Both the position numbers and the translations under genes were made by a program. From positions 1,047-65,046 of the forward strand of contig JAKAMI010000002.1 in the NCBI GenBank assembly GCA_021812945.1: a DNA stretch of 64,000 bases. The letters run 5' to 3'. The DNA is from a bacterium. GTDB taxonomy: Bacteria; Patescibacteriota; UBA1384; XYA2-FULL-43-10; JAKAMI01. The notes under the pieces were generated by a model. That model did not search any database. It had not been told where the DNA came from and saw only the letters and a list, made by a program, of their open reading frames with translations. Below, in pieces: positions 1 through 64,000 of this stretch. Each line of letters starts with the position of its first letter. Positions within the stretch are counted from its first letter, which is position 1.

Positions 1-1277
1 TTTCGATCGGAAAAGGGCACGAACTTGTGCTCGCCCACGGCCATAACCTCCTCTGCGCCCTTGCCGGTGATTACCACCACGTCTCCTTTCTCAGCCTCGG
101 CGATGGCTTTGCGAATGGCTTGCTTTCTGTCTAAAACTTTCCAGTAGTTACGATTCAGCCTCCACTGATTCTTTCTGCCGCCTTTGAGGACTCCGGCGGC
201 CACAACCTCGATAATCGACATCGGGTCTTCGTCGTAGGGATCCTCGTCCGTCACAATTATTAGGTCGGCGTAGTTTCCGGCCAGAGCTCCCATGATCGGC
301 CGTTTGGTCGTATCGCGTCGGCCGGTGGCGCCGAGGACGGCGATCAGCCGGCCGCCACGGTTTTGCATACCTTGTTTGACGGTCTCATAAACATTTTTTA
401 GCGAGTCGGCGTTGTGGGCGTAGTCGACGATGACGGTAAAATCCTGTTTGGGGCTGACTACAATCTGTTCCATCCGTCCGCGGATGCCCGAGACATTTTC
501 CAGGCCTTTTTTGATTATTTCAGGATCAATCCCCAAAGCCACACCGGTGCAGAAAGCCGCCAGCTGGTTTGAGATATTGAAAATGCCCGGCAGGTGCGAG
601 TTGATAGCTACTTGGCCGTTTTCCGCGGCGGCGGTGAAGGTGGAACTGTCCGGGCTCAGGAGAATCTTGCGGGCAACGGCGCCGTGATCAACCGACTTGT
701 TGATCGAGAACAAAAACTTTTCCTTGGCCTTGAGGTTGTAAAAAAGATTCCAGTGCTGATCGTCGCGGTTAATGACAAACTTAGCCTCGGGGTTTTGTTT
801 GAAAACCTTGAGCTTGGCATTGAGGTAATTTTCCATCGTCTTGTGATAGTCCAGGTGGTCGTGCGAGAGATTGGTATAGACTAAAACGTCGAAATCAATG
901 CCGTGAGTGCGGTATTGATCGATAGCCGAAGAGGTGACTTCCAGCACAACATGAGTGATACCCCGATTCTTGATTTCTCTAAAAAATTTTTGCAAAACAT
1001 GCGCCGGAGGAGTGGTGACCCAGAGATTTTTTTCAGTGTGATAGATGGTTTTGTCGCCGATTTTAGTGTTGATGGTCGTCTCCATGGCGTTGGGGATTTT
1101 GGCTGCGTCCAGGATAGAAGATATCAAGTTGCAGACAGATGTTTTGCCTTTGGTACCGGTGACGCCGACGACGGTCAGTTTCTTGGAGGGATTGCCATAG
1201 CGAATCCGCGCCAGCTGCGACTGGAGCTTGTGAAGTTTGTTTTTGGTTGATTGGGGCAAAAGTTTCTTTAGGTTCAT
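1..1277 (-). CDS. Mur ligase family protein (MurE/MurF-like), 3' part cut by window edge
   Basis: Minus-strand translation from the ATG at about 1277 reads MNLKKLL...LTVVGVTGTKGKTSVCN (Mur ligase P-loop)...DHLDYHKTMENYLNAK and continues past position 1. The ORF track lists only antisense + ORFs here. Confidence 0.7.
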   Translation of the reverse strand, partial: MNLKKLLPQSTKNKLHKLQSQLARIRYGNPSKKLTVVGVTGTKGKTSVCNLISSILDAAKIPNAMETTINTKIGDKTIYHTEKNLWVTTPPAHVLQKFFREIKNRGITHVVLEVTSSAIDQYRTHGIDFDVLVYTNLSHDHLDYHKTMENYLNAKLKVFKQNPEAKFVINRDDQHWNLFYNLKAKEKFLFSINKSVDHGAVARKILLSPDSSTFTAAAENGQVAINSHLPGIFNISNQLAAFCTGVALGIDPEIIKKGLENVSGIRGRMEQIVVSPKQDFTVIVDYAHNADSLKNVYETVKQGMQNRGGRLIAVLGATGRRDTTKRPIMGALAGNYADLIIVTDEDPYDEDPMSIIEVVAAGVLKGGRKNQWRLNRNYWKVLDRKQAIRKAIAEAEKGDVVVITGKGAEEVMAVGEHKFVPFSDR

Positions 1278-1316
1278 AAGTCTAATGGGTCCAATGGGTC
1301 AAATAAGTCCGACAAT

Positions 1317-2354
1317 TTAACGTCTAATTTTTTCCGCCATCTTGAAAAGCTGGTATTTTGTTTTGTTGAAAACCAGGTCGTAGCTACCCAGAAGATCGAC
1401 TTGACGGCCGCCGAACTGTTTTTTGAAGCGGGTTACTCCAGCCCATGGATGCTTGGGATTATTGTCCGGCGCGATGCCGAAGAAGTCGTATTCGACGCAT
1501 CCTTTGGTCTTGGCGTCTTTGATGATCTCCCAGTGCAGTTTGTAAGGCGCCATCAGCTCGCGGTGTTTACTGCTCGATCCGCCAAAGAGATAGGTCGCTC
1601 TTTTATCGTAGTAGGTGACAATGGCGGCGGCAAGGATAGTTGACTCGTTGACTCGTTGACTCGTGGATTCGTTACTCGATTCGTAATTTTGTACTTTTGT
1701 TGTTCCATTTGTACTTTCGTGAGGGGCGCGCGCTTCGCGCGCCAGGAACACTTGAACATAGTCCTTTTCTTTCAAAATGTCAACCAGTTTTTGGAAATAT
1801 TGTTCGTTGCGGTAGGTAATCTTTTGTCTCTTTGCCATGATTTGGTAGAGCTGAAAGAATTCGCGGACGGAATCGGTTTTTTCAATGATTATCCCGCTAC
1901 GCTCGGCAACCCTAATATTATATCTGCCTTTCGGTTTCATTTGTTCCAGAATCTCTGCCTCTGTCCGGTCGATATCGAGTATGAGCGTATGTTCGGGTTG
2001 CATCTCCTCAAAAGCCTTAATGTAGTCCGAAAGTCCCAAAGTCCCAAAGTCCTGAGTCGCCGGTATGTCAAACTCGGCGCGGCAGAAGATGGCTTTGTTT
2101 TCTGATGCGATATTTTTGATTTGTTTTAGATAACTTTGAGATTTGAGGTCTGAGACTTGAGATGCGCCCAACATGGGCGAATATAGCATCGACCATCCAA
2201 GTGGTAATTTCTTCTGCAGCAATAAAATACCGCTTACTCGGTAAGATTTTGAGTAGCCTGTTTTCAGTTTGAACTTTTCCCATTCCGGTGTCTGAAATAT
2301 TGATGACATTGGTTTCATCTTATCAAAAAAAGCCCCCGAAAGCGAGGAAGTCAA
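1317..2354 (-). CDS. FemAB-family peptidoglycan interpeptide-bridge transferase, with an in-frame repeat insertion
   Basis: 345 aa. The C-terminal half (YDFFGIAPDNNPKHPWAGVTRFKKQFGG) is typical of FemAB/FemX. An internal stretch ESTNGTTKVQNYESSNESTSQRVNEST is encoded by tandem ttgactc heptamers plus a tacaaa repeat. Confidence 0.7.
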   Translation of the reverse strand: MTSSLSGAFFDKMKPMSSIFQTPEWEKFKLKTGYSKSYRVSGILLLQKKLPLGWSMLYSPMLGASQVSDLKSQSYLKQIKNIASENKAIFCRAEFDIPATQDFGTLGLSDYIKAFEEMQPEHTLILDIDRTEAEILEQMKPKGRYNIRVAERSGIIIEKTDSVREFFQLYQIMAKRQKITYRNEQYFQKLVDILKEKDYVQVFLAREARAPHESTNGTTKVQNYESSNESTSQRVNESTILAAAIVTYYDKRATYLFGGSSSKHRELMAPYKLHWEIIKDAKTKGCVEYDFFGIAPDNNPKHPWAGVTRFKKQFGGRQVDLLGSYDLVFNKTKYQLFKMAEKIRR

Positions 2355-2438
2355 AAAACTTAGAACCCCGCGGGGAGCGGGGTTCGCAGTTGGGATCGGG
2401 GAGCAACGGAAGCGAGGAGATCTTGGCTGAGGAAATGG

Positions 2439-2939
2439 CTAGGTCTCTGCCGAGAAGTGGCAAGTAGGCGAATTGAGGGGAAGTACAACAAACCGGCCGA
2501 GATCGACGTGCTCGATTCCGTTGGTTCCCCCTGTAATCTTGAGCTTGGTTTTCCCCCCTAAATGGAGGGTGCCGGCACAGTGACCTTCGTGGACGATTTG
2601 ACCGCTGTCCGGGTCGATCATCATGACCATGCGCCGGCAAGATCCGCGGCAACGGAATTCCGGATTGTTGCAGGGTAATGCGTCCTTCATCGAAATCCCG
2701 ATAGTCATGCCGATCACCTCCGGGGGTAGCGTTAGTTTAATATTATCCCTAAACAAAAACTTTGCAAGGCCCCGAACAGATGGCGGAACTCGTTCGAAAT
2801 GACGGTTGTTGTGGGGTTGCGGCAGATGAACTGGAAAAACAGGATCAATAAGGGTTAGGAGAGCCGATCCAAACGAACTACTCTCGATCCGGGTGGACCG
2901 AGAGTACGGCAGTTCGTGATACCCGAGGCGGGGTATCAA
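2439..2939 (-). CDS. Hypothetical Cys/His-rich protein in a high-GC block; doubtful
   Basis: ORF in a 57-60% GC segment with no recognisable family. A non-coding element cannot be excluded. Confidence 0.2.
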   Translation of the reverse strand: MIPRLGYHELPYSRSTRIESSSFGSALLTLIDPVFPVHLPQPHNNRHFERVPPSVRGLAKFLFRDNIKLTLPPEVIGMTIGISMKDALPCNNPEFRCRGSCRRMVMMIDPDSGQIVHEGHCAGTLHLGGKTKLKITGGTNGIEHVDLGRFVVLPLNSPTCHFSAET

Positions 2940-2951
2940 GCGGGTTTGAGC

Positions 2952-3287
2952 TTAGGGCATCGAGGGAATGGGATGGATGCCTAGGAGGTAGGCGGTATGG
3001 GACTCGACGACGGCCTGAAATGTCGATGGCAGATCTAACGCGCCTGAATGGTCCTTAAGGCAGCAGTGCCAGTTGGCTTCGACCCCTTGGTACTCCGCAC
3101 ATAAGTTGAACAGCCAATCGAAGTACCAAGGTTGCGGCAGGTTAATCAGGTAGAGACGGTACGGCCCCTCAGGGGTTTCGATGACGTGAGGTTGCGGTAG
3201 GTCTGTTACCCCGCAGTTTTGGGGTAGTTGGTTGAGTAGACTCGTGTTGTCTATGACGGGAGCTATCAGGACAGATGCCGGATGCAT
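2952..3287 (-). CDS. Hypothetical protein; doubtful
   Basis: 111 aa ORF in the same high-GC block, no motifs. Confidence 0.2.
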   Translation of the reverse strand: MHPASVLIAPVIDNTSLLNQLPQNCGVTDLPQPHVIETPEGPYRLYLINLPQPWYFDWLFNLCAEYQGVEANWHCCLKDHSGALDLPSTFQAVVESHTAYLLGIHPIPSMP

Positions 3288-3389
3288 GAACGTCCCTCCA
3301 TGTGCGAGCTTGGTCTGTCTAATTCTAAAATAGATAATATTATATGCACTGTCTAGACCTCGAAGCTATAATCTGTTATTTTGGAGGAT

Positions 3390-4856
3390 ATGAAAGAGAT
3401 TAAAATATTGGCCATAGAAACAAGTTGCGATGAAACCTGCGCAGCCGTTATCATGGCTGCCTCCTCGCGAAAGTACAAAAACTACAAAAGTACAAACATT
3501 GGAGAATGCCCGGTCGTTTTGTCGAATGTGGTGAGTTCGCAGATCGACCTGCACGCAAAAACCGGCGGCATCGTGCCGGAGGTGGCGAGTCGAGCGCATA
3601 TAGAGGTGATCGTCCCTGTTATTCGCGAAGCGCTCATAATAGCAAACCCTAAACTCGAAATTCTAAACTCTAAAAAAATTCAAAAATCTAAAAATAAGAT
3701 CAGCGCTGTGTTAGAGAACAATTTAGTAATTCAGCAATACAGCAATGAAATTTCGGAAATGCTTTCCGAAATTACCCACATCGCCGTGACTTCCGGGCCG
3801 GGGTTGGTCGGGGCGCTGTTGGTAGGGTTTAACACGGCCAAAACATTGGCGTATTCGCTGAATATTCCCATCGTGCCAATTAACCATATTGAGGGACACA
3901 TTTACTCGGCGATGGCCTCTGTGCCTGTCATTGCTAGGGCCGGTGTTTCGGCCCGTGGCAATCTAGCAAAGGAGATTGCCAGGTCGCCCCTCCTCGCAAT
4001 GACAAAGGGAGGGGTCAACTTCCCCATCTTGGCTTTGACAGTCTCGGGTGGTCATACTTCGCTTACCATAATGAAAGACCATGGAGTCTATGAAAACATC
4101 GGCCACACCATAGATGATGCAGCGGGCGAGGCATTTGATAAAGTGGCCAAGTTATTGGGACTAGGCTACCCGGGAGGACCGGCTGTTTCTAAACTCGCTG
4201 AAGAGTTTAGAAACAGAATAATCAATAATCAAGAGACAATAACCAAACAAATTCCAAATTCTAAATCTCAAAATCTCAAACCGGACTTCCGGACTTCCGG
4301 ACTTTCGGACTCGGGACTTGTATTTCCCCGTCCGATGCTCAATTCGGGAAACTTTAACTTTTCTTTCTCAGGACTCAAAACCGCGGTTCTAAATATAGTC
4401 CATAGTCTAAAAGTCCAAGAGTCCAAAGGTGAAAATTCGAAGACTTTAGGACTTCCGAACTTTCGGACTCAGGACTGGCGACCGGAGGTCGCCTTCGCTT
4501 TTGAAGAGGCGGTGGTGGATGTGCTGGCGACCAAGACGATGAGAGCGGTACTTAAATACAAACCGAAAACCGTGGTTCTAGCCGGCGGGGTGGCGGCGAA
4601 TAATCGATTGAGATCAGAACTACAGGGAAGGATTGAGACATATAATCACGGTCATCCTGAACTTGTTTCAGGATCCCATGGTAGACTGGAGGATTCTTCG
4701 GCTGCGCCTCAGAATAATGTGTCGTTGTTGATGCCTCCTCCGGAAATGTGTGGGGACAATGCGGCCATGATCGGACTGGCGGCGTACTACCACATTTTCC
4801 GCGGAGAAACTCCAAAATGGCACGAAATAAGTCTTGATGCCAATGCAAAACTGTAA
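3390..4856 (+). CDS. tsaD: tRNA N6-adenosine threonylcarbamoyltransferase TsaD (Kae1/Gcp family), about 150 aa longer than usual because of repeat insertions
   Basis: MKEIKILAIETSCDETCAAV N-terminus and GPGLVGALLVG motifs. An SD (ttggaggat) precedes the ATG at 3390; the ORF track starts at an upstream TTG. Inserts: [72 protein letters not shown]. Confidence 0.85.
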   Translation: MKEIKILAIETSCDETCAAVIMAASSRKYKNYKSTNIGECPVVLSNVVSSQIDLHAKTGGIVPEVASRAHIEVIVPVIREALIIANPKLEILNSKKIQKSKNKISAVLENNLVIQQYSNEISEMLSEITHIAVTSGPGLVGALLVGFNTAKTLAYSLNIPIVPINHIEGHIYSAMASVPVIARAGVSARGNLAKEIARSPLLAMTKGGVNFPILALTVSGGHTSLTIMKDHGVYENIGHTIDDAAGEAFDKVAKLLGLGYPGGPAVSKLAEEFRNRIINNQETITKQIPNSKSQNLKPDFRTSGLSDSGLVFPRPMLNSGNFNFSFSGLKTAVLNIVHSLKVQESKGENSKTLGLPNFRTQDWRPEVAFAFEEAVVDVLATKTMRAVLKYKPKTVVLAGGVAANNRLRSELQGRIETYNHGHPELVSGSHGRLEDSSAAPQNNVSLLMPPPEMCGDNAAMIGLAAYYHIFRGETPKWHEISLDANAKL

Positions 4857-4887
4857 TTGATTACCATTTTATGATAATTTAGGGCTA

Positions 4888-7377
4888 ATGAAGAAAATTA
4901 TTTCAAAATCGTGGGAACCGGAAAAGTACGAGAAAAAGCTCTACTCTACTTGGGAATCGAAAGGTTATTTCAAACCGGAAATCAATCCGGAGGGTGAGCC
5001 ATACTCGATCATCATGCCGCCGCCAAACGCCAACGGCTCCCTGCACCTGGGGCATGCGGTTTTCGTGACTCTCGAGGACATTATGACCCGCTATGCCCGG
5101 ATGCAAGGCAAGGCTGCTTTGTGGCTGCCGGGCGCCGACCACGGCGGATTTGAAACTCAGATTGTATTCGAAAAAAAGCTGGAGAAAGAGGGCAAGAGCC
5201 GGTTCGGTATGGATCGTAACGAGCTTTACCGGATGATGTGGGATTTTAGCTTGGAAAATAAATCCGGGATGGAAGATCAGCTGAGAAAATTAGGCGCCAG
5301 CTGTGATTGGGATAGGGAAAAATTCACGCTGGATGAGGATATTGTCAAAATAGTCAACGAGACCTTTGTCAAATTATACAATGACGGACTGGTATATCAG
5401 GATCTACGGCCTGTCAACTGGTGCACCAAACACCAGACCTCGCTTTCCGATCTGGAAGTGAAATACGAGGAACAAACAGATCCACTCTACTTCGTCAAAT
5501 ATCAAATATCAAATATCAAATATCAAAAATATAAATCTAAAATCAAAAATTCAGAATACTTAACGATCGCGACTACAAGGCCGGAAACAATATTCGGTGA
5601 TACCGCAATCGCCGTCAGCCCAAACGATAAACGGTTTGCGGAATTGATCGGGTTAAGCGTGAAGATACCGTTGACCGAGATCGAGATTCCGGTCATTGCC
5701 GACAAAATGGTTGATCCGAAGTTTGGGACCGGCGCGGTTAAGATTACTCCGGCTCATGATCCGAACGACTTTGAAGCCGGCAAGCGCCACAATCTTGAGA
5801 TCAAAGAAGTCATAGATCAATACGGCCGGTTGAACGAAAAAGCCGAACCGTTCGCCGGATTAAAAATCTTCGAAGCCAGACGACAGGTGGTCGAGGCGAT
5901 GAAAGAAAAGGGCATTTTGGAAAAAGTCGACGAAAACTATATTCACACCGTCGGCAAGTGCTACAAATGCGGCGCGGTTATCGAACCGCGAGTCTCAAAA
6001 CAGTGGTATATCGCGGTCAACAAAAAGGGTAAAAAAAGCGGGAAAATATTAGCAAAAGACGCTCTGGAGGCGGTCAAAACCGGCAAGATCAAATTTGTCT
6101 CCGAAAAGTTTGAAAAGATTTTTTATCACTGGCTGACCAATATTCGCGACTGGAACATCTCGAGGCAGATCGTTTGGGGCATCAGACTTCCGGTTTGGTA
6201 CCGGAAGTCTAATATCAAAGATCAAATATCAAATGTCAAAAATGCAGATCAAAAATCTCAAAATGAAAATACAAAAAATGCGATAAGCACCCGCGAGGTG
6301 GGCTTTGACTCCTCGGGGGTGGGAGACGGTGAAGTAAGTGAAGTATATGTGGGGATAAATCCACCCGACGGCTGGATTCAGGAAACTGATGTGTTCGATG
6401 CCTGGTTTTCGTCCGGACAATGGCCCTTCGCCGCTTTGAAAGCGCAAAGCGGCTTGAGTTCAAAAGTCCAAAAGTCCAAAAGTCCAGAGTCGTCGGATGA
6501 TTATCAGAAATTTTACCCGACGGCGGTGATGGAAACCGGTTGGGACATCCTCTTTTTCTGGGTGGCGCGGATGATCATGCTGGGACTTTACGAGACCAGT
6601 CAAGTGCCTTTCAAAACCGTTTACCTGCACGGACTGGTGCGCGACAAAGACCGGCAAAAGATGAGTAAATCCAAAGGAAACGTCATTGACCCTCTCGGGG
6701 TGGCTGAGCAGTACGGCACCGATGCAGTGAGGCTGGCTCTGGTTTTCGGTACCTCGGCCGGTAACGACATTGTCATCTCCGAGGAGAAAATCCGCGGCAT
6801 GCGCAACTTCACCAACAAGATCTGGAACGCCTCTCGCTTTGTTCTGATTAACATTTCGGGTGGCGACATCGCGGCCGGAGAGGTCGGGGATATCAGAATA
6901 CAGAATACAGAGTACAGCTCGGAATATTTGACCGAAGCCGATCAACAAGTTCTTAAAGTTCATAAAGTTATAAAGTCGAAAGTTATCAAGTATCTTGAGA
7001 ATTATCAGTTTTCCCAGGCGGCTGAGCTTCTTTATGACTTTTTCTGGCACGACTTTTGCGACAGCTATATCGAAGCCAGCAAGCAGCAACTTGCTCCCCC
7101 TCGCGAAAGTACAAAAAAGGACACAAAAGTACAAAATTACAAATCAGAGATTGCCACGTCGCAGACTACTCGCCATGACGGTAACAATGAAACAATGAGA
7201 CAATGGGACAATGAAGTTTCTGAAAACACCAAAAAGGTCTTAATTAAAATTTTATCGGAAACCCTAGCCATGCTTCATCCCTTCATCCCCTTTGTCACCG
7301 AAGCCGTCTGGCAGGAGCTACGCGAAGTCTACTCCGAGCTTAAAAAGTCTATTATGATCTCTACTTGGCCGAAATAA
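4888..7377 (+). CDS. valS: Valine--tRNA ligase (class I aaRS) with several in-frame repeat insertions
   Basis: PPPNANGSLHLGHA (HIGH), KMSKSKGN (KMSKS), WCTKHQTSLSDLEV. Insertions such as KYQISNIKYQKYKSKIKNSEY, ISTREVGFDSSGVGDGE, SSKVQKSKSPESS and PPRESTKKDTKVQNYKSEI...NNETMRQWDNEVSENT match repeats found elsewhere in the window. Confidence 0.8.
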   Translation: MKKIISKSWEPEKYEKKLYSTWESKGYFKPEINPEGEPYSIIMPPPNANGSLHLGHAVFVTLEDIMTRYARMQGKAALWLPGADHGGFETQIVFEKKLEKEGKSRFGMDRNELYRMMWDFSLENKSGMEDQLRKLGASCDWDREKFTLDEDIVKIVNETFVKLYNDGLVYQDLRPVNWCTKHQTSLSDLEVKYEEQTDPLYFVKYQISNIKYQKYKSKIKNSEYLTIATTRPETIFGDTAIAVSPNDKRFAELIGLSVKIPLTEIEIPVIADKMVDPKFGTGAVKITPAHDPNDFEAGKRHNLEIKEVIDQYGRLNEKAEPFAGLKIFEARRQVVEAMKEKGILEKVDENYIHTVGKCYKCGAVIEPRVSKQWYIAVNKKGKKSGKILAKDALEAVKTGKIKFVSEKFEKIFYHWLTNIRDWNISRQIVWGIRLPVWYRKSNIKDQISNVKNADQKSQNENTKNAISTREVGFDSSGVGDGEVSEVYVGINPPDGWIQETDVFDAWFSSGQWPFAALKAQSGLSSKVQKSKSPESSDDYQKFYPTAVMETGWDILFFWVARMIMLGLYETSQVPFKTVYLHGLVRDKDRQKMSKSKGNVIDPLGVAEQYGTDAVRLALVFGTSAGNDIVISEEKIRGMRNFTNKIWNASRFVLINISGGDIAAGEVGDIRIQNTEYSSEYLTEADQQVLKVHKVIKSKVIKYLENYQFSQAAELLYDFFWHDFCDSYIEASKQQLAPPRESTKKDTKVQNYKSEIATSQTTRHDGNNETMRQWDNEVSENTKKVLIKILSETLAMLHPFIPFVTEAVWQELREVYSELKKSIMISTWPK

Positions 7378-7481
7378 CTGTTCTGTTGTAGATCGCGCTT
7401 TAACGTGCTATACAACAAGCTAAAACTTGATCTCAAAATATAAAGTTCTAAGGAAATCATTAAATTAAATGAGGGGGTGCG

Positions 7482-7833
7482 ATGGTAGAAAAGAAAAACG
7501 AAAACAAAATTGTAATTTATGTCTCACCCGACAAAAATGTTCGGCTGGATATTGAGGTTGAGAAGGATACAGTCTGGCTTTCTAATGAACAAATTACAAG
7601 ATTTTTAATGTCCAAAGGCCGGCAATTACTAAACGCCTGAACAATATTTATAAAATTGGTGAGCTGAGCCAAAATAGTACATGTTCCATTTTGGAACATG
7701 TACCCAAAAACAGAAATGACCGCGAGTATCAGACAAAATTTACAATCTAGATGCGGTTATCTCCGTTGGCTACCGGGTCAACTCGAAGAAGGCGACGCAG
7801 TTTCGGGTTTGGGCAGGAATCATACAAGAGTAG
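7482..7833 (+). pseudogene. Remnant of a RhuM-family (virulence RhuM / Fic-DOC associated) gene with an in-frame stop and a frameshift
   Basis: MVEKKNENKIVIYVSPDKNVRLDIEVEKDTVWLSNEQI then TGA at about 7638. The downstream frame gives ...YQTKF and, after a 1-nt deletion in a T-run, YNLDAVISVGYRVNSKKATQFRVWAG, the conserved RhuM core. Only about 115 of the usual roughly 330 codons remain. Confidence 0.55.
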
Positions 7834-7842
7834 GAGGCTGAG

Positions 7843-8283
7843 ATGAAAATAACAAGTCCGAGTTTTGGCGAGCAGGGGGAGATTCCGAGAGAGTTTAGCT
7901 GTGATGGGGAGGGAGTCAGTCCGGAGTTAAACATTATTGAGGCTCCGATTGGGGCCAAGAGTCTGGCCTTGATCGTCGACGATCCGGATGCCCCGAGCGG
8001 CGATTTCGTCCACTGGGTGGTTTGGAATATTAGTTCAACCACCGCTATGATCGGGCGAAATGAAGTCCCTGAGGGAGGTGTGGTTGGGGTGAACAGCTCT
8101 GGATCAAACAAATACATTGCACCCTGCCCGCCGAGCGGTACGCATCACTACCATTTTAAGCTGTACGCACTCGATATAGTGCTTGATTTAGAATCGAACG
8201 CCGGCAAGCAGGAATTGGTCGAAGCTATGGCCGACCATACGATTGAATCAGCGGAGTTGGTAGGTTTGTATTCAAGGCAATAA
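7843..8283 (+). CDS. YbhB/YbcL (PEBP/RKIP) family protein
   Basis: DDPDAPSGDFVHWVVWNI...CPPSGTHHYHFKLYALD is diagnostic of bacterial PEBP. AGGAGG SD before the ATG. Confidence 0.8.
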   Translation: MKITSPSFGEQGEIPREFSCDGEGVSPELNIIEAPIGAKSLALIVDDPDAPSGDFVHWVVWNISSTTAMIGRNEVPEGGVVGVNSSGSNKYIAPCPPSGTHHYHFKLYALDIVLDLESNAGKQELVEAMADHTIESAELVGLYSRQ

Positions 8284-8293
8284 CAATAAAATG

Positions 8294-8480
8294 AAGACAG
8301 TCTTTTTGAAGATGTAAAGACTGTCTTTAAGACTCTCGAGATTAAAGTAAAGACAGTCTTCCAAAGCAGCGAAGACTGTCTTTTAGCGGGCAAAGCGATG
8401 ACAGTCTTCCATGGCAGCGAAGACTGTCTTTAGCAAACAGAGCAAAGACAGTCTTCCAAGGTAGCGAAGACTGTCTTTTA
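8294..8480. terminator. Tandem array of four near-identical terminator-like hairpins (aaagacagtcttc-loop-gaagactgtcttt) between convergent genes
   Basis: Perfect 12-13 bp stems, 9-11 nt loops, each followed by T-runs, at about 8294-8329, 8349-8385, 8397-8431, 8445-8480. Single copies of the same hairpin end two other genes (10073-10110 and 59017-59057). Confidence 0.6.
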
Positions 8481-8497
8481 AAAAACTGTTTAAAAAA

Positions 8498-9079
8498 TTA
8501 GTTCTGGATGAATTTGCCTTCGGTCAGGGAGTTGACCAGAAAGCCGCTGCCGGCCTTGACCACATCCAGAGTGTTATCGGAGTAGCCGATCTCGGCGCCC
8601 TGAAGGTTTTGATAGGATCGGACGATAACAGTGTATTTCTGACCGGCGGTGACGGCTTTGGTCGAAGTGATCTCGGTGCGCCCGCGGCTGGGACTAGAGA
8701 CGCCGGCAAAGCTGGACTGATCGGTGGAGTTGAAATATGCCGTGGTCATAAATGGCTTGGCGTCATCCAAACTTCGTTGCTTCCAGGCGGTCAGGAAACT
8801 GTTGACGACTTTATTGACCGCGGCAATATTATCCGCTTCCGAAACCACCGGAGCGGCGGGAACAGTTGTGGTGGCCGGTGTCATGGTTTTGGCCGGAGTT
8901 GCGGCGGTATCGTCGGTTTTGGTCGTTACGTTGTTAGTATCAGTCGCTACCGTTTCAGTCTTCGCCGTATTGCCCGATTTGACAAATTTGCCCCGGACGA
9001 TAAAACCGATCAAGGTGAGAGCGATTATCGCTAATATGATGATCAACCAGGTATATTTCCCTTGCCTATTCTCATGCAT
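8498..9079 (-). CDS. Hypothetical membrane-anchored, Thr-rich secreted protein
   Basis: N-terminal TM helix (TWLIIILAIIALTLIGFIV), Thr/Ala-rich linker, no known domain. Confidence 0.45.
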   Translation of the reverse strand: MHENRQGKYTWLIIILAIIALTLIGFIVRGKFVKSGNTAKTETVATDTNNVTTKTDDTAATPAKTMTPATTTVPAAPVVSEADNIAAVNKVVNSFLTAWKQRSLDDAKPFMTTAYFNSTDQSSFAGVSSPSRGRTEITSTKAVTAGQKYTVIVRSYQNLQGAEIGYSDNTLDVVKAGSGFLVNSLTEGKFIQN

Positions 9080-9111
9080 ATTTCCTCCATCTTAGTTTTG
9101 ATATTTACTTT

Positions 9112-9188
9112 TGGTACCCTCGAGAGGATTCGAACCTCCGACCTTCGGTACCGGAAACCGACGCTCTATCCGACTGAGCTACGAGGGC
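9112..9188 (-). tRNA. tRNA-Arg (anticodon CCG)
   Basis: The reverse complement reads GCCCTCGTAGCTCAGTCGGATAGAGCGTCGGTTTCCGGTACCGAAGGTCGGAGGTTCGAATCCTCTCGAGGGTACCA, a cloverleaf with CCG anticodon, TPsiC motif GGTTCGAATCC and 3' CCA. Confidence 0.85.
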
Positions 9189-9229
9189 ATATCTAAAGGA
9201 TAGCACATTTCACCGATTATGGTAATTTG

Positions 9230-9420
9230 AGATCAATTCGTGTACTATTAAAGTTATCAAATAACACCCTAAAGAGCCTGCCCTGAACGAGGTCGAAGGG
9301 GTGGGCTCAAGGGCTAATTTGAGCTCAAGCTTTAGCTTGCTTAAAAACACCCTAAAGGGTAGGCTCAAGTGTTTTGAGCACAAGCCTTAGCTTGGAATAT
9401 CAGCCTAAAGGCTGGTCTCA
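9230..9420 (+). repeat. Three tandem copies of a stem-loop repeat (cagcctaaaggctg... / caagctttagcttg)
   Basis: Units caccctaaagRgYctgccc...ggctcaag...gctcaagcyttagcttg repeated three times. The same family occurs at 50010-50105. Confidence 0.6.
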
Positions 9421-9432
9421 AGAGAAAAAATC

Positions 9433-10059
9433 ATGATCGTAGAAACGTTGGCGAACATTGTGACTTGGGCGATTTCACACACCGGATACTGGGGTGTGTT
9501 TGGTTTAATGTTTTTCGAATCCGCCTGCGTGCCCATTCCTTCCGAAGTGATCATGCCCTTCTCCGGTTTTTTGGTCGTCTCCGGACAATTTTCCCTGATC
9601 GACGTCACTATCATTGGCGCCTTGGGAAACCTGGGCGGTTCGCTCCTAGCTTACTATGTGGGTTACAGGGGAGGACGTCCTCTGGTTGAGAAATACGGCA
9701 AATATATTTTGATTAGCCATCGCGACTTGGACCGGGCGGACCACTTTTTCCAGAAACACGGCGAAGTGACCACCTTCTTCTCCAGAATGCTGCCGATAAT
9801 CCGGACATTTATTTCTCTACCGGCGGGAATCGCCAGAATGGACATCAGGAAATTCATCATTTACACCTTTGCCGGAGCTCTGCCCTTTTCTTTCGCTCTG
9901 GCTTGGGCGGGAGTCAAGCTGGGGGAGCACTGGGGCGAGGTTAGAGACATTTTACACAAGTTCAATATTGTCATTGCAGTCGGTATTTTACTTTTTATTG
10001 CCTGGTGGATTTTAAGACACATTAAGAATTCAAAGTCCAAATCTCAAATCTCGAAATAA
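9433..10059 (+). CDS. DedA/SNARE-associated family membrane protein
   Basis: Multi-TM protein with a VPIPSEVIMPFSGFLV DedA motif. Confidence 0.75.
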   Translation: MIVETLANIVTWAISHTGYWGVFGLMFFESACVPIPSEVIMPFSGFLVVSGQFSLIDVTIIGALGNLGGSLLAYYVGYRGGRPLVEKYGKYILISHRDLDRADHFFQKHGEVTTFFSRMLPIIRTFISLPAGIARMDIRKFIIYTFAGALPFSFALAWAGVKLGEHWGEVRDILHKFNIVIAVGILLFIAWWILRHIKNSKSKSQISK

Positions 10060-10072
10060 TTCGGATGACAAA

Positions 10073-10110
10073 CAAAGACAGTCTTCGCTGCCTTGGAAGA
10101 CTGTCTTTTG
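10073..10110 (+). terminator. Intrinsic terminator hairpin (aagacagtcttc family)
   Basis: aaagacagtcttc gctgccttg gaagactgtcttttg directly after the DedA stop. Confidence 0.6.
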
Positions 10111-10130
10111 AATCAGTACGTGGGTGAAGG

Positions 10131-11171
10131 CTAGGGCTGCGGAGAAGCAGGGGGCTGATTGGTATTACCGGAAGGTTGGGCAGGAGTAGGGTTAGCTCTA
10201 TCATCGGTGGCGGGAGTATCAAAGGTGTAGTTGGGATGAGAGGTTGGCCGGTCGGTAGTCGGTTGTCCGTTGTCGGTTGCCGGTAAAGCAGATCGGGAGT
10301 TATCGGTATTGGGTGACGGGATCGGGGCGGGGTTTGAGTCTACCGGAGCGGCGAGCGTGTCTGGCGTCTGGAGAGTAGTTTGATCCGGGATCGGCGTGGT
10401 TTTGACAGGAGTAGCATTGAGACCGGCAGTATTCTGTCCGGACATGTCCGGAGCTTGGGTAACGGGAGCGACAAATTGGTCGAAGGTCATAGGTTGTTTG
10501 TCGGAAGATTGGTTATCGGTAATCGGTAGACTGTTATCGGGAGCGGAGCCTGGCACCGGTGGGGTTACCGGCTCGACTGGTTTGGGTTCCGTTTCGACAG
10601 TCGATTCTGCTGCGGGAGTCGGGATTGGCTCGGATGCTATGGGTGATTTGTCTGGAGCAGGCTCAGCGGTAGCCGGAGGCTCATCGCCATCGAATATCGA
10701 CTTGGGCTGGCCGGTAGCGGCCGGTACGGAGGCGGTATCGTCGTCGAAATCGGAGAAAAGATCATCGGCCGGAGTGGTGGTCGGTTCATCGATAGGTTTG
10801 TTGTCGGTTGTCGGTTGTCGGTTGTCAGTAGGGGTATCAGTTGGAGTCAAATCATCGATTTTTGGTGCCGGTGTTTCCGGTTTCGTTTCGTCGGGCTCCG
10901 TGTGTTTAATCGGTTCGGGTTTGACCGGGACGAGATCATCCTTAACATCGTCCTTTTTCTCGTCCGGCTTGGGTTCGGGCATGGCGGCCGGTAAAACGGC
11001 ATCGCCGGTCAATTTTTCCAAATGATTGACACCGACAACCACGGCAGCCGGCGTGCCGTTCCTGGTCAGAACATACATTTGGTCGGTATTATCGACCTCG
11101 TCGATAATCTTATTGAAGCTATCTCGCGCCTCGGTTACCGGTATGATCTTGTCTACATCTACCTGAAGCAT
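10131..11171 (-). CDS. Phd/YefM-like antitoxin domain fused to an approximately 270 aa Pro/Thr/Asp-rich disordered tail
   Basis: The ATG at 11171 has a GGAGG SD. N-terminus MLQVDVDKIIPVTEARDSFNKIIDEV...QMYVLTRNGTPAAVVVGVNHLEKL matches the YefM/Phd fold. The remainder is low complexity with ggttgtc heptamer repeats (DNRQPTTDNKP). No adjacent toxin gene. Confidence 0.55.
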   Translation of the reverse strand: MLQVDVDKIIPVTEARDSFNKIIDEVDNTDQMYVLTRNGTPAAVVVGVNHLEKLTGDAVLPAAMPEPKPDEKKDDVKDDLVPVKPEPIKHTEPDETKPETPAPKIDDLTPTDTPTDNRQPTTDNKPIDEPTTTPADDLFSDFDDDTASVPAATGQPKSIFDGDEPPATAEPAPDKSPIASEPIPTPAAESTVETEPKPVEPVTPPVPGSAPDNSLPITDNQSSDKQPMTFDQFVAPVTQAPDMSGQNTAGLNATPVKTTPIPDQTTLQTPDTLAAPVDSNPAPIPSPNTDNSRSALPATDNGQPTTDRPTSHPNYTFDTPATDDRANPTPAQPSGNTNQPPASPQP

Positions 11172-11436
11172 AAGCCCCTCCAAAAAATTACGCAGTAATT
11201 TTTTGTCCCGCGTATCCGCCAAGGGCGGAGAAGTGGGACAAGTCAAAATATTATTAATCTAAAAGAAGAAAGAAGTAGGTAATTATCTGCTTGCTCAGCT
11301 CTCCTGAATTTCTAGGCGCTTTTTGAGATCGTTGTCTCAAGCGCTTGCGACCGTCGAAATTCAGTAAAGCCTCGCCGGCTTCGTGAAGTGTCACCCGATA
11401 ATTCAATTCTAATACAAATAAAAAGTTTAAGCAAAA

Positions 11437-12456
11437 TTAACGCTTTTCCAAAACCTCGCCCAGGGCTTCCTGCCAGGGGCGCATGGTGAGGCCGTATTTA
11501 TTCAACTTGGCTTTGGTGAGGTAGGAGTAGGCCGGGCGTTTGGCGGGGGTGGGGTACTCGGCGGTGGCGATAGGTTTGAGACCTATTTTAACCTTCGACT
11601 GTTTAAAAATTTCCTTGGCAAAATCATACCAAGAAGCTTCGCCCTCGCCGGTGGCGTGGTAGATACCGTAGGGAAGAGGGGCATTGCTTGATTGTTTCAT
11701 CCTGCTCCGCTCTTCTGGAGCTATGAGGGACACGGTTGCTTCATTGTTGTCATCCTGAACTTGTTTCAGGATCTCTGCGTTTGAATTTTGGGACCCTGAA
11801 ACAAGTTCAGGATAACGGTTTCGGAAGATAATTTCAGCAATCACCCCAACCAGGTCGCCGGTGTAGGTGGGGGAGCCGATTTGGTCGCTGACGACCGAGA
11901 TTGAATCGCGTTCTTTGGCCAGTCTCAGCATCGTCTCAACGAAATTCGAGCCAGGATGACCCTGTGGCAACTCGCCGTAAAGCCAGGCGGTGCGTATAAT
12001 ATAATACTTGTCGCAGACTGCCTGAATCGCTTTTTCGCCTTCCAACTTGGTTTGGCCGTAGAAGTTGACCGGATCGGTCGGATCGTCCTCATTTATTGGG
12101 ACGTTACCGGTACCCGGGAAGACGTAATCGGTCGAAATATACAACAACGTCGTATCTTTTTCGGCGGCGATTTCAGCCAGGTTTTTGGTTCCGACGGCAT
12201 TCACTTTATAGCAAAGTTCCCGACCCTCACCCTCGGCCTTGTCGACCTGGGTATAAGCGGCGGCGTGAATAATGAAGTCGGGCTTTTCTCTTGACAAAAC
12301 CCGCTCAATCATCGTTTTGTCGGTAATATCCATCTCCTCGGAGTCAGTGAGTATTAGTTGGTAGTCAGTCGTCGGTTGTCGGTTGTCAGGGACCTGAAGT
12401 CGTTCGATCAATTTGTTCCCGAGCTGGCCCTTGGCGCCGGTGATTAGAATTTTCAT
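11437..12456 (-). CDS. rfbD: dTDP-4-dehydrorhamnose reductase (RmlD) carrying two in-frame repeat insertions
   Basis: MKILITGAKGQLG Rossmann start at the ATG 12456, with an SD supplied by the upstream palindromic element. Inserts are VPDNRQPTTDYQL (ggttgtc repeats) and a roughly 100 nt double gtcatcctgaacttgtttcaggat palindrome encoding [23 protein letters not shown]. Confidence 0.8.
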   Translation of the reverse strand: MKILITGAKGQLGNKLIERLQVPDNRQPTTDYQLILTDSEEMDITDKTMIERVLSREKPDFIIHAAAYTQVDKAEGEGRELCYKVNAVGTKNLAEIAAEKDTTLLYISTDYVFPGTGNVPINEDDPTDPVNFYGQTKLEGEKAIQAVCDKYYIIRTAWLYGELPQGHPGSNFVETMLRLAKERDSISVVSDQIGSPTYTGDLVGVIAEIIFRNRYPELVSGSQNSNAEILKQVQDDNNEATVSLIAPEERSRMKQSSNAPLPYGIYHATGEGEASWYDFAKEIFKQSKVKIGLKPIATAEYPTPAKRPAYSYLTKAKLNKYGLTMRPWQEALGEVLEKR

Positions 12457-12461
12457 AAATG

Positions 12462-12553
12462 CTCCTTCGCAAATATACAAATCAAGCGAAAGTACAAATG
12501 GGCGTAGCGTTCTATTTGTACTTTTGTAAAATTTGTAGATTTGCGAAGGGGAG
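12462..12553. repeat. Family-A palindromic element (CCTTCGCGAATCTACAAAT..AAAGTACAAAT-loop-ATTTGTACTTTT..ATTTGTAGATTCGCGAAGG), copy 1, in the rfbD leader
   Basis: About 90 nt imperfect palindrome. Its gcgaaggag end forms the rfbD SD. Confidence 0.7.
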
Positions 12554-12560
12554 AAGCTTT

Positions 12561-13274
12561 TCAATCCTGAAAGAGAACTTCAATGTAAGCTTTCGCTTCG
12601 AGCTGTTCTTCGAAGCTGTTTTCCAGTTCCAAGCTGGTGTACTGCGGCAGATATTTGATGTAGTTTTTAACGTAATCAAACTCATTCAGGCTAGTAAAGC
12701 CGTGACGGTTGTAATGAGTTTCATGGCCGGCGTCGAACTCTGATGTTTTTAAAACTTTAGTAATGGCAGAGATATGGGCACAACCGATAGGATATTTTTT
12801 CAGCAATTCGGTGAAATTATCATAGGCGGTTAGGTTCTGCAGAACGCCATAATCGTGATAATGAGAAAGATCGAAACAAATACCGGCCGATTCTCGAACC
12901 ATCTGTTCGTAATTATCAGGCATAGAGCCACCGGTATTCTCAATATAGATTCGGTTTTGATATTCGGGCAAATTCTTTATTGCTTCAGCCGAACGTTTGG
13001 TCGGGTGGAGATTGAAAAGCCGGCAGTCCCATTTTTGGCTTAAATAATCGAGCTCGTCTTTGCCCATATCCTGCTCGCGCAAATGGGTGTGACGGATTTT
13101 TTTGAGCTTACTTTTTTCCAAAAGATCATAAAGCTCTCGGCGCTCGGGTTTCTCAAGAGCGGTGGCGAACAACGAAATCTGCTCGATATTAAATTTGTTT
13201 ATTTCCTTAACCTTGGCGCGCCAGTCGGAGCCCCAAGTGGTAGTCAGGCCAAGAAGTAGAGTGTGTTTAGGCAT
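12561..13274 (-). CDS. Hypothetical protein inside the rml cluster (possible TIM-barrel sugar isomerase/epimerase-like)
   Basis: 237 aa ORF between rfbB and rfbD; no firm motif match. Confidence 0.35.
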   Translation of the reverse strand: MPKHTLLLGLTTTWGSDWRAKVKEINKFNIEQISLFATALEKPERRELYDLLEKSKLKKIRHTHLREQDMGKDELDYLSQKWDCRLFNLHPTKRSAEAIKNLPEYQNRIYIENTGGSMPDNYEQMVRESAGICFDLSHYHDYGVLQNLTAYDNFTELLKKYPIGCAHISAITKVLKTSEFDAGHETHYNRHGFTSLNEFDYVKNYIKYLPQYTSLELENSFEEQLEAKAYIEVLFQD

Positions 13275-13419
13275 TTGGTTTGAATTGATAATTTTATTTT
13301 GTCATCCTGAGGTTCATTTTGTCATCCTGAGGAACGAAGGATCTATCTGCCTTATTGAAAAAGATTCTTCTCCGCAAAATAGCGGATCAGAATGACATAA
13401 AAGGGGGAAATGTTGAGAA

Positions 13420-14439
13420 TTAATCGCGGGTCTTGTTCTGTTCGGCCCTAGTGGTATCCAAGTATTCCTTGGAGATGATCCGGCTCCACCACTCCTGATT
13501 GTTCCGGTACCAGTCGATGGTCTGTTTGATACCCTCTTCGAAGTCGACCGAAGGCTTGTAACCGAGTTCGCGGCGGATTTTGGAATCGTCGATAGCGTAG
13601 CGCATATCGTGGCCTTTGCGGTCTTTGACAAAAGTTTTGAGACTCTCGGGCTTGCCGGTGGCTTTGAGAATTGTCTCAGCGACCTCCAAACCGTTCATCT
13701 CGGCGTGGCCGCCTAGACAGTAGGTCTCCCCGTCCTTGCCTTTATGAATTATCAAATCAATGCCGGCGCAGTGGTCGGTGACAAAGATATAGTCGCGGAC
13801 CGCTTTGCCCGTGCCGTAAATCGGCAGGGGTTTGTCGTTCATGGCGTTGGTGATGAAAAGGGGAATGACTTTTTCGGGAAATTGGTAGGGACCGTAGTTG
13901 TTGGTGCAATTCGATATCGTAATCGGCAAGCCGTAAGTATCGTGATAGGCGCGGACCAGATGGTCGGAGCCGGCCTTGGAAGCGGAGTAGGGCGAGTGAG
14001 GATTGTACGGGGTTTCTTCGGTAAACTTAACCTCAGGATTGTCAAGACTCAGACTGCCAAATACTTCGTCTGTCGAAACATGGTGAAATCTTTTGACCTT
14101 ATTTTCTTTGGCCGCATCAAGCAGAATCTGGGTGCCGATCACATTTGTCTGGACGAAAACCGCCGGGCCGGTGATCGAGCGGTCGACGTGGCTTTCGGCA
14201 GCGAAATGAACGACAATGTCAACTCCGTCCATGGCCCTCTCTACGTCGTCTCTGTTACAAATATCACCGTGAATAAAAGTGTATCGAGGATCGTTTTCGA
14301 CTGATTTTAGAGTTTCTAGATTCCCTGCGTATGTCAACTTATCCAGATTGACAAAAGAATACTTGGGATATTTCTCTATCATGTAGAGAATAAAATTACT
14401 TCCTATAAAACCCGAGCCACCGGTTATTAGCAGTTTCAT
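13420..14439 (-). CDS. rfbB: dTDP-glucose 4,6-dehydratase (RmlB)
   Basis: MKLLITGGSGFIGSNF...YTFIHGDICNRD...YSASKAGSDHLVRAY (SDR extended family, YxxxK). Confidence 0.9.
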   Translation of the reverse strand: MKLLITGGSGFIGSNFILYMIEKYPKYSFVNLDKLTYAGNLETLKSVENDPRYTFIHGDICNRDDVERAMDGVDIVVHFAAESHVDRSITGPAVFVQTNVIGTQILLDAAKENKVKRFHHVSTDEVFGSLSLDNPEVKFTEETPYNPHSPYSASKAGSDHLVRAYHDTYGLPITISNCTNNYGPYQFPEKVIPLFITNAMNDKPLPIYGTGKAVRDYIFVTDHCAGIDLIIHKGKDGETYCLGGHAEMNGLEVAETILKATGKPESLKTFVKDRKGHDMRYAIDDSKIRRELGYKPSVDFEEGIKQTIDWYRNNQEWWSRIISKEYLDTTRAEQNKTRD

Positions 14440-14912
14440 ATGGACTCCCAGTCGAAATTAATTGTTTTGTCGTATGGATCGGTGCGGTCTTCGTCGGGGT
14501 GATCACGGTCGTATTCTTTCGTCACATGGTAGAAAAGAAGGCAAGGCTCGTCGGAGACGACTTTGTAGCCATGCTCCACGCCCATCGGAATCAGAACCAG
14601 CTTATAATTATCCACTCCGGAGGCGATGACTTCGGTTTGGCCGAAGGTCGGGGAATCTTTTCTGGCATCGTAAAGCACGATCTTGGCCAAACCGGTAGCG
14701 ATAAACCAAAGATCATCTTGAGATTTATGCGAGTGGAAAGCCTTAATCGTCCCTTTGTAGGCAACAGACAAATTGCTCTGGGCGAATTTACTCATCAGCC
14801 CGTCGCTTTCGCGAAGTATCTCAAGGAAAATCCCCGGTTTGATTCCAGGCTGGTCCAAGTCCGGCTTGTCCTTGAAAACTCTTAGTTCTTTGATTTTCAC
14901 ACCCTGTATCAT
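14436..14912 (-). CDS. rfbC: dTDP-4-dehydrorhamnose 3,5-epimerase (RmlC, cupin)
   Basis: 158 aa cupin with FHSHKSQDDLWFIATG and LIPMGVEHGYKVVSDEP. It overlaps the rfbB start by 4 nt. Confidence 0.8.
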   Translation of the reverse strand: MIQGVKIKELRVFKDKPDLDQPGIKPGIFLEILRESDGLMSKFAQSNLSVAYKGTIKAFHSHKSQDDLWFIATGLAKIVLYDARKDSPTFGQTEVIASGVDNYKLVLIPMGVEHGYKVVSDEPCLLFYHVTKEYDRDHPDEDRTDPYDKTINFDWESI

Positions 14913-14940
14913 GTTACTCCTACGGGATTACTAAGTGTCT

Positions 14941-15051
14941 CTCCTTCGCAAATCTACAAATCCGGCAAAAATACAAATAATGCGCAACGTTCAATTTGTA
15001 TTTTCGTAAAATTTGCCGTGCCTGCCGGCAGGCAGGTAGATTCGCGAGGGG
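14941..15051. repeat. Family-A palindromic element, copy 2 (variant with an internal gccgtgcctgccggcaggcaggtag palindrome)
   Basis: Between the rfbC start and the rfbA stop. Confidence 0.7.
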
Positions 15052-15061
15052 GTTGAGACGA

Positions 15062-15823
15062 CTAGAAGACCTCGCCTTTTGATTTTCTAGCCCTGATCTC
15101 GTTCTGGATATCGTTTAGCGAATCGAAAGTGCCGGCGTCGGCCCAGGTGCCGTCGAAAGTGTTGACTTTTAGCTTGTTTTCTTTGAGATAGATATTATTC
15201 AGATCGGTGATCTCGATCTCGCCGCGAGACGAGGGCTTGAGGCTTTTGGCATGTTTCACTACCTTATTATCATACGTGTAGAGGCCGACCACGGCGTAGT
15301 TGCTCTTGGGTTTCTTTGGTTTTTCCTCTATGGAGACGGCTTTCATGTTCTTGTCAAACTCAACCACGCCGAAACGCTCCGGATCCGGTACTTCCTTGGC
15401 AAAGACCATGGCGCCGGACTTGAAGTTTTGAATTTCTTTGGAAAAATCATGACCGAGGAAAATATTATCTCCCAAGATCATGGTCACGTCATCGTCGCCG
15501 ATAAAGTCCTCGCCGATGATAAAAGCGTCGGACAAGCCCCGAGGCGACAGCTGAATCTTGAAGGTGAAATCTACCCCGCAGAAGTCGCCGCATTGGCCAT
15601 TTTCCTTTTCTTTCTGTTGTTCCATCGAGAGCAGATTAACGAAACTGCCAGAGAAGGTCGGGGCGACAATGACCAAGATGTCCTTGATCCCGGCTTTAAC
15701 CAAAGTTTTGATGGGATAGTAGACCATCGGCTTGTCATAGACCAAAAGCAACTGTTTGGACGTGATATAAGTCACCGGTCGCAGGCGCGTGGCGCTGCCG
15801 CCGGCCAAAACAATACCCTTCAT
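15062..15823 (-). CDS. rfbA: Glucose-1-phosphate thymidylyltransferase-like sugar nucleotidyltransferase (short RmlA form)
   Basis: MKGIVLAGGSATRLRPVTYITSKQLLLVYDKPMVYYPI...LGDNIF. Confidence 0.75.
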   Translation of the reverse strand: MKGIVLAGGSATRLRPVTYITSKQLLLVYDKPMVYYPIKTLVKAGIKDILVIVAPTFSGSFVNLLSMEQQKEKENGQCGDFCGVDFTFKIQLSPRGLSDAFIIGEDFIGDDDVTMILGDNIFLGHDFSKEIQNFKSGAMVFAKEVPDPERFGVVEFDKNMKAVSIEEKPKKPKSNYAVVGLYTYDNKVVKHAKSLKPSSRGEIEITDLNNIYLKENKLKVNTFDGTWADAGTFDSLNDIQNEIRARKSKGEVF

Positions 15824-15911
15824 AGAACCTCCAAGGTTTTAAAATTTCAAAATCCAAATTTCAAATATCAAATAAAAGTCTAAAGTTCAAACGCCGAACA
15901 ATAAGTTACTT

Positions 15912-16021
15912 TTCCTTCGCGAATCTACAAATCTAGCAAAAGTACAAATAGCGAATAGCGTCCAATTTGTATTTTCGTAAAATTTGCCGTGCCTGCCGGC
16001 AGGCAGGTAGATTCGCGAGGG
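15912..16021. repeat. Family-A palindromic element, copy 3, in the divergent rfbA / flippase intergenic region
   Basis: Same consensus as copies 1 and 2. Confidence 0.7.
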
Positions 16022-16096
16022 ATCGAAACTTCTTGTTTCGATACTACCACCCTCTCTTTAATATTTCAACTCGAACTGTTATATTCAGAAGTAACT

Positions 16097-17398
16097 ATGT
16101 CAACAACCAAAAGACTTCTGTCCAACAGTCTGATTGTTTTTATTGGCACCTTTTTAGGCAGCGTCTTTTCCTATCTTTTCAATATGTTGATGGGGCGGAT
16201 GCTGGGGCCGGTTCCTTACGGCGAGATGACGGCTCTGGCATCTTTGATGATGATTATCGGGGTAACGGGAGGGGCTTTTTTTACTATCTCGATGCGCTAC
16301 TCAGGCGAGATGGTGGCCTTGAACCAATATTCGGCTCTTCTGAAACTATTTCGGTTCATGAGCCGCAACGTCTTTCTATTCAGCTTAGGTCTTCTAGCCC
16401 TGGGACTGGTTTTGGTCAAACCGATTAGCCAGTTTTTCTCCATCTCTACTATCTGGTCGGTGGTTATCAGTCTAACCAGCGTGATCTTTGGTTTGATGAT
16501 AAACATTAATCGCGGTTTTTTACAAGGGGCTCAAAAGTTTCTAGCTATCTCGGTTTTTGGCAGTTTGGAATCGTTCCTGCGGTTAACACTCGGTCTTTTG
16601 TTGGTATTCTTGGGATTTTCGCTCAACGGCGCTCTCTCGGCGATGGTGTTGGCCACAGCCTTGGTCTACGCGTTAACTTTTCTGCCTCTGGGCAAGGTAC
16701 TGAAACAAAAAGAGAAAAATGTTTCTACGGATTCTTTTAAGTTTGACAAAAAGGAGATCTTGGGTTACTCTTGGCCGACTCTGATCGCCGCCGCTTTTTT
16801 GGTTCTCAGTATCAACTTGGACATATTATTGGTTAAGCATTTTTTCGCCCCGGAAGTTGCCGGAGTCTATGCGGCTATCTCGGCTATCGGAAAGATAATC
16901 TTGTATGTCTCGGCTCCGATCATCGGGGTGATGTTCCCGATGGTCTCCGAGCAAAAAGCCAAAGGCCAAAAACATTTTCGAGTCTTTCTGTTTTCCGTGG
17001 CCTTGACCGTCCTCTCGTCTTTGGTGATCTTGGCCGTCTATGTTATTGCTCCCGGAAAAGTGATATCTATATTGTATGGGCCGAAATACGTCGGATTCTA
17101 TTACCTTTTACCCGAGGTTGGGCTCTCGGTTTTGTTTTACGCTTTATATAATTTGATCAGCAATTACTATCTGGCGATCAAAAACTTTATCTTCTTATGG
17201 TTTTTTACCTTGACAATTATCGCCCAAATAGTCTTCATCTCTATTTTTCACGGCTCGTTGACCGAAGTCATCAGAATCCTGATTGTGAGCAACGCCGGCT
17301 TATCTCTCCTGATGCTCGGGTATTACGTCTTCATCAAATGGCCTCAGATCAAGGTCTATTTATCGGGCGAACTTGAAAGTTATAATGAATCAAAATAA
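16097..17398 (+). CDS. Polysaccharide biosynthesis/export flippase (Wzx-like, MOP superfamily)
   Basis: ATG at 16097 (MSTTKRLLSNSLIVFIGTF...), 12-14 predicted TM segments. The ORF track's upstream extension runs through repeat copy 3. Confidence 0.7.
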   Translation: MSTTKRLLSNSLIVFIGTFLGSVFSYLFNMLMGRMLGPVPYGEMTALASLMMIIGVTGGAFFTISMRYSGEMVALNQYSALLKLFRFMSRNVFLFSLGLLALGLVLVKPISQFFSISTIWSVVISLTSVIFGLMININRGFLQGAQKFLAISVFGSLESFLRLTLGLLLVFLGFSLNGALSAMVLATALVYALTFLPLGKVLKQKEKNVSTDSFKFDKKEILGYSWPTLIAAAFLVLSINLDILLVKHFFAPEVAGVYAAISAIGKIILYVSAPIIGVMFPMVSEQKAKGQKHFRVFLFSVALTVLSSLVILAVYVIAPGKVISILYGPKYVGFYYLLPEVGLSVLFYALYNLISNYYLAIKNFIFLWFFTLTIIAQIVFISIFHGSLTEVIRILIVSNAGLSLLMLGYYVFIKWPQIKVYLSGELESYNESK

Positions 17399-18125
17399 AT
17401 TATCCATCATTATCCCCGCCTACAACGAGGAGAAAAATATTTACCGGACGATCGATAAGATTGTCAATTGTCATGACGATTTAGATTATGATTACGAAGT
17501 GATTGTGGTAGTCGACGGGGCGGAAGATAAGACCGAGCAGGAGGCCAAAAGGCATCGTTCGGCCAAAGTCAGAGTGTTCGCCTACTCAAAGAATCACGGC
17601 AAAGGCTACGCGCTAAAATACGGCACCCAGAAAGCTTCCGGCGATATTGTGACTTTCACCGATGCCGGAGGGGATTTCGATCCGACCCAGTTTGATAAAT
17701 TTATCAAAGTCTTAGAAGCGTTTGATGCTGATATGGTCATCGGTTCCAAACGCCACCCGGCCTCCAGAGTCAACTATCCGCTGAAACGCCGGATCTTTTC
17801 CTGGGGCTACCACAAGATCGTCGACACTCTTTTCGGACTCAAGGTTACCGACACTCAGACCGGCCTGAAGGTCATTAAAACGTCCGTGGCCAAAAAAGTG
17901 ATGCCGCTCCTTCTGGTCAAGCGCTACGCCTTTGATCTGGAGATGCTTATGGTCGCCAAACAGCTTGGCTTCGGCCGGCTGTTTGAGGCGCCGGTCGAGA
18001 TGAATTTCAACGCCGCCATCAGCGGGGTGAGTTGGACCGCGATAGTGAGAATGTTTATCGACACTATGGCTGTCTTTTACCGAGCCAAGGTGTTGAATTA
18101 TTATAGAAAACAAGCTAAAAGTTAA
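17385..18125 (+). CDS. Family 2 glycosyltransferase (polyprenyl-phosphate sugar synthase-like)
   Basis: LSIIIPAYNEEKNI...VVVDGAEDKT...TFTDAGGDFD (GT-A DxD). Confidence 0.8.
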   Translation: MNQNKLSIIIPAYNEEKNIYRTIDKIVNCHDDLDYDYEVIVVVDGAEDKTEQEAKRHRSAKVRVFAYSKNHGKGYALKYGTQKASGDIVTFTDAGGDFDPTQFDKFIKVLEAFDADMVIGSKRHPASRVNYPLKRRIFSWGYHKIVDTLFGLKVTDTQTGLKVIKTSVAKKVMPLLLVKRYAFDLEMLMVAKQLGFGRLFEAPVEMNFNAAISGVSWTAIVRMFIDTMAVFYRAKVLNYYRKQAKS

Positions 18126-18223
18126 ACAGCTTGTCAGAATACAGCTACCGACAAATTTTATCAAATTAATTTTTTGAGGTGTTCAGCTGTCGAACTGTCG
18201 AGCTGACCAACTAATGGAGCTCT

Positions 18224-19111
18224 ATGTCCAAAATTACCAAAGCAATAATTCCGGCGGCCGGATTGGGAACGCGCTTTTTGCCCGCTACCATCGCCCAGCC
18301 CAAAGAGATGTTACCCATCGTTGATAAACCGGTGATTCAGTTTGTAGTGGAAGAAGCGGTCAAAGCCGGCATCAAGGACATCCTGATTATCACCGGCCGG
18401 AGCAAGCGGGCTATCGAGGACCACTTTGATCCGTCCTACGAGCTCGAGGATATGCTCCAGAAGAGGGGCAAAATCGAGATTTTAAAGATTATCAAACAGA
18501 TTTCCGGACTGGCCAACATCCATTTTGTGCGCCAGAAACGCCAGCTTGGTTTGGCCGATGCTATTTATCAAGGAAGAACTTTTGCCGGTTCTGATTCGTT
18601 TGCGGTGCTTTTGGGAGACACGATTATATATTCGCCAGATAAGAACCACAACCTAAGCCAAATGATTAAGAAACATCAGCAAACCGGCCGGTCGGTGGTA
18701 GCGGTCGAGAAGGTGGCCGATGAAGATATCGTCCGTTACGGCATTGTGGATGGAAAAAAGATCGAGGACCGAGTTTACGAGGTCAAGGACCTGGTGGAGA
18801 AACCGGAGATCAAAAACGCTCCTTCAAATCTGGCTATCGCTTCGCGGTATGTCTTTGACCCGGGGATTTTCGAGCTGATTGGAAAAACCAAATCCGGCAA
18901 AGGCGGGGAGATCCAGATCACCGATTCGATGCGTTATCTGGCCAAAGAAGGAAAGCTTCTGGCCTACGAGATTGACGGTATTCGCTATGATATCGGCAAC
19001 AAAGTTGATTTTGTCAAGACCAACATCGACTTTGCTCTAAGACGACCCGACGCCAGAGGTGAGATTCTGGAATACATGAAAAAGATAGTTAAGGATGATA
19101 AAGGTAAATAG
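18224..19111 (+). CDS. galU: UTP--glucose-1-phosphate uridylyltransferase
   Basis: KAIIPAAGLGTRFLPATIAQPKEMLPIVDKPVIQFVVEEA. Confidence 0.9.
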   Translation: MSKITKAIIPAAGLGTRFLPATIAQPKEMLPIVDKPVIQFVVEEAVKAGIKDILIITGRSKRAIEDHFDPSYELEDMLQKRGKIEILKIIKQISGLANIHFVRQKRQLGLADAIYQGRTFAGSDSFAVLLGDTIIYSPDKNHNLSQMIKKHQQTGRSVVAVEKVADEDIVRYGIVDGKKIEDRVYEVKDLVEKPEIKNAPSNLAIASRYVFDPGIFELIGKTKSGKGGEIQITDSMRYLAKEGKLLAYEIDGIRYDIGNKVDFVKTNIDFALRRPDARGEILEYMKKIVKDDKGK

Positions 19112-19172
19112 TTTATAGTTGATGGTTAATCGATAACAGTAAATACAAGATTTGTAATTTAAAAGTGAATCA

Positions 19173-20141
19173 ATGAGTAAAAGTCAATCAACGATCAACG
19201 ATCAACGATCAACATACTTAACAACCGGTGCGGCGGGGTTTTTGGGCTCGAACTTGAGTCTAAGATTGCTTGAAGGTGGACATGAGGTGGTTGGTGTCGA
19301 CAATTTGCAAACCGGCCGGCGGCAAAACCTGGAGGAGCTCAAGAAATTCCCCAAATTCAAATTCGTCGATCACGATATTATCGAACCGCTTAAAGTCGAG
19401 GGTTCTTTTGAGTATATCCTGAATCTGGCCTGTCCGGCTTCCCCTCCCCGCTACTACCAAGATCCGGTCAAAACCCTGGAAACCAACTCCGCCGGCACCA
19501 AAAATATGCTTGAGCTGGCGCTAAAACATAGGGCGCGTTTTTTTCAGACTTCAACCTCTGAAGTTTACGGCAACCCCAAAGAGCATCCTCAGAGAGAAAG
19601 CTATTTCGGTAATGTCGAACCCTACTGCAAACGCTCCTGCTACGACGAAGGCAAACGCTATGCCGAGGCTTTAATCTGGCAATATCGGCATTTATTCAAA
19701 CTGGACACCGGAATCATCCGGATTTTCAACACCTACGGTCCGAGAATGGATCCGGAGGACGGCCGCGTGGTCACCAATTTCATCAGGCAGGCATTAAACG
19801 CTGAAAATATCACCGTTCAAGGTAGCGGCGAGCAAACGCGATCTTTTTGTTACGTTGACGATCAAATCGACGGGATGATGAAAATGATCCATTCCGAAGA
19901 AGAGGGTCCGATCAACATCGGCAACCCCGGGGAGTTTAGCATTTTAGAGCTAGCTAATCTAATTATCAAGCTGACCGGAAGCAAATCAAAAATTATCCAC
20001 ACCGAAGCCGCCTTGAGCGACCCGGAGCGCCGCCGACCGGACATTTCTCTAGCCAAAGAACGCTTGGGTTGGGAACCGAAGGTAGGGCTGGAAGAAGGGC
20101 TGAAGAAGACGATAGAGTGGATGAAAATGATTAAAAACTAA
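19173..20141 (+). CDS. UDP-glucuronate decarboxylase (UDP-xylose synthase, SDR family)
   Basis: TGAAGFLGSNL...ILNLACPASPPRYYQDPVKTLETN...YDEGKRYAE; N-terminal caacgat heptamer repeat (QSTINDQRST). Confidence 0.8.
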   Translation: MSKSQSTINDQRSTYLTTGAAGFLGSNLSLRLLEGGHEVVGVDNLQTGRRQNLEELKKFPKFKFVDHDIIEPLKVEGSFEYILNLACPASPPRYYQDPVKTLETNSAGTKNMLELALKHRARFFQTSTSEVYGNPKEHPQRESYFGNVEPYCKRSCYDEGKRYAEALIWQYRHLFKLDTGIIRIFNTYGPRMDPEDGRVVTNFIRQALNAENITVQGSGEQTRSFCYVDDQIDGMMKMIHSEEEGPINIGNPGEFSILELANLIIKLTGSKSKIIHTEAALSDPERRRPDISLAKERLGWEPKVGLEEGLKKTIEWMKMIKN

Positions 20142-20148
20142 ACGTTTT

Positions 20149-20236
20149 CCCCTCGCAAATCTACAAATTTTACAAAAATACAAATTGCACGTCGCGCGTT
20201 ATTTGTACTTTTGCTAGATTTGTAGATTCGCGAAGG
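20149..20236. repeat. Family-A palindromic element, copy 4, immediately upstream of ugd (provides its aaggag SD)
   Basis: cccctcgcaaatctacaaattttacaaaaatacaaat...atttgtacttttgctagatttgtagattcgcgaaggag. Confidence 0.7.
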
Positions 20237-20252
20237 AGAGAGGAGTTTTGTC

Positions 20253-21542
20253 ATGAAGATTGTCATTATCGGTACCGGCTATGTCGGACTGGTTCAAGGG
20301 GTGATGCTGGCGGAGCTGGGCAACGAGGTTGTCTGCATCGATATCGACCAGGCCAAGATCGACAAATTGAATCAGGGTATCTCGCCTATTTATGAACCCG
20401 GAATAGAGGAACTAGTCCAAAAAAACCTCAAGTCCGGTAGAATCAAGTTCAGCACCGATCTTGAAGCCGATATTGCCGGAGTCGAGATTATCTTCATCGC
20501 TGTCGGCACGCCGCCGGCCGAGGACGGTCGAGCGGACTTAAAGTATGTCCTGGCGGCGGCCAAAAACATCGGTGAGAATCTGAAGGGTTACGCCGTGGTG
20601 GCCAATAAAAGCACCGTGCCCATCGGCACCGGCCAGCTGGTCTATAAAACCATTAAAAAGTACTACAAAGGCAAATTTGACGTAGTCTCCAACCCCGAGT
20701 TTTTGCGGGAAGGGGCAGCGGTGGACGATTTTTCAAAACCGGACCGCATCGTCATCGGCAGTGATAACAACGAAGCTGCGGCCAAAAAAGTGGCAAAGCT
20801 TTATGAAGTGCTTGGCGCTCCTATTTTAATAACCAATCTGGAAACCGCCGAGATGATCAAGTACGCTTCTAATTCATTTCTGGCCACGGAAATTTCCTTT
20901 ATCAACTCTGTCGCCAACATCTGCCAGGCGGTCGGAGCAGATGTCGCCGACGTTTCCCGAGGCATGAAACTGGATTCCCGCATCGGCCAACGGGCCTTTC
21001 TCTCCGCCGGTTTGGGCTATGGCGGTTCCTGCTTCCCCAAAGACGTTCAGGCCATGGTGCAAATAGCTCGGGACAACAAAGTCGATTTCAAGATATTGGA
21101 AGAAGTCGAGGCGGTCAACAAGTTGCAGAGACAAAAATTCATTATGGGAATTAAGGGGAGATTAGGAGAGCTTAGGGGGAAGCGAATCGCGGTCTGGGGT
21201 GTGGCCTTCAAGCCCAAAACCGACGATATTCGCGAGGCACCGGCCATTCAGACCATCGAAAGCCTGATAGATCTGGGCGCCGAGGTCCTAGCCTACGATC
21301 CGGTAGCCGCGGAGAACGCCGGCAAGCTGATTCCGGAAGCCATCTTTGTCAGCCGCTCCATCGACGCCTGCAAAAAAGCCGATGCTCTGGTCATTGTCAC
21401 CGAGTGGGACGAATTCAAACAGATCGATCTAAAAAACGTCAGATCGGTCATGAAACAGCCGACTGTCTTCGACGGCCGCAACATTTACAATCCGAAAGAG
21501 ATGAAGAAATTGGGGTTTAAATATTACAGCATAGGACGGTAA
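20253..21542 (+). CDS. ugd: UDP-glucose 6-dehydrogenase
   Basis: MKIVIIGTGYVGLVQGVMLAELGNEVVCIDID...GSCFPKDVQAM. Confidence 0.9.
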   Translation: MKIVIIGTGYVGLVQGVMLAELGNEVVCIDIDQAKIDKLNQGISPIYEPGIEELVQKNLKSGRIKFSTDLEADIAGVEIIFIAVGTPPAEDGRADLKYVLAAAKNIGENLKGYAVVANKSTVPIGTGQLVYKTIKKYYKGKFDVVSNPEFLREGAAVDDFSKPDRIVIGSDNNEAAAKKVAKLYEVLGAPILITNLETAEMIKYASNSFLATEISFINSVANICQAVGADVADVSRGMKLDSRIGQRAFLSAGLGYGGSCFPKDVQAMVQIARDNKVDFKILEEVEAVNKLQRQKFIMGIKGRLGELRGKRIAVWGVAFKPKTDDIREAPAIQTIESLIDLGAEVLAYDPVAAENAGKLIPEAIFVSRSIDACKKADALVIVTEWDEFKQIDLKNVRSVMKQPTVFDGRNIYNPKEMKKLGFKYYSIGR

Positions 21543-21548
21543 GGTTGT

Positions 21549-21639
21549 CCCCTTCGCGAATCTACAAATTTTACGAAAATACGAATTGGACACTACTCGC
21601 TATTTGTACTTTTGCTAGATTTGTAGATTTGCGGAGGGG
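21549..21639. repeat. Family-A palindromic element, copy 5, upstream of the GT2 gene
   Basis: ccccttcgcgaatctacaaattttacgaaaatacgaat...atttgtacttttgctagatttgtagatttgcggagggg. Confidence 0.7.
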
Positions 21640-21667
21640 AGATACTTAGCCAGTTCATAGGAAGAAA

Positions 21668-22672
21668 ATGGAAAATCATCCGAAGGTTTCGATAATTATC
21701 CCAGCTAGGGCAATCAACGACTACATCTTAGAGTCGGTGCCGAAGATTTTGGAACTAGACTGGGATGACTACGAGATTTTAATAATTACCGATAAAAAAG
21801 ACACTCAGCACACTTGGCCCAAGACTCATTTACTTGTTTCGGGGCCAGTCGGTCCGGCCGAGAAGCGCGATCTTGGGGCGAAGAAGGCTAGCGGCGAGAT
21901 TTTAGCCTTTTTGGATGACGACGCTTACCCCGAGTCCAACTGGCTCAAGGAGTCGATCCACTGTTTTCTGGAGGATGAAAAGGTCGCAGCCGTCGGCGGC
22001 CCGGCCATAACCCCCGGTGACGACGGGATTTTACAAAAAGTCTCCGGCGCGGTTTTCGAGTCGTACCTCGGCGGCGGCCCTGCCCGCAACCGCTATATGT
22101 GCCTCGGCGACCATTGCCTGTGCGAAGACTGGCCGACCGTAAATTTACTAGTCCGCAAGGACGTTTTCGAGAAGATTGGCGGCTTCGATACCGCTTACTG
22201 GCCCGGTGAAGATACGAAATTATGTTTGGATATTTTAAACGCCGGCTATCTGATGAAATACGACCCCAAAGCTATCGTTTACCACCACCGCCGGAGCGAC
22301 CTCTACAAACATCTGAAACAAACCGGCAACTACGCTTTGCACCGCGGCCACTTTGCCAAGAAATATCCCAAGACTTCGCTCAAGCTGTTTTACTTTGTCC
22401 CCACTCTTTTTGACCTTTACCTTGCTGTCCTGCTGTCCAGCTGTTTAGCTGTCTGGCTCGGAGAAATACAGTTTGACAGCTGGACAGAATACAGTTTATT
22501 AATTCCAATCGCAATATATTCGGTCGGGCTAGTCATCGATGCTCTCATCATTAGTTGGCGGTGGAAGAACCCGCTAGTCGGCCTGCTGGCTACGCCGATG
22601 ATCCTTTTAACCCACCTCTGGTACGGTATTCGCTTCGTCCAAGGACTGGCGGTTACAAAATTAGCACGCTAA
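21668..22672 (+). CDS. Family 2 glycosyltransferase with C-terminal TM segments
   Basis: VSIIIPARAINDYI...LAFLDDDAYPESNWL. The last approximately 125 nt are duplicated in diverged form at 27463-27585. Confidence 0.8.
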   Translation: MENHPKVSIIIPARAINDYILESVPKILELDWDDYEILIITDKKDTQHTWPKTHLLVSGPVGPAEKRDLGAKKASGEILAFLDDDAYPESNWLKESIHCFLEDEKVAAVGGPAITPGDDGILQKVSGAVFESYLGGGPARNRYMCLGDHCLCEDWPTVNLLVRKDVFEKIGGFDTAYWPGEDTKLCLDILNAGYLMKYDPKAIVYHHRRSDLYKHLKQTGNYALHRGHFAKKYPKTSLKLFYFVPTLFDLYLAVLLSSCLAVWLGEIQFDSWTEYSLLIPIAIYSVGLVIDALIISWRWKNPLVGLLATPMILLTHLWYGIRFVQGLAVTKLAR

Positions 22673-22737
22673 AATCCTGAATCAATGACTCGAATCCGAT
22701 CTTACCCCTTTCGCTGATTTTTGATAAACTCATAAAT

Positions 22738-24276
22738 ATGAACAGCCCCGACCTAGCCCTAGATAACCACGACCGAGACCGTGAGAACCATCCGGATCTT
22801 GGTCGAATTATCGATCCTAAACACCTTACCCTTCTTGACGAGGTAGTTGATAACGGCCAACACAGATTGAGTGAACTATTGAAGCGACACGGGAAAATAG
22901 CCGAACCGCTTATGGAGCGTTTCGGGCAATTGCTCGAAAATGCCAGTCGACTCTCAGAATATCTGGACGACGTTTTGGGTCAAGCCGGTTACCAAAACGA
23001 TGCCGGAAGAATCCTGCAGAATATACTCCAACCGGCCGTAGCCTGGGCTGAGAACCAACGGTTTGAATATCCAGATGATAACCCCGACTATGATCCGCCA
23101 TTCCCCCTGCCTTCGGATCTGCACTTGTTCTACATCCACCCGATCGAATCTTTCTTGGGTCAAGCCGAACGTTCAATCGACGGTTTTGTCAAATATCAAT
23201 ACTATTTCGAGCGGTTCTGGCGAGAAACGGAGCCGTCGACGACGAAAAGCGACTTGATCACTCCGGAAAAAGTGGCCGCTGGCCAAGAGAAGATAATGCA
23301 GAGTTTAAATCTAAACGAGTACGAAAAAAGAACCGCCGATGCTTCTGTGACCCTGCATTATTTGCTACAAGGACTGCTGGAAACCTCCGATGCCGATATC
23401 TTGCGCCTCTTGCGTCACCAATCTCCTGCCCGAGAAAAACTGGTTTTGGACTTGGGTTGCGGTACCGGCCGGCTTGATATTGCTCTCGCCCTAACCGGTC
23501 GTTTTAAGATCAATGGGATAGACTTGTCCTCCGAAGTTCTGGAACAGGCCGGCCAGCGAGTCGCCAATATAGCCGGCCCTGCGGGGCAAGATCAAGTACT
23601 GGGCGATCTGGACACGGCTGTCGGTTCTCTCTGGGCAAGCCGGCAAAAAAGAATCGGCCGCCTCGACATAGACCGCCAGCGCTTAGAATTATCGGACAGG
23701 CTGAGCTTAAAAAAGGCTAGTTTTTTTGAACTGAACAGAGAGAAATACCAAGAGCTGTTTGGCAATCGACTTGCCGACGCTGTTACCATCACTTGGCACA
23801 CCTTCGGTTTTGCCGGTGACCGCTCGGGACAGCTTCAAGTCTTAGCAAATGCCATTGACAACCTGGAACAGGGCGGGAGGATTCTAATAGAAATGCCCGA
23901 CCGTGAATTGGGTGAGTACGGGCGGGTAGCAGAGAGCTATCATCGGCAATCGGGCGGCAAGACGCCGCTGGGAGTTGTGGTCGACCGACCGGCCGGCAAA
24001 GGCAGTGTTTCCAACCCCGACTCCGAAGGCGCTCCGCGCTACTTCCCGAGCAAGGCTGAGATGTTCTCGGTTCTAAAAGAAGCCGGTTTCGAAAAAGTCG
24101 GTTGTCAAAGCTACTATATTCGGATCCGCGACAACGGCAAAGAACGATTGATTAAAGAAATTCTGTACACAGCGCAAAAACCGCTGGCCGCCGGCGACTC
24201 GGAAAAAGAGGCAATACTAACCTATCGTCTAAGAAATCCCAACAGCTTTGATGCCCTGCCAAGCGAGCTCGAATAA
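22738..24276 (+). CDS. Hypothetical protein with a class I SAM-dependent methyltransferase domain (residues about 230-400) and a novel 220 aa N-terminal region
   Basis: LVLDLGCGTGRLDIALALTG (motif I) and ILIEMPD (post II). Confidence 0.55.
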   Translation: MNSPDLALDNHDRDRENHPDLGRIIDPKHLTLLDEVVDNGQHRLSELLKRHGKIAEPLMERFGQLLENASRLSEYLDDVLGQAGYQNDAGRILQNILQPAVAWAENQRFEYPDDNPDYDPPFPLPSDLHLFYIHPIESFLGQAERSIDGFVKYQYYFERFWRETEPSTTKSDLITPEKVAAGQEKIMQSLNLNEYEKRTADASVTLHYLLQGLLETSDADILRLLRHQSPAREKLVLDLGCGTGRLDIALALTGRFKINGIDLSSEVLEQAGQRVANIAGPAGQDQVLGDLDTAVGSLWASRQKRIGRLDIDRQRLELSDRLSLKKASFFELNREKYQELFGNRLADAVTITWHTFGFAGDRSGQLQVLANAIDNLEQGGRILIEMPDRELGEYGRVAESYHRQSGGKTPLGVVVDRPAGKGSVSNPDSEGAPRYFPSKAEMFSVLKEAGFEKVGCQSYYIRIRDNGKERLIKEILYTAQKPLAAGDSEKEAILTYRLRNPNSFDALPSELE

Positions 24277-25029
24277 ACCGGACATAGTCTTGGCTATCAG
24301 CTCGTTCTCGATAATCACGCCTATCAGGGCGTTATTTTTGTTATAGTTGGCAAAAGAAACCTTGTTGCCGTATATTTGCACTTCCAAAAGTGCCGGAAAA
24401 AGTTTTTGTTCGACGACCCTGGTCTCTCTTAGCTCCTCTTTGGTTCTTCCAATATATGAAGCGGTTTCCGGATCGGTTTTATCAGCGGAGACTATAACCC
24501 GGGCGGTAATTTTATTTTTAATCCTTAAAGGTGCGTAGCTTTTCCTCAGCCAACTGCTAACTGTTTCTTCGGCTTGTGTCAACCCAAGAAAAGACTTGAT
24601 CGGTTGCCCGGACCTCAAAGTATCCAAATAGAGATTTTTAATACCCTCTATCCCTTCAAAAACTCTTACTACCGGTTTCTCGGTGGTGTTTCTGTAAAGC
24701 TCGGAAAGTCCGGGAATGACCGAGTCGATCATCTTCTGGGCCTGGGAAAGCTCTCGTTCCCTGTTGTTCAAATAAACTTTTAGCTGGTACGGGTCGTTTG
24801 GCCGGAATTCGAGTTTCTTTTTTACGTCGGACTTTTGGACTAAGGACTTCTGGGCTAAGGACTGTAAAACATTGTAGAGATTGGTTCGCGAAAGCTTGGG
24901 GATCAGTTTCTGCATAGATAAAATGCTGACCTGTCCGTTCTTGATCAGAACTTCGTAAACCAAAGCCTCACTGTCGTTGAGACCGGTTCTGGCGAGTATT
25001 TCTTTATAATTGATGTCTTTTCTGTCCAT
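24229..25029 (-). CDS. TrmB-like winged-HTH transcriptional regulator
   Basis: ATG at 25029. N-terminal wHTH (LNDSEALVYEVLIKNGQVSILSMQKLIPKLSRTNLYNVLQSL). Converges on and overlaps the previous gene by 48 nt. Confidence 0.5.
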   Translation of the reverse strand: MDRKDINYKEILARTGLNDSEALVYEVLIKNGQVSILSMQKLIPKLSRTNLYNVLQSLAQKSLVQKSDVKKKLEFRPNDPYQLKVYLNNRERELSQAQKMIDSVIPGLSELYRNTTEKPVVRVFEGIEGIKNLYLDTLRSGQPIKSFLGLTQAEETVSSWLRKSYAPLRIKNKITARVIVSADKTDPETASYIGRTKEELRETRVVEQKLFPALLEVQIYGNKVSFANYNKNNALIGVIIENELIAKTMSGLFELAWQGIKAVGIS

Positions 25030-25189
25030 ATCTCTATTATAGATCAAGTAATATAATATGTCAATTATTAAATGACAAATAAATAGAAACGATGATTAAA
25101 GTAAAGATAATTGGTAAAATAGGATACTGATAAATACTTATAAATTAAGAGATCAATTTTAAAATAAACTTAAGTACGTCATAACACCA

Positions 25190-25218
25190 TTGACAAATGC
25201 AAAATAATATGTTATACT
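25190..25218 (+). promoter_or_regulatory. Consensus sigma70-type promoter (TTGACA-17-TATACT)
   Basis: ttgacaaatgcaaaataatatgttatact in an AT-rich spacer. No ORF follows. Confidence 0.6.
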
Positions 25219-25224
25219 GCTTCC

Positions 25225-25636
25225 GTTACGATGGAAATCGGCCAAGGGCTTCAGGAAGCCGGGCAATAATCCAAAGTAGCACCTTAACAACCGAATATAC
25301 GCAGGTAGTAGCTGGTTTCACCGCCTCAAGCCCCACCAGGTCGGAGGCAAAACCGAAGCTAAAGCGCCGGAATTAAGTCGGCTTCCGCCCCCAGCGGGTG
25401 GACGCGTATTCGTAATTATCCGGTCTTTGGCAACCCGATCCTAGAGTCAGGAGCTTTAGAATCAATTGAGTGTAGTTTTATCCTTGCTTCAGGAGTGTAG
25501 TGATAAACCTATATATAACCATTAATCGAATGAGCCCAGGCATCACCCTCGAGGTGGGCCTTGACTCCTCGAGGGTGGGACAGGTTGTTCTCTACCGCAC
25601 TCAAAACGGCGTTTAAAAACGCCGCCTTTCCAGCGC
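25225..25636 (+). ncRNA. Candidate non-coding RNA of about 400 nt, unknown class
   Basis: Perfect promoter upstream, GC-rich potentially structured sequence, no ORF over 60 aa on this strand, ends at hairpin cggcgtttaaaaacgccgcctttcc. It contains a family-D palindrome (caccctcgaggtgggccttgactcctcgagggtggg). No tmRNA, RNase P or SRP signatures were found. Confidence 0.3.
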
Positions 25637-26044
25637 TACTAATACATCATTAGAGGATCGGTTCGTGGTCTTCGGGCCATTGAACCCAAGATTCTCTATA
25701 GTCTCAATTCGCGACTCCCTTCGCTGCCCGTCATTCTGAGCAATCCCAACTGTCATTCTGAACGAAGTAAAGAATCTAGCGAAGCGAACAGCATTCTTTC
25801 CCATCTGGTCCTAAGCTGTCGGTGTCGGTGTACTGCCTACGCCAAGACTCAGGGGTGGAGAAGAAGAATTATTTTTTGTACAACCTTTGTCTCTTGTTTT
25901 TCACCCCGAGGGTGGGTTTTGACTCCCTCGGGGTGGGGCAAAAGACAAGGTTGTACAAAATACCCGCCGGCCTTCGCGCCAGGCGGGAAAATACCCTACC
26001 CCGGGTAAGTTCTCCATCTTGTCGGGAGCCGAAGGAGGCAGAAA

Positions 26045-26503
26045 ATGGAAGAAAAGATCAAAAAGGTCGTTTTTGTTCTGCTCGCCGCGATCAACGCGGC
26101 GATGGCGGCCTCGTTTGAGGCCGCCCGTCAAGCGCGCATTGAGGCGCGTCTTGACCGGCAGCGGCAGACTATCAAGAAGATGGCGATGGCCTCGCTCACG
26201 CCCACCGAGTGGGCGTTGGCCGGCCGCATCTCGGGTTACTTGGAGTGCCCTGAAGTAGCATTTCAGGGTTGGTGGCAGTCGCTGGCCCATAACTGGGCCT
26301 GCCGGACTGCCCTTGATTCCGAGGGGAACTTCCGCGACCCCTCGGAATCACAAGAAGTCGCGGATGCTCTTGCCTGGTTGGGGTTTCCTAGCCAGGCGGC
26401 GTATGCCACGTCGATGGAGGTCCTCTGGGCCATCCATCGCGCGATGGCGTATGTAAAAGCCGGGCACGAAGGCTGGATCGTGCCGTCGGGTGGTTGTGAA
26501 TAG
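26045..26503 (+). CDS. Hypothetical protein in a GC-rich (about 65%) cassette
   Basis: Strong SD gaaggaggcagaaaATG. 152 aa, no known domain. Confidence 0.45.
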   Translation: MEEKIKKVVFVLLAAINAAMAASFEAARQARIEARLDRQRQTIKKMAMASLTPTEWALAGRISGYLECPEVAFQGWWQSLAHNWACRTALDSEGNFRDPSESQEVADALAWLGFPSQAAYATSMEVLWAIHRAMAYVKAGHEGWIVPSGGCE

Positions 26504-26696
26504 CTAACCGGCCAAGGGACCATTCCGCGCCCTAAAGATTCCGATGAAAATCGGAACGTGTCCGCCTTTAGCGGATGCGGCGGCGTTATTCCGGTGCCTC
26601 GTTCGCCATGGCGGACAAGCAGCCCGAGTTCGACCGGAAGACGATAACTGAGATGGTGGCTGCTAACTAGATTTGTGGCAGAAAGGAGGTGAAACG

Positions 26697-26927
26697 ATGA
26701 GTTCTTGGATCAGAATCTGTTCTGAATGTGGGGGGGAAGTTGTCGGGCAGGCGGGTTGCTACGCCTGCTCGACGGAGGCTACCGCCCGCAGGGGCGGCCA
26801 GCCAGAGCAGGGGCACCACCTCTGTTCTGTTTGGTCGGAGGCTCAAGCCTCCAGTGAAAAGTGGTATCCACTTTTCACGGAGCGTTCTGACAGGGCATGC
26901 GACTGTCCTGCCAGAAACCTCCGATAG
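26697..26927 (+). CDS. Small Cys-rich (zinc-ribbon-like) hypothetical protein
   Basis: SD aaggaggtgaaacgATG. CSECGG...CYACS pair. Confidence 0.4.
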   Translation: MSSWIRICSECGGEVVGQAGCYACSTEATARRGGQPEQGHHLCSVWSEAQASSEKWYPLFTERSDRACDCPARNLR

Positions 26928-27263
26928 CCTCCGGAGTCTGCAGGCTCCGAGGTTGTTAATCCTGCAGCGTAAGTCCGGTGTGCTCCTGTAGCCCGAGATT
27001 CGACCGGAATACGAAAGCTTAGGTGGCGGCTACGATTTGCAATCATACCCGGCCCCGACGTCAGTGTCGGGGCCAAAAGAACAGTTGAGCCGAAATCCAC
27101 ACCAGGAAAGTAGGCTCACCTTCACCCGCTAAGCGGGTCTGATGAGTCTTTGAAAATTAAGACGAAAAGGTGAGTTATCGCCAACCTGCCTTTAGGTTGC
27201 ACTCCTGTCCCGACGCCCCGATTTGCGTCGGGGGTCGGGAGCCACCTGAGGGCAGATTAGCCT

Positions 27264-27306
27264 AAAAAATCCTCGCGTTATAACCGTACCGCGGGGATTT
27301 TTTAGT
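27264..27306 (+). terminator. Intrinsic terminator
   Basis: aaaaaatcctcgcg-ttataaccgtac-cgcggggattttttag. Confidence 0.6.
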
Positions 27307-27319
27307 TTGGAGACCAGAC

Positions 27320-27462
27320 CTAATTTTAGTCTGTAGCGAAATATAGCTTGTTCTGTCATTCTGAACACAGTGAAGAATCTCTACCTGTAGAATAGATCCT
27401 TCGCAAGCTCAGGATGACAGAAATTAGCTTAGGATGACAAAATCAAACTTAAGGATGACAGA
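27320..27462. mobile_element. Truncated copy of a GTCAT-hairpin MITE (full copy with terminal inverted repeats at 60907-61050)
   Basis: Roughly 85% identical to 60917-61040. The left TIR agtctgtagc is present, the right TIR is missing, and the copy ends exactly at the junction with the duplicated gene tail. Confidence 0.6.
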
Positions 27463-27585
27463 TATTAGTTGGCGGTGGAAGAACCCGCTAGTCGGCCTGC
27501 TGGCTACGCCGATGATTTTCCTCACCCACCTCTGGTACGGTATTCGCTTTGTCCAAGGCTTAATTGTTTCTAAATTGGCCAGATA
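27463..27585 (+). other. Diverged duplicate of the GT2 gene 3' end (candidate attR; displaced original gene tail)
   Basis: 52 nt identical core (ttagttggcggtggaagaacccgctagtcggcctgctggctacgccgatgat), then synonymous or conservative divergence. It encodes ISWRWKNPLVGLLATPMIFLTHLWYGIRFVQGLIVSKLAR* versus ...ILLTHLWYGIRFVQGLAVTKLAR* at 22548-22672, and is followed by its own terminator. Confidence 0.65.
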
Positions 27586-27602
27586 AAAGCTCTCTTAAAA
27601 CA

Positions 27603-27650
27603 CAGAACCGCCGCCTAGACTGACGACGATTGCGGTTCTGGTTTTTTGTG
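27603..27650 (+). terminator. Intrinsic terminator (bidirectional position)
   Basis: cagaaccgc-cgcctagactgacgacgatt-gcggttctg gttttttgtg. Confidence 0.65.
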
Positions 27651-27663
27651 CGACAGCGTGCGC

Positions 27664-28305
27664 CTACTGAGCGGTGGTCATCCAGTTGGATCGAGAACCA
27701 CACTGTGTCTCAAAATCGCCGACTCGCTCGAGGAGGAACTGAGAACGTGTTCTCGCTGCCGCCAGTTGCTTCTGGCGCACCTCTGTACACCGCTGAAACT
27801 CCCCAAGAATCTCGCGGACCATCTCCAGGGGTCGGAGACAGACACAGTTGAGGAGCTCCGTTGAGGTGACTACCCGGCTGGTGATCTCCACCGCTTTGCT
27901 GACTGTGAGATCACGATCCGAGTCGGGGGCCTCAGAGTAGGTCACCGTAGTAACAACCCATCCTTCTGAGCAGACACCCCAGATCTGACACCTATTGCTT
28001 AGTCTGTTCTCCTCCAACCATAGGAAACGCTGATCGTAGAAGAACATGCCTCTGGTGTTCTTCTTGAGAACCCCGGTGACTTTCGGCTTGTCCTGGAATA
28101 AATAGTGGGGAGATACACCGTCCCCCAGACATTCGACGTCAAGGATTGCCGAGAGTGGCAGGTCCCAGATCTCGTGCCTGAGGTAGTCGAGGAGTTGGTC
28201 GAATGTCTCTTCCCACCTACTTTCGCTGGTAATCTGGCGGATGACAGCGGCTCGTAGGTCACGTTCCCGGTCTGAGGTGAGTCTGATAGTGTTCTCGGTT
28301 GACAT
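27664..28305 (-). CDS. Hypothetical protein (no recognisable domain) adjacent to the IS
   Basis: ATG at 28305 with an aaggaggt SD. Confidence 0.45.
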   Translation of the reverse strand: MSTENTIRLTSDRERDLRAAVIRQITSESRWEETFDQLLDYLRHEIWDLPLSAILDVECLGDGVSPHYLFQDKPKVTGVLKKNTRGMFFYDQRFLWLEENRLSNRCQIWGVCSEGWVVTTVTYSEAPDSDRDLTVSKAVEITSRVVTSTELLNCVCLRPLEMVREILGEFQRCTEVRQKQLAAARTRSQFLLERVGDFETQCGSRSNWMTTAQ

Positions 28306-28389
28306 TGTCAACCTCCTTTGGGAGTTGCTCAGCAATTGCTAAGCTAGCCCGAGACTAGCATAAGTACGAATACTAAACAATACCCAAGC

Positions 28390-29716
28390 GGCTCTATGTC
28401 AAGTGGTGTGGTAGTAGGAGACTGATCGGGATAAATGCCAGCAATGCTTTTCTGATGTAGTTATCTACGTTTCTGAATCCGTACGAAAGACGTTTGATTG
28501 TTTTTAGTTTGGTATTAACTCCTTCGGTGTAGCCGTTAGTGGTGAAACGATCGAAGTAAGCCAGAATCTCATTTTGCCAGCGCATCAACATTTTCAGAAG
28601 TTGCCTGGTCGGTTGATGATTGGAGCCTTTCATCTTGTTAGTCAGGATATTAAAGCTTAGTTCCGCGAGTGTTTTGTTGGGTATCTTGTAGATCCGGCGC
28701 AACTCTTCTTTACAACTCCAGAGCTCGCCTAATTCCGGATATGCTTTGTTAATCTCGTTTAAGGCGACTCGTTCGTTTGGTTTTAGATGTTCTTTCGGTT
28801 TGTCAAAGATGACTTTGGGTAGTTTAACTTTGTCAGTCCCCTGGATTAAAGTTCTTAAGTTAGAAAGTTGACGATTGGCTTCGGCAATTACATGGAAAGC
28901 ATCAACTACGATTGTAGCCCTAGGTAGCTCCCTCTTGATTGTTTGGTAGTAACGCCTGTCCATATCTATACAGACTTCAGTAATGGCTTCCTTGCGCGCG
29001 GCTGGTATGTCTTGAAGAAATTTCTCAACCGTAATCCGACTATCATCCGGTAAGATAGAGATCAGCTGGCGATTTGTGATATCGGTGAAGGTAGGCAACA
29101 TTTTCTGGCCGGAAAAACTATGACAATCTAGACCCATTGAAATTACAATCCCTTCCGGCCAGACACCAACCAGAGGGTTGATTTTGTCGTTTAAGATTTG
29201 TTGAATGGTGGTAAAGCTAGTCTCGGCTAAATCCTGCTGAGTTTTGAAACTGGTTGAGCCCAAGCCCTTGATTATCTGATCTGCGTAGACCAGAGAATAG
29301 TTCTTATTAAGTGGAATTGATTTGTGGCGGTCGGTGGTGATGTGACGACGCCTATCTTTTTTCTGGCACCACCAGCAGAAGAATGCCCTAGTTTTAACTC
29401 TAAGCATAATTAAATTGCCTTGCCAAAACATGTGCTTAACCCGTCTGGGTTTTAAGTGGCGGTTAAGAGTCGTGACGTAGCGTCCGCAGTCTCTACAATG
29501 GACACCTTTAGTTTTTGGTCTTACGGTGATCAACATAACTTTGCCGTTTATCTCCGTATTTTCAACATGGAACTCTTGCAGTTTGAACATCTTTTTGAAA
29601 CAATTCTCCATAGGTAGACTCCTTGTAGTTAAGTGATATTTCCTACAATCAGTCTACCTACTTTTGTTTTACGCATAAAGCGTAGCTAACCGTACCACAC
29701 TGTTTAGTATAGAGCC
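28390..29716 (-). mobile_element. ISL3-family insertion sequence
   Basis: Imperfect terminal inverted repeats of about 25 bp: ggctctatgtcaagtggtgtggtag at about 28390 and ggctctatactaaacagtgtggtac (reverse complement) at about 29690-29716. No clear direct repeats. Confidence 0.55.
28394..29611 (-). CDS. ISL3-family transposase
   Basis: N-terminal zinc finger (CRDCGRYV...CWWCQKK) and C-terminal DDE_Tnp_ISL3 signature FDRFTTNGYTEGVNTKLKTIKRLSYGFRNVDNYIRKALL. Confidence 0.85.
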   Translation of the reverse strand: MENCFKKMFKLQEFHVENTEINGKVMLITVRPKTKGVHCRDCGRYVTTLNRHLKPRRVKHMFWQGNLIMLRVKTRAFFCWWCQKKDRRRHITTDRHKSIPLNKNYSLVYADQIIKGLGSTSFKTQQDLAETSFTTIQQILNDKINPLVGVWPEGIVISMGLDCHSFSGQKMLPTFTDITNRQLISILPDDSRITVEKFLQDIPAARKEAITEVCIDMDRRYYQTIKRELPRATIVVDAFHVIAEANRQLSNLRTLIQGTDKVKLPKVIFDKPKEHLKPNERVALNEINKAYPELGELWSCKEELRRIYKIPNKTLAELSFNILTNKMKGSNHQPTRQLLKMLMRWQNEILAYFDRFTTNGYTEGVNTKLKTIKRLSYGFRNVDNYIRKALLAFIPISLLLPHHLT

Positions 29717-29856
29717 GGGCGGTTTACACCCCAATCCAAAAAACCCTTGACTAATTTCTGTCATGCTGAATTTATTTCAGCATCTTAAGACAAGTGCGTA
29801 ACATTTTGGGATTCTGAAACAAGTTCAGAATGACGAAAAGAAAAGTTTCCGGAATA

Positions 29857-30072
29857 CTACCTAGACCTCACAACCTCATTATACGCATTTATTAGCTCAT
29901 TTGCATCAGACTCATCAAGGGTTAGAATATAGTCCTGTTTTGTTAGGTTATCCTTCTCGGCTCCAGTAAAAATAAGACCGGTTTTGTTAGCAATTTGTTC
30001 TAACTGCTTCAAGGTCAGACGATTGAGTTTTTTTGCGAATGCCTCGTATTCTTTTTTAGTGAACGGTTTCAT
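29857..30072 (-). CDS. Small hypothetical protein
   Basis: 71 aa; its start overlaps the stop of the GNAT fragment. Confidence 0.35.
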   Translation of the reverse strand: MKPFTKKEYEAFAKKLNRLTLKQLEQIANKTGLIFTGAEKDNLTKQDYILTLDESDANELINAYNEVVRSR

Positions 30073-30541
30073 AGCCCACCCTTTTTCAATTGCATTTGGA
30101 GTTCATCTCCGTTTCCTCCGGTGACTAAGAACCCCATTTTTTCATAGAGTTTTATCGCCCCAGTGTTTGATTTGAAAACTTCCAAATTGATCTCTGTTAT
30201 ACCCCATTTGTAGGCTTTGTGAATTACATATTCCATAGCCTGTTTTCCGATTCCCAATCCCCAATAGTCTTTGTCGCCGATCATGATAAAGGCATTCGAA
30301 ACATGGGCTTTTAGGTCAATTTCAGTCAGACCGACCATTCCGACCGTTTTCCGATCGATGTTAATGGCCCAAAAAATTTATTCTCATTAGCTTTGTATCT
30401 TTTGAACCAATCTTGCTGTTCTGTTCTCAACTGTACGATCGACTCATCTCCAAAAACACCCAGAGCTACTCGGGGGTCAGTCAACCACTTGACTCGGGTT
30501 GGTACATCTTTAGCGGTGAATGGTCTAAATGAAATTTTCAT
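30069..30541 (-). pseudogene. GNAT-family N-acetyltransferase split by a frameshift in a homopolymer tract
   Basis: The N-terminal part (30541..30326, MKISFRPFTAKD...) and C-terminal part (30338..30069, with the GLGIGKQAMEYVI motif A) are in different frames around a tttttt/aaaaaa run near 30369. This could instead be a sequencing error. Confidence 0.5.
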
Positions 30542-30573
30542 CTGCAAAATATATTTCAACGGGTAAAAAGGGG

Positions 30574-31953
30574 TTACTCCTCGTGCCAGTTGACTATTTG
30601 GTAGCTTTTGCTCTTGGGAAAATAAGGCGGCGGAGTATAGAGGAGCCGGTTGTCGTAGTTGTAACCGGCATGGGCGAAACCCCAATAAACAATACCGCTG
30701 CTGGTCCATTGGAACTCTAATCCCCCTTGTTGGGTAATGGCGCCGTAAATATTCAAAGTACCCTTAAGGGGACCGGAAGACTGAAAATAGGCCCGGCCGT
30801 TTTTGGCCAGCATAGCGGCGTCGATGGTCAGGTCGTTGGGGCAGGTCGAAACGATGGGGATATCTTGGTTGGCAACCAACCCCAGCTTGGCAACGGAGTC
30901 GTTTTGAGCATAGGTGATATTGCCGTTAATAAAGATATTTTTACTTGAGACAAGAGTCATCTCCCGATTTTTGACTGTACCGTCGACCCAGACATTGTCG
31001 TCAAAAAACATGAGATTCCCGGCATATGCCTGGCTCGGAAGATAACTTTTTTCAATGTTTATTTGCCCGTAAGCCGCCGTATTACTCTTGTAACTACTGA
31101 CTTTAGTAATGCTGTATTGACTATCCGCCAGGGTTATGTGATAGCCCTGTTTGTTGCTATCGCCGTAGTATTGGTTTTGGGCTATCGCTTTGGACTTCAG
31201 ATCGTTAAAATCAATGTCGGCTAGATTGAACGGAGCAGCGCTATAGACTATCGGGGTCGTATCGAATTTACCCGGACCACCGGCACAGGGGCAAATACCG
31301 CCGGGGCAGTAAGAGTCACTGACCCATTTGGTGGTAAAAGTTGAGTCAATCGAGCAGGTTAGATTGGTTTTACCTTTGATCTCGCCGTAATTACGAATAC
31401 CTTTGTTCGAGGAGTTGACCCAGACGGGGCCGTTGATCACCTCCTGGGTATCGACATAAATCTCGTCGGTTAAAGAATTGATGAAAGCGTTGGCAAACGA
31501 GGGGATGGTCAGATCGGTCGTGATGGTTTTCCGAGTGGTGCTGCCGTTGACCGTTCCGGTAGATTTCAGTTTCACGATGTTGGTATCGTTGGTTGGATAG
31601 ATGAGGAGACTGTAATTACCTATGAGTTTGCCTGAGTTGTCGGTGTAATCATGAGAGTAAGGGCCGTAAGAACCATCCGGATTTAACTGCCGGCAGGCAT
31701 CGGCGGAATTGGCGCTGCAGTTGTCCCAAAAATCGTTCGGATTGTGCTCCAGATGCCAAAGATAATAGTTGATGCCGGCTTCGGCAATGTTGACTGCCGA
31801 AACCTGGCGGCTGTAGAGGCTGGAACGTTTGAGACTGGCGGAGACCATCGCCAGAAGCGCTACCGCCATGATTAAAAGTATGGTGGTAGCCATCAGAATC
31901 CAAGGGAGAAAAGTAGCAGATTTGAAAGGAGTTTTGAGTCTGATTGGTCTCAT
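30574..31953 (-). CDS. Large membrane-anchored secreted protein of the pilus operon (putative minor-pilin or tip-associated component)
   Basis: N-terminal TM helix, Asn/Thr/Ser-rich beta-rich body. Last gene of the T4P operon. Confidence 0.4.
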   Translation of the reverse strand: MRPIRLKTPFKSATFLPWILMATTILLIMAVALLAMVSASLKRSSLYSRQVSAVNIAEAGINYYLWHLEHNPNDFWDNCSANSADACRQLNPDGSYGPYSHDYTDNSGKLIGNYSLLIYPTNDTNIVKLKSTGTVNGSTTRKTITTDLTIPSFANAFINSLTDEIYVDTQEVINGPVWVNSSNKGIRNYGEIKGKTNLTCSIDSTFTTKWVSDSYCPGGICPCAGGPGKFDTTPIVYSAAPFNLADIDFNDLKSKAIAQNQYYGDSNKQGYHITLADSQYSITKVSSYKSNTAAYGQINIEKSYLPSQAYAGNLMFFDDNVWVDGTVKNREMTLVSSKNIFINGNITYAQNDSVAKLGLVANQDIPIVSTCPNDLTIDAAMLAKNGRAYFQSSGPLKGTLNIYGAITQQGGLEFQWTSSGIVYWGFAHAGYNYDNRLLYTPPPYFPKSKSYQIVNWHEE

Positions 31954-31972
31954 AAGCCAGATTAGTCTAATG

Positions 31973-32572
31973 TTAGAGGTTGTCTTTCAGATTTCGGATG
32001 TCGACCCGGGTTTTGGATTCCACCTCGCGGCTGGCGTATCGTCCGATCGCTTGGTTGCGAAGATCAATCTGGACCAGCCGGACTTTGGTCACATCGCAAG
32101 GAGTAGCCAGAGCGGCCCCGGTCGAGTCGAAGTAACTGAAGACGGGAGTGCTGTCGGAATTGGTTACATAGGTCGAGACGACCTGATCAACCGATTGGTC
32201 TGCCGGATAAGTAATCCCGCCAAGCTGATCGACGGCCGGCTGGATGGTGGATTTGCTAATTTGCTGCTGATTCTGATCCAGTCCGTAGCTGATTTTTTGC
32301 GCCGGGGAATCAATCGCTCCTTTGTAATAGTAAAAGGTCAATTGGTTCTTGTCGCAAAGTTCTACCGAAGTCGCCGCCTTAATCTCCGGCGTCAGTCTCG
32401 AAAAAGCATTGATTTGTTGGTCGGTCATTTCCAGCTTGAGCTGATTTATCTGATAGTTTTTGAGATTGGAGGTAAAAAATTGGCTGATTATCACCACTAA
32501 AATAGAAATTGCGGCGGCAGCTATCGAAATCTCGATCAGAGTGAAAGCGGATTTTGTTCTGGCTTTTATCAT
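31973..32572 (-). CDS. Type IV pilin-like protein (class III signal peptide)
   Basis: MIKARTKSAFTLIEISIAAAAISILVV prepilin N-terminus. Confidence 0.65.
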   Translation of the reverse strand: MIKARTKSAFTLIEISIAAAAISILVVIISQFFTSNLKNYQINQLKLEMTDQQINAFSRLTPEIKAATSVELCDKNQLTFYYYKGAIDSPAQKISYGLDQNQQQISKSTIQPAVDQLGGITYPADQSVDQVVSTYVTNSDSTPVFSYFDSTGAALATPCDVTKVRLVQIDLRNQAIGRYASREVESKTRVDIRNLKDNL

Positions 32573-32575
32573 AGT

Positions 32576-33910
32576 CTAGTTGCTGGTTATTTCAATCGCA
32601 TTATTCTTGAGGCTGATTTGGTTCAGATTATTGGTCAATTTCAGATCCCAAGAGCCGTTTGCCGCATTGGTCAAATCAAAAGAAATCGAGGCTGAGGAAG
32701 GAGTGGCATTTACGATGGTTCCCACGATGTCGGCTACACCGGTGTGCGCCAGTCTGGCCTCGGTTAAAGCATCAAGATGCGTGCCGGTAACCACCAGCTC
32801 GACACCGGCAGCCTTGTCCGGGTGTGCAGGCTTGATGTCGGTAACAGTGATGAAAGTGGCGGTATCACCGGTTAGAACGGTTGCGTGGACGGTCTGGCAC
32901 AGATTGGCCTTATAGTCATCGCTCCAACTGGTGATCGAGGGGGGACAGACTCCCGGGCAACCGCCGCCGCTTCCTCCGCCTCCAGAGGTGTAAAAAGCCT
33001 TATAAATCTGAAGCGCGGGAGTCAAGGTTTGATCCGTGGTTTGGAGGGTGGTTTCCACTTGAAGGTAGCGTTGTTGTACGACCACAAAAAGAGAAATCGA
33101 TGAGGCGTAAGGTATTGAGGCTGACCAAGCAGACCAATTTGACGAGTCGGGCGATGTTCTGAAACGAAAGCCAACTTGAGTCTTATCCGGAATGGTGGCA
33201 ACCGGCACGAAAGTATCCCAACTCTTAAAGGAGGGTGTACCGTCAATTTGGCTTGCGGCCGAGACGTGTGTTGCGGTCAATGGTTGCCCGTAAGCTTCAA
33301 GCTCGTATAAATTGGCCACCCATTGGGGCGCCGGCATGCCGCCGCCTTCCAGCTTGATCCTGAGATAGGAGGCGCTGACCGGAGGCGAAATGTCGTATGT
33401 CTGCCAACCTTCGTTTTTATAGCCCATAGTTGTGACTTGAAGAGAAAAGTTGACCCCATCGGTTGAAGTGTAGATGTAGGCCCCGCCGAGCAAGACCTCT
33501 CTGACTACGCGGAACTGATTGATGTTATAGGCTCCGTTCAGTTTGAGCGTCCAAAGCGCGGTCCCTCCACAGCCGACACCCGAACAAATGGTTCCGCCCC
33601 AAGCCGTGTCGATGTTGCCGTCGAAGACATTGGTCTTGTTTTCGTCATGCATGGTCACTGTAAGATTGGTGTTGTCAATATCATAAATCGTTTTCAGGTC
33701 AATTTTGGCGTTGCTCGGATTGATCCTAACGTCGCCGCCGATCGGCGGGTTTGGGTTGTTCAGGTCGGTGTTTACGTTTATTCCGGCTTGCCAATCACTT
33801 TTTGAATCCAGTGTGACCGAGCCTGTGCCGGCCGAAACCGGCAGGACCCGAGTGATCGCTCCCAGAAGAAGCAGGATCAGGACAATTTTGATAGAAGTAA
33901 CTTTTTTCAT
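32576..33910 (-). CDS. Secreted protein with F5/8 type C (discoidin) carbohydrate-binding domain, encoded among pilin genes
   Basis: Signal peptide MKKVTSIKIVLILLLLGAITRVLPVSA; NVFDGNIDTAWGG...QFRVV motif of discoidin domains. Confidence 0.55.
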   Translation of the reverse strand: MKKVTSIKIVLILLLLGAITRVLPVSAGTGSVTLDSKSDWQAGINVNTDLNNPNPPIGGDVRINPSNAKIDLKTIYDIDNTNLTVTMHDENKTNVFDGNIDTAWGGTICSGVGCGGTALWTLKLNGAYNINQFRVVREVLLGGAYIYTSTDGVNFSLQVTTMGYKNEGWQTYDISPPVSASYLRIKLEGGGMPAPQWVANLYELEAYGQPLTATHVSAASQIDGTPSFKSWDTFVPVATIPDKTQVGFRFRTSPDSSNWSAWSASIPYASSISLFVVVQQRYLQVETTLQTTDQTLTPALQIYKAFYTSGGGGSGGGCPGVCPPSITSWSDDYKANLCQTVHATVLTGDTATFITVTDIKPAHPDKAAGVELVVTGTHLDALTEARLAHTGVADIVGTIVNATPSSASISFDLTNAANGSWDLKLTNNLNQISLKNNAIEITSN

Positions 33911-33918
33911 TCTTTAAA

Positions 33919-34941
33919 CTAATTATTGGTATAGTTATACCTGTCGTGTTCGATGAGCGGAATGAGTATTTTTCCGTTGGCGTCCGTAGTTTTCCATTGA
34001 TCGTACTTGGATTTCGGGTCGGTGCAAAGCAACCGGGCGCTCTGCACTCTGATGGAGGTATTGGGCAGGGGATTTCCGTTGGCATCTTTGACCAAAATCT
34101 CCAAGTCGGTCAGACAGCGAATCTGCATTTGGATTGTAGTCACGGTTTGAACCCGGATAATCGGGTTGAGAGTAGCTCCCGAGGTATCGATAGCGACCGA
34201 ACAAAAGTTTTTGCTCAAAGTCGTGTCGGTGCTGTAATCTTGTTTGGTGACGCTGACTATATAGCTGTTGTCCTCGGCCGGGGGAAGCATCGGTACCATA
34301 ACTTGACCGTAGTCGTCGGTGTAGACGGTAATCCCTTCGGTCGGAAAACCGGAGGCGACAAGGGTCGGGTTGGTGATGGTAACTTTGGCTCCCTGGATGG
34401 GGACGTTGCCAATCTCGGGATTATCGACCACGTTGACAACCAGGATCCCGGTGTTAGAGGCAGTCTCGGCGGCTTTGGAGGCGATGTTGGTGGTGAGGTC
34501 GGAGAGCAGCTTGTTCTCAAGGCGGTTATAAACCGAGACTGTGACTTTTTTGTAGTCGATGGGCGACGTATCGGTATATGGTTGAGGATCGGTGGCCAGG
34601 TGGTCGTAGGGATCATCGAAATATCGGGCATCAATTTTGATGGTGAAGCGGAAACCGGCGTAATCCAGATCCTCGGAATCGAGCAGGTTTTTCTGGGGTA
34701 GAATCGGGCCGTGTTGAGTAGCAATGTCGTCGTAAGGCAAACTCCGAATCATCTCGATTCGATCGTTGGCCAGATTGGCGGCGACCACCCGCATCTGGGC
34801 ATAAGACGCCGAGCGCAAATTTGTCAGCATCAGACTCAAAATCGTCACTGCCACAACACTCAAAACGGCAAAGTCGATGATAACTTCGATCAGGGAAAAA
34901 CTCAGTCCTTTGTTTTGTTTAATGTGTTTAATCTTCGTCAT
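33919..34941 (-). CDS. Large pseudopilin/minor pilin-like protein
   Basis: KGLSFSLIEVIIDFAVLSVVAVTIL prepilin-type N-terminus followed by about 300 aa. Confidence 0.55.
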   Translation of the reverse strand: MTKIKHIKQNKGLSFSLIEVIIDFAVLSVVAVTILSLMLTNLRSASYAQMRVVAANLANDRIEMIRSLPYDDIATQHGPILPQKNLLDSEDLDYAGFRFTIKIDARYFDDPYDHLATDPQPYTDTSPIDYKKVTVSVYNRLENKLLSDLTTNIASKAAETASNTGILVVNVVDNPEIGNVPIQGAKVTITNPTLVASGFPTEGITVYTDDYGQVMVPMLPPAEDNSYIVSVTKQDYSTDTTLSKNFCSVAIDTSGATLNPIIRVQTVTTIQMQIRCLTDLEILVKDANGNPLPNTSIRVQSARLLCTDPKSKYDQWKTTDANGKILIPLIEHDRYNYTNN

Positions 34942-34947
34942 AATGTA

Positions 34948-35032
34948 CCGCGACCGCCACTGATCTATTCCACAGATTGTCCACAGATCTGCGCAGATCA
35001 GTGGAATTGATCTGTGGAGGTCACCGTTCGAC
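34948..35032. repeat. Interleaved palindromes (ccactgatc / tccacagatc) between pilC and the pseudopilin gene
   Basis: The same family recurs at 36255-36350. Confidence 0.55.
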
Positions 35033-35040
35033 TATTTATT

Positions 35041-36243
35041 TTACTGTGCTCCCACCAGACCGTAAATCGGTTGCAAAACGGCAATCAGCAAAAGGCCGAT
35101 GCCGGCGCCCAGGACAATCATCATCACCGGTTCTATCAGGCTGGAGAGGTTTTTGGTGATATTGGTCACGTCTCTTTCATAAAAATCGGCCAGGGTGGTG
35201 TAGACTTCATCCATTTTGCCGCTCTTCTCGCCGACCATGGTCAGCTGGTGAATCATCGAAGGGAACAGTTTGCTCTCTTTCAGCACCGCCGATAGCGCCT
35301 TGCCATTTTCAACCTCTTTGGAGATTTTCTCGATCTCCCGATGGTAAAGGACATTGGGAATAACGTCCTTGACCACTTTGAAAATCTTCAAAATCGGAAT
35401 TCCCGAAGCGGAAAGGCTGGCAAAGGTCCGGGCGAAGTTGGCCATATAGGATTTGGTGTAAAGGTTGCCGAAGATGGGCAGTTTCAGGAGTAATTTATCA
35501 AAAAAGAGCTTTCCGGAAGGAGTCCGGTGGAAAGCAACTAAGCCGGCGATCAAAGCAGCTAATCCGGCCAGGAGATAGTACCAATAGGCAGTCATCAGAT
35601 CTCCCAAACCCATAATGACCTTCGTAATCGCCGGCATCTCCACTCCGGAGTCGGCGAAAATGGATTTGAGTTTGGGCAGGATGAAGATTAGAACAAAGAC
35701 GGCTACCCCGATGAGCGCCACAGTGATAACGGCCGGATAAATCAAAGCACCGCGGACCTTGGCGACCAAGTCGTAAGTTTTATCCATTTGTTTGGCTTGA
35801 CGTTCCAGGACTTCGTCAAGCTTACCCGATTCTTCGCCGGAAGCCACGATGCTCAGGTAGACCGAATCGAAAATCTCCGGAAATTTGGCTAAAGCGGAGG
35901 ATAAGGTGCCGCCGCTTTCGACCTCGGGTATGATCTTTTCAAGCGCTTGGCCGAGGGCCTTGCTGTTGGTTTCCTCCTGCAGAGATTTGAGAATGGTAAC
36001 AATACCCAGACCCGAGCGGATCATGACGGCCATTTGCTGGGTAAAAACGATTTTTTCTTTGAGCGGGACTTTACTCTTAAAGATCGTCAAGTTTAAACTC
36101 AAACCCTTGCTCATCGGTTCAACTTTGGTGACGAACAAACCTTTTTTCAAAACCAAAGTGACGGCATGATCCTGCGCTGCCGCTTCAACCGTTCCCGATT
36201 CCTCTTTACCTTGGCGATCCTTGGCGCGATACTTGAATAGCAT
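35041..36243 (-). CDS. pilC: Type IV pilus assembly platform protein PilC (GspF family)
   Basis: ATG at 36243 (MLFKYRAKDRQGKEESG...), two T2SSF repeats, 3 TM segments. The ORF-track extension upstream covers the palindromic repeat. Confidence 0.85.
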   Translation of the reverse strand: MLFKYRAKDRQGKEESGTVEAAAQDHAVTLVLKKGLFVTKVEPMSKGLSLNLTIFKSKVPLKEKIVFTQQMAVMIRSGLGIVTILKSLQEETNSKALGQALEKIIPEVESGGTLSSALAKFPEIFDSVYLSIVASGEESGKLDEVLERQAKQMDKTYDLVAKVRGALIYPAVITVALIGVAVFVLIFILPKLKSIFADSGVEMPAITKVIMGLGDLMTAYWYYLLAGLAALIAGLVAFHRTPSGKLFFDKLLLKLPIFGNLYTKSYMANFARTFASLSASGIPILKIFKVVKDVIPNVLYHREIEKISKEVENGKALSAVLKESKLFPSMIHQLTMVGEKSGKMDEVYTTLADFYERDVTNITKNLSSLIEPVMMIVLGAGIGLLLIAVLQPIYGLVGAQ

Positions 36244-36254
36244 CAATCTCCTTC

Positions 36255-36350
36255 GTCGATAAATATTGAACGGCGACCCCCCACAGATCAATTCCACAGA
36301 TGAGGACAGGATAATCAGTGGATTATCAGTGGAGTTGATCTGTGGGGGGT
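36255..36350. repeat. Palindromic repeat (ccccacagatcaattccacag...ctgtggagttgatctgtgggg) between pilB and pilC
   Basis: Nested inverted repeats sharing the ccacagatc core with 34948-35032. Confidence 0.55.
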
Positions 36351-36364
36351 CGCTGGCTCAACTC

Positions 36365-38935
36365 CTAGTCTTTTGTTACCCTCCAAACCTCTTCCAGACT
36401 GGTAAGACCGTCGAGGGCCTTGTCGATGCCTTCCTGTTTCATAGTCAACATCCCGTCCGCTATGGCGGCCTCGGTGATCTTGGACGAGGTGGCCCGAGCC
36501 AGAAGCAGTTCCTGGATTTTCTGATTGACATCCAAGACTTCGTATATGCCAATACGTCCTTTGTAGCCTGTGCCGTGACAGTTGTCACAACCCTCTCCAC
36601 GGTAAAAAACCAGCTTCTTGCCCTCCCATTTTTTGCGGGCATCCTCCGGCATTTTGGCGATCTCTTTCTTGACTTCCTCGATCTCTTTGTCAGTAACTTT
36701 GAACTCCTTTTTGCAGTCTTTGCAGATTTTGCGAGCCAATCTTTGGGCGATAACAGTATTGAGCGATGAAGTAATCAGAAACGGTTCCACTCCCATATCG
36801 ATCAGACGAGGACCGGCGCCGGCAGAATCATTTGTGTGTAATGTCGACAGTACGACATGACCGGTCAAGGCGGCGTTTACCGCCATTTCAGCGGTGTCCC
36901 GGTCGCGAATCTCTCCGATCATCACCACATCGGGATCCTGGCGGAGGATGCTGCGCAGGCCATTGGCAAAAGTATAGTTGATATCAGGATTGACTTGACT
37001 CTGATTGATGCCCGGCATCTGATACTCGATCGGGTCCTCCAGCGTCACGATATTGACCGCGACGTCGAGCAGGCGGTCGATGATGGCGTAAAGCGTGGTT
37101 GTTTTGCCGCTTCCGGTAGGACCGGTGACCAGAGTCATGCCGTGGCTTTTGTGAATACTGTTTTCCACCACGTCAAAACCGCGTCCCCGCAGGCCAAGGT
37201 CTTTGAGGGAGAGAATACCGGTCGATTTGTCCAGGATTCTCATCACAATCTTTTCGCCGAAAGCGGTCGGCATGGTTGAGACTCGAAAGTCGACTTTGCG
37301 GTTGTCGATCATCATCTGAATACGCCCATCCTGAGGTAGGCGCGATTCGTCGATCTTGATTCCCGAAAGAATTTTGATCCTCGAGGTGACCGAAGCCTGG
37401 ACCTCTTTAGGGATGGTCACTTTTTTCTGCAGAACACCATCCTCGCGGAAGCGAACATCCAAACCGTTTTCCGTCGGTTCGATGTGAATGTCCGAAGCCA
37501 GTTCGCGCACGCCTCTTTTGATTAGAGAAGTGACAATCCGCGAGACGGGAGCGTCCTCGGTAATTTTCTCGATCTTTTTCTCGGTAATCTCTCTTTGCTC
37601 TTTGCCGTCTTTGGCCTCGTCTTCGCTTTGGCTGATTGCCTCCGAAACTTCCGCCTCGACACCGGAGTATTGATCCAGAATCCGGTTAAGATCGGTTTGC
37701 ACCGTCAGTTTGGGAATGACTTCCCGCCCCGTTTGTTTTTTGATAAGCTCGACGGTTTCCAGGTCCTCCGGATCAATCATAGCCACCGTGAGCACGCCGT
37801 CGTTATCGGCGACCGGAACTACCTGATATTGGCGGGCGATTTTTTCGGGCAGTAAAGATAAGATTTTTTTATCGACGGTGGTCTTGGAGAGGTCGATGAA
37901 CTGCACTCCGGCGGCTCCGGCGTAGGGATCGCCGGCCGAGCTTTTTGGAGAAATCTCCGGATTGTCTCTTAGCGCTTGTATTTCCGATGGAGTTATCTCA
38001 TCCGGCGAGACGTTGGAAAGGTTGGTTTTCTCAGGTTGAGCCGCAGGCTGGCCCTCGACGGCGGACGAGAGGATATCGTCTTTGGTTTTTTTAACGAAAT
38101 CTTCAAAACTTATCCGAGGGCGATTTTGGGATTTGGTAATCTCGCCGATCTCATTCTCGGTCAGACTGGCCGGTTTTTCTAAATCGGCATCCGGTTTCTT
38201 GGCTTCGTTAAGCTCGGCTACCGCTACGTTGTCCGGTTGAGCGTCGGATTCGGGCGTGTCTTTGATCGGGAGCGATTGTTCCGCCAACTCTTTAAAGCTG
38301 ATGGGGGCCTGAACTTTCTCGTTGTTAACTTTCTCGTTGTTCTCGGCGAGACGATCCGCGGATTTATGATCTTCCGCTTTCAACTTCAAATCACCGGCAT
38401 CAAAAGAGGCAACCTCTCCTTCTGGTTTCGAAGGCTCAGAGTGATGAATCTTGACCTGTTCCACGGCTTTTGCCGGCTCAAGGTTACGAACAAAAATCTC
38501 ATGGTCTTTTTTGTCCGGCTCGCGGCGGTTGTTCGAGGTTGTCTTCGCTTCCGGCTCGGGAGCGTTTTTGTTGACATGTTTTTTGACCTGCGGGCTGGGG
38601 TGCCACTTGATGACATTGGTTGGAAGCATCACAATCTTATGGCCGCGGCCCCTGGGGTCCCGGATGGTTTTAGAGGGATATTTGTGAGTCAAAAAAGATC
38701 CGAAATTGGAAAAAATCAGTTTCCCCCCGTCTCTCAAAGTCTGCCCAAGACCGTCAATGAAAGCTTTGACGATCTTTTTGGCTTTTTTTTGCGAAATCCT
38801 TTCAGCTCTGGCTAAAGCTTTGATCAGGTCTTCAGTATTCAATTTGCCCCTCCCGACCGCAAGGCGGTCGCCCCCTCGCGAAATTACGAATAAAACACAA
38901 AAATACAAAAGCGCGAATAATTCAATCAACCCCAA
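36365..38935 (-). CDS. pilB: Type IV pilus assembly ATPase PilB (GspE family) fused to an N-terminal HU/IHF-like DNA-binding domain
   Basis: The C-terminal 570 aa carry the GSPII_E N-domain, Walker A VTGPTGSGKTTTLYA and the tetracysteine CDNCHGTGYKGRIGIY. Residues about 33-125 (NTEDLIKALARAERISQKKAKKIVKAFIDGLGQTLRDGGKLIFSNFGSFLTHKYPSKTIRDPRGRGHKIVMLPTNVIKWHPSPQVKK) align across their whole length with HU (HBsu). The likely true start is an internal TTG near 38842 preceded by GGGAGGGG. The frame is continuous with no stop between the HU and PilB parts. Confidence 0.7.
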   Translation of the reverse strand: MGLIELFALLYFCVLFVISRGGDRLAVGRGKLNTEDLIKALARAERISQKKAKKIVKAFIDGLGQTLRDGGKLIFSNFGSFLTHKYPSKTIRDPRGRGHKIVMLPTNVIKWHPSPQVKKHVNKNAPEPEAKTTSNNRREPDKKDHEIFVRNLEPAKAVEQVKIHHSEPSKPEGEVASFDAGDLKLKAEDHKSADRLAENNEKVNNEKVQAPISFKELAEQSLPIKDTPESDAQPDNVAVAELNEAKKPDADLEKPASLTENEIGEITKSQNRPRISFEDFVKKTKDDILSSAVEGQPAAQPEKTNLSNVSPDEITPSEIQALRDNPEISPKSSAGDPYAGAAGVQFIDLSKTTVDKKILSLLPEKIARQYQVVPVADNDGVLTVAMIDPEDLETVELIKKQTGREVIPKLTVQTDLNRILDQYSGVEAEVSEAISQSEDEAKDGKEQREITEKKIEKITEDAPVSRIVTSLIKRGVRELASDIHIEPTENGLDVRFREDGVLQKKVTIPKEVQASVTSRIKILSGIKIDESRLPQDGRIQMMIDNRKVDFRVSTMPTAFGEKIVMRILDKSTGILSLKDLGLRGRGFDVVENSIHKSHGMTLVTGPTGSGKTTTLYAIIDRLLDVAVNIVTLEDPIEYQMPGINQSQVNPDINYTFANGLRSILRQDPDVVMIGEIRDRDTAEMAVNAALTGHVVLSTLHTNDSAGAGPRLIDMGVEPFLITSSLNTVIAQRLARKICKDCKKEFKVTDKEIEEVKKEIAKMPEDARKKWEGKKLVFYRGEGCDNCHGTGYKGRIGIYEVLDVNQKIQELLLARATSSKITEAAIADGMLTMKQEGIDKALDGLTSLEEVWRVTKD

Positions 38936-39338
38936 TTATACCCCAATCGATAGGAAAATAAACGGATTATGATCTTATTGTATAATTAAGTAGTTAGGGA
39001 CTGCATATTTTCCTAGCCTCGATAGTCTAAGTTATTTATGACCCACTTTTCTTGTATAATTTTAGGGCTGGTCGACGATCCAATGTAAAAAAATGCTTTT
39101 TCGTCCGTTTGTTTTTCTCTCGGCCACCCACTCCGTACCCTGCCTTCCGCACGAGCGACTCTCTAACGTCGTCCCTCGGCTCCAGGCGCCGGCCTTCGTA
39201 AAACAAACGATCTCAACGCATTTTTGTCATTATTATTTAGACGAGCTAACCAGGTTCTTAAAACCAACTTTACAAACTTTATTACTTTTTACTTTATAAC
39301 TTCATGAACTTTTAACTTTATAAATTTCAACTGATTCT

Positions 39339-40892
39339 ATGAAGCAGGCTCTATATCAAAAATACCGGCCGAAAGATTTTTCGGCAGCCATCGGCCAAGA
39401 GAAAATCGTCCAGACGCTCAAAAACGCCTTAAAAAGCGGCCGCACCGGTCACGCTTATCTTTTTGCCGGCCAGCGAGGAACCGGCAAAACAACTTATGCC
39501 CGAATTTTGGCTCAATCGCTCAACTGTCAAAAACCCAAAGACGGGAATGGGCCGTGTTTCGATTGTCAGTTTTGCCAAGCCGCCGGAAAGGGTCAAGCCA
39601 TCGACATTATCGAGATAGACGCCGCCTCCAACCGCGGTATTGACGAGATTCGCGATTTGCGCGAGAAGATCAGATTTGCCCCGACTCTGGGGAAATATAA
39701 GGTTTACATCATCGACGAAGTCCATATGCTGACCAAAGAAGCCTTCAATGCGCTTCTAAAAACCCTTGAGGAGCCGCCGCCGCACGTTGTCTTCATCATG
39801 GCAACGACCGAAGCGCACAAGCTGCCGGCCACTATTCTTTCCCGAGTCCAGCGGTTCGACTTTGGCCGGATTCCGATCGCCGACATTACCAAGAATTTAC
39901 GCCTGATTGCCGATAAAGAGAAAATTGAAATCGACGACGAGGCTTTGTTGATCATCGCCGGCAAAGCCGACGGCAGTCACCGAGACGCTATTTCGCTCTT
40001 GGAACAGATTAAATCGTACGCTACCAAAATCTCTGCCAAGGAGGTGGGGGAGGTTTTGGGTTTGGTTGGAAATGATCTGATTTATCGGCTCCTAGGTTCA
40101 ATGGTTGAGGCTGATTTGAAGCAAGCGCTGGTTCAAATCGAGAGCTACTACGAGGGCGGTTTTGATTTGAGCCAGCTGGCCTTGTCGCTGGTGGAGACAA
40201 TCCGAAAAGCGATGCTCTTAAAATCGGGGGTCATTGAAAAATCGGACTTGACTAAGGAAGAGGCTGAGGGCATAGCCAAGTTGGAAAAATTATCTGCCGA
40301 CCGACTGATAGTCGGTATTGAACAATTATCTTCCGCAGGCAGGGAAACCAAGATTAGCTCGATTCAGAGTCTGCCGCTGGAGCTGGCAGTGTCGAGAATC
40401 GTCAAGGCATGGGATATGAACGATTCCCCTACGAAATTACAAATAGATCAACGAAAGCACAAAAGTACTAATGATACAAATTCCCATCAACCCACCTCGC
40501 GGGAGTCAAAGCCCACCCCCGAGGTGAATTCGGACATCAACAATAAAACAATGAAGCAATCGGACAATGAAACTGACGCAACTTTAGATGATAGGACTTG
40601 GAAAGAGATTCTGGATCGGATAAAGTTGCAGAACCATACCTTGCAAGCGCTGCTTCGGGATATTAAACCCCTCGGGATTGTAGAAGGAAGACTCAAGCTT
40701 TGCGCTAAGTTCAAATTTCACAAGGACAAGGTTTCCGAGATTGGAAATCGCCAGTTAGTTGAAAAGATAATTACCGAGGTGACGGGACAAAAACTGCCAA
40801 TCTTCTGCGAGCTGGCCGATGAAACCGCCGGCAAGCGAAAAGGGCTGAAAGAAGATGAGCTGTTGCAAGTAGCGGAGGAAGTGTTTTCATAA
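39339..40892 (+). CDS. dnaX: DNA polymerase III subunit gamma/tau with a composite repeat insertion
   Basis: YRPKDFSAAIGQEKIV...LFAGQRGTGKTT...CQFCQAAGKG...IDEVHML. Insert DQRKHKSTNDTNSHQPTSRESKPTPEVNSDINNKTMKQSDNETD is three concatenated repeat modules. Confidence 0.85.
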   Translation: MKQALYQKYRPKDFSAAIGQEKIVQTLKNALKSGRTGHAYLFAGQRGTGKTTYARILAQSLNCQKPKDGNGPCFDCQFCQAAGKGQAIDIIEIDAASNRGIDEIRDLREKIRFAPTLGKYKVYIIDEVHMLTKEAFNALLKTLEEPPPHVVFIMATTEAHKLPATILSRVQRFDFGRIPIADITKNLRLIADKEKIEIDDEALLIIAGKADGSHRDAISLLEQIKSYATKISAKEVGEVLGLVGNDLIYRLLGSMVEADLKQALVQIESYYEGGFDLSQLALSLVETIRKAMLLKSGVIEKSDLTKEEAEGIAKLEKLSADRLIVGIEQLSSAGRETKISSIQSLPLELAVSRIVKAWDMNDSPTKLQIDQRKHKSTNDTNSHQPTSRESKPTPEVNSDINNKTMKQSDNETDATLDDRTWKEILDRIKLQNHTLQALLRDIKPLGIVEGRLKLCAKFKFHKDKVSEIGNRQLVEKIITEVTGQKLPIFCELADETAGKRKGLKEDELLQVAEEVFS

Positions 40893-40992
40893 TATCTCAG
40901 ATCTCAAAGTTCAAATCTCAAAATGACAATGAAAAATTTTGAATTTTAAACTAAACTTTGAAATTTGAACTTTGAGATCTAAATTAACTTTT

Positions 40993-42399
40993 ATGCCTAG
41001 ATCACGTAAAAAATCTACCCCGACGACTGCCTCCGGCCTCAAGGTTCCGCCGCAAAACGTGGAAGCGGAGGCCGCGGTTTTGGGAGCCCTGCTCCTGGAC
41101 AAGGATACCATCATCAAAGTGGCGGATCTTTTGATATCGGATGATTTTTACCGCACCGATCATGCCTTGATCTACGAGTCGATGCTGGGGCTATTCGAGA
41201 AGCGAGTACCGATAGATCTAGTCACATTAACCGAGAAGCTGGAGTCGCAGAAACAGTTGGATCAGGTCGGCGGCTCATCCTATCTGGCGAGTTTGGTCAA
41301 CGGAGTTTCGACTGTTGCTAACGTGGTGCATTACGCCAACATTGTCCGAGAAAAGTCCATTCTGCGCCGATTAATATCAGCGGCTGGTTCCATAACCGAG
41401 CTGGGATTTTCGGAAATCGAAGAGGTTTCCAAGGTTATGGACCAGTCCGAGCAATTATTATTTGCCGTTTCCCAGAAATATCTCAAGGACAAATTTATTC
41501 CGATCAAAGACGTTTTGGCCGAGGCCTTTGACCGGATCGACAAGATCCACCGCGACAAAGGCTCGCTCCGTGGCGTACCGACCGGCTTTAAAGATCTGGA
41601 TCTGAAGCTAGCCGGACTGCAAAAATCCGACTTGATCATCATCGCCGCCCGTCCAAGTATGGGCAAAACCTCGCTAGTTATGAACATTGCCGAGAACATT
41701 GCGGTGGAGGATAAAATTCCGGTCGGCATTTTTTCGCTGGAAATGAGTAAGGAACAGCTGGTCGAAAGACTATTATCTTCCCAATCCGGGATTGATTCTT
41801 GGAAACTGAGGACCGGAAATCTCTCAGATGAAGATTTTCCCAAGATTGGCTACGCCATGGGAATACTCTCAGAAGCTCCATTATTCATTGATGACTCACC
41901 GGTGGCTACAGTTATGGAGATTCGGGCCAAAGCCAGAAGATTGCAGATGGAGCAAGGTTTGGGCCTGATCATCATCGACTATCTGCAACTGATGGAGGGC
42001 ACACGCCATGGTAGCGATTCTAATCGGGTGCAGGAGATTTCCGAGATCTCTCGTTCGCTGAAAACTCTGGCCCGCGAACTTGAAGTGCCGGTAGTGGCCT
42101 TGTCCCAGCTCTCCCGCGCCGTCGAATCCCGCCAGCCGAAAATCCCGATGCTCTCGGACTTACGTGAATCAGGCTCCATTGAACAGGATGCCGACGTGGT
42201 GATGTTTATTTATCGCGAAGACTATTATGATAAAGACACCGATCGCAAGGGGATCACCGACATTTTAATTCGCAAGCACCGCAACGGTCCGACCGGCGAG
42301 GTCGAACTGTTCTTCCACCCGGAGCAGATGCGCTTCAGGGATCTGGACAAGAAACGAGTCGACATTCCGCCCGAGATCCTAAAGGAACAAACGGACTAA
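40993..42399 (+). CDS. dnaB: Replicative DNA helicase DnaB
   Basis: ATG at 40993. ARPSMGKTSLVMNIAEN (Walker A), IIIDYLQLM, SQLSRAVESR, RESGSIEQDADVVMFIYRE. Confidence 0.9.
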   Translation: MPRSRKKSTPTTASGLKVPPQNVEAEAAVLGALLLDKDTIIKVADLLISDDFYRTDHALIYESMLGLFEKRVPIDLVTLTEKLESQKQLDQVGGSSYLASLVNGVSTVANVVHYANIVREKSILRRLISAAGSITELGFSEIEEVSKVMDQSEQLLFAVSQKYLKDKFIPIKDVLAEAFDRIDKIHRDKGSLRGVPTGFKDLDLKLAGLQKSDLIIIAARPSMGKTSLVMNIAENIAVEDKIPVGIFSLEMSKEQLVERLLSSQSGIDSWKLRTGNLSDEDFPKIGYAMGILSEAPLFIDDSPVATVMEIRAKARRLQMEQGLGLIIIDYLQLMEGTRHGSDSNRVQEISEISRSLKTLARELEVPVVALSQLSRAVESRQPKIPMLSDLRESGSIEQDADVVMFIYREDYYDKDTDRKGITDILIRKHRNGPTGEVELFFHPEQMRFRDLDKKRVDIPPEILKEQTD

Positions 42400-42737
42400 A
42401 CTAAGTTCATAAACTAAGTTCATAAAGTTAAAAGTTATAAAGTTGAAAGTTAGAATGAAGAGGTGAAATCTTTTGTCATTCTTAAGCTAATGTTTGTCAT
42501 CCTGAGCCTCAAAGCGAAGAGTCCGCGCGGAGATTCTTCACTAATCGTTCAGAATGACAAAGATATGACGCGTAACAAAAGAGAGAGGCATTAACCTTCG
42601 GAATTACCTTAGGTGTGGCCTCTCATCGTGATTGTAAAGTATTGGCAGTGATGAATAATAAGACCAGTAATAGTAAATAAATTCATAAAGTTAATATATA
42701 TCAACTTGTTTAGCCTCGGGTTGGCAACAGCTGGTTC

Positions 42738-42766
42738 TTGACACGGTTTGCTAGAAAAGATACAAT
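42738..42766 (+). promoter_or_regulatory. Consensus promoter TTGACA-17-TACAAT inside a 1.1 kb non-coding region
   Basis: ttgacacggtttgctagaaaagatacaat. Confidence 0.5.
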
Positions 42767-42772
42767 GATACA

Positions 42773-42980
42773 ATCCCAAAGAAAAAAGGGAGGTAACCAC
42801 ACGGATCTTGACACAGATGAAACACAGATAGCACATTAACAATGAGGTCCCGAAATAAATTCGGGATGACAATATCGAAAAAGTGTCTGGAGGGACAGCT
42901 TTCGCTAAGTCGAAAGTTCGTAAAGTTACAAAGTTTGTAAAGTTACCATGATGAATCCCTCCGGCAGAGGGATTTTTTGG
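42773..42980 (+). ncRNA. Candidate small RNA of about 200 nt (promoter to intrinsic terminator)
   Basis: Bounded by the promoter above and the terminator aatccctccggcagagggattttttgg (42955-42980). No plausible ORF inside. Confidence 0.3.
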
Positions 42981-43522
42981 TAGGAGAGATGGGGATATCG
43001 GTTTGCCCACCCGATAAACACTAAGCATTTTATAAATCGTTAAAAGAAGTGGTTTGTAAATAGTTTAGTCCCCAGCTCTCCCATCGAAATAAGTTAAAAG
43101 TTGAAAGTTATAAAGTAACGAGTAAACTAATAACAGAAACAAAAAAACAGAAATTCAGAAAATCGAAACAAACAGAAAATCAGAAAAGAGCACATTGACA
43201 AAAGGATGGGAAAAAATAGGGAAGTTGCAAAAAGCAACCTTAGTGTAAAATACAATTTTATATTAGGGATGCCACAAAGCTAGAGATCCTTCGCCGATTC
43301 TTTCAGAATCGCTCAGGATTTCGCTAAAAGCGAAACTTTGCGACACCCCTAATGGGCGTAAGCTTTACGACCGGGTCATAATTTAAAATTATATTATCCC
43401 GACAAGTCGATTACCAGTTTGCGCCCAAACCAAGAAACATCCAGCAATGAGGGTGTTTTTTGGTTTAGAAAATCAAATTGGTCTAATTAGACTAATTGGT
43501 CAAATTGGTCTAATATTCAGGT

Positions 43523-44089
43523 ATGGGTGGTCACCAGGATCTGATAGTCTATCAGCAAGCGGTGCTGATTTTTGATCTCAACGTGCAGTTTTGCCGTCGG
43601 TTTTTGGACCCCATCAAAGATCGTCGAACTATCGAGCAAATGGAGCAAGCGTCTCGCAGTAGCAAGCAGAATATCGTTGAAGGCTCTCTTGGAAAAAGCC
43701 TGAAAATGAACATAAAGTTGACGGGAGTTTCACGGGCGTCGTACGGAGAATTGCTAGAAGACTACAAGGATTTTTTGCGGATACGGAATCTGAAGCTATG
43801 GCCCAAAGAAGATGAAAGAGTTCGGGAAATTCGAAGCATGCGTGTCCAAACCAATAAGGCAAATGAGTCTAATGCGGCCGATTGGTCCAATTGGACAAAT
43901 GATGCGGAAAGATTCGCCAATTTAATGGTAACTTTGATCTCTAAAGAGAACTATCTTTTGGATTGTCTTTTACGGTCTTTGGAAAACAAGTTTGTAACCG
44001 AGGGCGGTTGTGGTGAAAATTTGTTTAAGAAAAGGCTAGAGGAAAGGAATAGGACCAATAGGACAAATTGGTCCAATCGGGTCAATTAG
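43523..44089 (+). CDS. Four-helix-bundle protein (23S rRNA intervening-sequence protein family, TIGR02436/PF05635-like) with C-terminal repeat-derived extension
   Basis: LIVYQQAVLIFDLNVQFCRRF...NIVEGSLGKSLKMNIKLTGVSRASYGELLEDY matches the family. The tail contains ccaattggtc-repeat-encoded NWSNWTND/TNRTNWSNR. Confidence 0.6.
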   Translation: MGGHQDLIVYQQAVLIFDLNVQFCRRFLDPIKDRRTIEQMEQASRSSKQNIVEGSLGKSLKMNIKLTGVSRASYGELLEDYKDFLRIRNLKLWPKEDERVREIRSMRVQTNKANESNAADWSNWTNDAERFANLMVTLISKENYLLDCLLRSLENKFVTEGGCGENLFKKRLEERNRTNRTNWSNRVN

Positions 44090-44111
44090 TCTAATAGGTC
44101 AAATAAGACTA

Positions 44112-46187
44112 ATGGGTATTTTGGAGCAACTTAATCCTGAACAACGTGAAGCTGTGACCACCACCAGTGGTCCAGTTTTAGTGCTCGCGGGTGCAGGCAG
44201 CGGCAAAACTAGAGCGTTGACCTACCGGATTGCTTATCTGATTCAAGAAAAACGGGTTTCACCGTATTCGATACTAGCCGTGACCTTCACTAATAAGGCA
44301 GCGCACGAAATGAGTAACCGGGTTGCCCGCCTGCTCGCGTTTTCGTTGAATAAGACCAATTGGCCAAATGAGTCTAATTTGACCAATAAACTTCCTTGGC
44401 TGGGGACGTTTCACTCCATTTGCGTCAAAATTCTAAGACGCGAAGCCAACCACCTGGGTTACGAGCGCAGCTTCACTATCTACGACGATCAAGACCAGCA
44501 AGCGGTCATCAAAAAGATCTTACGAGATCTGCAGCTCGACCCTAAGAAAACTTCACCATCATCGATATCTTACTTTATCTCCGGGGCCAAAGCTGAACTT
44601 ATGACAGCGGCCGAATATACCAAGTATGCAACTTATGGCTTTCAGAAAATTGTCAGTGAGGTCTATTTCGCTTATGAAAAAGCTCTGAAGCGAGCCGAGG
44701 CAATGGACTTTGACGACCTAATTCTAAACTGCGTGCGCCTATTTCGTGAGTTCCCGGAGCTGTTAGAAAAATATCAGCGTCAGTTTCAATATATTTTAAT
44801 CGACGAGTACCAGGACACCAACCACGCCCAATACGTTTGGGCTAAATTGCTGGCTTCAGACCATCACAATATTTGTGTGGTGGGCGATGATTTTCAGTCG
44901 ATCTATTCTTGGCGCGGGGCGAATTTTCGCAACATTTTAGACTTCGGCAAAGATTATCCGGAAGCTAAAATTATCAAAATGGAGCAGAACTATCGCTCGA
45001 CCAAATCAATTCTGGGTGCGGCGCAGGGGGTGATAGAAAAGAATAAGGATCGAACCGACAAGAAACTTTGGACCGAGAACAAAGAGGGGGTGCCGGTAAC
45101 GGTTTTCGAGGCGGGGAGCGACCGTGACGAAGCGGACTTTGTCACTCGCGAAATTCGCGCTCTGAGAATGAACAGCCTAAATTACTCAGATTTTGCCATT
45201 TTATACCGTACTAATGCTCAGTCGCGGCAGTTTGAGGAGACTTTTATCCGCTACGGCATCCCGTACCAAATTATCGGCGGAGTCAGCTTCTACCAACGGC
45301 GCGAAGTGAAGGATGTCATCGCTTACCTGCGCTACATTCACAATCCGCGAGACCTGGTCTCGTTGGAGCGGATTATAAATGTACCGGCTCGGGGGATTGG
45401 GCCAAAAACAGCGGAGCTGCTTTTGGAAGTCAAAAGTCAAAAGTCAAAAGTCAAAAGTATGGAAGAGCTACCAGATAAGGTCAGAAAGTTTGAGGAGATG
45501 ATTACCAGTTTGCGTGAATACTATCAGAAACATTCCATAGTCGAGCTAATAGATACCTTGGCTCGAATGACGGGGTATAAGGATTATCTGCTGGACGGGA
45601 CGCCGGAGGGAGAGGCGAGGTGGGAAAACATTGAGGAGCTGATGAACATTGCGGCGGCACAAGCCGCCCCCTACGAAAATACAAAAGAAGGCACGAAAGT
45701 ACGAAAGTACAAATCTGGAGACGAACCGGTACCTCAGAATACCATTCCAGCCTCTCGCTCCGTCATTCCTGCGAAAGCAGGAATCCAGACTGGATCCCAG
45801 ATCGAGTCTGGGATGACGAGTAGCCGCGAGACGGATAATCAACTCGAGGAGTTTCTTGAGCGGGTTAGTTTGTATCAAGACTCGGAAAAATTGGACAAAG
45901 ACCGCGATGCGGTGGTTTTAATGACTTTGCACGCAGCCAAGGGCTTGGAATACGATACGGTTTTCATCGCCGGTCTGGAGGAAGGTATTTTCCCGCACTC
46001 CAGAAGCTTGACCGAAAAAGATCAGTTGGAGGAGGAGAGACGGCTTTGTTACGTCGGCATGACCCGGGCACAGAAAAGGCTATACCTGCTATATGCCCGC
46101 CAGCGGCTTTTTCATGGCAACATAATGGCGTCTCTCCCCTCAAGATTTTTGGGGGAAATACCAGCAGAGTTCACAGACATTCTGTGA
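44112..46187 (+). CDS. uvrD: ATP-dependent DNA helicase UvrD/PcrA with repeat insertions
   Basis: LNPEQREAV, AGAGSGKTRALTYR, TFTNKAAHEM, ILIDEYQDTN, VGDDFQSIYSWRGA. Inserts NKTNWPNESNLTNKLP, EVKSQKSKVKSMEE, YENTKEGTKVRKYKSGDEPVPQNTIPASRSVIPAKAGIQTGSQIESGMTSS. Confidence 0.85.
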   Translation: MGILEQLNPEQREAVTTTSGPVLVLAGAGSGKTRALTYRIAYLIQEKRVSPYSILAVTFTNKAAHEMSNRVARLLAFSLNKTNWPNESNLTNKLPWLGTFHSICVKILRREANHLGYERSFTIYDDQDQQAVIKKILRDLQLDPKKTSPSSISYFISGAKAELMTAAEYTKYATYGFQKIVSEVYFAYEKALKRAEAMDFDDLILNCVRLFREFPELLEKYQRQFQYILIDEYQDTNHAQYVWAKLLASDHHNICVVGDDFQSIYSWRGANFRNILDFGKDYPEAKIIKMEQNYRSTKSILGAAQGVIEKNKDRTDKKLWTENKEGVPVTVFEAGSDRDEADFVTREIRALRMNSLNYSDFAILYRTNAQSRQFEETFIRYGIPYQIIGGVSFYQRREVKDVIAYLRYIHNPRDLVSLERIINVPARGIGPKTAELLLEVKSQKSKVKSMEELPDKVRKFEEMITSLREYYQKHSIVELIDTLARMTGYKDYLLDGTPEGEARWENIEELMNIAAAQAAPYENTKEGTKVRKYKSGDEPVPQNTIPASRSVIPAKAGIQTGSQIESGMTSSRETDNQLEEFLERVSLYQDSEKLDKDRDAVVLMTLHAAKGLEYDTVFIAGLEEGIFPHSRSLTEKDQLEEERRLCYVGMTRAQKRLYLLYARQRLFHGNIMASLPSRFLGEIPAEFTDIL

Positions 46188-46289
46188 ACATCTGCCCCCT
46201 CGCAAAAGTACAAATGGCGGCACGAAAGTACAAAAGTACAAATAATTCCATAGGACTGACTCTGGACTTTTGAATCAAGGACTCTTATA

Positions 46290-47315
46290 ATGGGTCTACT
46301 TGGAGGATTCATCAAAAGGATCTTTGTCTCTGTGGTCGTCTTGCTGGCGGTAGGGCTGGTCTTTAGAGTCATCTACTCGGCCATGGCCAGCGACCACCTC
46401 AATGTAAATTCGGTCAAAACTTATCCTTTCATTATCAAAGTAACTGATCCGGACGGTCAGGTTTCTTCTTTTTCGGGATCAAGTTCTGTTTCAAAACCCG
46501 AGGAGATCGCCGCAGATTTGGGCACGGTCGTTTATCCTGAAGACAAGGTAAAAATTTTCCCGAATGTGGCGATGATGATGGGGGCGACTATTGAGGTCAA
46601 GCGGGCTCCGAAAGTCTATGTCACGGACTGGGGCAAAGAGACTCTTTACCGTTCGTTTGCGCCGACGGTCGGCGATTTTTTAAATGAAAAAGCTATAGAT
46701 ATAGGCCAGGACGACAAGTCCAACTTTTCGATGAGTACTGTGATTGTCGACAGCACCAGCATTAAAATCACCCGCGTGGCGGTGACGATAGTTGCGGAAA
46801 ACAAGCCGATCGTTTTCAAAACGGTGACAAAAAACGACCCAAACCTCGATGAAGGCCTAACCCGGATCGAAAAAGCCGGAGTCAACGGCAATACCAAGCT
46901 GACTTATCAAGTTACCAGAGAAAACGGGGTGCAAGTGTCTAAAATCCTCATCAAGACCGAGAAAACGGCTGATCCCCAGGATCAGATCCAATACAAAGGT
47001 ACCAGGCCGGTAATTACGGTTCCATGCAATTATAAATCAATAGTAATTACGGCCGCTATAAATAGTGGCTACAGCGCAAATAAAATTTGTAACCTTATGA
47101 TGAATGAAAGCCAGGGTAACTACTTATCTGTCGGAGAGTATGACGGAGTTCAGTATTACGGACTATTTCAATACACGATAGGTGATGGAAATGGGGGGTC
47201 TTGGGCTGATATGAGCCAAAAAGCCGGTTATGGTGGTTCAAGATGGAGTGACCCAACGGCACAGATCATGACAACCGCATGGGCTTTGACTCACGGCTAC
47301 GCATCAAAGTGGTGA
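46290..47315 (+). CDS. RpfB-like protein: DUF348-like N-region, G5 domain and C-terminal lysozyme-like (Rpf/transglycosylase) domain
   Basis: N-terminal TM. The G5-like segment is KPIVFKTVTKNDPNLDEGLTRIEKAGVNGNTKLTYQVTRENG. The C-terminus (NESQGNYLSVGEYDGVQYYGLFQY...) resembles Rpf transglycosylase. Confidence 0.55.
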   Translation: MGLLGGFIKRIFVSVVVLLAVGLVFRVIYSAMASDHLNVNSVKTYPFIIKVTDPDGQVSSFSGSSSVSKPEEIAADLGTVVYPEDKVKIFPNVAMMMGATIEVKRAPKVYVTDWGKETLYRSFAPTVGDFLNEKAIDIGQDDKSNFSMSTVIVDSTSIKITRVAVTIVAENKPIVFKTVTKNDPNLDEGLTRIEKAGVNGNTKLTYQVTRENGVQVSKILIKTEKTADPQDQIQYKGTRPVITVPCNYKSIVITAAINSGYSANKICNLMMNESQGNYLSVGEYDGVQYYGLFQYTIGDGNGGSWADMSQKAGYGGSRWSDPTAQIMTTAWALTHGYASKW

Positions 47316-47392
47316 CGATGTTGTCATTCCCGCTTTAGGCGTGCGAATCCACTAATAAATTAGGAATCGGGTAGATTCCCGCCTTCGCGGGA

Positions 47393-48499
47393 ATGACGGA
47401 AAAAGAGGTAGGGATAATCAAAATAAAAGTTACTGAAATCAAACAATTTCTGAGCGAAAATCAGACTTGGGCCAAGAAGAGTTTTGGCCAGCATTTTTTG
47501 GTTGACGAGAATGTTTTAAGCAAAATTGTGGCCACGGCCGAATTATCAAAATCAGATCGAGTCTTGGAGATCGGTCCGGGCTTGGGGGTCTTAACCGATC
47601 AACTAATTGAACGTGCAGGTGAAGTTGTAGCTATCGAAGCAGACCGGTTCTTAGCCAGTTGTCTGGCTAAGAAATATCAAACCCTACAACACGTCATTCC
47701 AGTGAAAGCTGGAATCCAGGGATTAGAAAAAACTGGATCCCAGATCAAATCTGGGATGACAGAGAAAGATGACTTTGGACTTTCAACTTTCAACTTTCAA
47801 CTAATTGAAGGTGACGCTTTGAAAGTCATCGACAGCCTGGAATTTAAAAGGGGATTTCGATCGAAACCTTATAAAGTGATCGCCAATATTCCATATTCGA
47901 TAACATCAAAATTATTAAGGCTGCTACTGGAAGAATATCAACCAACCTCAATCACTTTTTTGGTGCAAAAAGAGGTGGCGGAGAGGGTTTGCGCCAAGCC
48001 CGGTCGGATGAGCCTTTTATCATTATCCGTCCAATACTTCGGCACCCCGAAGATCATCGCCACCGTTCCGGCCGGAGCTTTCTGGCCACAACCAAAAGTT
48101 GAGTCAGCAATTTTGCACATCAAGTTGACCACGATACACACACCTGCCTGCCGGCAGGCAGGGAAATCAATTCACAGAGAGGACACAGAAAATTTAACCC
48201 TGCCCACCTCCGAGGAGTCAGAGCCCACCTCGGAGGTGTTTACGGGCAAAAATAATGAAACAATGAAACAATCTAGCAATGAGCTATTCAAACTGGCCAG
48301 AATCGGTTTAGGTTCCAAGCGGAAAATGCTGGCGCACAATTTATCGACCGGCTTAAGTCTTCCGCGGGAAGAAATTGTTGATATAATAAAATCGGTGGGA
48401 CTTAAGGAAACAGTCAGAGCGCAGGAGCTAAGCGTTAAGGAGTGGGAAGAATTATCACGCTCCCTCGCGAATCTACAAATTTGGCAAAAATACAAATAA
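47393..48499 (+). CDS. rsmA: 16S rRNA (adenine1518/1519-N6)-dimethyltransferase RsmA/KsgA with two composite repeat insertions
   Basis: SFGQHFLVDENVL...VLEIGPGLGVLT...IANIPYSITS. Inserts VIPVKAGIQGLEKTGSQIKSGMTEKDDFGLSTFNFQL and HTPACRQAGKSIHREDTENLTLPTSEESEPTSEVFTGKNNETMKQSSNE. Confidence 0.85.
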   Translation: MTEKEVGIIKIKVTEIKQFLSENQTWAKKSFGQHFLVDENVLSKIVATAELSKSDRVLEIGPGLGVLTDQLIERAGEVVAIEADRFLASCLAKKYQTLQHVIPVKAGIQGLEKTGSQIKSGMTEKDDFGLSTFNFQLIEGDALKVIDSLEFKRGFRSKPYKVIANIPYSITSKLLRLLLEEYQPTSITFLVQKEVAERVCAKPGRMSLLSLSVQYFGTPKIIATVPAGAFWPQPKVESAILHIKLTTIHTPACRQAGKSIHREDTENLTLPTSEESEPTSEVFTGKNNETMKQSSNELFKLARIGLGSKRKMLAHNLSTGLSLPREEIVDIIKSVGLKETVRAQELSVKEWEELSRSLANLQIWQKYK

Positions 48500-48548
48500 C
48501 ACTTCGCGTTCAATTTGTATTTTCGTAAGATTTGTAGATTCGCTAAGG
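48461..48548. repeat. Family-A palindromic element, copy 6, spanning the rsmA 3' end and the NRAMP leader
   Basis: tccctcgcgaatctacaaatttggcaaaaatacaaat...atttgtattttcgtaagatttgtagattcgctaagg. Confidence 0.7.
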
Positions 48549-48574
48549 ATATAGAGGTCGCTAAGGAGGGGATT

Positions 48575-50011
48575 GTGCAGGCAGAGAAGAATAAAATCGA
48601 CCAGAATGAGGTTGAAAAGCGTGAACCTTTTGTCGAGCGGGTGGCCGAGGCTCCGGCCAAAGTATTGGAGAAAACTGTTAAGAGCACCGAGGCGGTAATT
48701 GAGGGTACCGGAAAAGTCATCAAGAAAGTTTCCGAGCAAAAACCGATCCAAAAAGCCAAAGATTTTTGGCATATTTTGGGTCCCGGCCTGACCACCGGCG
48801 CGGCCGATGACGACCCTTCCGGCATTGCCACTTACTCGCAGACCGGCGCCAAGTATGGTTTTGGGCTTTTGTGGCTAGCGGCCTTTACTTTTCCTCTGAT
48901 GGCCGTGGTTCAGGAGATGTGCGCCCGAATCGGCCTAACCACCGGACGAGGACTGGCGGCTAACATCCGCATCCATTTTCCCCGCTGGGTGCTGATCGTC
49001 TGCACGGTTTTGCTATTTGTCGCCAATACTTTCAATCTGGGCGCCGACTTAGGCTCAATGGCCGAAGCCACCAGACTGCTGGTGCCGCAAATTGATTTTA
49101 CTTGGCTGGTTATTGGTTTCACCGTTCTCTGTCTATTTTTGCAAATATTTACCACTTACAAAAAATATGCCAAATACCTCAAATGGCTGGCGTTAGTGCT
49201 ATTTTCCTATGTTTTGGCGGCAGTTCTAATCCCGAACTTGAACTGGCATGAAATATTGCTTGCTGCAATTAAGCCCTCAATTGATTTTTCCAAGGATCAG
49301 ATGATCTTAATTTGTGGTATTTTGGGTACAACAATCTCGCCGTATTTATTTTTCTGGCAAACTTCGCAAGAGGTTGAGGAGGGGGAAGCGGTTGGAGAAA
49401 ACACCATCAAGGCTCGTCAGGACGCCGTCACCGATCATGACATTGCCGATATGCGGACCGATATTTGGAGCGGGATGTTTTTGTCCAATGCGGCCTTTTT
49501 TTTCATTGTCTTAGCCTGTGGCGCAACTTTGAATCGGGTCGGCATTACCAATATTAACACCGCAGCTCAGGCCGCCGAAGCGCTGCGACCCTTGGCGGGG
49601 GATCAATCATATCTGCTTTTCACTATCGGTATCTTGGGAGTTGGACTTTTGGGTGTGCCGATACTCGCTGGTTCAGCCGCCTATGCCATTTCCGAAGCTT
49701 TCGGTTGGACACAGGGGTTAAACAAAAAATTAAACCGGGCTTATGCTTTTTATGGGGTGATAATAATTTCAACTTTAATCGGTTTATCTCTCAATTTTAT
49801 AGGTCTTGATCCGATAAAGGCACTTATTTACGCAGCCGTTGCCAACGGGCTGGTGGCGCCGGTGATTCTGGTTTTGATTGTGCTGATATCTGGTAGCAAG
49901 AAAGTCATGGGCGAGCGGGTTAATGGTTCCTGGACAAAAACTGTCGGTTGGATCGCCACTATTTTTATGGTCGTCGCCGGCTTGGCCACCATTTATTCGT
50001 TCTTCCCATAA
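48575..50011 (+). CDS. NRAMP-family divalent metal cation transporter (MntH-like)
   Basis: GPGLTTGAADDDPSGIATYSQTGAKYGFGLLW and about 11 TM segments. Likely GTG start at 48575 after the SD aaggagggg; the ORF-track start lies inside repeat copy 6. Confidence 0.75.
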   Translation: MQAEKNKIDQNEVEKREPFVERVAEAPAKVLEKTVKSTEAVIEGTGKVIKKVSEQKPIQKAKDFWHILGPGLTTGAADDDPSGIATYSQTGAKYGFGLLWLAAFTFPLMAVVQEMCARIGLTTGRGLAANIRIHFPRWVLIVCTVLLFVANTFNLGADLGSMAEATRLLVPQIDFTWLVIGFTVLCLFLQIFTTYKKYAKYLKWLALVLFSYVLAAVLIPNLNWHEILLAAIKPSIDFSKDQMILICGILGTTISPYLFFWQTSQEVEEGEAVGENTIKARQDAVTDHDIADMRTDIWSGMFLSNAAFFFIVLACGATLNRVGITNINTAAQAAEALRPLAGDQSYLLFTIGILGVGLLGVPILAGSAAYAISEAFGWTQGLNKKLNRAYAFYGVIIISTLIGLSLNFIGLDPIKALIYAAVANGLVAPVILVLIVLISGSKKVMGERVNGSWTKTVGWIATIFMVVAGLATIYSFFP

Positions 50012-50105
50012 ACCATAAACAGCCTAAAGGCTGGGCTCAAGGTTTTCGTGGGAGTCTAAGCTTTAGCTTGTTTTCAGCCTAAAGGCTGGGCTACAAAATA
50101 AAGAG
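50010..50105 (+). repeat. Second locus of the cagcctaaaggctgggctcaag stem-loop repeat family (2 units)
   Basis: Same units as 9230-9420. Confidence 0.55.
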
Positions 50106-50777
50106 CCCACGCTTCAGCGTGTTAGACAGATAGTTCTCTTTCAACCCGTAATCCGAGGCGTACGGCCTCGGACTTCGGTTCGTATGGCCAGGGCGGTGAC
50201 CCTAGACGAGTTCGGTGAGGGGTTTCCCCAGGGTGAATTCCATGAGCTCCCTCAGTCTGACGAAGTGCAGCCTGGTCGCACCGTCCTCGATGCATCGGTG
50301 ACAGGCATTCCCGGCTCCCGGAAGTCCGTGGCAAAAGAGCCGATGGGTCAAGGCACAGAAGATTTCAGTGAACGGCTCGGATGCCGAAAAGCTGCTTGTT
50401 AGTGCCGGTGCGACTGGCACATTGTCTCGAGCGAGGGCTTCGGGGTGTGTGACCCACTGCCCGCTTGCTGCGATCAGTTCCGGGGCAACAATCTTCACGA
50501 AGGGTAGAATGTCTTGCAACCACGATGAGTGGCGAGACACTGATGACGCATTGGGATGTTGCTGGTGTGTGGCTGTATTGGGCAAAGGTGATCCCTCCCG
50601 GATCGGCGATATGGGGTACTTAAGAATAATGATAAAGAGTTTAGTTGACCAATACAACCCCTATTTTTGGATGATTGCTCAAAAGCCAATTTCTGCTATA
50701 GTAAAAATAATGAAAATTGATCAATCTATAGGGTAGATTCCCGCTTTCGCGGGAATGACAACAAACGCGTAAATCGT

Positions 50778-51488
50778 ATGAAAATCGATCAACCTGTCTC
50801 GATCATTATCAAGGCGTACAACGAAGAAGCCAATCTTGGCCGGGTCTTGAAAGTTTTGGCAAAAATCGATTGGATCGATGAAGTCATCGTGGTAAACGAC
50901 GGTTCTGAAGACGGGACAGCCGAAGTTGCCAAGAGTTTTGAAAATGATAAAATCCGCCTGGTTTCAAATCCGAAAAACCTCGGCATGGGCGGAGCTATGG
51001 CGACCGGTGTCAAAAATGCCAGACACAATCTCGTTTTATTTCTCGATGCCGATCTGGTGGGACTAACCGAACGGCATCTTTTGGCGATCTTGGCGCCCAT
51101 AATATTTACGAAGGAGGCCGATCTGGTTCTGGGAGTTTTTACTCTGAAGGATTTGTCTCACGATACCGGGACCAAGATCGCCAATCGCTTTTCTCCGCTT
51201 ATCTCCGGTCAGCGGGCGGTTTGGAAGTCGTGTTTGCCGGACCTGCAGAAAATCAGCGACAGCCGTTACGGCGCCGACCTTCTGATTGCCAAGCACATCC
51301 CCAAACAACGACGCGAGGTTGTGAAGCTGGAGGGTCTGTCTCAGGTAACCAAAGAAAAAAAGGCCAACGGCGACTTAATGAAAGCCATCCAAGCCAGAAT
51401 CAAAATGTACAAAGAAGTGATTGCAGTGATGGGGGAAAATAAGTCAAAAGTCAAAAGTAAAAATTTCAATTCAAAATTTAATAATTAA
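50778..51488 (+). CDS. Family 2 glycosyltransferase
   Basis: VSIIIKAYNEEANL...VVNDGSEDGT...LFLDADL. Confidence 0.8.
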   Translation: MKIDQPVSIIIKAYNEEANLGRVLKVLAKIDWIDEVIVVNDGSEDGTAEVAKSFENDKIRLVSNPKNLGMGGAMATGVKNARHNLVLFLDADLVGLTERHLLAILAPIIFTKEADLVLGVFTLKDLSHDTGTKIANRFSPLISGQRAVWKSCLPDLQKISDSRYGADLLIAKHIPKQRREVVKLEGLSQVTKEKKANGDLMKAIQARIKMYKEVIAVMGENKSKVKSKNFNSKFNN

Positions 51489-51527
51489 TACTTGCAATTT
51501 TGACTTTTGACTTTTGAATTATCAATT

Positions 51528-53420
51528 ATGCCCAAAGTCAACGATTACAAAAACGACATCAAGAAAGAGCTCGGCCGGCTGAAACGGATTTTACGTTCAT
51601 TTCAGATAACCGGTATTTTTCTGGCGGCTTTCGTGATTTTAATAGTTCTGGGATTTACGGCTTACAGCCTAATATTTCATAACAAAGTCTATTACGGCCT
51701 CAGAACCGGTAGCTTGACATTTGCTGGCCAAGATCAGGCTCAAGTGACCGGCCGGGTCAAAAGTGCCGCCGCCGATTTTTTGGGACAAGATATCGACTTA
51801 AACTACAACGATAAAACCTACCGGTTAAAAGCGGCCGAGATCTCTTTGGCCTACAATCCGGAATCGACTGCCCAGAATATATTTAGCTATGCCCGAGGCA
51901 ACAGCCTAAACGATTATTGGTTGCGTCTGAGAGCGATAATAGTCCATCAGACACAGCCTGCGGTTTATAGCTACGATCAGGAAGCGTTTAAGGCAAAAAT
52001 GGACAACATAGCCAAAGATCTGGACCAACCCGAAAAGGATTATACCTTGGGCATCTCCGGGGGCCAAGTAACTCTGTTAACGGCTCGGGCGCCCGGCCGC
52101 CGGCTCGATCGGGATAAACTCAAATCCGATGTTTTCAGCTGTTTTGATCAGATCAAAAACATAAATATCGCTCTGGTGGTTAGAGACAAACTGCCTCAGG
52201 TGTCGCTTGAGAGTGCGCAACAAGCGAAGAGGGCTGCGGAATCAATTTTGGCTGACGGCAGTCTGACCTTAACCTACCGGAACCAGCAATTTACACTCGA
52301 TGTCAACACCCTCGGCAGTTGGATTATTACCAAGCCCGACGGAAGCAATTTGCTGGTAGACTTCGATCGAGACAAAATAAACAGCTACCTTTTAACCATT
52401 TCACCCCTAATCAACACTCAACCGCACGACGCCAATTTAGCCGTAGTTAACGGCGTAGTGACCGTAACTCAGGCCAGCAGTGACGGCATCAGCGTCGATT
52501 ACGACGCGACCATCGGCAAGATCTTGGCCCTGCTAAGGTCTCGAATCGACGGCGTCGGGCAACCAAACGCTCAGACTTTGGCCATCAGCTACACCATCGG
52601 CAAACCGTCCATAACCCAAGAAACATTATCAAGTCTGGGACTAAAAGATCTCATTAGCTCCGGCACCACCAGTTTTACTGGATCACCGAAAAATCGTGTT
52701 TCCAATATTACCGTTGGCGCCAGGCTGATCAGCGGGGCACTAATCAAACCCGGGGATACATTTTCCGCTTTGAGCAGACTCGGGAAGATAGACGCCTCGA
52801 ACGGTTTTCTACCGGAGCTGGTTATCAAAAACAATAAAACCGTGCCTGAGTTCGGCGGCGGCTTGTGCCAAGTCTCGACTACGCTATTTCGAGCGGCTCT
52901 AAATGCCGGCCTTGACATTGTGGCGCGGCAAAATCACAGTTATCGCGTTTCCTACTACGAACCGCCGGTCGGCATGGATGCCACCATTTATGATCCGGCG
53001 CCGGACTTTAAATTTAAAAACGATACTTCGGGCTATATTTTGATTCAGGGGAAAGTCGTCGGCAACAACATTACCTTTGAATTCTATGGTACCAAGGACG
53101 ACCGTACGATCTCCATGACCGCTCCGGTTATTTCCAATATCACCCCGCCCGACCCGCCGATTATGGAAAACACCGATACGCTGCCGGCTGGAGAGACCAA
53201 GCAGACCGAGAAAGCCCACGACGGCGCGACGGCCTCGTTTGTCTATACAGTGGTGTTAAATGGCCAACAGTTACACAAAAATACTTTTGTCAGCCACTAC
53301 GTGCCCTGGCAAGCTCACATTCTTGTCGGCACCGGCGCTGTACCGGTCGATCCGAACGCCCAACCGGCCCCGCCCTCGCCCGACACCGGACAACCGGCAC
53401 CGGCACCGACGACGCCATAA
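51528..53420 (+). CDS. VanW-family protein with N-terminal TM anchor and Pro-rich C-terminus
   Basis: ATG at 51528. VanW core PEFGGGLCQVSTTLFRAALNAGLDIVARQNHSYRVSYY. Confidence 0.7.
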   Translation: MPKVNDYKNDIKKELGRLKRILRSFQITGIFLAAFVILIVLGFTAYSLIFHNKVYYGLRTGSLTFAGQDQAQVTGRVKSAAADFLGQDIDLNYNDKTYRLKAAEISLAYNPESTAQNIFSYARGNSLNDYWLRLRAIIVHQTQPAVYSYDQEAFKAKMDNIAKDLDQPEKDYTLGISGGQVTLLTARAPGRRLDRDKLKSDVFSCFDQIKNINIALVVRDKLPQVSLESAQQAKRAAESILADGSLTLTYRNQQFTLDVNTLGSWIITKPDGSNLLVDFDRDKINSYLLTISPLINTQPHDANLAVVNGVVTVTQASSDGISVDYDATIGKILALLRSRIDGVGQPNAQTLAISYTIGKPSITQETLSSLGLKDLISSGTTSFTGSPKNRVSNITVGARLISGALIKPGDTFSALSRLGKIDASNGFLPELVIKNNKTVPEFGGGLCQVSTTLFRAALNAGLDIVARQNHSYRVSYYEPPVGMDATIYDPAPDFKFKNDTSGYILIQGKVVGNNITFEFYGTKDDRTISMTAPVISNITPPDPPIMENTDTLPAGETKQTEKAHDGATASFVYTVVLNGQQLHKNTFVSHYVPWQAHILVGTGAVPVDPNAQPAPPSPDTGQPAPAPTTP

Positions 53421-53480
53421 TTTGACGGCAGGTCGCGACATTTGACAAGGTTTGGACGGGTTGTGATATAATTTGGGTCC

Positions 53481-53837
53481 ATGAAAAAGACTGAATTTGA
53501 ACAAATTCTTGAGGTGATATCGGATTTCCGCCAAATGGTCGCGGAAAAGTTTGAGGAACAAGATGCTAGATTTGAGAAAATTGATGCTAGATTCGAGAAA
53601 ATTGATGCTAGATTCGAGAAAATCGATTCTAGATTTGAAGACATTAACGACAGGTTCGACCAACAAGATGCCAAGATCAACAAGCTTTCTAAAGATATGA
53701 ATTGGGTCAAAGACATTCTGGATAGTCATACAGGCATGTTAAGGAGACTTGACGATGAACGACTGGCCGGTGTTTACCGAACGGATAGAATCGAAAAGCA
53801 AGTCGCTGATATGAAAAAACAGCTAAAACTGGCCTAG
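53481..53837 (+). CDS. Coiled-coil protein with four tandem 21-nt (7-aa DARFEKI) repeats
   Basis: gatgctagattcgagaaaatt x4 at about 53563-53650. Confidence 0.45.
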   Translation: MKKTEFEQILEVISDFRQMVAEKFEEQDARFEKIDARFEKIDARFEKIDSRFEDINDRFDQQDAKINKLSKDMNWVKDILDSHTGMLRRLDDERLAGVYRTDRIEKQVADMKKQLKLA

Positions 53838-53909
53838 TTGTTGCTGTGTTTGGTGATTTCCGCTTAGACAGCGGTTTTTTGTTTGGGTGATATTTGCTAT
53901 CATTTAGCC

Positions 53910-56282
53910 ATGACCGCTCTCAAACTTGATTCACCCATCCAATACCTAAAAGGTGTGGGGCCGAAGCTGGCTGAGAAATTAAAAAGGCTGGAAATAGAAA
54001 CTCCGGCCGATCTTTTGTACCATCTGCCGCGGACCTACATTGACTACTCGCAAACGGTCCCGATCAAATCCACCCGCATCGGCGATCTTGTCGTTATTAA
54101 AGGAAAAATATCGGATCTCAGCATCAAACGCACGCCGCGGAAATGGATGGCCATCGTCGAGTTTTTGGTATCGGATCATTCAGGCTCGATCAAAGTTGTC
54201 TACTTCAACCAGCCCTACCTCAAAGACACCTTTAAAAACGGCGAGGAACTCTATTTTTACGGTAAAATTAACTATGACTATTCCGGCTCGATTAAGTCTC
54301 TCAACAGTCCGGACTTCAGCCGCGAGCCGAAGATCGTACCCATTTACCCGGAAACAAAAAACGTCAACAGTAAATACCTAAACAAGTTAGTAGTCGGTTG
54401 TCTGTCGTCAGTTGACAGCGCCAGAGAATATTTGCCCGAGGAAATAAAAACTCAAGCTAAGCTGGTGAATATCGAGCAAGCCCTGAGGTTTCTCCACCAA
54501 CCGGCCAAAATGGCCGAGGTTGGGTCGGGGCGCCGGCGCCTAGCCTTTGACGAACTCTATTTAACGGCTCTGCAAACGCAAATTTTTCGACAACAACGTC
54601 GGGAGCAAAAGGCGGTACGGGTCAAGATTGATAACAAAGAGCTGGTAAGTTTTGTCGACCAGTTGCCGTTTAAACTAACCGCTGCCCAAAAAAGGGCGGC
54701 TTGGCAAATCTTGCTTGACCTAAGGGGTCAAACTAAGTCCGGAGTCCAAGAGTCCAAGAGTCCAAGAGGGAAGACTTCCGGACTTCCGGACTTTAGGACT
54801 TTGGACTGGATTCCTCCGATGAATCGGCTGCTCAATGGTGATGTCGGTAGCGGCAAGACGGTGGTGGCGGCTATGGCAGCCTATGCGGTCATAAAGGCCG
54901 GTTACCGAGTCATCGTCATGGCGCCAACCGAAGTATTGGCTTTTCAACATTACAACACCTTTCAAGAAATTTTGGCTAAATACGACATCAGTGTTGGCCT
55001 GGCGACAAGTTCTAGAAAGGAAACATCACTTTCTGTCATTCCTGTGAAAGCAGGAATCCAGACGAAGAAAACTACTGGATCCCGGATCAAGTCCGGGATG
55101 ACGGACAAAAACAATAAAACAATGAAGCAATTGAACCATGTTTTTGAGACATGTGACCTCCTGGTTGGTACCCATGCGGTACTAGAAGATACTTTTAATC
55201 ATGAAAAGGTGGCGCTGGTGGTGGTTGATGAACAACACCGGTTCGGAGTCGAGCAGAGGGCAAAGATACAAAGAATGACAAGCTCCAGGAACGTCATTCC
55301 AGCCCCTCATCCTGTCATTCCAGCGAAAGCTGGAATCCAGAAATCATCAAAAGCCACTGGATCCCGGATCAAGTCCGGGATGACAAATGAGGACAAAGGA
55401 ATCCAAGCTCACTTCCTTTCGATGACCGCCACACCAATACCAAGAACGCTGCAGCTGACGCTTTACGGCGACTTGGATGTTTCGGTCATCGATGAGATGC
55501 CGAAAGGGCGTAAAGAAATCGAGACTAAGGTTTTTGCCGATCGTGATCGTGAAAAAGCTTATGACCTCATTAGGGATCAGGTAAAGTTGGGGAGACAAGT
55601 GTTCATTGTCTGCCCCTTGATCGAGGAAAATCAGGAGCAAGGTGGGCAAAGACAGTCTTTGCAAAAGGAGCAAAGACTGGCTTTACCCGAATTAGATCGG
55701 AAAACAGTGGTAGCGGAACAGAAAAGACTCAAAGAACAGGTATTTCCGGACTTAAAGATTGGGCTAATGCACGGGAAACTCAAGCCCAAGGAGAAAGAAG
55801 TAGTGATGAATGAATTTACCAGTCGCAAACTAGATATATTAGTCAGTACCTCGGTGGTCGAGGTAGGTGTCGATGTGCCGAATGCCAGTGTGATGATGGT
55901 CGAAAATGCCGAAAGATTCGGCCTAGCTCAGTTACACCAGTTCCGCGGCCGGGTCGGTAGGGCGGAGCATCAATCTTACTGTTTATTAATGTCATCCAGC
56001 CCTCGTCCGGAAAACATCAAACGCTTGAAAGCTATGGAAACGCATGCTTCCGGGTTTAAGTTGGCGGAGATTGATTTGGAGCTTCGTGGACCGGGAGTTA
56101 TTTACGGCAAAGAGCAATCGGGCTTCGGTGACTTGAGGCTAGACTGGGTTTCTGATATATTTCTACTAGAGGAAGCGCGTGAAGCGGCCAAGAAAACACT
56201 GACCTTGAATCCGAGTCTGTCGTCCTGGCCGGGACTGCGAGAAAAACTTGGCGAGAAGTTCGGAGAAGCACATTTAGAATAA
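53910..56282 (+). CDS. recG: ATP-dependent DNA helicase RecG with three composite repeat insertions
   Basis: LKGVGPKLAEKL (HhH), wedge domain, GDVGSGKTVVA, DEQHRFGV, helicase motifs. Inserts KSGVQESKSPRGKTSGLPDFRTLDW, SVIPVKAGIQTKKTTGSRIKSGMTDKNNKTMKQLNH and VIPAPHPVIPAKAGIQKSSKATGSRIKSGMTNEDKG. Confidence 0.85.
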   Translation: MTALKLDSPIQYLKGVGPKLAEKLKRLEIETPADLLYHLPRTYIDYSQTVPIKSTRIGDLVVIKGKISDLSIKRTPRKWMAIVEFLVSDHSGSIKVVYFNQPYLKDTFKNGEELYFYGKINYDYSGSIKSLNSPDFSREPKIVPIYPETKNVNSKYLNKLVVGCLSSVDSAREYLPEEIKTQAKLVNIEQALRFLHQPAKMAEVGSGRRRLAFDELYLTALQTQIFRQQRREQKAVRVKIDNKELVSFVDQLPFKLTAAQKRAAWQILLDLRGQTKSGVQESKSPRGKTSGLPDFRTLDWIPPMNRLLNGDVGSGKTVVAAMAAYAVIKAGYRVIVMAPTEVLAFQHYNTFQEILAKYDISVGLATSSRKETSLSVIPVKAGIQTKKTTGSRIKSGMTDKNNKTMKQLNHVFETCDLLVGTHAVLEDTFNHEKVALVVVDEQHRFGVEQRAKIQRMTSSRNVIPAPHPVIPAKAGIQKSSKATGSRIKSGMTNEDKGIQAHFLSMTATPIPRTLQLTLYGDLDVSVIDEMPKGRKEIETKVFADRDREKAYDLIRDQVKLGRQVFIVCPLIEENQEQGGQRQSLQKEQRLALPELDRKTVVAEQKRLKEQVFPDLKIGLMHGKLKPKEKEVVMNEFTSRKLDILVSTSVVEVGVDVPNASVMMVENAERFGLAQLHQFRGRVGRAEHQSYCLLMSSSPRPENIKRLKAMETHASGFKLAEIDLELRGPGVIYGKEQSGFGDLRLDWVSDIFLLEEAREAAKKTLTLNPSLSSWPGLREKLGEKFGEAHLE

Positions 56283-56441
56283 TTCATTTGAGTAGGCCAA
56301 CACAGACATCATTTACAGATTAAGCACAGATAGAGAAAACATTTTAACAAGTCATCCTGAACTTGTTTCAGGATCCCGGATTTCTTTGATGGGATTCCGG
56401 ATCAAGTCTGGAATGATGGACGGATCTGGGGAGATTTCGGA

Positions 56442-56924
56442 ATGTGGGACCGGATCGAAAGACATCGGTTGATTGTCGGCTTGTCGTTGGTGGTTCTGAT
56501 CTTGATCAGCGGCGGGGTCTTGGCGTGGAAACTGTCTGTGGCCGGGAAATCCGATACGAGTTCACTAAGCAACAATCCGGCCGAAGCGGACAAGAGGATC
56601 GACGATCTGCAAAGACAGATTCGAGAATTGAAAGACCAAAAAGCCGCGGTCTCCGATCCGGCCGCACCAGCGGCGGCAACCCCATCAACCAGCGATTCAA
56701 GCGGGAAAGTGGCTGGCGCTTCGACAGCATCGGGCATGGTCAACATTAACACGGCTTCGTTATCCGAATTGGACTCTTTACCCGGGATTGGTCCGGTCTA
56801 TGCCCAGAGAATTATCGATTACCGCACAGCCAACGGACCATTTACTTCAATTGATCAGCTAGATAAAGTAAAAGGCATTGGTCCGGCAACCATCGAAAAG
56901 TTACGCAGCAAAGCGACACTATAG
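56442..56924 (+). CDS. comEA: Competence protein ComEA (tandem helix-hairpin-helix DNA-binding)
   Basis: N-terminal TM; C-terminal [55 protein letters not shown]. Confidence 0.8.
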
Positions 56925-57063
56925 TTGAAAGTAGAAAGTTTATAAAGTTTGTAAAGTGTTAATTTGTTGAAACCATACCAAGTCTGTCATTCTGAGCGAC
57001 TAGCGAAGAATCTTTGAAAGATCCTTCCTCCGTCAGGATGACATTTACAAGAGAAATAAATAA

Positions 57064-57150
57064 GCCGAGATGGCGAAATTGGTAGACGCACTGGCCTTAG
57101 GAGCCAGCGGGGTAAAACCTGTGGGAGTTCGAGTCTCCCTCTCGGCACCA
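57064..57150 (+). tRNA. tRNA-Leu (anticodon TAG) with long variable arm and encoded CCA
   Basis: GCCGAGATGGCGAAATTGGTAGACGCACTGGCCTTAGGAGCCAGCGGGGTAAAACCTGTGGGAGTTCGAGTCTCCCTCTCGGCACCA. Confidence 0.85.
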
Positions 57151-57257
57151 GAAAATTATAGGGGATGTGAGGGAGCCTAGGGGGGCATAGGGGAACTTAG
57201 GGGGTTTAGCTCCCATAAAAACCCTTAACATCCCTTAAAATAAATTAGGGAGGGAAA

Positions 57258-57761
57258 ATGTATGTAAAACGAAATCCTCTGGGCTACAAAAATCTTCGTA
57301 CTTGGCAACAGGCCAATGAAATATTTGATCTAACGGAAAGATACGTCCAAACTCTGCCGAAGTTTCACCCCAAAACCGGTCAGAAAATGGCCGATACCGC
57401 TGACCATATGCTCCGCTCGGCACGGTCGCAGGTACGAAACATTGAAGAGGGATATTCTCGCTCCGAGACTAAGCAATACATTGACTTCTTGGGATTCTCC
57501 AAAGGCTCGGGTGAGGAGCTTTTGGGAGACTTCGAGAAATGTCGCAAAGATGGGCTGGGTGATATCGAATTGGCCGATCGAGCCATTTTTTTGTCCAAGG
57601 GGGAAGGGAAAATGCTCCACAACCAGATGGAGGCTTTGCAACAGAAACGATTGAAGGACGGGGCGATGTCTGTAAATGAAAGATACAAATTGGCCAAGGA
57701 AGAAGATGTAAGGAGGGATGAGGAGTTTGAAAAGAAAGTCAGAGAGATCCTTGGGAAGTGA
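57258..57761 (+). CDS. Four-helix-bundle protein (23S rRNA IVS protein family), second paralog
   Basis: LRTWQQANEIFDLTERYVQ...RNIEEGYSRSETKQYIDFLGFSKGSGEEL; SD agggagggaaaATG; 108 nt downstream of tRNA-Leu. Confidence 0.6.
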   Translation: MYVKRNPLGYKNLRTWQQANEIFDLTERYVQTLPKFHPKTGQKMADTADHMLRSARSQVRNIEEGYSRSETKQYIDFLGFSKGSGEELLGDFEKCRKDGLGDIELADRAIFLSKGEGKMLHNQMEALQQKRLKDGAMSVNERYKLAKEEDVRRDEEFEKKVREILGK

Positions 57762-57907
57762 GTGCAAGGGGTATTATGGGATCTAAAGTGGGTCAGGGGT
57801 AATGACTATGAACCGCCTTAATTCCCCCCAATCCCTTGTGTAATTGCCATAAAAATTATTTTCGAGTAAAATTAAGACACAAATATTAAAATCAAAAGGG
57901 AGCTTCT

Positions 57908-58567
57908 ATGAAAACTTTTTGGACGGTCATCATTAGCGTCATCCTTACTGCCGGCGTTGCCGGTGGCGGGGTTTATTACTTTTTAAATAAACAGGCCACG
58001 ACTGATAAAAACTCCCTCAACTCCCAGATCTCAGACCTGCAAACCCAAATCTCAAACCTGAAGAAAACCACCACATCAACCACAACTACCGCCACCGCAT
58101 CAACCACCACCGATCCCACCACAAATTGGAAAACTTATACAAACACTACATATGGGTTTAGATTCAAATATCCTAAGGAGTGGACAGTTGAAGAGGGGGC
58201 CTCGGCAAGTTTGTCCCAAAGAATTGTTTCCGTAAAATCTGATCAGCCAAACAGCTCAAAAATTTGGCCAGGTCCAGGTAGTGTCCACTATTTTGACCAA
58301 GTCATTGTTAACAAAGAAAAAGAGACTACAATAAAGAGTTGGATCAATACCAGGCTTGCTGCCGGTCAAACCGACAGCAGTAAAATCGTTGATCTTAACG
58401 GAGAAAATTTCACAGAAATTGTAATTCAGGCGGATCCGAGTTATTTGGCAGAGTTAATACTCAATAATAGTAATCTATTCTCGATAGTCTTTGACTGGGC
58501 CTCTGCTAAATCAGATATCTCTGAAACCCAGAGTCAAATCCTCTCCACTTTTCAATTCACAAAATAA
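57908..58567 (+). CDS. Hypothetical membrane-anchored secreted protein (Thr-rich linker)
   Basis: TM helix, then TTTSTTTTATASTTTDPTT linker. Confidence 0.4.
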   Translation: MKTFWTVIISVILTAGVAGGGVYYFLNKQATTDKNSLNSQISDLQTQISNLKKTTTSTTTTATASTTTDPTTNWKTYTNTTYGFRFKYPKEWTVEEGASASLSQRIVSVKSDQPNSSKIWPGPGSVHYFDQVIVNKEKETTIKSWINTRLAAGQTDSSKIVDLNGENFTEIVIQADPSYLAELILNNSNLFSIVFDWASAKSDISETQSQILSTFQFTK

Positions 58568-58599
58568 TAACAGGGCCAGATTAATCACAAAGGAGTAAT

Positions 58600-58854
58600 A
58601 TGGCCGAGGATGAGAAAATTGGTGAGGTTATTCACTACTTCGACAAAATCGGAGTGGCAATAATCAAACTCGACAAACCTCTTAAAAAAGGCGAGTCGGT
58701 AGAGATTCGCAACAAGAAGGGCGAAGCCCAAAACTTAAGTGTCGATTCAATGCAAATTGACCACCAGGACATCGACGAGGCCAAGGCCGGCGACGAGGTC
58801 GGGGTGAAGATCTTGGGGCCGGTCCGCGAAGGCAACGAGGTGTTTAGGGGGTAA
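58600..58854 (+). CDS. Small hypothetical protein (possible EF-Tu domain-2-like beta-barrel)
   Basis: AAGGAG SD; weak resemblance only. Confidence 0.3.
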   Translation: MAEDEKIGEVIHYFDKIGVAIIKLDKPLKKGESVEIRNKKGEAQNLSVDSMQIDHQDIDEAKAGDEVGVKILGPVREGNEVFRG

Positions 58855-59016
58855 AAGTTATGGCAGAGAAGCCAGAGGAAGAGGAACTGGAAGAAATCGA
58901 GGAAAAACTTCTCGAGGAAGCCGAGAAAAAGGAAAAACGTCCGATGCCGGTTTCGGGCAGAAGTGTTTTTGGGATCAAAAAAATCAAAGATAAACAGACA
59001 CAGAAATAACACAGTA

Positions 59017-59057
59017 GCGATGACAGTCTTTTTAAGGCTGCAAAGACTGTCATCGTC
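59017..59057 (+). terminator. Terminator hairpin of the gacagtcttt family
   Basis: gcgatgacagtcttt-ttaaggctgc-aaagactgtcatcg; a second hairpin plus T-run at about 59085-59130. Confidence 0.5.
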
Positions 59058-59144
59058 CATGATAAAAGGTTCACAGGTTGTGACAAAAAAAATCCCGCAA
59101 CTCTCAAAAATCGGCGGGGCTTTTTTTGTGTTATAATCGGTCTG

Positions 59145-60908
59145 ATGAAAACAAGAACGAGTGCTATTCCAATCATCACCCTCGCGCTTCTTGCCTATCT
59201 GGTGTTTGATTCCGGAGGCAGAACGGTTTTGGGGGTTGTGCTGATTATGTTAATGGCGCTACCGCTCTCAATACAGTTCTATTTAATCCAAAGATCTCAA
59301 AAAGGCGGGCATAAAAATCGTATCTTGTTGTATCTTCCTTTCGGGCTGGTTGCCGTCTCATTCATCAGCGCCGCTTTCTCACAGTTCCGCTACGAAAGTC
59401 TGGTCCAAAGTTTTTACCTGCTGGCCTTGGTGCTTATTTACCAGATTATCAGCCGATTGGTTCTGACCAAAAAACACTTGGACATTATCGTTATCGCATT
59501 ATTTGCTCTAGGACTGGTAGAAAGCCTGATCGCCATATTCAATTATCTGGTCAGCTCCCTGCCCTCGGAGTTTATCCGGATGTCGGGGACATTTTACTGG
59601 CCGAATCCGCTGGCGGCGTTTCTGCTAGTTTCGATTATCGCCGGTTTGTATCTTTTGTGGATCGGCGAAAGATTCAGGTACCTGCTGGTTCTCGGGGTCT
59701 CGATCATCTTGTCGACCTTAATCTTAACCTACTCCAAGGGGGCTTATTTAAGCCTGGCGCCTTTGATCCTGATCCTAATTTGGCAACTCTGGCATAAATT
59801 AAAAAAAGGTTGGCAGGTTAAAGTTGCTCTCTTCATCGTTGTCACCTCACTTCTGACTTTCGGCCTTAGCCATTTGAGGCAAAATGGTTTCCAGCTCAGA
59901 TCTGGCTCGCTTCAAACCGCCTCCGACGGTTCGGCCAACTCCTTGACTCGGGTCAAATATTGGCGGGGGGCACTCGATATTTTCCATGATCACAAACTTG
60001 TAGGTTCGGGGCCGGCCACTTTTGGCGATGTCTACCCGCGCTATCAAAAGACTCCGGTCGATTATGCTAAAAATACCCATAACTTTTATCTGGAAACACT
60101 GGCCGAGACGGGAGTATTCGGCTTTTTAATCTTAATAATATTTAGTCTGCTATTGATAATAATACCAATCAGAACGTTATCGAGATCAAACGGCGCCAAT
60201 TTGGCAATTTATTTAGCCCTTTTGGGACTTTTGATCCACTCGACTGTCGATGTCGACTTATCCTATCCGGCGCTGTTTTTATTATTCTTCATGCTGGCCG
60301 GTCTGGCCGCAGGCAGTGTGACCGGTCGGAAAGAAGATGTGAAATCAGATTGGACGGTATTTTTTTGGCCGATTGCCGGTTTGGTTCTGGCCGTTTTTGC
60401 CGTATTCAACTATTATTCTGCTAGAAATTATAGCCAGGGTAAGGAACTGTTGCTGGCCGGGGATTACAGCGGGGCTTATGCCAAGTTTTCGGCCAGTATC
60501 AATTTTCTAAATGAAAATCCGCGCTCGGACTATTACTTGGCACAAATTGATTATGCGCGGGATAATAATGCCAAAGCCGAGACCGAGATTGATCGGGCGC
60601 TTTCGCTTTATCCCGTTTCTGCCCCGTTTTTTTTCACTCGCGGCCGGATCGTCGAAGCGGCCGGCAATGATGTTTTGGCTATCGATTCATATCTGAAAGC
60701 GATCGAAAACGACCCAAAGAATAACCCAAACTACTATATTTCATTAACAGAATTGTATCTAAAAACCGGCCGAAAGCAGGCGGTTCGGGATCTTTTGACC
60801 CCGATGCTCAAAAGTTACAACGATCAAACCTTCGCTACCCTGAATCTAAACACCGACCTGCCCGCGCAGATCAAGAAGTTGAGAGAACTGTTGAAATTAG
60901 CAAATTGA
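59145..60908 (+). CDS. O-antigen ligase (Wzy/WaaL-like) domain membrane protein fused to C-terminal TPR repeats
   Basis: About 12 TM segments with YWPNPLAAFLL...YSKGAYLSLAPL (O-antigen ligase motif region), then TPR-like repeats (YYLAQIDYARDNNAKAETEIDRALSLYP...). Confidence 0.6.
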   Translation: MKTRTSAIPIITLALLAYLVFDSGGRTVLGVVLIMLMALPLSIQFYLIQRSQKGGHKNRILLYLPFGLVAVSFISAAFSQFRYESLVQSFYLLALVLIYQIISRLVLTKKHLDIIVIALFALGLVESLIAIFNYLVSSLPSEFIRMSGTFYWPNPLAAFLLVSIIAGLYLLWIGERFRYLLVLGVSIILSTLILTYSKGAYLSLAPLILILIWQLWHKLKKGWQVKVALFIVVTSLLTFGLSHLRQNGFQLRSGSLQTASDGSANSLTRVKYWRGALDIFHDHKLVGSGPATFGDVYPRYQKTPVDYAKNTHNFYLETLAETGVFGFLILIIFSLLLIIIPIRTLSRSNGANLAIYLALLGLLIHSTVDVDLSYPALFLLFFMLAGLAAGSVTGRKEDVKSDWTVFFWPIAGLVLAVFAVFNYYSARNYSQGKELLLAGDYSGAYAKFSASINFLNENPRSDYYLAQIDYARDNNAKAETEIDRALSLYPVSAPFFFTRGRIVEAAGNDVLAIDSYLKAIENDPKNNPNYYISLTELYLKTGRKQAVRDLLTPMLKSYNDQTFATLNLNTDLPAQIKKLRELLKLAN

Positions 60909-61050
60909 GTCCGTAGTCTGTAGCCTGTTCCGTCATCCTGAGCTTGCGAAGGATCTCTACCTGTGGAATAGATCCTTCGCAAGCTCAGGATGACAAAATC
61001 AAGCTTAAGGATGACAAAATATCATAAGAAAGGCTACAGACTAACCATAG
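60907..61050. mobile_element. MITE-like element with terminal inverted repeats agtctgtagcc / ggctacagact enclosing GTCAT-type hairpins
   Basis: The internal tgtcatcctgagcttgcgaaggatctctacctgtggaatagatccttcgcaagctcaggatgaca is a perfect long hairpin. A homologous truncated copy is at 27320-27462. Confidence 0.6.
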
Positions 61051-61206
61051 GATTTCTCACTCGCTGACTCGTTCGAAATGACGCAATCTTATTTAGCTCG
61101 TCATCCCGAACCCCGTATCGTGGTACGGGGCAGGCCTGTTCCGAGATTCCGCTTTTTATGATGGGATGCTGAAATAAATTCAGCATGACAATTATTATTT
61201 CATCGA

Positions 61207-62010
61207 TTACTCTATCACCACTCTGCCGTCGGCATCGAAAGTGAGTGAGAGGCCAAAGGGATTCTCTGGCACGGACCTTAAAATGTCGGCATTAACCAAA
61301 TCATTCAACTGCTTCGGCCACTGGCCGTTTTTTTGTTTGTAGACGGTTGATGATTGATCAAACAAGTCGAGAAGCTGGTAGAAGTAGAGGTAATTTTTGG
61401 CGCGGCCGCGGGTCAATTCATCGGAGGAACTATCGTAAATAGCCTGCCAGATGGCTCGAGCGGTTTGCCGAGCGTTGGGCTTGGCGCTGTAGGCGGCGGA
61501 GACGGTTTGAAGTTCGGACGGGGCCCCGGGAGTGCGGGCGGCCAAATCGAAATATTTGGCGGCCTCGGGTTTGTCATGCTTATAAATATGATAAGAAGCG
61601 GCCAGATAATAAGCAATCTGCCAGTCCGGAATCCGGCGGTCGATGCCTTTTCGGGCTATCGCATATCCTTGATCGATCTTTTCAGAGGGTAAGATCAGGG
61701 CGGCAAAAGCGTAGGGGTAGCTGAACTTCGGGTCGAGCTCAGTGGCGAGGTCCAGATAATCGGCCAGTTTTTGGTAATTGTGATCAGCCCTGTCTCCGCC
61801 GTAGTATTGAATCGCTTGAAGCCAGAAATAGTCCGACAAAGCTGCCTGAAGTCCCAGATTGAGTTTCTTAAGCGTATCGCTTGAGGCCACCAGTGGCTGG
61901 TAGGCGGCCGAAGCTTTGAAAGCTTTGCTTTGCTTATCAAAACCAAGCTGGGTCAGAACGACAGCCGTGAGTAATAAAAGTATTATGATTATTAAATAAT
62001 GCTTTTTCAT
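61207..62010 (-). CDS. Hypothetical secreted TPR-like protein
   Basis: Signal peptide or TM region, helical repeat-like composition. Confidence 0.35.
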   Translation of the reverse strand: MKKHYLIIIILLLLTAVVLTQLGFDKQSKAFKASAAYQPLVASSDTLKKLNLGLQAALSDYFWLQAIQYYGGDRADHNYQKLADYLDLATELDPKFSYPYAFAALILPSEKIDQGYAIARKGIDRRIPDWQIAYYLAASYHIYKHDKPEAAKYFDLAARTPGAPSELQTVSAAYSAKPNARQTARAIWQAIYDSSSDELTRGRAKNYLYFYQLLDLFDQSSTVYKQKNGQWPKQLNDLVNADILRSVPENPFGLSLTFDADGRVVIE

Positions 62011-62163
62011 TTATCTATTTGAGTTTAAAAACTCTAAATTCTAAATACTAAAACTAAACTCTAAATAAATTCAAAACTCAAAATTCAGAGCTACAAGAGG
62101 TTTAGTTTTTTGAAATTTTATTAGAATCTAGGATTTGGAGTTTAAAATTTCCACCTTCGGTGG

Positions 62164-62925
62164 TCAAATGTCTTGGGCCGTTAAGGCAATGGCCGCCAGC
62201 ATCAGGAAAAGAGCGATAAAGATCAGAGCATAGAGTCCGGCAAAAACTATCAGATAAGGCGGGATAGCTAGAGCGTGGGAAGCCTCCAGACGAATGTTAA
62301 ACTTCTCCAGGTTCGGCAAGACATAGTAAAGAGCTTTGTAAAATGAAGCCAAGGCCGGCGAGGCTTTCTTGGCCGCATCGGGCAAAATTCCGACGGCGTG
62401 GCCGATGATAAAAACGATGATCGAGTAGATGGCGGAAGCAACGGGCGAGGCGAAGGTTGAAAATAGTATTGTCAGCGCCACAAAGACCCAGGTTTCCAGT
62501 AGCTGAAAGCCAACTGCCAAAAGCGCCACGCCGGGGAAGGCGTGGGAAACGACCCAGATAAGCGGGATGTAGACCAGGGCCATTATCAGGTTGGCCACCA
62601 GCATGGTTTCGGCCAGACCTAGGAACTTGCCGACCAGAAACTGGGTACGGGTTACCGCTTTGGACAAGATTATATAGGCGGTTCTCTGCTCCAGCTCTTT
62701 GTAAATCAGATTCGTGCCGAGAAAGATGGCGATAACGATCGAAAATAAATAAATACCGGCCAAGCCGAAGTCGGTGATTATTTTGCTGTCCTGCCCCAGC
62801 GAGATCGAGCCGAAGAGGGTGGTGCCGAGGATGAACAACACGGACAATATTAGAATTGCATAAAAAATCCGGTCCCGGACGGTCTCCTTGAAGGTGTTTT
62901 TGGCTATAGTGGTAATTACAGACAT
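62164..62925 (-). CDS. ABC-2 family transporter permease
   Basis: 6 TM segments with N-terminal MSVITTIAKNTFKETVRDRIFYAIL typical of ABC-2 permeases. The ATPase gene lies upstream. Confidence 0.65.
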   Translation of the reverse strand: MSVITTIAKNTFKETVRDRIFYAILILSVLFILGTTLFGSISLGQDSKIITDFGLAGIYLFSIVIAIFLGTNLIYKELEQRTAYIILSKAVTRTQFLVGKFLGLAETMLVANLIMALVYIPLIWVVSHAFPGVALLAVGFQLLETWVFVALTILFSTFASPVASAIYSIIVFIIGHAVGILPDAAKKASPALASFYKALYYVLPNLEKFNIRLEASHALAIPPYLIVFAGLYALIFIALFLMLAAIALTAQDI

Positions 62926-62993
62926 AAATTAAAAATCAAAAATTAAATATCAAAAATACAAGAATGAGTGCCCCAAGGAATCTGCTACTCTTA

Positions 62994-63398
62994 CTAATCG
63001 TCCAACATTGCGTGGATTCTCTCTCGAGCATATTCAATTTGACGTCGAGTTTCGACTCTTTCTGGGTTATCTGGATCTTCAGACGCGTTTTCTAAATCCT
63101 GGTCAAGAAAATCATTTGCAACTTCTTCTAGGTAATCTGGATCAGTGAAACCAGCATCGACGTAAAACATCGTAATTTCTAAATCAGCCCGTATTTTAGC
63201 CTCCGGACCGTTTGCGGAGTTTTTAACTTGATCTTGCCACTGGTCATAGAGCTGATTCGCCTTTTGCACTTCTGGATCATCCAGATCCAAATCATCTGGA
63301 TTTGTTGTGCCTGCTTCGATAAAAGGTCGGTAAGCAGCAATAACCGTGTTCTTAGTTACCTGATTTTTTGCCTCAGGCGGTGTAAATTGCTCGGTCAT
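62994..63398 (-). CDS. Acidic hypothetical protein
   Basis: 134 aa, pI strongly acidic. Start/stop overlap (ATGA) with the ATPase gene. Confidence 0.4.
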   Translation of the reverse strand: MTEQFTPPEAKNQVTKNTVIAAYRPFIEAGTTNPDDLDLDDPEVQKANQLYDQWQDQVKNSANGPEAKIRADLEITMFYVDAGFTDPDYLEEVANDFLDQDLENASEDPDNPERVETRRQIEYARERIHAMLDD

Positions 63399-64000
63399 CG
63401 TTTACTCCTTTCTTGGTTAGTAATTGATTTAACAAAAGCTTTTTCTAAAGACTGGCCTTTTTTAATAAAGTCGGAGATTTTGCCGGATTTGATGATTTTA
63501 CCCTTGTTAATAATCGCCACTCGGTCGCAGAGCTCTTCGATGTCGGCCAGGATGTGGCTTGAGATCAGTATGGTTTTGCCCTGTTTTTTGAGATCGAGTA
63601 GGATGTTTTTGACCTCCGAGCGGCCGATTGGGTCGAGGCCGTCAAGCGGTTCGTCGAGTAGTAGAATCTCCGGATCGCCAACCAAAGCCTGGGCGATACC
63701 CAGCCGCTGGCGCATACCTTTGGAATAGTTGCGGACATACTTTTTTGTTTCATCGCCGAGGCCAACGAGTCCGAGTAGCTCATCAGCCTGCTCTTTAGCA
63801 TTATTTTTATTGATCTTTTGCAACTCGGCCACGAAGACCAGAAACTCCCGTCCGGTCAGGTACTCGTAAAAATACGGATCCTCCGGCATATAGCCGAGAT
63901 GCCGGTGGCTTTGGATATTTTTTGATTCTAAATTGTTTATAACAATTTCGCCTTCGGTCGCCCAAACTAAGCCGACAATGGCCTTTAGAGTGGTGGTTTT
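63395..64000 (-). CDS. ABC transporter ATP-binding protein (5' end beyond window)
   Basis: LSGGMRQRL-like signature (YSKGMRQRLGIAQAL), Walker B ILLLDEP, H-loop ISSHIL. The frame stays open to the window end. Confidence 0.8.
   Translation of the reverse strand, partial: KTTTLKAIVGLVWATEGEIVINNLESKNIQSHRHLGYMPEDPYFYEYLTGREFLVFVAELQKINKNNAKEQADELLGLVGLGDETKKYVRNYSKGMRQRLGIAQALVGDPEILLLDEPLDGLDPIGRSEVKNILLDLKKQGKTILISSHILADIEELCDRVAIINKGKIIKSGKISDFIKKGQSLEKAFVKSITNQERSKR

What the first reader, a model, noticed from the sequence alone, without database searches (positions are those of the whole stretch)
3390..7377. Essential genes carry in-frame, stop-free insertions of short repeat families that also occur intergenically
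tsaD (491 aa against about 340 usually) and valS contain multiple insertions whose nucleotide sequences recur nearly verbatim in unrelated genes and in intergenic spacers. The tacaaa/aagtacaaa element gives SRKYKNYKSTN in tsaD, RESTKKDTKVQNYKSEI in valS, YENTKEGTKVRKYKSG in uvrD, QRKHKSTND in dnaX and ESTNGTTKVQNYES in the FemAB gene. The ggacttccggacttt element gives SGLPDFRTLDW-like peptides in tsaD twice and in recG. The agtccaaaagtccaa element gives KVQKSKSP in tsaD, valS, recG and the TrmB-like gene. The gtcatcctgaacttgtttcaggat hairpin gives PELVSGS in tsaD and rfbD. Every intragenic copy keeps the host frame open. This matches the Rickettsia palindromic element phenomenon of selfish palindromic DNA surviving inside ORFs, which does not appear to have been described for this kind of organism, and here several distinct families co-occur.
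Basis: partly seen in the sequence, partly recalled or inferred. Interest (0 to 1): 0.85.

Follow-up and report, generated by a model that had tools for sequence, protein, structure and literature searches.

The report
Mobile repeats translated inside essential genes
In this small-genome Patescibacteria (CPR) bacterium, short dispersed DNA repeats have been copied in frame into surface loops of essential proteins such as TsaD and ValS; they include the hairpin motif cut by the recently described Ssn single-strand nucleases, and I found no report of this Rickettsia-like situation for CPR bacteria.

Summary
tsaD (491 aa) and valS (829 aa) carry six and five in-frame inserts. These lie at sites where orthologues vary, and AlphaFold confidence is low there. 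Their DNA recurs in other genes and in spacers: 180 self-BLAST matches against 0-1 in shuffles. Three independent assemblies agree.

The Rickettsia palindromic element (RPE) analogy holds for the outcome only. The repeats fall into separate classes that nest into mosaics.

1. Hairpins (PELVSGS, VIPAKAGIQ, LLAMT peptides) have the form CGTCAT-stem-loop-ATC. This is the published Ssn-related motif (SRM/NTS), cut as single-stranded DNA by small GIY-YIG nucleases. The strict pattern hits 6 times against 0.25 expected.
2. A-rich 7-9-nt arrays (TACAAA, CAATGAAA and others) form about 95-nt palindromes in spacers. Inside genes they occur only with the A-rich strand as sense (17 of 17).
3. Short GC-rich palindromes.

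No target-site duplications were found, and the local ISL3 element is unrelated.

Related genomes fill the same loops with their own repeats and carry hairpin-flanked GIY-YIG genes. The exact tsaD hairpin occurs in at least 120 metagenome contigs. It is mostly intergenic there, but sits in frame in ValS, SecA, YchF, RmlB and TatD.

No ssn gene lies in this window, and how the arrays are copied is unknown. Verdict: a new variant of a known kind.

The parts
3381..4856 (+). tsaD, 491 aa, with six in-frame inserts
   Evidence: NCBIfam TIGR03723 at 327.6 bits. Inserts located from PDB and orthologue alignments. AlphaFold pTM is 0.84, with pLDDT dips at the inserts.
3461..3497 (+). tsaD insert 1: single arm of the TACAAA family (SRKYKNYKSTN)
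   Evidence: Aligns with the left arms of the intergenic palindromes (A7). nhmmer E=2e-5.
3651..3700 (+). tsaD insert 2: A-rich 7-8-nt oligomer array (LEILNSKKIQKSKNK)
   Evidence: Families D4/D5. Self-BLAST segment 3663-3692.
3927..4003 (.). tsaD insert 3: inverted pair of GTCATTGC-type hairpins (VIARAGVSARGNLAKEIARSPLLAMT)
   Evidence: Relaxed SRM hit at 3974-4003(-). pLDDT is 41-43 here. The relative L118 has a strict SRM doublet in the same loop.
4249..4318 (+). tsaD insert 4: A-rich array followed by a GGACTT arm
   Evidence: Families D4 and D15. nhmmer E=1e-8.
4412..4478 (.). tsaD insert 5: whole AGTCCAAG/CTTNGGACT palindrome (VQESKGENSKTLGLPNFRTQDW)
   Evidence: 79% identical over 67 nt to recG 54743-54809.
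4650..4678 (+). tsaD insert 6: SRM-type hairpin GTCATCCTGAACTTGTTTCAGGATCCC (HPELVSGS)
   Evidence: Identical copies at 11749 and 56351. The exact 25-mer occurs in at least 120 metagenome stretches, some next to GIY-YIG genes.
4888..7377 (+). valS, 829 aa, with five in-frame inserts
   Evidence: NF004349 at 894.9 bits. Alignments to 1GAX and to syntenic orthologues.
5494..5559 (+). valS insert 1: CAAATAT array (ISNIKYQKYKSKIKNS)
   Evidence: 82% identical over 66 nt to valS 6207-6272. Absent in three orthologues.
6207..6324 (+). valS insert 2: CAAATAT-type array followed by a CACCC...GGGTG GC-rich palindrome
   Evidence: The palindrome recurs at 25544, 25900, 40491 and 48203.
6461..6491 (+). 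valS insert 3: AGTCCAA array (SKVQKSKSP)
   Evidence: nhmmer E=0.0016. Absent in orthologues.
7096..7215 (+). valS insert 5: mosaic of a TACAAA arm, a degenerate reversed GTCAT hairpin and a CAATGAAA array
   Evidence: Absent in orthologues.
1678..1726 (-). TACAAA arm inside the FemAB-like gene (HESTNGTTKVQNYE)
   Evidence: The insert site varies among five orthologues.
11749..11817 (.). Inverted doublet of the PELVSGS hairpin inside rmlD ([23 protein letters not shown])
   Evidence: Absent in two orthologues.
40424..40571 (+). dnaX mosaic: TACAAA arm, CACCC palindrome and CAATGAAA array
45666..45818 (+). uvrD mosaic: TACAAA arm followed by an SRM hairpin doublet (VIPAKAGIQ...GSQIESGMT)
47692..47761 (.). 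SRM hairpin doublet inside rsmA (strict pattern hit at 47692-47719)
54743..55385 (+). recG inserts: AGTCCAAG palindrome (54743-54809) and two SRM doublets (55033-55103, 55312-55385) with a CAATGAAA array
   Evidence: Three strict SRM hits. The hairpin at 55075-55103 is 100% identical over 27-29 nt to Sphingomonadaceae plasmids.
20148..20241 (.). Reference intergenic TACAAA palindrome. Other full copies: 12461-12559, 14931-15050, 15913-16021, 21541-21649, 48459-48549
   Evidence: The copies fold at -44 to -61 kcal/mol and show no target-site duplication.
47371..47398 (-). Intergenic strict SRM, CGTCATTCCCGCGAAGGCGGGAATCTAC, which fits the dRS3 core ATTCCC-N8-GGGAAT. A twin lies at 50733-50760. 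Other intergenic hairpins: 29759-29835, 56350-56417, 61162-61190
   Evidence: dRS3 and NTS definitions are from PMC11893778.

Best explanation
What is there. tsaD and valS, and also femAB, rmlD, dnaX, uvrD, rsmA and recG in the same window, are intact housekeeping genes. Their permissive surface loops have been colonised by copies of dispersed repeat modules. There are three classes.

(1) 25-30-nt hairpins of the form (C)GTCAT-stem-loop-stem-ATC(C/T), single or as tail-to-tail inverted doublets. These are Ssn-related motifs (SRM/NTS), the ssDNA recognition and cleavage sites of small single-domain GIY-YIG nucleases.
(2) A-rich 7-9-nt oligomer arrays with a CCCCTCGCGAA clamp. In spacers these pair into palindromes of about 95 nt. 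In genes they occur as single arms.
(3) Short GC-rich self-complementary palindromes.

How it most likely works. The modules are copied to new sites without target-site duplication. They land next to or inside one another, building mosaics like the Neisseria NIMEs and the enterobacterial BIMEs. Selection then keeps, inside ORFs, only copies that are in frame, stop-free, hydrophilic and in loops that tolerate extra residues. The result is hypervariable loops in essential proteins across this clade.

Shown: homology between genic and intergenic copies; insert positions; SRM membership of the hairpins; conserved hairpin structure with compensatory changes; orientation and frame biases; recurrence in relatives and in metagenomes; hairpin-flanked GIY-YIG genes in relatives.

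Inferred: that an Ssn-type nuclease, or an ssDNA hairpin-based process linked to it, spreads the hairpins in this genome; that the inserts are translated; and whatever copies the A-rich arrays.
For: Repeats are real.
- 180 HSPs against 0-1 in shuffles.
- Three assemblies are identical.

Insert positions.
- Every repeat segment in TsaD, and all but one in ValS, falls in a gap of the alignments to solved structures and orthologues.
- Among 93 TsaD orthologues, six sites vary from 0 to 30-52 aa.
- pLDDT falls to 41-67 exactly at the inserts, with pTM 0.84 overall.

Hairpins are SRMs.
- A3 aligns 19 copies with GTC, AT...AT and the 3' C invariant or nearly so. 98.6% of cells are paired, 4 of 8 stem pairs show double changes, and 0 of 500 shuffles reach the covariation score.
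- The three bases 5' of the palindrome and the C after it are the positions reported to control SsnA cleavage and binding.
- The published SRM pattern hits 6 times against 0.25 in shuffles. A relaxed pattern hits 19 times against 0.33.
- One hairpin is identical over 27-29 nt to Sphingobium, Novosphingobium and Rhizorhabdus plasmids.

Link to GIY-YIG genes.
- L118 and L115 carry GIY-YIG genes of 105 and 88 aa flanked by such hairpins, and L118 TsaD holds an SRM doublet in the insert-3 loop.
- Of 120 metagenome stretches fetched only by the tsaD 25-mer, 9 carry a small GIY-YIG homologue. In 7 of those the hairpin lies 2-125 nt from the gene.

Copying rather than only slippage.
- valS 5494-5559 and 6207-6272 are 82% identical over a non-periodic 66 nt; tsaD and recG share 79% over 67 nt.
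- A 21-nt palindrome is nested precisely in two TACAAA palindromes, with no duplication.

Selection.
- All 17 arrays are A-rich on the sense strand (P=1.5e-5).
- The frame in use is the most hydrophilic open frame in 20 of 34 copies, against 11.6 expected (P about 0.001).

Generality.
- Relatives fill the same loops with their own repeats.
- The exact hairpin sits in frame in ValS, SecA, YchF, an RmlB-type dehydratase and TatD of other organisms.
Against: - No GIY-YIG gene lies in the 64-kb window. The rest of the genome could not be reached.
- The GIY-YIG genes of the relatives were not compared directly with N. meningitidis SsnA or with cd10448. They fit on size, single domain and SRM flanks only.
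- The Ssn paper shows cleavage and an effect on transformation, not transposition, so how SRMs spread is unknown even for the type system.
- Only 6 of about 19 hairpins pass the strict published pattern.
- The A-rich arrays and GC-rich palindromes have no known enzyme. Why genic TACAAA copies are always single arms is unexplained.
- Copies within a family are related, so the covariation and frame statistics overstate the number of independent events.
- Translation of the inserts is inferred from open frames only.
Confidence: 0.7

Rival explanations
1. Classical MITEs. The repeats are non-autonomous derivatives of a DDE transposon, for example the ISL3 element in the window. They would be moved by cut-and-paste transposition and would be truly RPE-like.
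For: An ISL3-family transposase lies at 28394-29611. The TACAAA and AGTCCAAG elements are long inverted repeats of MITE-like size.
Against: No target-site duplications flank the six full palindromes or the nested 21-mer. The ISL3 inverted repeats (GGCTCTAT...GTGTGG) share nothing with any repeat family. Most genic copies are single arms or 25-nt hairpins, not complete elements with two ends.
Confidence: 0.07
2. Local slippage only. The inserts are low-complexity expansions generated in place by replication slippage, as in Plasmodium proteins. Resemblance between loci would then come from shared composition.
For: Many inserts are tandem 7-9-nt units. The same loops hold similar low-complexity peptides in relatives, for example ISNDQFLISNKIPNPK at valS insert 2.
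Against: Shuffles in 60-nt blocks give no matches. Long non-periodic matches link distant loci (66, 67 and 49 nt). Hairpins with a conserved head and compensated stems cannot arise by slippage. Slippage probably does adjust array length after arrival.
Confidence: 0.1
3. Host-selected function. The genic copies are kept because they are useful. As DNA, SRMs inside essential genes could shorten recombination tracts of incoming ssDNA. As peptides, they could act as disordered linkers or interaction tags.
For: In Neisseria, SsnA cuts transforming ssDNA near NTS and lowers its integration. The window encodes DNA-uptake parts: PilB, PilC and a ComEA-like HHH_3 protein. Genic hairpins keep perfect stems. 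In this window 11 of 17 hairpins are genic, against 12% for the same 25-mer in metagenomes.
Against: Insert content differs completely between orthologues at the same site, as expected for neutral turnover. Perfect stems may simply mean the copies are young. No experiment bears on this.
Confidence: 0.1
4. Artefact. The inserts are assembly chimeras, or are removed before or after translation.
For: Repeats are a known cause of misassembly in metagenomes.
Against: Three independent assemblies agree base for base over 3.4 kb. Every insert keeps the frame in 8 or more genes. The inserts have no intein or intron features and measure 10-45 aa. The same phenomenon is seen in unrelated contigs.
Confidence: 0.03

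Closest known systems
Ssn-related motifs (SRM) / Neisseria Transformation Sequence (NTS, which contains dRS3) and Ssn GIY-YIG ssDNA nucleases (Nat Commun 2025, PMC11893778)
   Same: The hairpin format CGTCAT-palindrome-ATC is the same, and so are the invariant positions. The window hits the published search pattern. One copy fits dRS3, ATTCCC-N8-GGGAAT. Exact matches occur in the SRM-rich Sphingomonadaceae. Relatives and metagenome loci carry hairpin-flanked small GIY-YIG genes. Mosaic clustering resembles NIMEs.
   Different: The paper describes the motifs around genes, in RefSeq genomes that are mainly Pseudomonadati. Its main text has no occurrence of Patescibacteria or Candidatus, and none of intragenic or in-frame. 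Here 11 of 17 copies are translated inside housekeeping genes. No ssn gene lies in this window.
Rickettsia palindromic elements (RPE; Ogata et al. 2000, as summarised in PMC10969869)
   Same: Repeated palindromic DNA is inserted in frame in unrelated housekeeping genes and in spacers. The positions are compatible with protein folding. Several families occur in a reduced-genome symbiont.
   Different: RPEs are about 100-150-bp whole elements, each family encoding a conserved peptide. Here the units are 25-30-nt hairpins, single arms and oligomer arrays in mosaics. Sequence relatedness was not tested.
REP / BIME / REPIN elements with RAYT (IS200/IS605-like) transposases
   Same: Short imperfect palindromes with a conserved unpaired head, inverted doublets, mosaic clusters and no target duplication.
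   Different: The head is GTCAT, not GTAG. No Y1 transposase lies in the window. REPs are by definition extragenic.
Low-complexity inserts in Plasmodium falciparum housekeeping proteins, and uptake-signal sequences inside Haemophilus ORFs (from my own knowledge)
   Same: Hydrophilic, fast-evolving inserts or short genomic motifs are tolerated in poorly conserved parts of essential proteins.
   Different: Those arise by slippage or uptake bias. Here there is no single dominant k-mer, and distant loci share long non-periodic copies.
Coxiella QMITE1, ERIC and RU intragenic MITEs (PMC5896051, PMC2759123)
   Same: Small repeats overlap ORFs and add peptides.
   Different: Those are 100-400-bp elements with direct repeats at their ends, and they rarely sit in core enzymes.

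Membership tests
Ssn-related motif (SRM/NTS) | Matches the published degenerate pattern HGTCWYN(0-2)YYVSBRHN(0-5)WNVSBRGN(0-2)RNCYNB and is enriched over dinucleotide shuffles | tested here: met
   6 hits against a mean of 0.25 (maximum 2) in 100 shuffles. A relaxed GTCAT-stem-C pattern gives 19 against 0.33. Many copies pass only the relaxed form.
Ssn-related motif (SRM/NTS) | Hairpin with an oriented, conserved 5' flank (3 nt before the palindrome) and a C right after it | tested here: met
   A3: GTC, AT...AT and the 3' C are invariant or nearly so in 19 copies. 98.6% of cells are paired, and 4 of 8 pairs carry compensatory changes.
Ssn-related motif (SRM/NTS) | Spatial association with a small single-domain GIY-YIG (ssn) gene, often flanked on both sides | tested here: inconclusive
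   No GIY-YIG ORF lies in the window. The feature is met in relatives L118 and L115. It is also met in 7 of 9 GIY-YIG-bearing metagenome loci fetched by the tsaD hairpin alone. Assignment to cd10448 was not checked.
Ssn-related motif (SRM/NTS) | Cut by its cognate Ssn nuclease as ssDNA only | not testable with these tools
   This needs a biochemical assay.
Rickettsia palindromic elements (RPE) | In-frame insertion into unrelated ORFs at structurally permissive sites, with copies also in spacers | tested here: met
Rickettsia palindromic elements (RPE) | Whole palindromic units of about 100-150 bp, each family with a conserved peptide | tested here: not met
   Genic copies are 25-77-nt hairpins, single arms or arrays. 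Only 4412-4478 and 54743-54809 are whole 67-nt palindromes.
Rickettsia palindromic elements (RPE) | Sequence homology to the RPE-1 to RPE-10 families | not tested
   No RPE consensus sequence was available. Plasmid pRF of R. felis holds no strict SRM hit and a single relaxed hit, probably chance.
MITE | Target-site duplications flanking the element | tested here: not met
   None at the six full TACAAA palindromes or at the nested 21-mer.
MITE | Terminal inverted repeats shared with an autonomous IS | tested here: not met
   The ends of the only IS in the window (ISL3, 28390-29726) are unrelated to any repeat family. Other IS copies elsewhere in the genome were not seen.
REP/REPIN-RAYT | GTAG head, extragenic location and a RAYT gene | tested here: not met
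   The head is GTCAT. 11 of 17 copies are genic. No Y1 transposase was found among the ORFs of at least 90 aa picked by a greedy non-overlapping selection.

The most novel reading that the evidence does not exclude
Ssn-SRM systems, so far described as intergenic hairpins that modulate transformation, may be a general engine of 'coding palindromes' in reduced-genome symbionts. In CPR bacteria they would seed, and then attract further repeats into, hypervariable loops of essential enzymes. The 25-year-old Rickettsia RPE puzzle could be the same process, since the Ssn paper lists Rickettsia and Wolbachia among SRM-rich genomes. That would give in-frame selfish DNA a named enzyme and an assay.
Probability: 0.25. 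Interest if true: 0.8.

Novelty: new variant of a known kind. Interest (0 to 1): 0.62.

Why it matters
About a quarter of TsaD in this organism is repeat-derived sequence, and similar loads sit in ValS, RecG, UvrD, DnaX and RsmA. That matters in four ways.

1. **Annotation and alignment.** Gene annotation, protein-family alignments and phylogenies of CPR bacteria are affected by mobile DNA that looks like protein. Inserts of 10-45 aa arise independently at the same sites in different genomes.
2. **Scope of a new repeat-nuclease pair.** The Ssn/SRM pair would extend to Patescibacteria and to coding sequence. This raises the question of whether cutting ssDNA at sites inside essential genes shapes recombination in organisms that live on imported DNA.
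3. **A natural experiment.** The hypervariable loops show which loops of universal enzymes tolerate insertions.
4. **A testable enzyme for an old question.** If the link to Rickettsia elements holds, it offers a candidate enzyme for a long-standing problem.

Tried and rejected
- **Wasted genome scan.** A genome-contig scan with the 16-mer TCGCRAATCTACAAAT returned only single chance hits in unrelated phyla. The pattern was too short for 596 Gb.
- **ISL3 as the parent element.** Rejected: its ends are unrelated to any repeat family.
- **Target-site duplications.** None found.
- **Uptake-sequence idea.** No dominant over-represented 7-9-mer; the top 9-mer has 15 copies.
- **Rfam.** Two tRNAs at the gathering threshold. 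The palindromes give only sub-threshold hits to plant miRNA hairpins.
- **Intrinsic terminators.** The TACAAA palindromes are not called as terminators.
- **GIY-YIG gene in the window.** Searched by regular expression and tblastn; absent.
- **This organism's ssn gene.** Looked up through one homologue (P0149); it came from other samples.
- **Solved structure or supplement for SsnA.** None available for a direct comparison.
- **GTCATTGC palindrome against plasmids.** No match.
- **R. felis plasmid pRF.** No strict SRM hit and one relaxed hit, probably chance, so the RPE-SRM link stays untested.
- **Closer relative for empty-site comparison.** None exists in the protein database; the best non-self TsaD is 53% identical.

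Full report
**1. What the region is**

The window comes from a Patescibacteria (CPR) genome. Its closest named TsaD relatives are Candidatus Berkelbacteria, and the best non-self hit is only 53% identical.

- ORF 3381-4856(+) is TsaD: TIGR03723, 327.6 bits, with the match broken into four stretches.
- ORF 4888-7377(+) is ValS: NF004349, 894.9 bits.
- It also identifies RsmA at 47393-48499.

**2. Check of the observation**

Every quoted peptide is present.

A self-BLASTN of the window at E<=0.01 gives 180 matches in 63 segments covering 3459 nt. Ten shuffles that keep dinucleotides within 300-nt or 60-nt blocks give 0 or 1 match.

Two ENA assemblies and one Logan assembly reproduce window 2408-5856 without a mismatch. 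The inserts are therefore not assembly artefacts.

**3. Where the repeats sit in the proteins**

TsaD was aligned to solved TsaD chains of 327-354 aa. This leaves six unaligned blocks, at residues about 24-43, 87-124, 179-211, 276-312, 343-368 and 418-450.

In an alignment of 93 orthologues (360-546 aa), the same six sites are the only long variable regions. Occupancy at each runs from 0 up to 30-52 aa.

An AlphaFold model built on that alignment is confident overall (pTM 0.84, mean pLDDT 81). Confidence drops to 41-67 exactly in those blocks.

All six TsaD inserts contain DNA that recurs elsewhere in the window.

ValS shows five inserts against T. thermophilus ValRS and against three syntenic orthologues. 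Those at 5494-5559, 6461-6491 and 7096-7215 are absent from all three orthologues. The RmlD and FemAB inserts are likewise absent or different in orthologues.

One repeat match, valS 6947-6991, lies in a conserved helix and is not an insertion. The TrmB-like example is weak (E=0.023) and lies in a conserved domain.

**4. The repeats are several things, not one**

*(a) Hairpins.*
- The window holds 86 perfect hairpins (stem of at least 7, loop 3-9), against about 20 in shuffles.
- Nineteen of them align as (C)GTCAT-stem-loop-stem-ATC(C/T).
- The GTC head, the AT...AT base of the stem and the C after the stem are invariant or nearly so.
- The inner stem varies by compensated double changes. 98.6% of cells are paired, 4 of 8 pairs carry double changes, and 0 of 500 shuffles reach the covariation score.
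- This class gives the [25 protein letters not shown]...GSRIKSGMT and VIAR...LLAMT peptides.
- Many copies are tail-to-tail inverted doublets. Examples are rmlD 11749-11817, uvrD 45762-45817, rsmA 47693-47760, and recG 55035-55102 and 55314-55384.

*(b) A-rich arrays.*
- These are tandem 7-9-nt units such as TACAAA, CAAATAT, CAATGAAA, AGTCCAAG and AAGTCAAA.
- The TACAAA family has a CCCCTCGCGAA clamp.
- In six spacers between co-directional or divergent genes it forms palindromes of about 95 nt. These fold at -44 to -61 kcal/mol.
- The genic copies align with the left arm of those palindromes (A7).
- GGACTT and AGTCCAAG are the two arms of one palindrome. It is translated whole in tsaD 4412-4478 and recG 54743-54809.

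*(c) Short GC-rich palindromes.* These are CACCCTCGAGGTGGG... and CCTGCCTGCCGGCAGGCAGG.

The classes are joined into mosaics:
- TACAAA arm, then hairpin, then CAATGAAA array in valS 7096-7215.
- TACAAA arm, then CACCC palindrome, then array in dnaX.
- Hairpin doublet, then array in recG.
- A 21-nt GC palindrome nested precisely in the right arm of two TACAAA palindromes.

**5. Identification of the hairpins**

A literature search for the Neisseria dRS3 repeat led to the 2025 description of the Ssn nucleases (PMC11893778). According to that paper:
- The NTS is CGTCATTCCCGCGMAVGCGGGAATCYRG. A variant is CGTCATACTCGGGNNNNNCCCGAGTATC. The general Ssn-related motif (SRM) has a published degenerate pattern.
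- SsnA is a 94-aa single-domain GIY-YIG protein. It binds and cuts the motif only as ssDNA.
- The three bases 5' of the palindrome govern cleavage, and the C just 3' of it governs binding. These are the invariant columns of my alignment.

Tests on the window:
- The published pattern hits 6 times, against 0.25 in 100 dinucleotide shuffles. Four of the six hits lie inside rsmA and recG. A relaxed version hits 19 times against 0.33.
- The two intergenic strict hits, 47371-47398 and 50733-50760, fit the dRS3 core ATTCCC-N8-GGGAAT.
- The recG hairpin CTGGATCCCGGATCAAGTCCGGGATGAC is 100% identical over 27-29 nt to plasmids of Sphingobium, Novosphingobium, Rhizorhabdus wittichii and Sphingopyxis. The paper names R. 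wittichii and Sphingomonas among organisms that carry these motifs.
- A VIPAKAGIQ-type pattern occurs in 96 IMG/VR stretches.

**6. Link to GIY-YIG genes**

No GIY-YIG ORF lies in the window. Evidence from elsewhere:
- Syntenic relatives have one. L118 carries a 105-aa GIY-YIG gene. A strict SRM overlaps its 3' end and a relaxed SRM lies just upstream.
- L115 has an 88-aa gene flanked by GTCATTGC-type hairpins.
- This protein family is 65-80% identical across Patescibacteria, Dadabacteria, Proteobacteria, Ignavibacteria and Thermotogae. TsaD of the same clade is only about 50% identical to its nearest relatives. That contrast fits horizontal mobility.
- Nine of those stretches carry a small GIY-YIG homologue. 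In seven of the nine the hairpin lies 2-125 nt from the gene, and in one it flanks the gene on both sides.

I could not compare these proteins directly with N. meningitidis SsnA or with cd10448.

**7. Generality**

- In four related genomes, TsaD inserts match other loci of the same genome. The families there are partly genome-specific.
- L118 TsaD carries a strict SRM doublet in the same loop as insert 3 here.
- L117 ValS carries the exact PELVSGS 25-mer, read as ILKQVQDD.
- Across metagenomes, 13 of 107 copies of that 25-mer (12%) lie inside long open frames. The figure for random positions in the same loci is 66%. The element is therefore normally depleted in genes.
- The 13 genic cases include another ValS (inserted after the conserved PVWY motif, where valS insert 2 sits here), SecA, YchF, an RmlB-type dehydratase, TatD, a type III methylase and a solute-binding protein.
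- In this window 11 of 17 credible hairpins are genic, an unusually high share.

**8. Signs of selection and of copying**

- The genic copies are stop-free in 3.6 of 6 frames on average. An open frame is therefore weak evidence on its own.
- The frame in use is the most hydrophilic open frame in 20 of 34 copies, against 11.6 expected (P about 0.001).
- All 17 genic arrays have the A-rich strand as sense (P=1.5e-5).
- The CAATGAAA array is used in its only open sense frame in all four genes.
- Copies within a family are related, so these tests overstate independence.
- Long non-periodic identity argues for copying between sites rather than slippage alone. valS 5494-5559 and 6207-6272 share 82% over 66 nt, and tsaD and recG share 79% over 67 nt.
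- No target-site duplications were found.
- The only transposase in the window is ISL3, and its ends are unrelated to any repeat family.

**9. Interpretation**

Best supported: dispersed repeat modules are copied without target duplication and nest into mosaics. Inside genes they survive only where they are in frame, hydrophilic and in permissive loops.

The hairpins are members of the SRM class. An Ssn-type nuclease, or an ssDNA process tied to it, is the most likely agent of their spread. This is an inference, because the published work shows cleavage and not transposition.

What copies the A-rich arrays, and why genic TACAAA copies are always single arms, remains unexplained.

**10. Comparison and novelty**

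The outcome matches Rickettsia palindromic elements, but the units do not (see the membership table).

Ten full-text searches found no description of this for CPR or Patescibacteria, and no paper holding both the terms 'Rickettsia palindromic' and 'GIY-YIG'.

In the main text of the Ssn paper, the words Patescibacteria, Candidatus, intragenic and in-frame do not occur.

I rate this a new variant of a known kind, of moderate to high interest.

Noticed in passing
window 28390-29726: An ISL3-family insertion sequence. The transposase ORF is 28394-29611(-), and the inverted repeats are GGCTCTATGTCAAGTGGTGTGG and CCACACTGTTTAGTATAGAGCC. A pair of SRM-type hairpins (29759-29835) sits just outside one end.
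   Followed up: partly
window 22550-22644 and 27464-27558: A 95-nt copy of the 3' end of the glycosyltransferase gene 21668-22672 reappears in non-coding DNA near the IS and a cluster of GTCATCCTGAG-type hairpins (27344-27460). This suggests a past rearrangement.
   Followed up: no
window 25050-27660: A 2.6-kb stretch of about 55% GC, against 45-50% elsewhere, with no Pfam-supported ORF. It contains two CACCC...GGGTG palindromes (25544, 25900).
   Followed up: no
window 36365-38935 (-): One open frame joins an HU-type DNA-binding domain (aa 33-122) to MshEN plus a PilB/T2SSE ATPase (aa 343-852). This is either a real fusion or a stop-free spacer between two genes.
   Followed up: no
window 8349-8478 and 10074-10108: A separate hairpin family, AAAGACAGTCTTC-N9-GAAGACTGTCTTT. 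Three copies lie in tandem at 47-48-nt spacing, with a fourth 1.6 kb away. All are intergenic and bracket tRNA-Arg and two small genes.
   Followed up: no
window 53550-53654: A 21-nt tandem repeat inside ORF 53481-53837, encoding DARFEKI heptads. It is a true in-frame tandem repeat, unlike the dispersed families.
   Followed up: no
window 43459-44378: Arrays of 9-nt units of the ATTGGTCTAAT type. They lie in and around a 23S-rRNA-IVP-like ORF (43523-44089) and the 5' part of uvrD. A second IVP-like ORF is at 57258-57761.
   Followed up: no
window 10131-11246 (-): A PhdYeFM antitoxin-like protein with a P/T/D-rich low-complexity tail of about 280 aa. The tail contains the GTTGTCGG repeat (DNRQPTTDN), which also occurs in rmlD (12357-12389) and recG (54385-54420).
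   Followed up: partly
window 6947-6991, 39276-39312 and 42416-42452: An AAGTT-period repeat in valS matches two intergenic copies, yet it encodes a conserved helix (VLKVHKVIKSKVIK). It may be a chance resemblance, or a repeat may have overwritten coding sequence.
   Followed up: partly
window 35041-38935 and 56442-56924: DNA-uptake and type IV pilus genes (PilC/T2SSF, PilB, a ComEA-like HHH_3 protein) lie close to SRM hairpins (56350-56417). This is relevant because SsnA acts on transforming ssDNA in Neisseria.
   Followed up: no
L118 17889-17919: In a relative, the last ten codons of the GIY-YIG nuclease gene (NTGSSGQARG*) are themselves encoded by a strict SRM hairpin.
   Followed up: partly

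What the first reader, a model, noticed from the sequence alone, without database searches (positions are those of the whole stretch)
11735..11830. A roughly 100-nt double palindrome inserted in frame in rmlD
gtcatcctgaacttgtttcaggatctctgcgtttgaattttgggaccctgaaacaagttcaggataac forms two back-to-back hairpins and is read through as ...[23 protein letters not shown]... inside the reductase. Related hairpins occur intergenically at 4651, 29800 and 56345. A large structured insert tolerated inside an enzyme suggests it lies in a surface loop. It may also make a strong mRNA structure.
Basis: seen in the sequence. Interest (0 to 1): 0.6.

Follow-up and report, generated by a model that had tools for sequence, protein, structure and literature searches.

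The report
Selfish palindromic repeat inside rmlD
The hairpin-forming segment inside the rhamnose-pathway gene rmlD is real: it is a copy of a widespread family of small palindromic DNA repeats ("CGTC-tagged REPs", the kind known as RPEs in Rickettsia), it sits in frame in a surface loop of the enzyme, and it is a known kind of selfish element seen here in a bacterial group where I found no earlier report.

Summary
Confirmed. Window 11749-11816 is a 68-nt inverted repeat: two 25-nt arms, 92% complementary, with an 18-nt spacer. It is read in frame as [23 protein letters not shown] in an intact rmlD (11437-12456, minus strand). It is not a one-off. It is a head-to-head dimer of a "CGTC-tagged REP" (Di Nocera et al. 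2013), the superfamily that includes Rickettsia RPE-4/-6 and Neisseria dRS3. The match covers the YGTC tag, an 8-bp stem starting AT, a 5-nt loop, and known intragenic copies. The window holds about 12 such elements. Seven are in frame in genes (tsaD x2, rmlD, uvrD/pcrA, ksgA, recG x2). The exact 25-mer occurs in at least 120 genome loci across many phyla. Compared with solved RmlD structures, the element lies in a 48-aa insert (aa 215-262) between a core helix and strand. The AlphaFold core is confident (TM 0.95 to 1vl0) and the insert is low-confidence. Forty of the 120 closest, mostly Patescibacteria, homologs carry different repeats in the same loop. Intragenic dimers have tag-to-tag length of 2 mod 3, and no target duplication is seen. 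Most likely it is a translated, near-neutral selfish repeat. How it moves is unknown. It is a new member of a known kind.

The parts
11437..12456 (-). rmlD (dTDP-4-dehydrorhamnose reductase), 339 aa, intact, last gene of an rmlA-rmlC-rmlB-orf-rmlD cluster
   Evidence: Pfam RmlD_sub_bind E 7.6e-96. PDB RmlD hits down to E 5.6e-65. T109, Y133 and K137 are invariant and the GxxGxxG glycines G7, G10 and G13 are invariant in 73 homologs. Neighbouring rml genes.
11749..11816 (.). CGTC-tagged REP head-to-head dimer (module A + inverted module A'), 68 nt tag to tag, encoding aa 214-236 [23 protein letters not shown]
   Evidence: family features from PMC3733652.
11749..11773 (+). Left arm: tag (t)GTC + AT-CCTGAA / CTTGT / TTCAGG-AT + C. 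This exact 25-mer also occurs at 4651 and 56351.
   Evidence: The exact 25-mer is in at least 120 genome loci of many phyla and 22 viral contigs.
11774..11791 (.). 18-nt spacer (tctgcgtttgaattttgg). It shares ...gcgt..a.attttgg with the spacer of the intergenic dimer at 29760-29834.
   Evidence: read directly.
11792..11816 (-). Right arm: inverted copy with a degenerate tag (GTTAT instead of GTCAT) and one A-to-G change in the stem
11671..11814 (-). Whole 48-aa segment (aa 215-262) that is absent from solved RmlD proteins. The REP dimer is its N-terminal half. The remaining 25 aa (NNEATVSLIAPEERSRMKQSSNAPLP) are of unknown origin.
11684..11704 (+). Partial direct copy (TTGCTTGATTGTT-TCATCCTG) of the junction flank plus tag at 11736-11757 (TTGCTTCATTGTTGTCATCCTG), 52-53 nt away. 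It looks like a remnant or local duplication inside the insert.
   Evidence: families D1, D4. An analogous 21-nt partial tag duplication lies before the recG dimer at 55293-55313.
12370..12393 (-). Second small insert in rmlD, aa 22-29 VPDNRQPT, built on (GACAACC) heptamers. This is a different repeat class.
   Evidence: pLDDT 68.
4651..4718 (+). Related dimer (module A + a different inverted module) in frame in tsaD, aa 423-444 [22 protein letters not shown]
3927..4003 (+). Another GTCAT...ATGAC-tagged palindrome in frame in tsaD (aa 179-211 insert)
29760..29834 (.). Intergenic dimer with compensatory stem variants (ATGCTGAA/TTCAGCAT and ATTCTGAA/TTCAGAAT), 42 nt outside an ISL3 insertion sequence
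45762..45817 (+). CGTC-1-type (dRS3-like) + module C dimer in frame in uvrD/pcrA (SVIPAKAGIQTGSQIESGMTS)
47693..47760 (+). Same dimer type in frame in ksgA/rsmA (aa 100-124)
55035..55102 (+). Same dimer type in frame in recG (aa 384-408)
55314..55384 (+). Second dimer in frame in recG (aa 477-502)
56351..56417 (.). Intergenic heterodimer (module A + inverted module C), 24 nt upstream of a comEA-like gene
47323..47397 (.). Intergenic dimer whose right tag ATGAC supplies the predicted ATG of ksgA
61100..61189 (.). Intergenic dimer (CGTCATCCCGAACC...CAGCATGAC)

Best explanation
The segment is a head-to-head dimer of a CGTC-tagged REP. This is a small, non-coding, hairpin-forming repeat of the same superfamily as Rickettsia RPE-4/-6 and Neisseria dRS3. 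It has landed inside rmlD. It persists because (i) the inserted unit keeps the reading frame and is stop-free in the frame used, and (ii) it lies in the helix-to-strand surface loop of the Rossmann-type domain, where extra residues do not disturb the fold. It is translated as part of a flexible 48-residue excursion and is probably neutral or nearly neutral for the enzyme. Shown: the family features, the multiple copies, the cross-phylum spread, the hairpin covariation, the loop position, the intact catalytic residues, and the absence of a target-site duplication. Inferred: that the peptide is made, that it is neutral, and how the element spreads. I take the spread to be as a single-stranded hairpin acted on in trans by an unidentified enzyme, because no transposase with matching ends was found here and none was associated with the family in the 2013 survey. 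The 2-mod-3 length rule for intragenic copies implies that the inserted unit is tag-to-tag plus one nucleotide, which fits the extra C of the CGTC tag.
For: Family features are all met. The tag base before GTCAY is C in 45 and T in 29 of 78 dimers. The stem is 8 bp starting AT with a 5-nt loop. Inverted dimers with variable spacers are the rule. The paper's own list gives the same peptide signature, RHSELVSGS, for a CGTC-2 unit in Sulfurovum, and VIPAKAGI for CGTC-1 in R. conorii. There are about 12 copies in 64 kb, 7 of them in frame in genes. The exact 25-mer is in at least 120 loci of many phyla. Partner arms chosen only by their tag are 77% paired, against 23-50% when the pairing is shifted, and show compensatory changes: GC 15 / CG 14 / TA 7 at one stem position. 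No target duplication is seen in 71 of 78 dimers. Tag-to-tag length is 2 mod 3 in 7 of 7 intragenic dimers against 0 of 4 intergenic dimers in the window. Elsewhere it is 2 mod 3 in 12 of 13 dimers inside ORFs of at least 250 aa, against 24/21/13 for the three classes outside ORFs. The insert is absent from solved RmlDs, has low pLDDT on a confident core, and the fold is retained. A syntenic ortholog carries a different CGTC dimer in the same loop, displaced by 7 codons, which means independent events. The dimers in KsgA and PcrA/UvrD also fall in inserts relative to solved homologs.
Against: No empty site or polymorphism was available: the eight contigs compared over longer stretches are 99.9-100% identical to the window, with no indels. 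Insertion as an event is therefore inferred, not observed. The dimer explains only 68 of the 144 extra nucleotides. The other 76 nt and the 22-nt partial duplicate are unexplained. The right-arm tag is degenerate (GTTAT) and the left tail is not CCA. Translation and neutrality are untested. No mobilising enzyme was found in the window: among 44 ORFs scanned with Pfam the only transposase is ISL3, and its ends are unrelated.
Confidence: 0.78

Rival explanations
1. The hairpin is kept because it acts in cis on the rml mRNA. A 25-bp near-perfect duplex would be a plausible RNase III substrate, a stability element or a translation pause site, and could tune rmlD expression.
For: The predicted structure is very stable: -42.8 kcal/mol, z = -6.8. 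Pairing is preserved by compensatory changes across the family. The 2013 survey argues that many REPs are transcribed and act as RNA elements.
Against: The same modules sit in unrelated genes and in intergenic DNA in either orientation. Orthologs carry unrelated sequences or nothing at this site. It matches no Rfam family and is not terminator-like. Covariation is equally expected if the hairpin is needed only for the element's own propagation.
Confidence: 0.12
2. The encoded peptide has been co-opted. The 48-aa loop would give RmlD a new interaction or regulatory surface, for example in a cell-envelope glycan complex.
For: The loop is large and partly predicted as helices. The same loop is expanded in 40 of the 120 closest homologs.
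Against: The expansions are unrelated in sequence and are made of different repeat families. Insert pLDDT is only 62-67. The same peptide motifs occur in TsaD, UvrD, KsgA and RecG. This pattern fits a tolerant site, not a selected function.
Confidence: 0.05
3. The palindrome arose locally, by template switching or duplication within rmlD, rather than by arrival of a repeat element.
For: A 22-nt direct partial duplicate of the junction lies 52 nt away. The two arms are near-identical.
Against: The identical 25-mer is at two other loci in the window and in at least 120 loci of other phyla. Those copies have the same tag and dimer architecture.
Confidence: 0.03
4. The element is a MITE derived from, and moved by, an insertion sequence of this genome (for example the ISL3 copy next to one dimer), or a REPIN moved by a RAYT transposase.
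For: It has the inverted-arm architecture of a MITE or REPIN. An ISL3 transposase gene lies 42 nt from the dimer at 29760. Lack of a target duplication resembles IS200/IS605 and RAYT chemistry.
Against: The ISL3 ends (28389-28413 and 29693-29717) are unrelated to the module. The tag is not GTAG. No Y1/HUH transposase is among 44 ORFs in the window. The 2013 survey found no transposase associated with CGTC repeats. Mosaic heterodimers (A+D', A+C', B+C') do not fit a single IS-derived inverted repeat.
Confidence: 0.1

Closest known systems
CGTC-tagged REPs, family CGTC-2 (Di Nocera, De Gregorio and Rocco, BMC Genomics 2013, PMC3733652)
   Same: The features match: an unpaired (C/T)GTC tag, an 8-bp stem beginning AT, a 5-nt loop, head-to-head homo- and heterodimers with variable spacers, intragenic dimers encoding 20-30 aa, a bias to DNA-repair and RNA-modification genes, and no associated transposase. 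The same encoded peptide (xHxELVSGS) is listed there for Sulfurovum SUN_0512.
   Different: The host is a Patescibacteria-like genome. That survey reported Proteobacteria, Chlorobi, Bacteroidetes, Spirochaetes and Thermotogae. In the rmlD copy the right-arm tag is degenerate and the left tail is CTC rather than CCA. Here more than half of the copies (7 of about 12) are intragenic.
Rickettsia palindromic elements (RPE; Ogata et al. 2000; RPE-4 and RPE-6 equal CGTC-4 and CGTC-1)
   Same: Both are palindromic repeats inserted in frame into housekeeping genes that remain intact, several per protein, in a small-genome, host-dependent bacterium. The VIPAKAGI / SFPRKRES peptides are identical to those of the window's uvrD, ksgA and recG copies.
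   Different: RPE-1 elements are longer (100-150 bp) and specific to Rickettsia. No sequence comparison with RPE-1 was made. The surface location of RPE-encoded peptides is from my own knowledge of that literature, not from a tool result.
Neisseria dRS3 repeats / NIMEs (Parkhill et al. 2000)
   Same: The same CGTC-1 module, GTCATTCCCGCGAAAGCGGGAATC, is paired in inverted orientation around a variable spacer, as seen in a gonococcal sequence printed in PMC7593972. The 2013 survey equates dRS3 with CGTC-1.
   Different: The Neisseria copies form large intergenic arrays. From my own knowledge they serve as integration sites for filamentous prophages and IS110-type elements. No such role is seen here.
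REPINs and GTAG REPs with RAYT transposases (Bertels and Rainey 2011; Nunvar et al. 2010)
   Same: Both are doublets of inverted short hairpins with an unpaired terminal tag and no target-site duplication, and the proposed mobile unit is the doublet.
   Different: The tag is GTAG, not (C)GTC. Those elements have a dedicated single-copy RAYT gene and are mostly extragenic and lineage-specific. Here no RAYT was found and the 25-mer is identical across phyla.
Bacterial MITEs that enter genes (Correia/NEMIS, Coxiella QMITEs, PMC5896051; title and abstract seen only)
   Same: They are short non-autonomous inverted-repeat elements, some of them in frame in ORFs.
   Different: MITEs have IS-derived terminal inverted repeats and target-site duplications. 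Neither was found here.

Membership tests
CGTC-tagged REP superfamily (PMC3733652) | Unpaired terminal CGTC motif (TGTC or CCTC variants allowed) at one end of each unit | tested here: met
   The left arm reads tGTCAT and the right arm (reverse complement) reads cGTTAT, which is degenerate. Across 78 related dimers the base before GTCAY is C in 45 and T in 29.
CGTC-tagged REP superfamily (PMC3733652) | Stem of 8-9 bp with complementary A-T at the first and second positions; loop of 4-5 nt | tested here: met
   ATCCTGAA / CTTGT / TTCAGGAT gives an 8-bp stem and 5-nt loop, which is the CGTC-2 geometry.
CGTC-tagged REP superfamily (PMC3733652) | Short unpaired tail after the stem, mostly CCA | tested here: inconclusive
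   The tail is CCC in the right arm of the rmlD copy and in the copies at 4651 and 56351, and CCA in the four B-type copies. It is CTC in the left arm of the rmlD copy.
CGTC-tagged REP superfamily (PMC3733652) | A repeated family in the genome, mostly as inverted (head-to-head) dimers, homo- or heterodimeric | tested here: met
   About 12 elements in 64 kb. Eleven are dimers, several with arms of different module types. Only this window was available, not the whole genome.
CGTC-tagged REP superfamily (PMC3733652) | No associated transposase gene | tested here: met
   Pfam scans of 44 ORFs found only an ISL3 transposase, and its inverted repeats are unrelated. This covers the window only.
Rickettsia palindromic elements (RPE) | Palindromic repeat inserted in frame in an otherwise intact, conserved gene, at a position absent from homologs | tested here: met
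Rickettsia palindromic elements (RPE) | Sequence membership in a named RPE family (RPE-1 to RPE-10) of Rickettsia | not tested
   There is only an indirect link: RPE-6 and RPE-4 equal CGTC-1 and CGTC-4 in the 2013 survey. The rmlD module has CGTC-2 geometry, so I do not file it as an RPE.
Rickettsia palindromic elements (RPE) | The encoded peptide is expressed and compatible with protein function | not testable with these tools
   This needs proteomics or an enzyme assay.
REPIN / GTAG REP with RAYT | GTAG tag and a RAYT (Y1/HUH) transposase gene flanked by the repeats | tested here: not met
   The tag is (Y)GTCAT. No Y1 transposase is in the window.
MITE | Terminal inverted repeats matching an IS of the genome, and a target-site duplication | tested here: not met
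   No direct repeat flanks 71 of 78 dimers. The ISL3 inverted repeats are unrelated.
Known structured RNA (Rfam) | Match at the gathering score to any of 4227 families | tested here: not met
   Only tRNAs reach threshold in the window. Local hits are generic miRNA-hairpin models at 18-28 bits against gathering scores of 57-99.

The most novel reading that the evidence does not exclude
In Patescibacteria, small hairpin-forming repeats (CGTC REP dimers and heptamer-built palindromes) may be a main source of protein loop expansion. They repeatedly and independently fill the same few permissive loops. In RmlD these are the N-terminus, position 22, positions 108-110, position 141, position 204 and the C-terminus. 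TsaD in this window has six inserts. The identity of the 25-mer across at least nine phyla, the lack of a target duplication, and the 'tag-to-tag + 1 nt' length rule for intragenic copies would then point to one still-unknown, widely shared trans-acting mechanism that inserts a defined single-stranded hairpin unit.
Probability: 0.3. Interest if true: 0.6.

Novelty: new member of a known kind. Interest (0 to 1): 0.38.

Why it matters
For annotation, the extra 48 residues in this RmlD, and the similar extras in TsaD, UvrD, KsgA and RecG, are repeat-derived. They should not be read as new domains or as signs of pseudogenes.

For biology, it extends the Rickettsia "selfish DNA inside genes" phenomenon to a Patescibacteria-like genome at high density (7 in-frame copies in 64 kb).

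It also gives two handles on the open question of how CGTC repeats move. One is a length rule that fixes the inserted unit to within one nucleotide. The other is a set of orthologous loops hit independently by different repeats.

Tried and rejected
- **Rfam.** The whole window at gathering score and the local region at E up to 1 gave nothing but tRNAs and generic hairpin noise.
- **Intrinsic terminator.** The scan did not flag the element.
- **Empty site.** I looked among the contigs carrying the identical gene. The eight compared are 99.9-100% identical to the window and show no polymorphism. The nearest ortholog is only 60% identical and carries its own element.
- **ISL3 as parent element.** Its inverted repeats are unrelated to the module.
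- **RAYT or other Y1 transposase.** None was found among 44 ORFs.
- **Target-site duplication.** None was found.
- **Second decayed module.** I compared the remaining 76 nt of the insert by eye with the other modules. Only TCATCCTG matches, so this is unresolved.
- **Literature on Patescibacteria or CPR.** Searches for in-frame palindromes or REPs in these groups found nothing relevant. A search for the sequence and peptide strings found only a Neisseria construct sequence.
- **Assembly artefact and local template-switch origin.** Both were rejected, on multi-sample identity and on the many unlinked copies.
Full report
**1. The observation**

The quoted string is at window 11749-11816. It consists of two 25-nt arms, GTCATCCTGAACTTGTTTCAGGATC and GACCCTGAAACAAGTTCAGGATAAC. 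The arms are 92% complementary and are separated by 18 nt. Each arm is also a hairpin on its own, with an 8-bp stem and a 5-nt loop.

The gene strand is predicted to fold as one long hairpin of -42.8 kcal/mol. The z-score is -6.8, and none of 200 dinucleotide shuffles folds as well. The 19-nt core occurs five times in the window, against 0.02 expected.

The element lies in an intact 339-aa ORF (11437-12456, minus strand). This ORF is rmlD: Pfam RmlD_sub_bind scores E 7.6e-96, and the best solved homolog, 1vl0, scores E 5.6e-65. It is the last gene of an rmlA-rmlC-rmlB-orf-rmlD cluster. The palindrome is translated in frame as [23 protein letters not shown], aa 214-236.

The identical gene is present in 12 contigs from independent ENA, NCBI and Logan assemblies. 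There are no differences in the eight contigs compared base by base. The sequence is therefore real and not an assembly artefact.

- The palindrome is 68 nt, not about 100.
- The copy "at 4651" is not intergenic. It is in frame inside tsaD.
- The segment missing from other RmlD proteins is larger than the palindrome.

**2. Position in the protein**

Against 1vl0, 3sc6 and 8g22 the alignment breaks cleanly. Query residues 1-214 and 263-336 align to contiguous target residues, so aa 215-262 (window 11671-11814) have no counterpart.

An AlphaFold2 model built on 73 homologs has a mean pLDDT of 90.6. There are two low-confidence stretches. One is the 48-aa insert, at 62-67. The other is a small second insert at aa 21-30, at 68. 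The insert hangs between core helix 199-214 and strand 264-267. The core superposes on RmlD crystal structures, with target-normalised TM of 0.95 for 1vl0 and 0.87 for 1kbz.

The catalytic residues T109, Y133 and K137 and the three glycines of the GxxGxxG motif (G7, G10, G13) are invariant across the homologs. The condition they gave for refutation, conservation of the segment in distant homologs, is not met: only the identical protein has it.

**3. What the element is**

The window contains a family of such elements. Each is a pair of hairpin modules in inverted orientation. The outer ends read GTCAT...ATGAC, and the spacer between the modules is variable. The modules come in several types:
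- A: ATCCTGAA-CTTGT-TTCAGGAT
- B: ATTCCNGC-GAAA-GCNGGAAT
- C: ATCCCGGA-TCAAG-TCCGGGAT
- further types beyond these

The two arms of a dimer are often of different types.

This matches point by point the "CGTC-tagged REP" superfamily of Di Nocera, De Gregorio and Rocco (2013, PMC3733652). That family is defined by:
- an unpaired CGTC or TGTC tag;
- an 8-9 bp stem beginning with A-T pairs;
- a loop of 4-5 nt;
- a short tail;
- mostly head-to-head dimers, either homo- or heterodimeric;
- intragenic dimers encoding 20-30 aa;
- no associated transposase.

That paper equates CGTC-1 with Neisseria dRS3 and Rickettsia conorii RPE-6, and CGTC-4 with RPE-4. Its supplementary table lists RHSELVSGS as a CGTC-2 unit in a Sulfurovum gene and VIPAKAGI as CGTC-1 units in R. 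conorii genes. These are the same peptide signatures as rmlD/tsaD (xPELVSGS) and uvrD/ksgA/recG (VIPxKAGIQ) here. A gonococcal sequence printed in PMC7593972 shows the same B-type dimer around a variable spacer.

**4. Spread and structure conservation**

The hosts include:
- Patescibacteria lineages: Gracilibacteria, Magasanikbacteria, Wolfebacteria, Falkowbacteria, Levyibacteriota, Moraniibacteriota and Paceibacter;
- Sphingomonadales and other Alphaproteobacteria;
- Bacteroidota, Treponema, Sulfurovaceae, Heliobacteriaceae, Anaerovoracaceae, Elusimicrobia-like, Gastranaerophilaceae, Dependentiae, Rickettsiaceae and Balneolaceae.

It is also on 22 IMG/VR viral contigs. In these loci it is usually paired with an inverted, related arm after a spacer of 5-105 nt.

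I then picked partner arms by their RTGAC tag only, not by their pairing. They are 77% paired in the hairpin register, against 23-50% when the register is shifted. They show compensatory changes, for example GC 15 / CG 14 / TA 7 at stem pair 6:22 and TA 24 / CG 15 at 8:20. The hairpin is therefore under selection across the family. This does not say whether selection acts on the DNA or the RNA, or whether it serves the host or the element.

**5. Clues to insertion**

Across 78 dimers, the base before GTCAY is C or T in 74 and the base after RTGAC is G or A in 71. There is no flanking direct repeat in 71. So there is no target-site duplication.

The tag-to-tag length follows a rule. It is 2 mod 3 in all seven intragenic dimers of the window (77, 68, 68, 56, 68, 68, 71 nt) and in none of the four intergenic dimers (75, 75, 67, 90 nt). 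In other genomes it is 2 mod 3 in 12 of 13 dimers inside ORFs of at least 250 aa. Outside ORFs the three classes are represented 24/21/13.

By my own frame analysis of the tag sequences, avoidance of stop codons alone does not force this class. The simplest reading is that the inserted unit is tag-to-tag plus one nucleotide (mod 3), and only such frame-preserving events survive in genes. That fits the extra C of the CGTC tag. The sample is small, and some high-GC ORFs in it may be spurious, so this is a lead and not a result.

**6. The loop is a hot spot**

Among the 120 closest homologs (47-60% identical; the named ones are mostly Patescibacteria), 40 carry an insert of at least 6 aa at this same alignment position. 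Further recurrent sites are the N-terminus, position 22, positions 108-110, position 141 and the C-terminus.

The closest ortholog is P0002, which has the same gene neighbourhood. It carries a different CGTC dimer (CGTCATCCCGAGCC...CTCAGAATGAC) in the loop, seven codons further from the helix. This is an independent event and not inheritance.

DNA of five more orthologs gave the following:
- three clearly hairpin-forming inserts of other repeat families (z of -3.6 or lower);
- one weaker case (z -1.8);
- one insert made of tandem heptamers, not palindromic.

The pattern fits a permissive loop that filters insertions, rather than one precise target.

**7. Other genes in the window**

- TsaD is 491 aa in the longest ORF, against about 337 aa for the solved homolog. 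It has about six inserts relative to solved TsaD. Two of them are GTCAT-tagged palindromes.
- The dimers in KsgA (aa 100-124) and PcrA/UvrD (aa 550-570) fall inside segments that are absent from solved homologs.
- RecG carries two dimers. I did not compare RecG with a solved structure.

The bias to repair helicases and RNA-modification enzymes was also noted in the 2013 survey.

**8. Mechanism, and what is inferred**

*Shown:* the identity of the element, its copy number, its structure conservation, its position in the loop, and the integrity of the gene.

*Inferred:*
- that it arrived by insertion, since no empty site is available;
- that it is translated;
- that it is near-neutral;
- that it spreads as a hairpin acted on in trans.

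No candidate enzyme is in the window. Of 44 ORFs scanned, the only transposase is ISL3, whose ends (28389-28413 and 29693-29717) are unrelated to the module.

Two things remain unexplained. The first is the 76 nt of the insert outside the dimer. The second is a 22-nt partial direct copy of the flank-plus-tag junction, 11684-11704 against 11736-11757. A similar 21-nt partial tag copy precedes the second recG dimer, at 55293-55313.

**9. Rival explanations**

- *A cis-acting RNA role* (RNase III site, stabiliser or pause site). This is possible but has no specific support. The same modules occur in any context and orientation. Orthologs have other sequences or nothing at the site. There is no Rfam match and no terminator.
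- *Co-option of the peptide.* This is unlikely, given the low model confidence and the lack of conservation.
- *Local template-switch origin.* This is excluded by the many unlinked identical copies.
- *MITE of ISL3 or RAYT-driven REPIN.* These fail on the ends, the tag and the absence of the gene.

**10. Verdict**

This is a real feature, correctly read as an insert in a surface loop. It belongs to an already described superfamily whose intragenic habit is already known (RPEs). What may be new:
- the host group: I found no paper linking Patescibacteria or CPR with REPs or in-frame palindromes in the held library;
- the density of in-frame copies;
- the recurrent use of the same loop;
- the length rule.

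Interest is modest.

Noticed in passing
window 3381-4856 (tsaD): TsaD is about 150 aa longer than solved homologs, with about six inserts (aa 23-38, 87-124, 179-211, 276-312, 337-353, 418-450). Two are GTCAT-tagged palindromes (3927-4003 and 4651-4718). Three are low-complexity or heptamer-built, for example (CGGACTT)n giving PDFRTSGLSDSG.
   Followed up: partly
window 12370-12393 (rmlD aa 22-29) and 10131-11246: There is a second small insert, VPDNRQPT, in rmlD, built on GACAACC heptamers. The same DNRQPTTD motif recurs several times in the neighbouring gene, which has a Phd/YefM antitoxin N-terminus followed by a roughly 290-aa low-complexity Pro/Thr/Asp tail. Heptamer repeats of this kind also fill the RmlD loop in orthologs such as P0022.
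   Followed up: partly
RmlD homologs P0011-P0119; L122 23-1021: Many Patescibacteria RmlD homologs carry inserts of the form QDLGLRTQ...NPKTQDL at up to four sites each. In P0020 the DNA is an imperfect palindrome built from GGACTTA / TAAGTCC heptamers (dG -46 to -47 kcal/mol). This repeat class is distinct from CGTC REPs, and I could not find a description of it.
   Followed up: partly
window 55293-55313 and 11684-11704: Partial direct copies of the tag-proximal end of a dimer lie just upstream of the full element. In recG this is a 21-nt copy, GTCATTCCAGCC.... In rmlD it is a 22-nt copy of flank plus TCATCCTG. They may be footprints of the insertion process or of an earlier element.
   Followed up: no
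window 28389-29717: An ISL3-family insertion sequence (transposase 28394-29611, minus strand; 25-nt imperfect inverted repeats CGGCTCTATG...) lies 42 nt from the intergenic CGTC dimer at 29760-29834. REPs are known insertion hot spots for IS elements.
   Followed up: partly
window 47389-47397: The predicted ATG start of ksgA (47393) lies inside the ATGAC tag of an intergenic CGTC dimer (47323-47397). The Pfam match begins only at residue 27, so the real start may be downstream.
   Followed up: no
window 8349-8478 and 10074-10108: There are four copies of a 13-bp-stem hairpin, AAAGACAGTCTTC-N9-GAAGACTGTCTTT. Three are in tandem at 8349, 8400 and 8444, and one is inverted at 10074. They lie at the ends of genes around tRNA-Arg (9112-9188). 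This is a different palindromic repeat family.
   Followed up: no
window 14942-15050, 15913-16021, 20141-20241, 21565-21637: A 70-110-nt intergenic repeat (85-93% identity, in both orientations) flanks rmlA and other sugar-nucleotide genes of the polysaccharide cluster. It was seen as self-hits.
   Followed up: no
window 43523-44089 and 57258-57761: There are two genes with the 23S_rRNA_IVP (bAvd-like four-helix bundle) domain. One is immediately upstream of uvrD and one is after tRNA-Leu. Such genes often accompany diversity-generating retroelements, but no reverse transcriptase was seen among the ORFs scanned in the window.
   Followed up: no
window 36365-38935: The type IV pilus ATPase (T2SSE/PilB-like, 856 aa) carries an N-terminal Bac_DNA_binding (HU/IHF-like) domain at residues 33-122. 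This is an unusual fusion.
   Followed up: no
L137-L158 (IMG/VR): The exact 25-mer GTCATCCTGAACTTGTTTCAGGATC is present on 22 viral contigs. This is a possible route for its spread between phyla, or it may be host DNA at prophage edges.
   Followed up: no

What the first reader, a model, noticed from the sequence alone, without database searches (positions are those of the whole stretch)
22548..27585. Roughly 5 kb insertion bracketed by two diverged copies of a GT2 gene 3' end (attL/attR-like) but with no integrase
The last 125 nt of the GT2 gene (22548-22672) recur at 27463-27585 with a 52-nt identical core followed by divergence that keeps the encoded C-terminus (GLAVTKLAR against GLIVSKLAR). 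The distal copy keeps a proper terminator and the proximal one runs into the next gene. This is the signature of a mobile element that integrates into the 3' end of a protein gene and brings its own version of that end. The bracketed segment carries a methyltransferase-domain protein with a novel N-terminal half, a TrmB-like regulator, a strongly promoted candidate ncRNA, a GC-rich two-gene cassette and a truncated MITE. No integrase or recombinase is recognisable, so the element may be mobilised in trans or belong to an undescribed integration system. An ISL3 element lies 0.8 kb beyond attR.
Basis: partly seen in the sequence, partly recalled or inferred. Interest (0 to 1): 0.8.

Follow-up and report, generated by a model that had tools for sequence, protein, structure and literature searches.

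The report
Insertion scar with duplicated glycosyltransferase gene end
A 4.9-kb patchwork of foreign and host-like DNA sits behind a cell-surface sugar-transferase gene in an uncultured CPR bacterium, bracketed by two versions of that gene's last 125 bases; it looks like a recombination scar rather than a self-mobile element, and it carries a previously unnoticed hammerhead ribozyme.

Summary
The last 125 nt of the GT2 gene (22550-22674) recur at 27464-27588: a 53-nt identical core, then 18 differences that change only 3 residues. The distal tail therefore evolved inside a functional GT2 allele. Relatives have GT2 followed by a radical-SAM gene, so the bracketed DNA is an insertion or replacement.

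Nothing supports a self-mobile element with a new integration system:
- No recombinase turns up in four HMM libraries.
- The methyltransferase and ORF152 are orphans.
- Every contig retrieved for this species has the same arrangement; no empty site, donor or viral copy was found.
- The 4.9 kb is a mosaic: host-like methyltransferase and TrmB genes, host-type dispersed repeats, and one strongly foreign GC-rich cassette.

Among about 165 GT2 loci from other genomes, four have small integrase-less cassettes, mostly toxin-antitoxin pairs, next to GT2 and bracketed by a duplicated gene end (three the GT2 3' end, one the upstream gene's 3' end plus the GT2 start). Their junction positions differ and show microhomology.

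The best reading is capture by host recombination that used the conserved GT2 tail as homology. Interest is moderate to low.

The parts
21668..22672 (+). Intact GT2 family glycosyltransferase gene (334 aa)
   Evidence: Pfam GT2 domains. Orthologues at 57-81% identity in Berkelbacteria/Patescibacteria MAGs.
22550..22674 (+). Proximal copy of the GT2 3' end (identical core 22550-22602)
22738..24276 (+). 512-aa class I SAM methyltransferase with an orphan N-terminal half
   Evidence: Methyltransferase domains only at residues ~225-453. Only a self hit among 5.8 billion proteins. Host-like composition. The AF2 model is unusable.
24229..25029 (-). TrmB-like wHTH regulator (266 aa)
   Evidence: PF01978 E=3.6e-8. 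A perfect TTGACA-17-TATAAT promoter at 25064-25036.
25190..25630 (+). Strong promoter (25190-25218) and a ~400-nt structured leader or candidate ncRNA
   Evidence: Promoter matches 11 of 12 positions with an extended TG. Fold z=-3.9. No Rfam match. Function is unverified.
25880..27310 (+). GC-rich foreign cassette: hairpin 25874-25960, ORF152 (26045-26503), zinc-ribbon ORF76 (26697-26927), hammerhead ribozyme, terminator 27262-27305
   Evidence: GC 58-59%, tetranucleotide z=3.7, the top outlier of the window. Both ORFs have AGGAGG Shine-Dalgarno sites (sequence). ORF152 has no homologue in the large protein database, and neither ORF matches any viral or phage locus tested. Bracketed by a 28-nt repeat at 25750 and 27353.
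27116..27173 (+). Type III hammerhead ribozyme; predicted cleavage after C27123
   Evidence: Rfam RF00008 at 41.5 bits, E=1.5e-6, below the gathering score of 48.5. The minimum-energy fold is the three-way junction, z=-3.7. The core CUGAUGA...GAAA and the UUC cleavage triplet are intact (sequence). The core plus helix II 29-mer is exact in crAss-like phages and in at least 120 IMG/VR contigs.
27322..27461 (+). Host-type dispersed (MITE-like) repeat with three tandem 20-nt units; it abuts the distal tail
   Evidence: A second copy lies at 60909-61020. Tandem units are listed. The joint shares ATTAG with the GT2 sequence.
27464..27588 (+). Distal orphan GT2 3' end (core 27464-27516) from a different GT2 allele
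   Evidence: It scores 94.9 bits against the family tail HMM, versus 88.0 for the proximal copy. One strain has CGG>CAG at the family-invariant Arg, position 27474.
27606..27648 (.). Bidirectional terminator hairpin shared by the orphan tail and ORF213
   Evidence: minus strand. The plus-strand T-run is read from the sequence.
27664..28305 (-). ORF213, unknown function, convergent with the orphan tail
   Evidence: No family hits. Only 4 weak relatives in an exhaustive HMMER search. AF2 pLDDT 38.
28389..29717 (-). ISL3 insertion sequence (transposase 28394-29611)
   Evidence: PF01610 and NF033550. 25-nt inverted repeats (I7). No 8-bp target duplication, and a sister contig has a different right flank.

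Best explanation
Proposal: the locus is a recombination scar in the variable part of a surface-polysaccharide gene cluster, not an autonomous element.

Mechanism: DNA from a related organism, in which a GT2 allele was directly followed by the methyltransferase/TrmB block, entered the genome by host recombination. The strongly conserved GT2 3' end served as the homology. Two routes fit:
- A single (Campbell-type) crossover of a circularised fragment carrying a truncated GT2 tail.
- Homology-facilitated illegitimate recombination: homologous exchange inside GT2, plus an illegitimate joint at the ATTAG microhomology at 27462.

Outcome: either route leaves the gene intact with one allele's tail and strands the other allele's tail, with its terminator, 4.9 kb downstream. 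The 53-nt identical core is the exchange or gene-conversion tract. The insert was later, or earlier, decorated with host-type dispersed repeats and with a nested GC-rich, probably phage-derived, two-ORF cassette. That cassette's transcript is cut by a type III hammerhead upstream of its terminator.

Shown: the duplication, the two-allele origin, the mosaic composition, the lack of a recombinase, the ribozyme motif, and the analogous cassettes elsewhere.

Inferred: the recombination route, the donor, the order of events, and which tail is native.
For: - Two alleles under purifying selection plus a non-random identical core.
- Homology ends exactly at the gene end, and the two copies have unrelated downstream sequence.
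- Relatives have GT2 followed by radical SAM and no methyltransferase/TrmB.
- No recombinase in Pfam, PHROGs, NCBIfam or PADLOC, either in the insert or among the other ORFs scanned in the window, except ISL3.
- The methyltransferase and TrmB genes are compositionally host-like, and the insert carries repeat families also present elsewhere in the genome.
- A 5-nt microhomology, ATTAG, lies at the distal joint.
- Integrase-less cassettes bracketed by duplicated gene ends recur at different positions: L027 (74 nt, VapBC), L079 (same cassette, ~27-nt remnant, with a CTGATC microhomology flanking the difference), L123 (~130-codon diverged fragment, HepT/MNT), L042 (upstream-gene end plus GT2 start).
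- Experimental precedent: single crossover of truncated-homology molecules gives 109-950 bp duplications, and HFIR joints show 3-10 bp microhomology (PMC3240628).
Against: - No donor genome with GT2 followed by the methyltransferase, and no empty site, was found. The methyltransferase and ORF152 have no homologues at all.
- Classical HFIR usually gives a deletion, not a duplication.
- The identical core could equally be an att-type core or a later gene-conversion tract. In L027 the two copies are 98.6% identical, against ~80% between the L027 and L079 GT2 tails, which suggests conversion. The identity pattern therefore does not discriminate between mechanisms.
- Which tail is native is unresolved.
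- A 5-nt microhomology is weak evidence on its own.
Confidence: 0.55

Rival explanations
1. A site-specific integrative element (genomic island) that targets the GT2 3' end. It has lost its integrase or is mobilised in trans by a host or helper recombinase, and the 53-nt core is the att site.
For: The canonical attL/attR geometry is present, with an element-supplied replacement tail and an identical core. GT2 tails are hit repeatedly in relatives. Part of the insert is compositionally foreign.
Against: No recombinase was found in the insert or among the ORFs scanned in the 64-kb window. Junction and core positions differ among the window, L027, L079, L123 and L042, with no shared motif. The parallel cassettes are 0.7-1.4 kb and have no room for an integrase. 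The insert is a mosaic with host-like genes and host repeats. There is no second copy anywhere, no viral form, and no polymorphism among strains.
Confidence: 0.2
2. The distal tail is the remnant of a once full-length tandem GT2 paralogue. Its 5' part was destroyed by later insertions and deletions (MITE, GC-rich cassette), and gene conversion kept the 5' part of the remnant identical.
For: Purifying-selection-type divergence fits two once-functional genes. L123 keeps a long, ~130-codon orphan fragment. L087 shows that plain tandem duplication of this tail does occur. Gene conversion between the copies is plausible.
Against: None of ~165 GT2 loci has two full-length copies of this family within 10 kb. 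The DNA between the copies is unrelated cargo, not duplicated flanks.
Confidence: 0.12
3. The distal tail, terminator and ORF213 are the incoming part, brought in next to the ISL3 element by an IS-mediated rearrangement. The methyltransferase/TrmB block is native.
For: ISL3 lacks a target duplication and has alternative right flanks in sister contigs, so it is a rearrangement point. ORF213 is compositionally atypical.
Against: There is no ISL3-like inverted repeat or target duplication at 27462. The distal tail is more similar to the resident GT2 (93.7% over 95 nt) than to any orthologue (~75%). Relatives lack the methyltransferase/TrmB block after GT2.
Confidence: 0.08
4. An assembly chimera that joins two strain variants.
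For: The source is a metagenome-assembled genome. Logan contigs break at the core, the MITE and ISL3.
Against: Contigs from six assemblies or samples span both repeat copies and the 27461/27462 joint with at most 5 differing bases.
Confidence: 0.02

Closest known systems
Campbell-type single-crossover integration / homology-facilitated illegitimate recombination (HFIR), as described for naturally transformable bacteria and E. coli conjugation (PMC3240628)
   Same: Foreign DNA is inserted next to a homologous anchor. The homology segment is duplicated on both sides of the insert (109-950 bp in the experiments, 125 bp here). There is microhomology at the non-homologous joint. No element-encoded recombinase is needed.
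   Different: This is a natural event in a CPR genome, inferred only from sequence. The donor is not identified. Classical HFIR mostly yields deletions. The identical core may reflect later gene conversion.
Integrase-bearing genomic islands and prophages that insert into the 3' end of tRNA or protein genes and supply a replacement end
   Same: Direct repeats made of the target gene's 3' end. One copy is diverged but keeps the coding sense. The original terminator is retained at the distal copy.
   Different: There is no integrase, no conserved att position among the parallel cases, mosaic and partly host-like content, and no evidence of excision or of presence/absence polymorphism.
Integrase-less modules moved by host recombinases (Xer-dependent IMEX elements and pdif modules of Acinetobacter plasmids; from my own knowledge, not tested)
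   Same: Small cassettes, often toxin-antitoxin, with no recombinase of their own, bracketed by short repeats.
   Different: Those use defined 28-bp XerC/D sites. Here the repeats are pieces of neighbouring genes, of variable length and position, and no dif-like motif was seen.
Prokaryotic and phage hammerhead ribozymes associated with small non-conserved ORFs (review PMC6155905)
   Same: A canonical core. It sits beside two small ORFs without homologues, in compositionally foreign DNA. Helix II and its loop are identical to many phage hammerheads.
   Different: It is a single type III copy (helix III open) in a CPR chromosome. Most phage copies sharing the 29-mer have another topology. The score is below Rfam's gathering threshold, and cleavage is untested.

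Membership tests
Site-specific integrative element (genomic island) | Flanking direct repeats (attL/attR) derived from the target gene end | tested here: met
   125-nt repeat with a 53-nt identical core.
Site-specific integrative element (genomic island) | Element-encoded tyrosine or serine recombinase (or another integrase) near an end | tested here: not met
   No hit in Pfam, PHROGs, NCBIfam or PADLOC for any ORF in the insert. AF2 models were too poor to test folds.
Site-specific integrative element (genomic island) | Presence/absence polymorphism, with an empty site in related strains | tested here: not met
   All contigs retrieved for this species carry it. The closest other relatives (81% or less) have different downstream genes, so no true empty site could be compared.
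Site-specific integrative element (genomic island) | The same att core or position in independent insertions | tested here: not met
   Junctions differ in the window, L027, L079, L123 and L042.
Single-crossover / HFIR recombination product | One boundary within homologous sequence; duplication of the homology segment flanking the insert | tested here: met
   Precedent sizes are 109-950 bp.
Single-crossover / HFIR recombination product | Illegitimate joint with 3-10 bp microhomology | tested here: inconclusive
   ATTAG is shared by the MITE unit and GT2 at 27462. A CTGATC microhomology occurs in L027 versus L079. These are short and could be chance.
Single-crossover / HFIR recombination product | An identifiable donor arrangement (a GT2 allele directly followed by the cargo) | tested here: not met
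   No relative of any cargo protein in ~165 GT2 loci, nor of the methyltransferase or ORF152 in the large protein database.
Hammerhead ribozyme, type III (RF00008) | Conserved core CUGAUGA...GAAA, an NUH cleavage triplet, three helices with helix III open | tested here: met
   Alignment to the model over positions 1-54. The minimum-energy fold is the three-way junction. UUC triplet before A27124 (sequence).
Hammerhead ribozyme, type III (RF00008) | Score at or above Rfam's gathering threshold | tested here: not met
   41.5 bits against 48.5; E=1.5e-6 for the 7.5-kb search.
Hammerhead ribozyme, type III (RF00008) | Self-cleavage activity | not testable with these tools
   Needs in vitro transcription or RNA-end mapping.
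ISL3 insertion sequence | DDE_Tnp_ISL3 transposase flanked by terminal inverted repeats | tested here: met
   PF01610 E=2.4e-53 and NF033550 at 217.8 bits. 25-nt inverted repeats at 28389-28413 and 29693-29717.
ISL3 insertion sequence | 8-bp target-site duplication | tested here: not met
   The flanks differ both in the window and in sister contig L001.
Anti-phage defence system (MADS or restriction-modification) | A multi-gene system with diagnostic partners | tested here: not met
   Only the SAM-binding domain matches mad2 (E=6.9e-11); no partner genes.

The most novel reading that the evidence does not exclude
CPR bacteria may host a class of integrase-less cassettes that insert at gene ends by a dedicated, trans-acting mechanism which duplicates a variable length of the adjoining gene end. 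The cargo is toxin-antitoxin pairs, ATPases and, here, a methyltransferase/regulator block with a ribozyme-bearing module. On this reading the GT2 tail is a preferred landing site, hit in at least three or four lineages.
Probability: 0.1. Interest if true: 0.7.

Novelty: new member of a known kind. Interest (0 to 1): 0.33.

Why it matters
The locus documents how a streamlined, uncultured CPR bacterium remodels a cell-surface polysaccharide cluster. The radical-SAM gene that follows GT2 in relatives is replaced here by an orphan SAM methyltransferase with its own regulator, and the conserved glycosyltransferase is kept intact by tail duplication.

Similar duplicated-gene-end scars recur around small selfish cassettes in related genomes. 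This suggests host recombination, perhaps fed by DNA uptake, is a routine route of gene gain in these organisms.

The hammerhead ribozyme puts a phage-type ribozyme cassette in a CPR (Patescibacteria) chromosome. None of this requires a new integration mechanism.

Tried and rejected
Searches that found nothing:
- Empty site or donor. Exact-protein look-ups of GT2, ORF152 and ORF213 gave only identical arrangements.
- The first genome-contig scan, with the single GT2 protein, found nothing.
- About 165 GT2 loci from GTDB genomes and metagenomes contain no relative of any insert protein.
- Homologue searches for the 512-aa methyltransferase and ORF152 returned only self hits. The viral scan with ORF152 was empty.
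- ORF76 and the TrmB-like protein gave nothing useful against phages and plasmids.
- No viral-contig copy of the GC-rich cassette or of this exact ribozyme exists.

Cryptic recombinase folds:
- AF2 single-sequence models of ORF213 and the methyltransferase had pLDDT ~38, so no fold search was run.
- PDB sequence searches gave only generic methyltransferase hits.

Ribozymes and RNA families:
- No second ribozyme or circular-RNA arrangement; there is only one hammerhead core in the window.
- Rfam at the gathering threshold finds only two tRNAs.

Considered and rejected:
- A defence system: only a generic methyltransferase-domain match.
- L087, considered as a parallel case, is a plain 404-nt tandem duplication.
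- ISL3 as the mobiliser of the distal segment: no inverted repeat or target duplication at 27462.
- The "identical core at the left edge" as proof of HFIR. I dropped this as decisive after L027 and L079 showed that gene conversion between the copies is likely.

Full report
**Observation**

The direct repeat is real. Positions 22550-22674 and 27464-27588 are 125 nt long and 86% identical. BLAST gives E=5.7e-34 for the first 95 nt at 93.7%. In the alignment, similarity starts abruptly at ATTAGTTGG and runs through a 53-nt perfect core. It then continues with clustered mismatches and stops 2 nt after the stop codon; beyond that the two copies have unrelated sequence.

In frame, 18 of 123 nt differ but only three residues change, all conservatively (L>F, A>I, T>S). 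Random substitution would change about 12 residues (P<1e-5). A 53-nt identical run among 20 differences has P=7e-5. Both tails therefore evolved as parts of functional GT2 genes, and identity is not spread evenly.

The distal tail fits the family's C-terminal profile slightly better than the proximal one (94.9 against 88.0 bits). One sister strain carries CGG>CAG at the family-invariant arginine in the distal copy, so today it is an unconstrained remnant.

The arrangement appears on contigs from several independent assemblies and samples that span both repeat copies and the joint. It is not an assembly artefact.

**Context**

The organism is a Patescibacteria (CPR) MAG related to Berkelbacteria, going by the names attached to GT2 homologues. 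The ORFs scanned in the rest of the window are ordinary core genes: DnaX, DnaB, UvrD, RecG, KsgA, type IV pilus genes, tRNA synthetase.

The GT2 gene belongs to a polysaccharide cluster (GalU, UDP-xylose synthase-like, UDP-glucose dehydrogenase, GT2). In the three closest orthologous loci (81%, 74%, 73% identity), GT2 is followed by a B12/radical-SAM gene, a small gene and more glycosyltransferases. None has the methyltransferase or TrmB gene. The bracketed DNA is therefore an insertion or replacement relative to the family's synteny.

No true empty site exists in the data. Every contig retrieved for this species has the insert, and the next relative is already too distant to compare.

**What the 4.9 kb contains**

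The segment is a mosaic:
- **Methyltransferase (22738-24276).** A 512-aa protein whose C-terminal half is a class I SAM methyltransferase and whose N-terminal half matches nothing. It has no homologue other than itself among 5.8 billion proteins.
- **TrmB-type regulator.** A winged-helix protein (24229-25029, minus strand) with a perfect sigma-70 promoter.
- **Composition.** Both genes have host-like GC and tetranucleotide content.
- **Divergent promoter and leader.** A near-perfect promoter (25190-25218) precedes about 400 nt that fold better than shuffles (z=-3.9) but match no Rfam family. Whether this is an ncRNA or the leader of the downstream genes is open.
- **GC-rich block (25880-27310).** At 58-59% GC against 47.7% for the window, it is the strongest compositional outlier of the 64 kb (z=3.7). 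It holds two ORFs with strong Shine-Dalgarno sites: ORF152, and ORF76 with two CxxC pairs. ORF152 has no homologue in the large protein database, and neither ORF matches any viral or phage locus tested.
- **Host-type repeats.** The block is bracketed by a 28-nt host-type repeat. A hairpin family that also occurs at 6288 precedes it. A MITE-like repeat with a second copy at 60909-61020 follows it.

**Hammerhead ribozyme**

At 27116-27173 Rfam's Hammerhead_3 model aligns end to end (41.5 bits, E=1.5e-6, below the gathering score of 48.5).

The sequence has the full CUGAUGA...GAAA core and a UUC cleavage triplet (cut after C27123). Helices I and II are closed and helix III is open. The minimum-energy fold is exactly this junction (z=-3.7).

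The 29-nt core plus helix II is identical in crAss-like phages and in at least 120 IMG/VR contigs, though most of those have a different topology. A review notes that prokaryotic hammerheads typically accompany small non-conserved ORFs and are persistently linked to phages (PMC6155905). That is exactly this cassette.

It is a single copy, so it would process the 3' region of the ORF152-ORF76 transcript ahead of the terminator at 27262-27305. It would not make a circular RNA.

**Recombinases**

None is detectable. Pfam, PHROGs, NCBIfam and PADLOC give no recombinase, relaxase or HUH hit for any ORF in the insert or for ORF213. Among the other window ORFs scanned, the only one is the ISL3 transposase.

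ORF213 belongs to a tiny obscure family. Single-sequence AlphaFold models of ORF213 and the methyltransferase were unusable (pLDDT ~38), so cryptic folds remain untested.

ISL3 (28389-29717) has inverted repeats but no target duplication. A sister contig continues differently after it. It marks a separate rearrangement point and explains why contigs break there.

**Is tail duplication recurrent?**

I fetched about 165 GT2 loci from GTDB genomes and metagenomes. I scanned them with a profile of the GT2 tail and by self-BLAST. Four loci show a small integrase-less cassette next to GT2, bracketed by a duplicated gene end:
- **L027 (Berkelbacteria).** A 0.7-kb VapBC cassette (RHH + PIN) lies between the GT2 tail and a 74-nt, 98.6%-identical orphan copy whose last 10 nt differ.
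- **L079 (another Berkelbacteria).** The orthologous cassette sits at the same place, but with only a ~27-nt orphan remnant. The extra 66 nt in L027 are flanked by a CTGATC microhomology.
- **L123.** A HepT/MNT pair lies between GT2 and a diverged ~130-codon orphan fragment.
- **L042.** A 1.45-kb block of small ORFs is bracketed by a 122-nt repeat covering the upstream gene's 3' end and the GT2 start, with an 86-nt identical core followed by divergence.

Other cassettes in these loci are bracketed by 48-154-nt repeats: an AAA ATPase gene, an AbiE-like pair and an MNT/HEPN-like pair, identified from their sequences rather than by a family search. L087, by contrast, is a plain tandem duplication.

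The junctions lie at different positions, there is no shared motif, and the cassettes are too small to encode an integrase.

**Mechanism**

These facts fit host recombination better than site-specific integration. Experiments show that single crossover of a re-circularised fragment with a truncated homology segment duplicates 109-950 bp of that segment around the insert. They also show that homology-facilitated illegitimate recombination joins the non-homologous end at 3-10 bp microhomologies (PMC3240628).

Here the distal joint shares ATTAG between the MITE unit and GT2. Homology ends at the gene end, as expected for two alleles from different genomic contexts. The strongly conserved GT2 C-terminus is a natural anchor.

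I first took the identical core at the left edge as a specific prediction of HFIR. But in L027 the two copies are far more alike than the L027 and L079 GT2 tails are to each other, so gene conversion between copies is likely. The core could be a conversion tract. The exact route (single crossover, HFIR, or an old site-specific event) cannot be settled from sequence.

A once full-length tandem paralogue is unlikely, because no locus has two complete copies of this family.

**Verdict**

This is an insertion with an attL/attR-like geometry and a foreign-allele tail. It is most likely a fixed recombination scar in a variable polysaccharide locus, not a mobile element with a novel integration system.

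The new elements are modest:
- an orphan methyltransferase/regulator pair that replaces the radical-SAM gene found in relatives;
- a probably phage-derived GC-rich cassette with a type III hammerhead in a CPR chromosome;
- the recurrence of duplicated-gene-end scars around small selfish cassettes in related genomes.

The last point leaves a small chance (about 10%) of a dedicated, trans-acting cassette-insertion mechanism.

Noticed in passing
L027:10184-11044, L079:10820-12000, L123:10751-12117, L042:500-2070; also L115:6234-7681, L163:5981-7439, L143:283-1777: Small integrase-less cassettes in other CPR or uncultured genomes are bracketed by direct repeats that are duplicated ends of neighbouring genes. 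The cargoes are VapBC, HepT/MNT, an AbiE-like pair, an AAA ATPase and MNT/HEPN. Repeat lengths (27-380 nt) and positions vary.
   Followed up: partly
window 12462-12554, 14942-15050, 15913-16021, 20149-20241, 21550-21642, 48461-48553: A ~93-nt palindromic intergenic repeat family (TCGCGAATCTACAAATTTTAC...GTAGATTCGCGA) sits between successive genes of the polysaccharide cluster (D1). It could be a terminator/regulatory element or a MITE.
   Followed up: no
window 4888-7377 (class I tRNA synthetase), 3381-4856 (TsaD), 53883-56282 (RecG): Dispersed short tandem and hairpin repeats lie inside long ORFs of core genes. Examples are 5480-5573 and 6195-6331 in the synthetase, 4276-4478 in TsaD, and 54743-54817 and 55019-55384 in RecG. 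The Pfam matches are split into several stretches, which suggests in-frame repeat insertions.
   Followed up: no
window 28389-29717 and L001:16722-18060: The ISL3 copy has no 8-bp target duplication, and a sister-strain contig carries a different sequence to its right. Other contigs end inside it. It is a multi-copy IS acting as a rearrangement or assembly break point.
   Followed up: partly
window 23099, 23104, 23105: The window differs from every sister contig that covers these positions at three clustered bases in the methyltransferase N-terminal region (C/C/C here, A/G/A elsewhere).
   Followed up: no
window 36365-38935 (-): The type IV pilus/T2SS ATPase (T2SSE + MshEN) carries an N-terminal HU-like Bac_DNA_binding domain, an unusual fusion.
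   Followed up: no
window 26629-26661 and 26999-27031: A 33-nt direct repeat (82%) inside the GC-rich cassette brackets ORF76 at a spacing of 370 nt. It could be a nested cassette boundary or a repeated RNA motif.
   Followed up: no
window 27409-27427 and 29751-29769: A 19-nt, 95% complementary inverted repeat built from the MITE-type unit brackets the orphan tail, ORF213 and ISL3. It may allow inversion of that segment (I12).
   Followed up: no
L024 (NC_055889.1, crAss-like phage cr53_1) 2051-2079: The identical hammerhead core plus helix II lies in a 2.2-kb unannotated gap of the phage genome, about 1.2 kb upstream of a tRNA-Leu gene.
   Followed up: no
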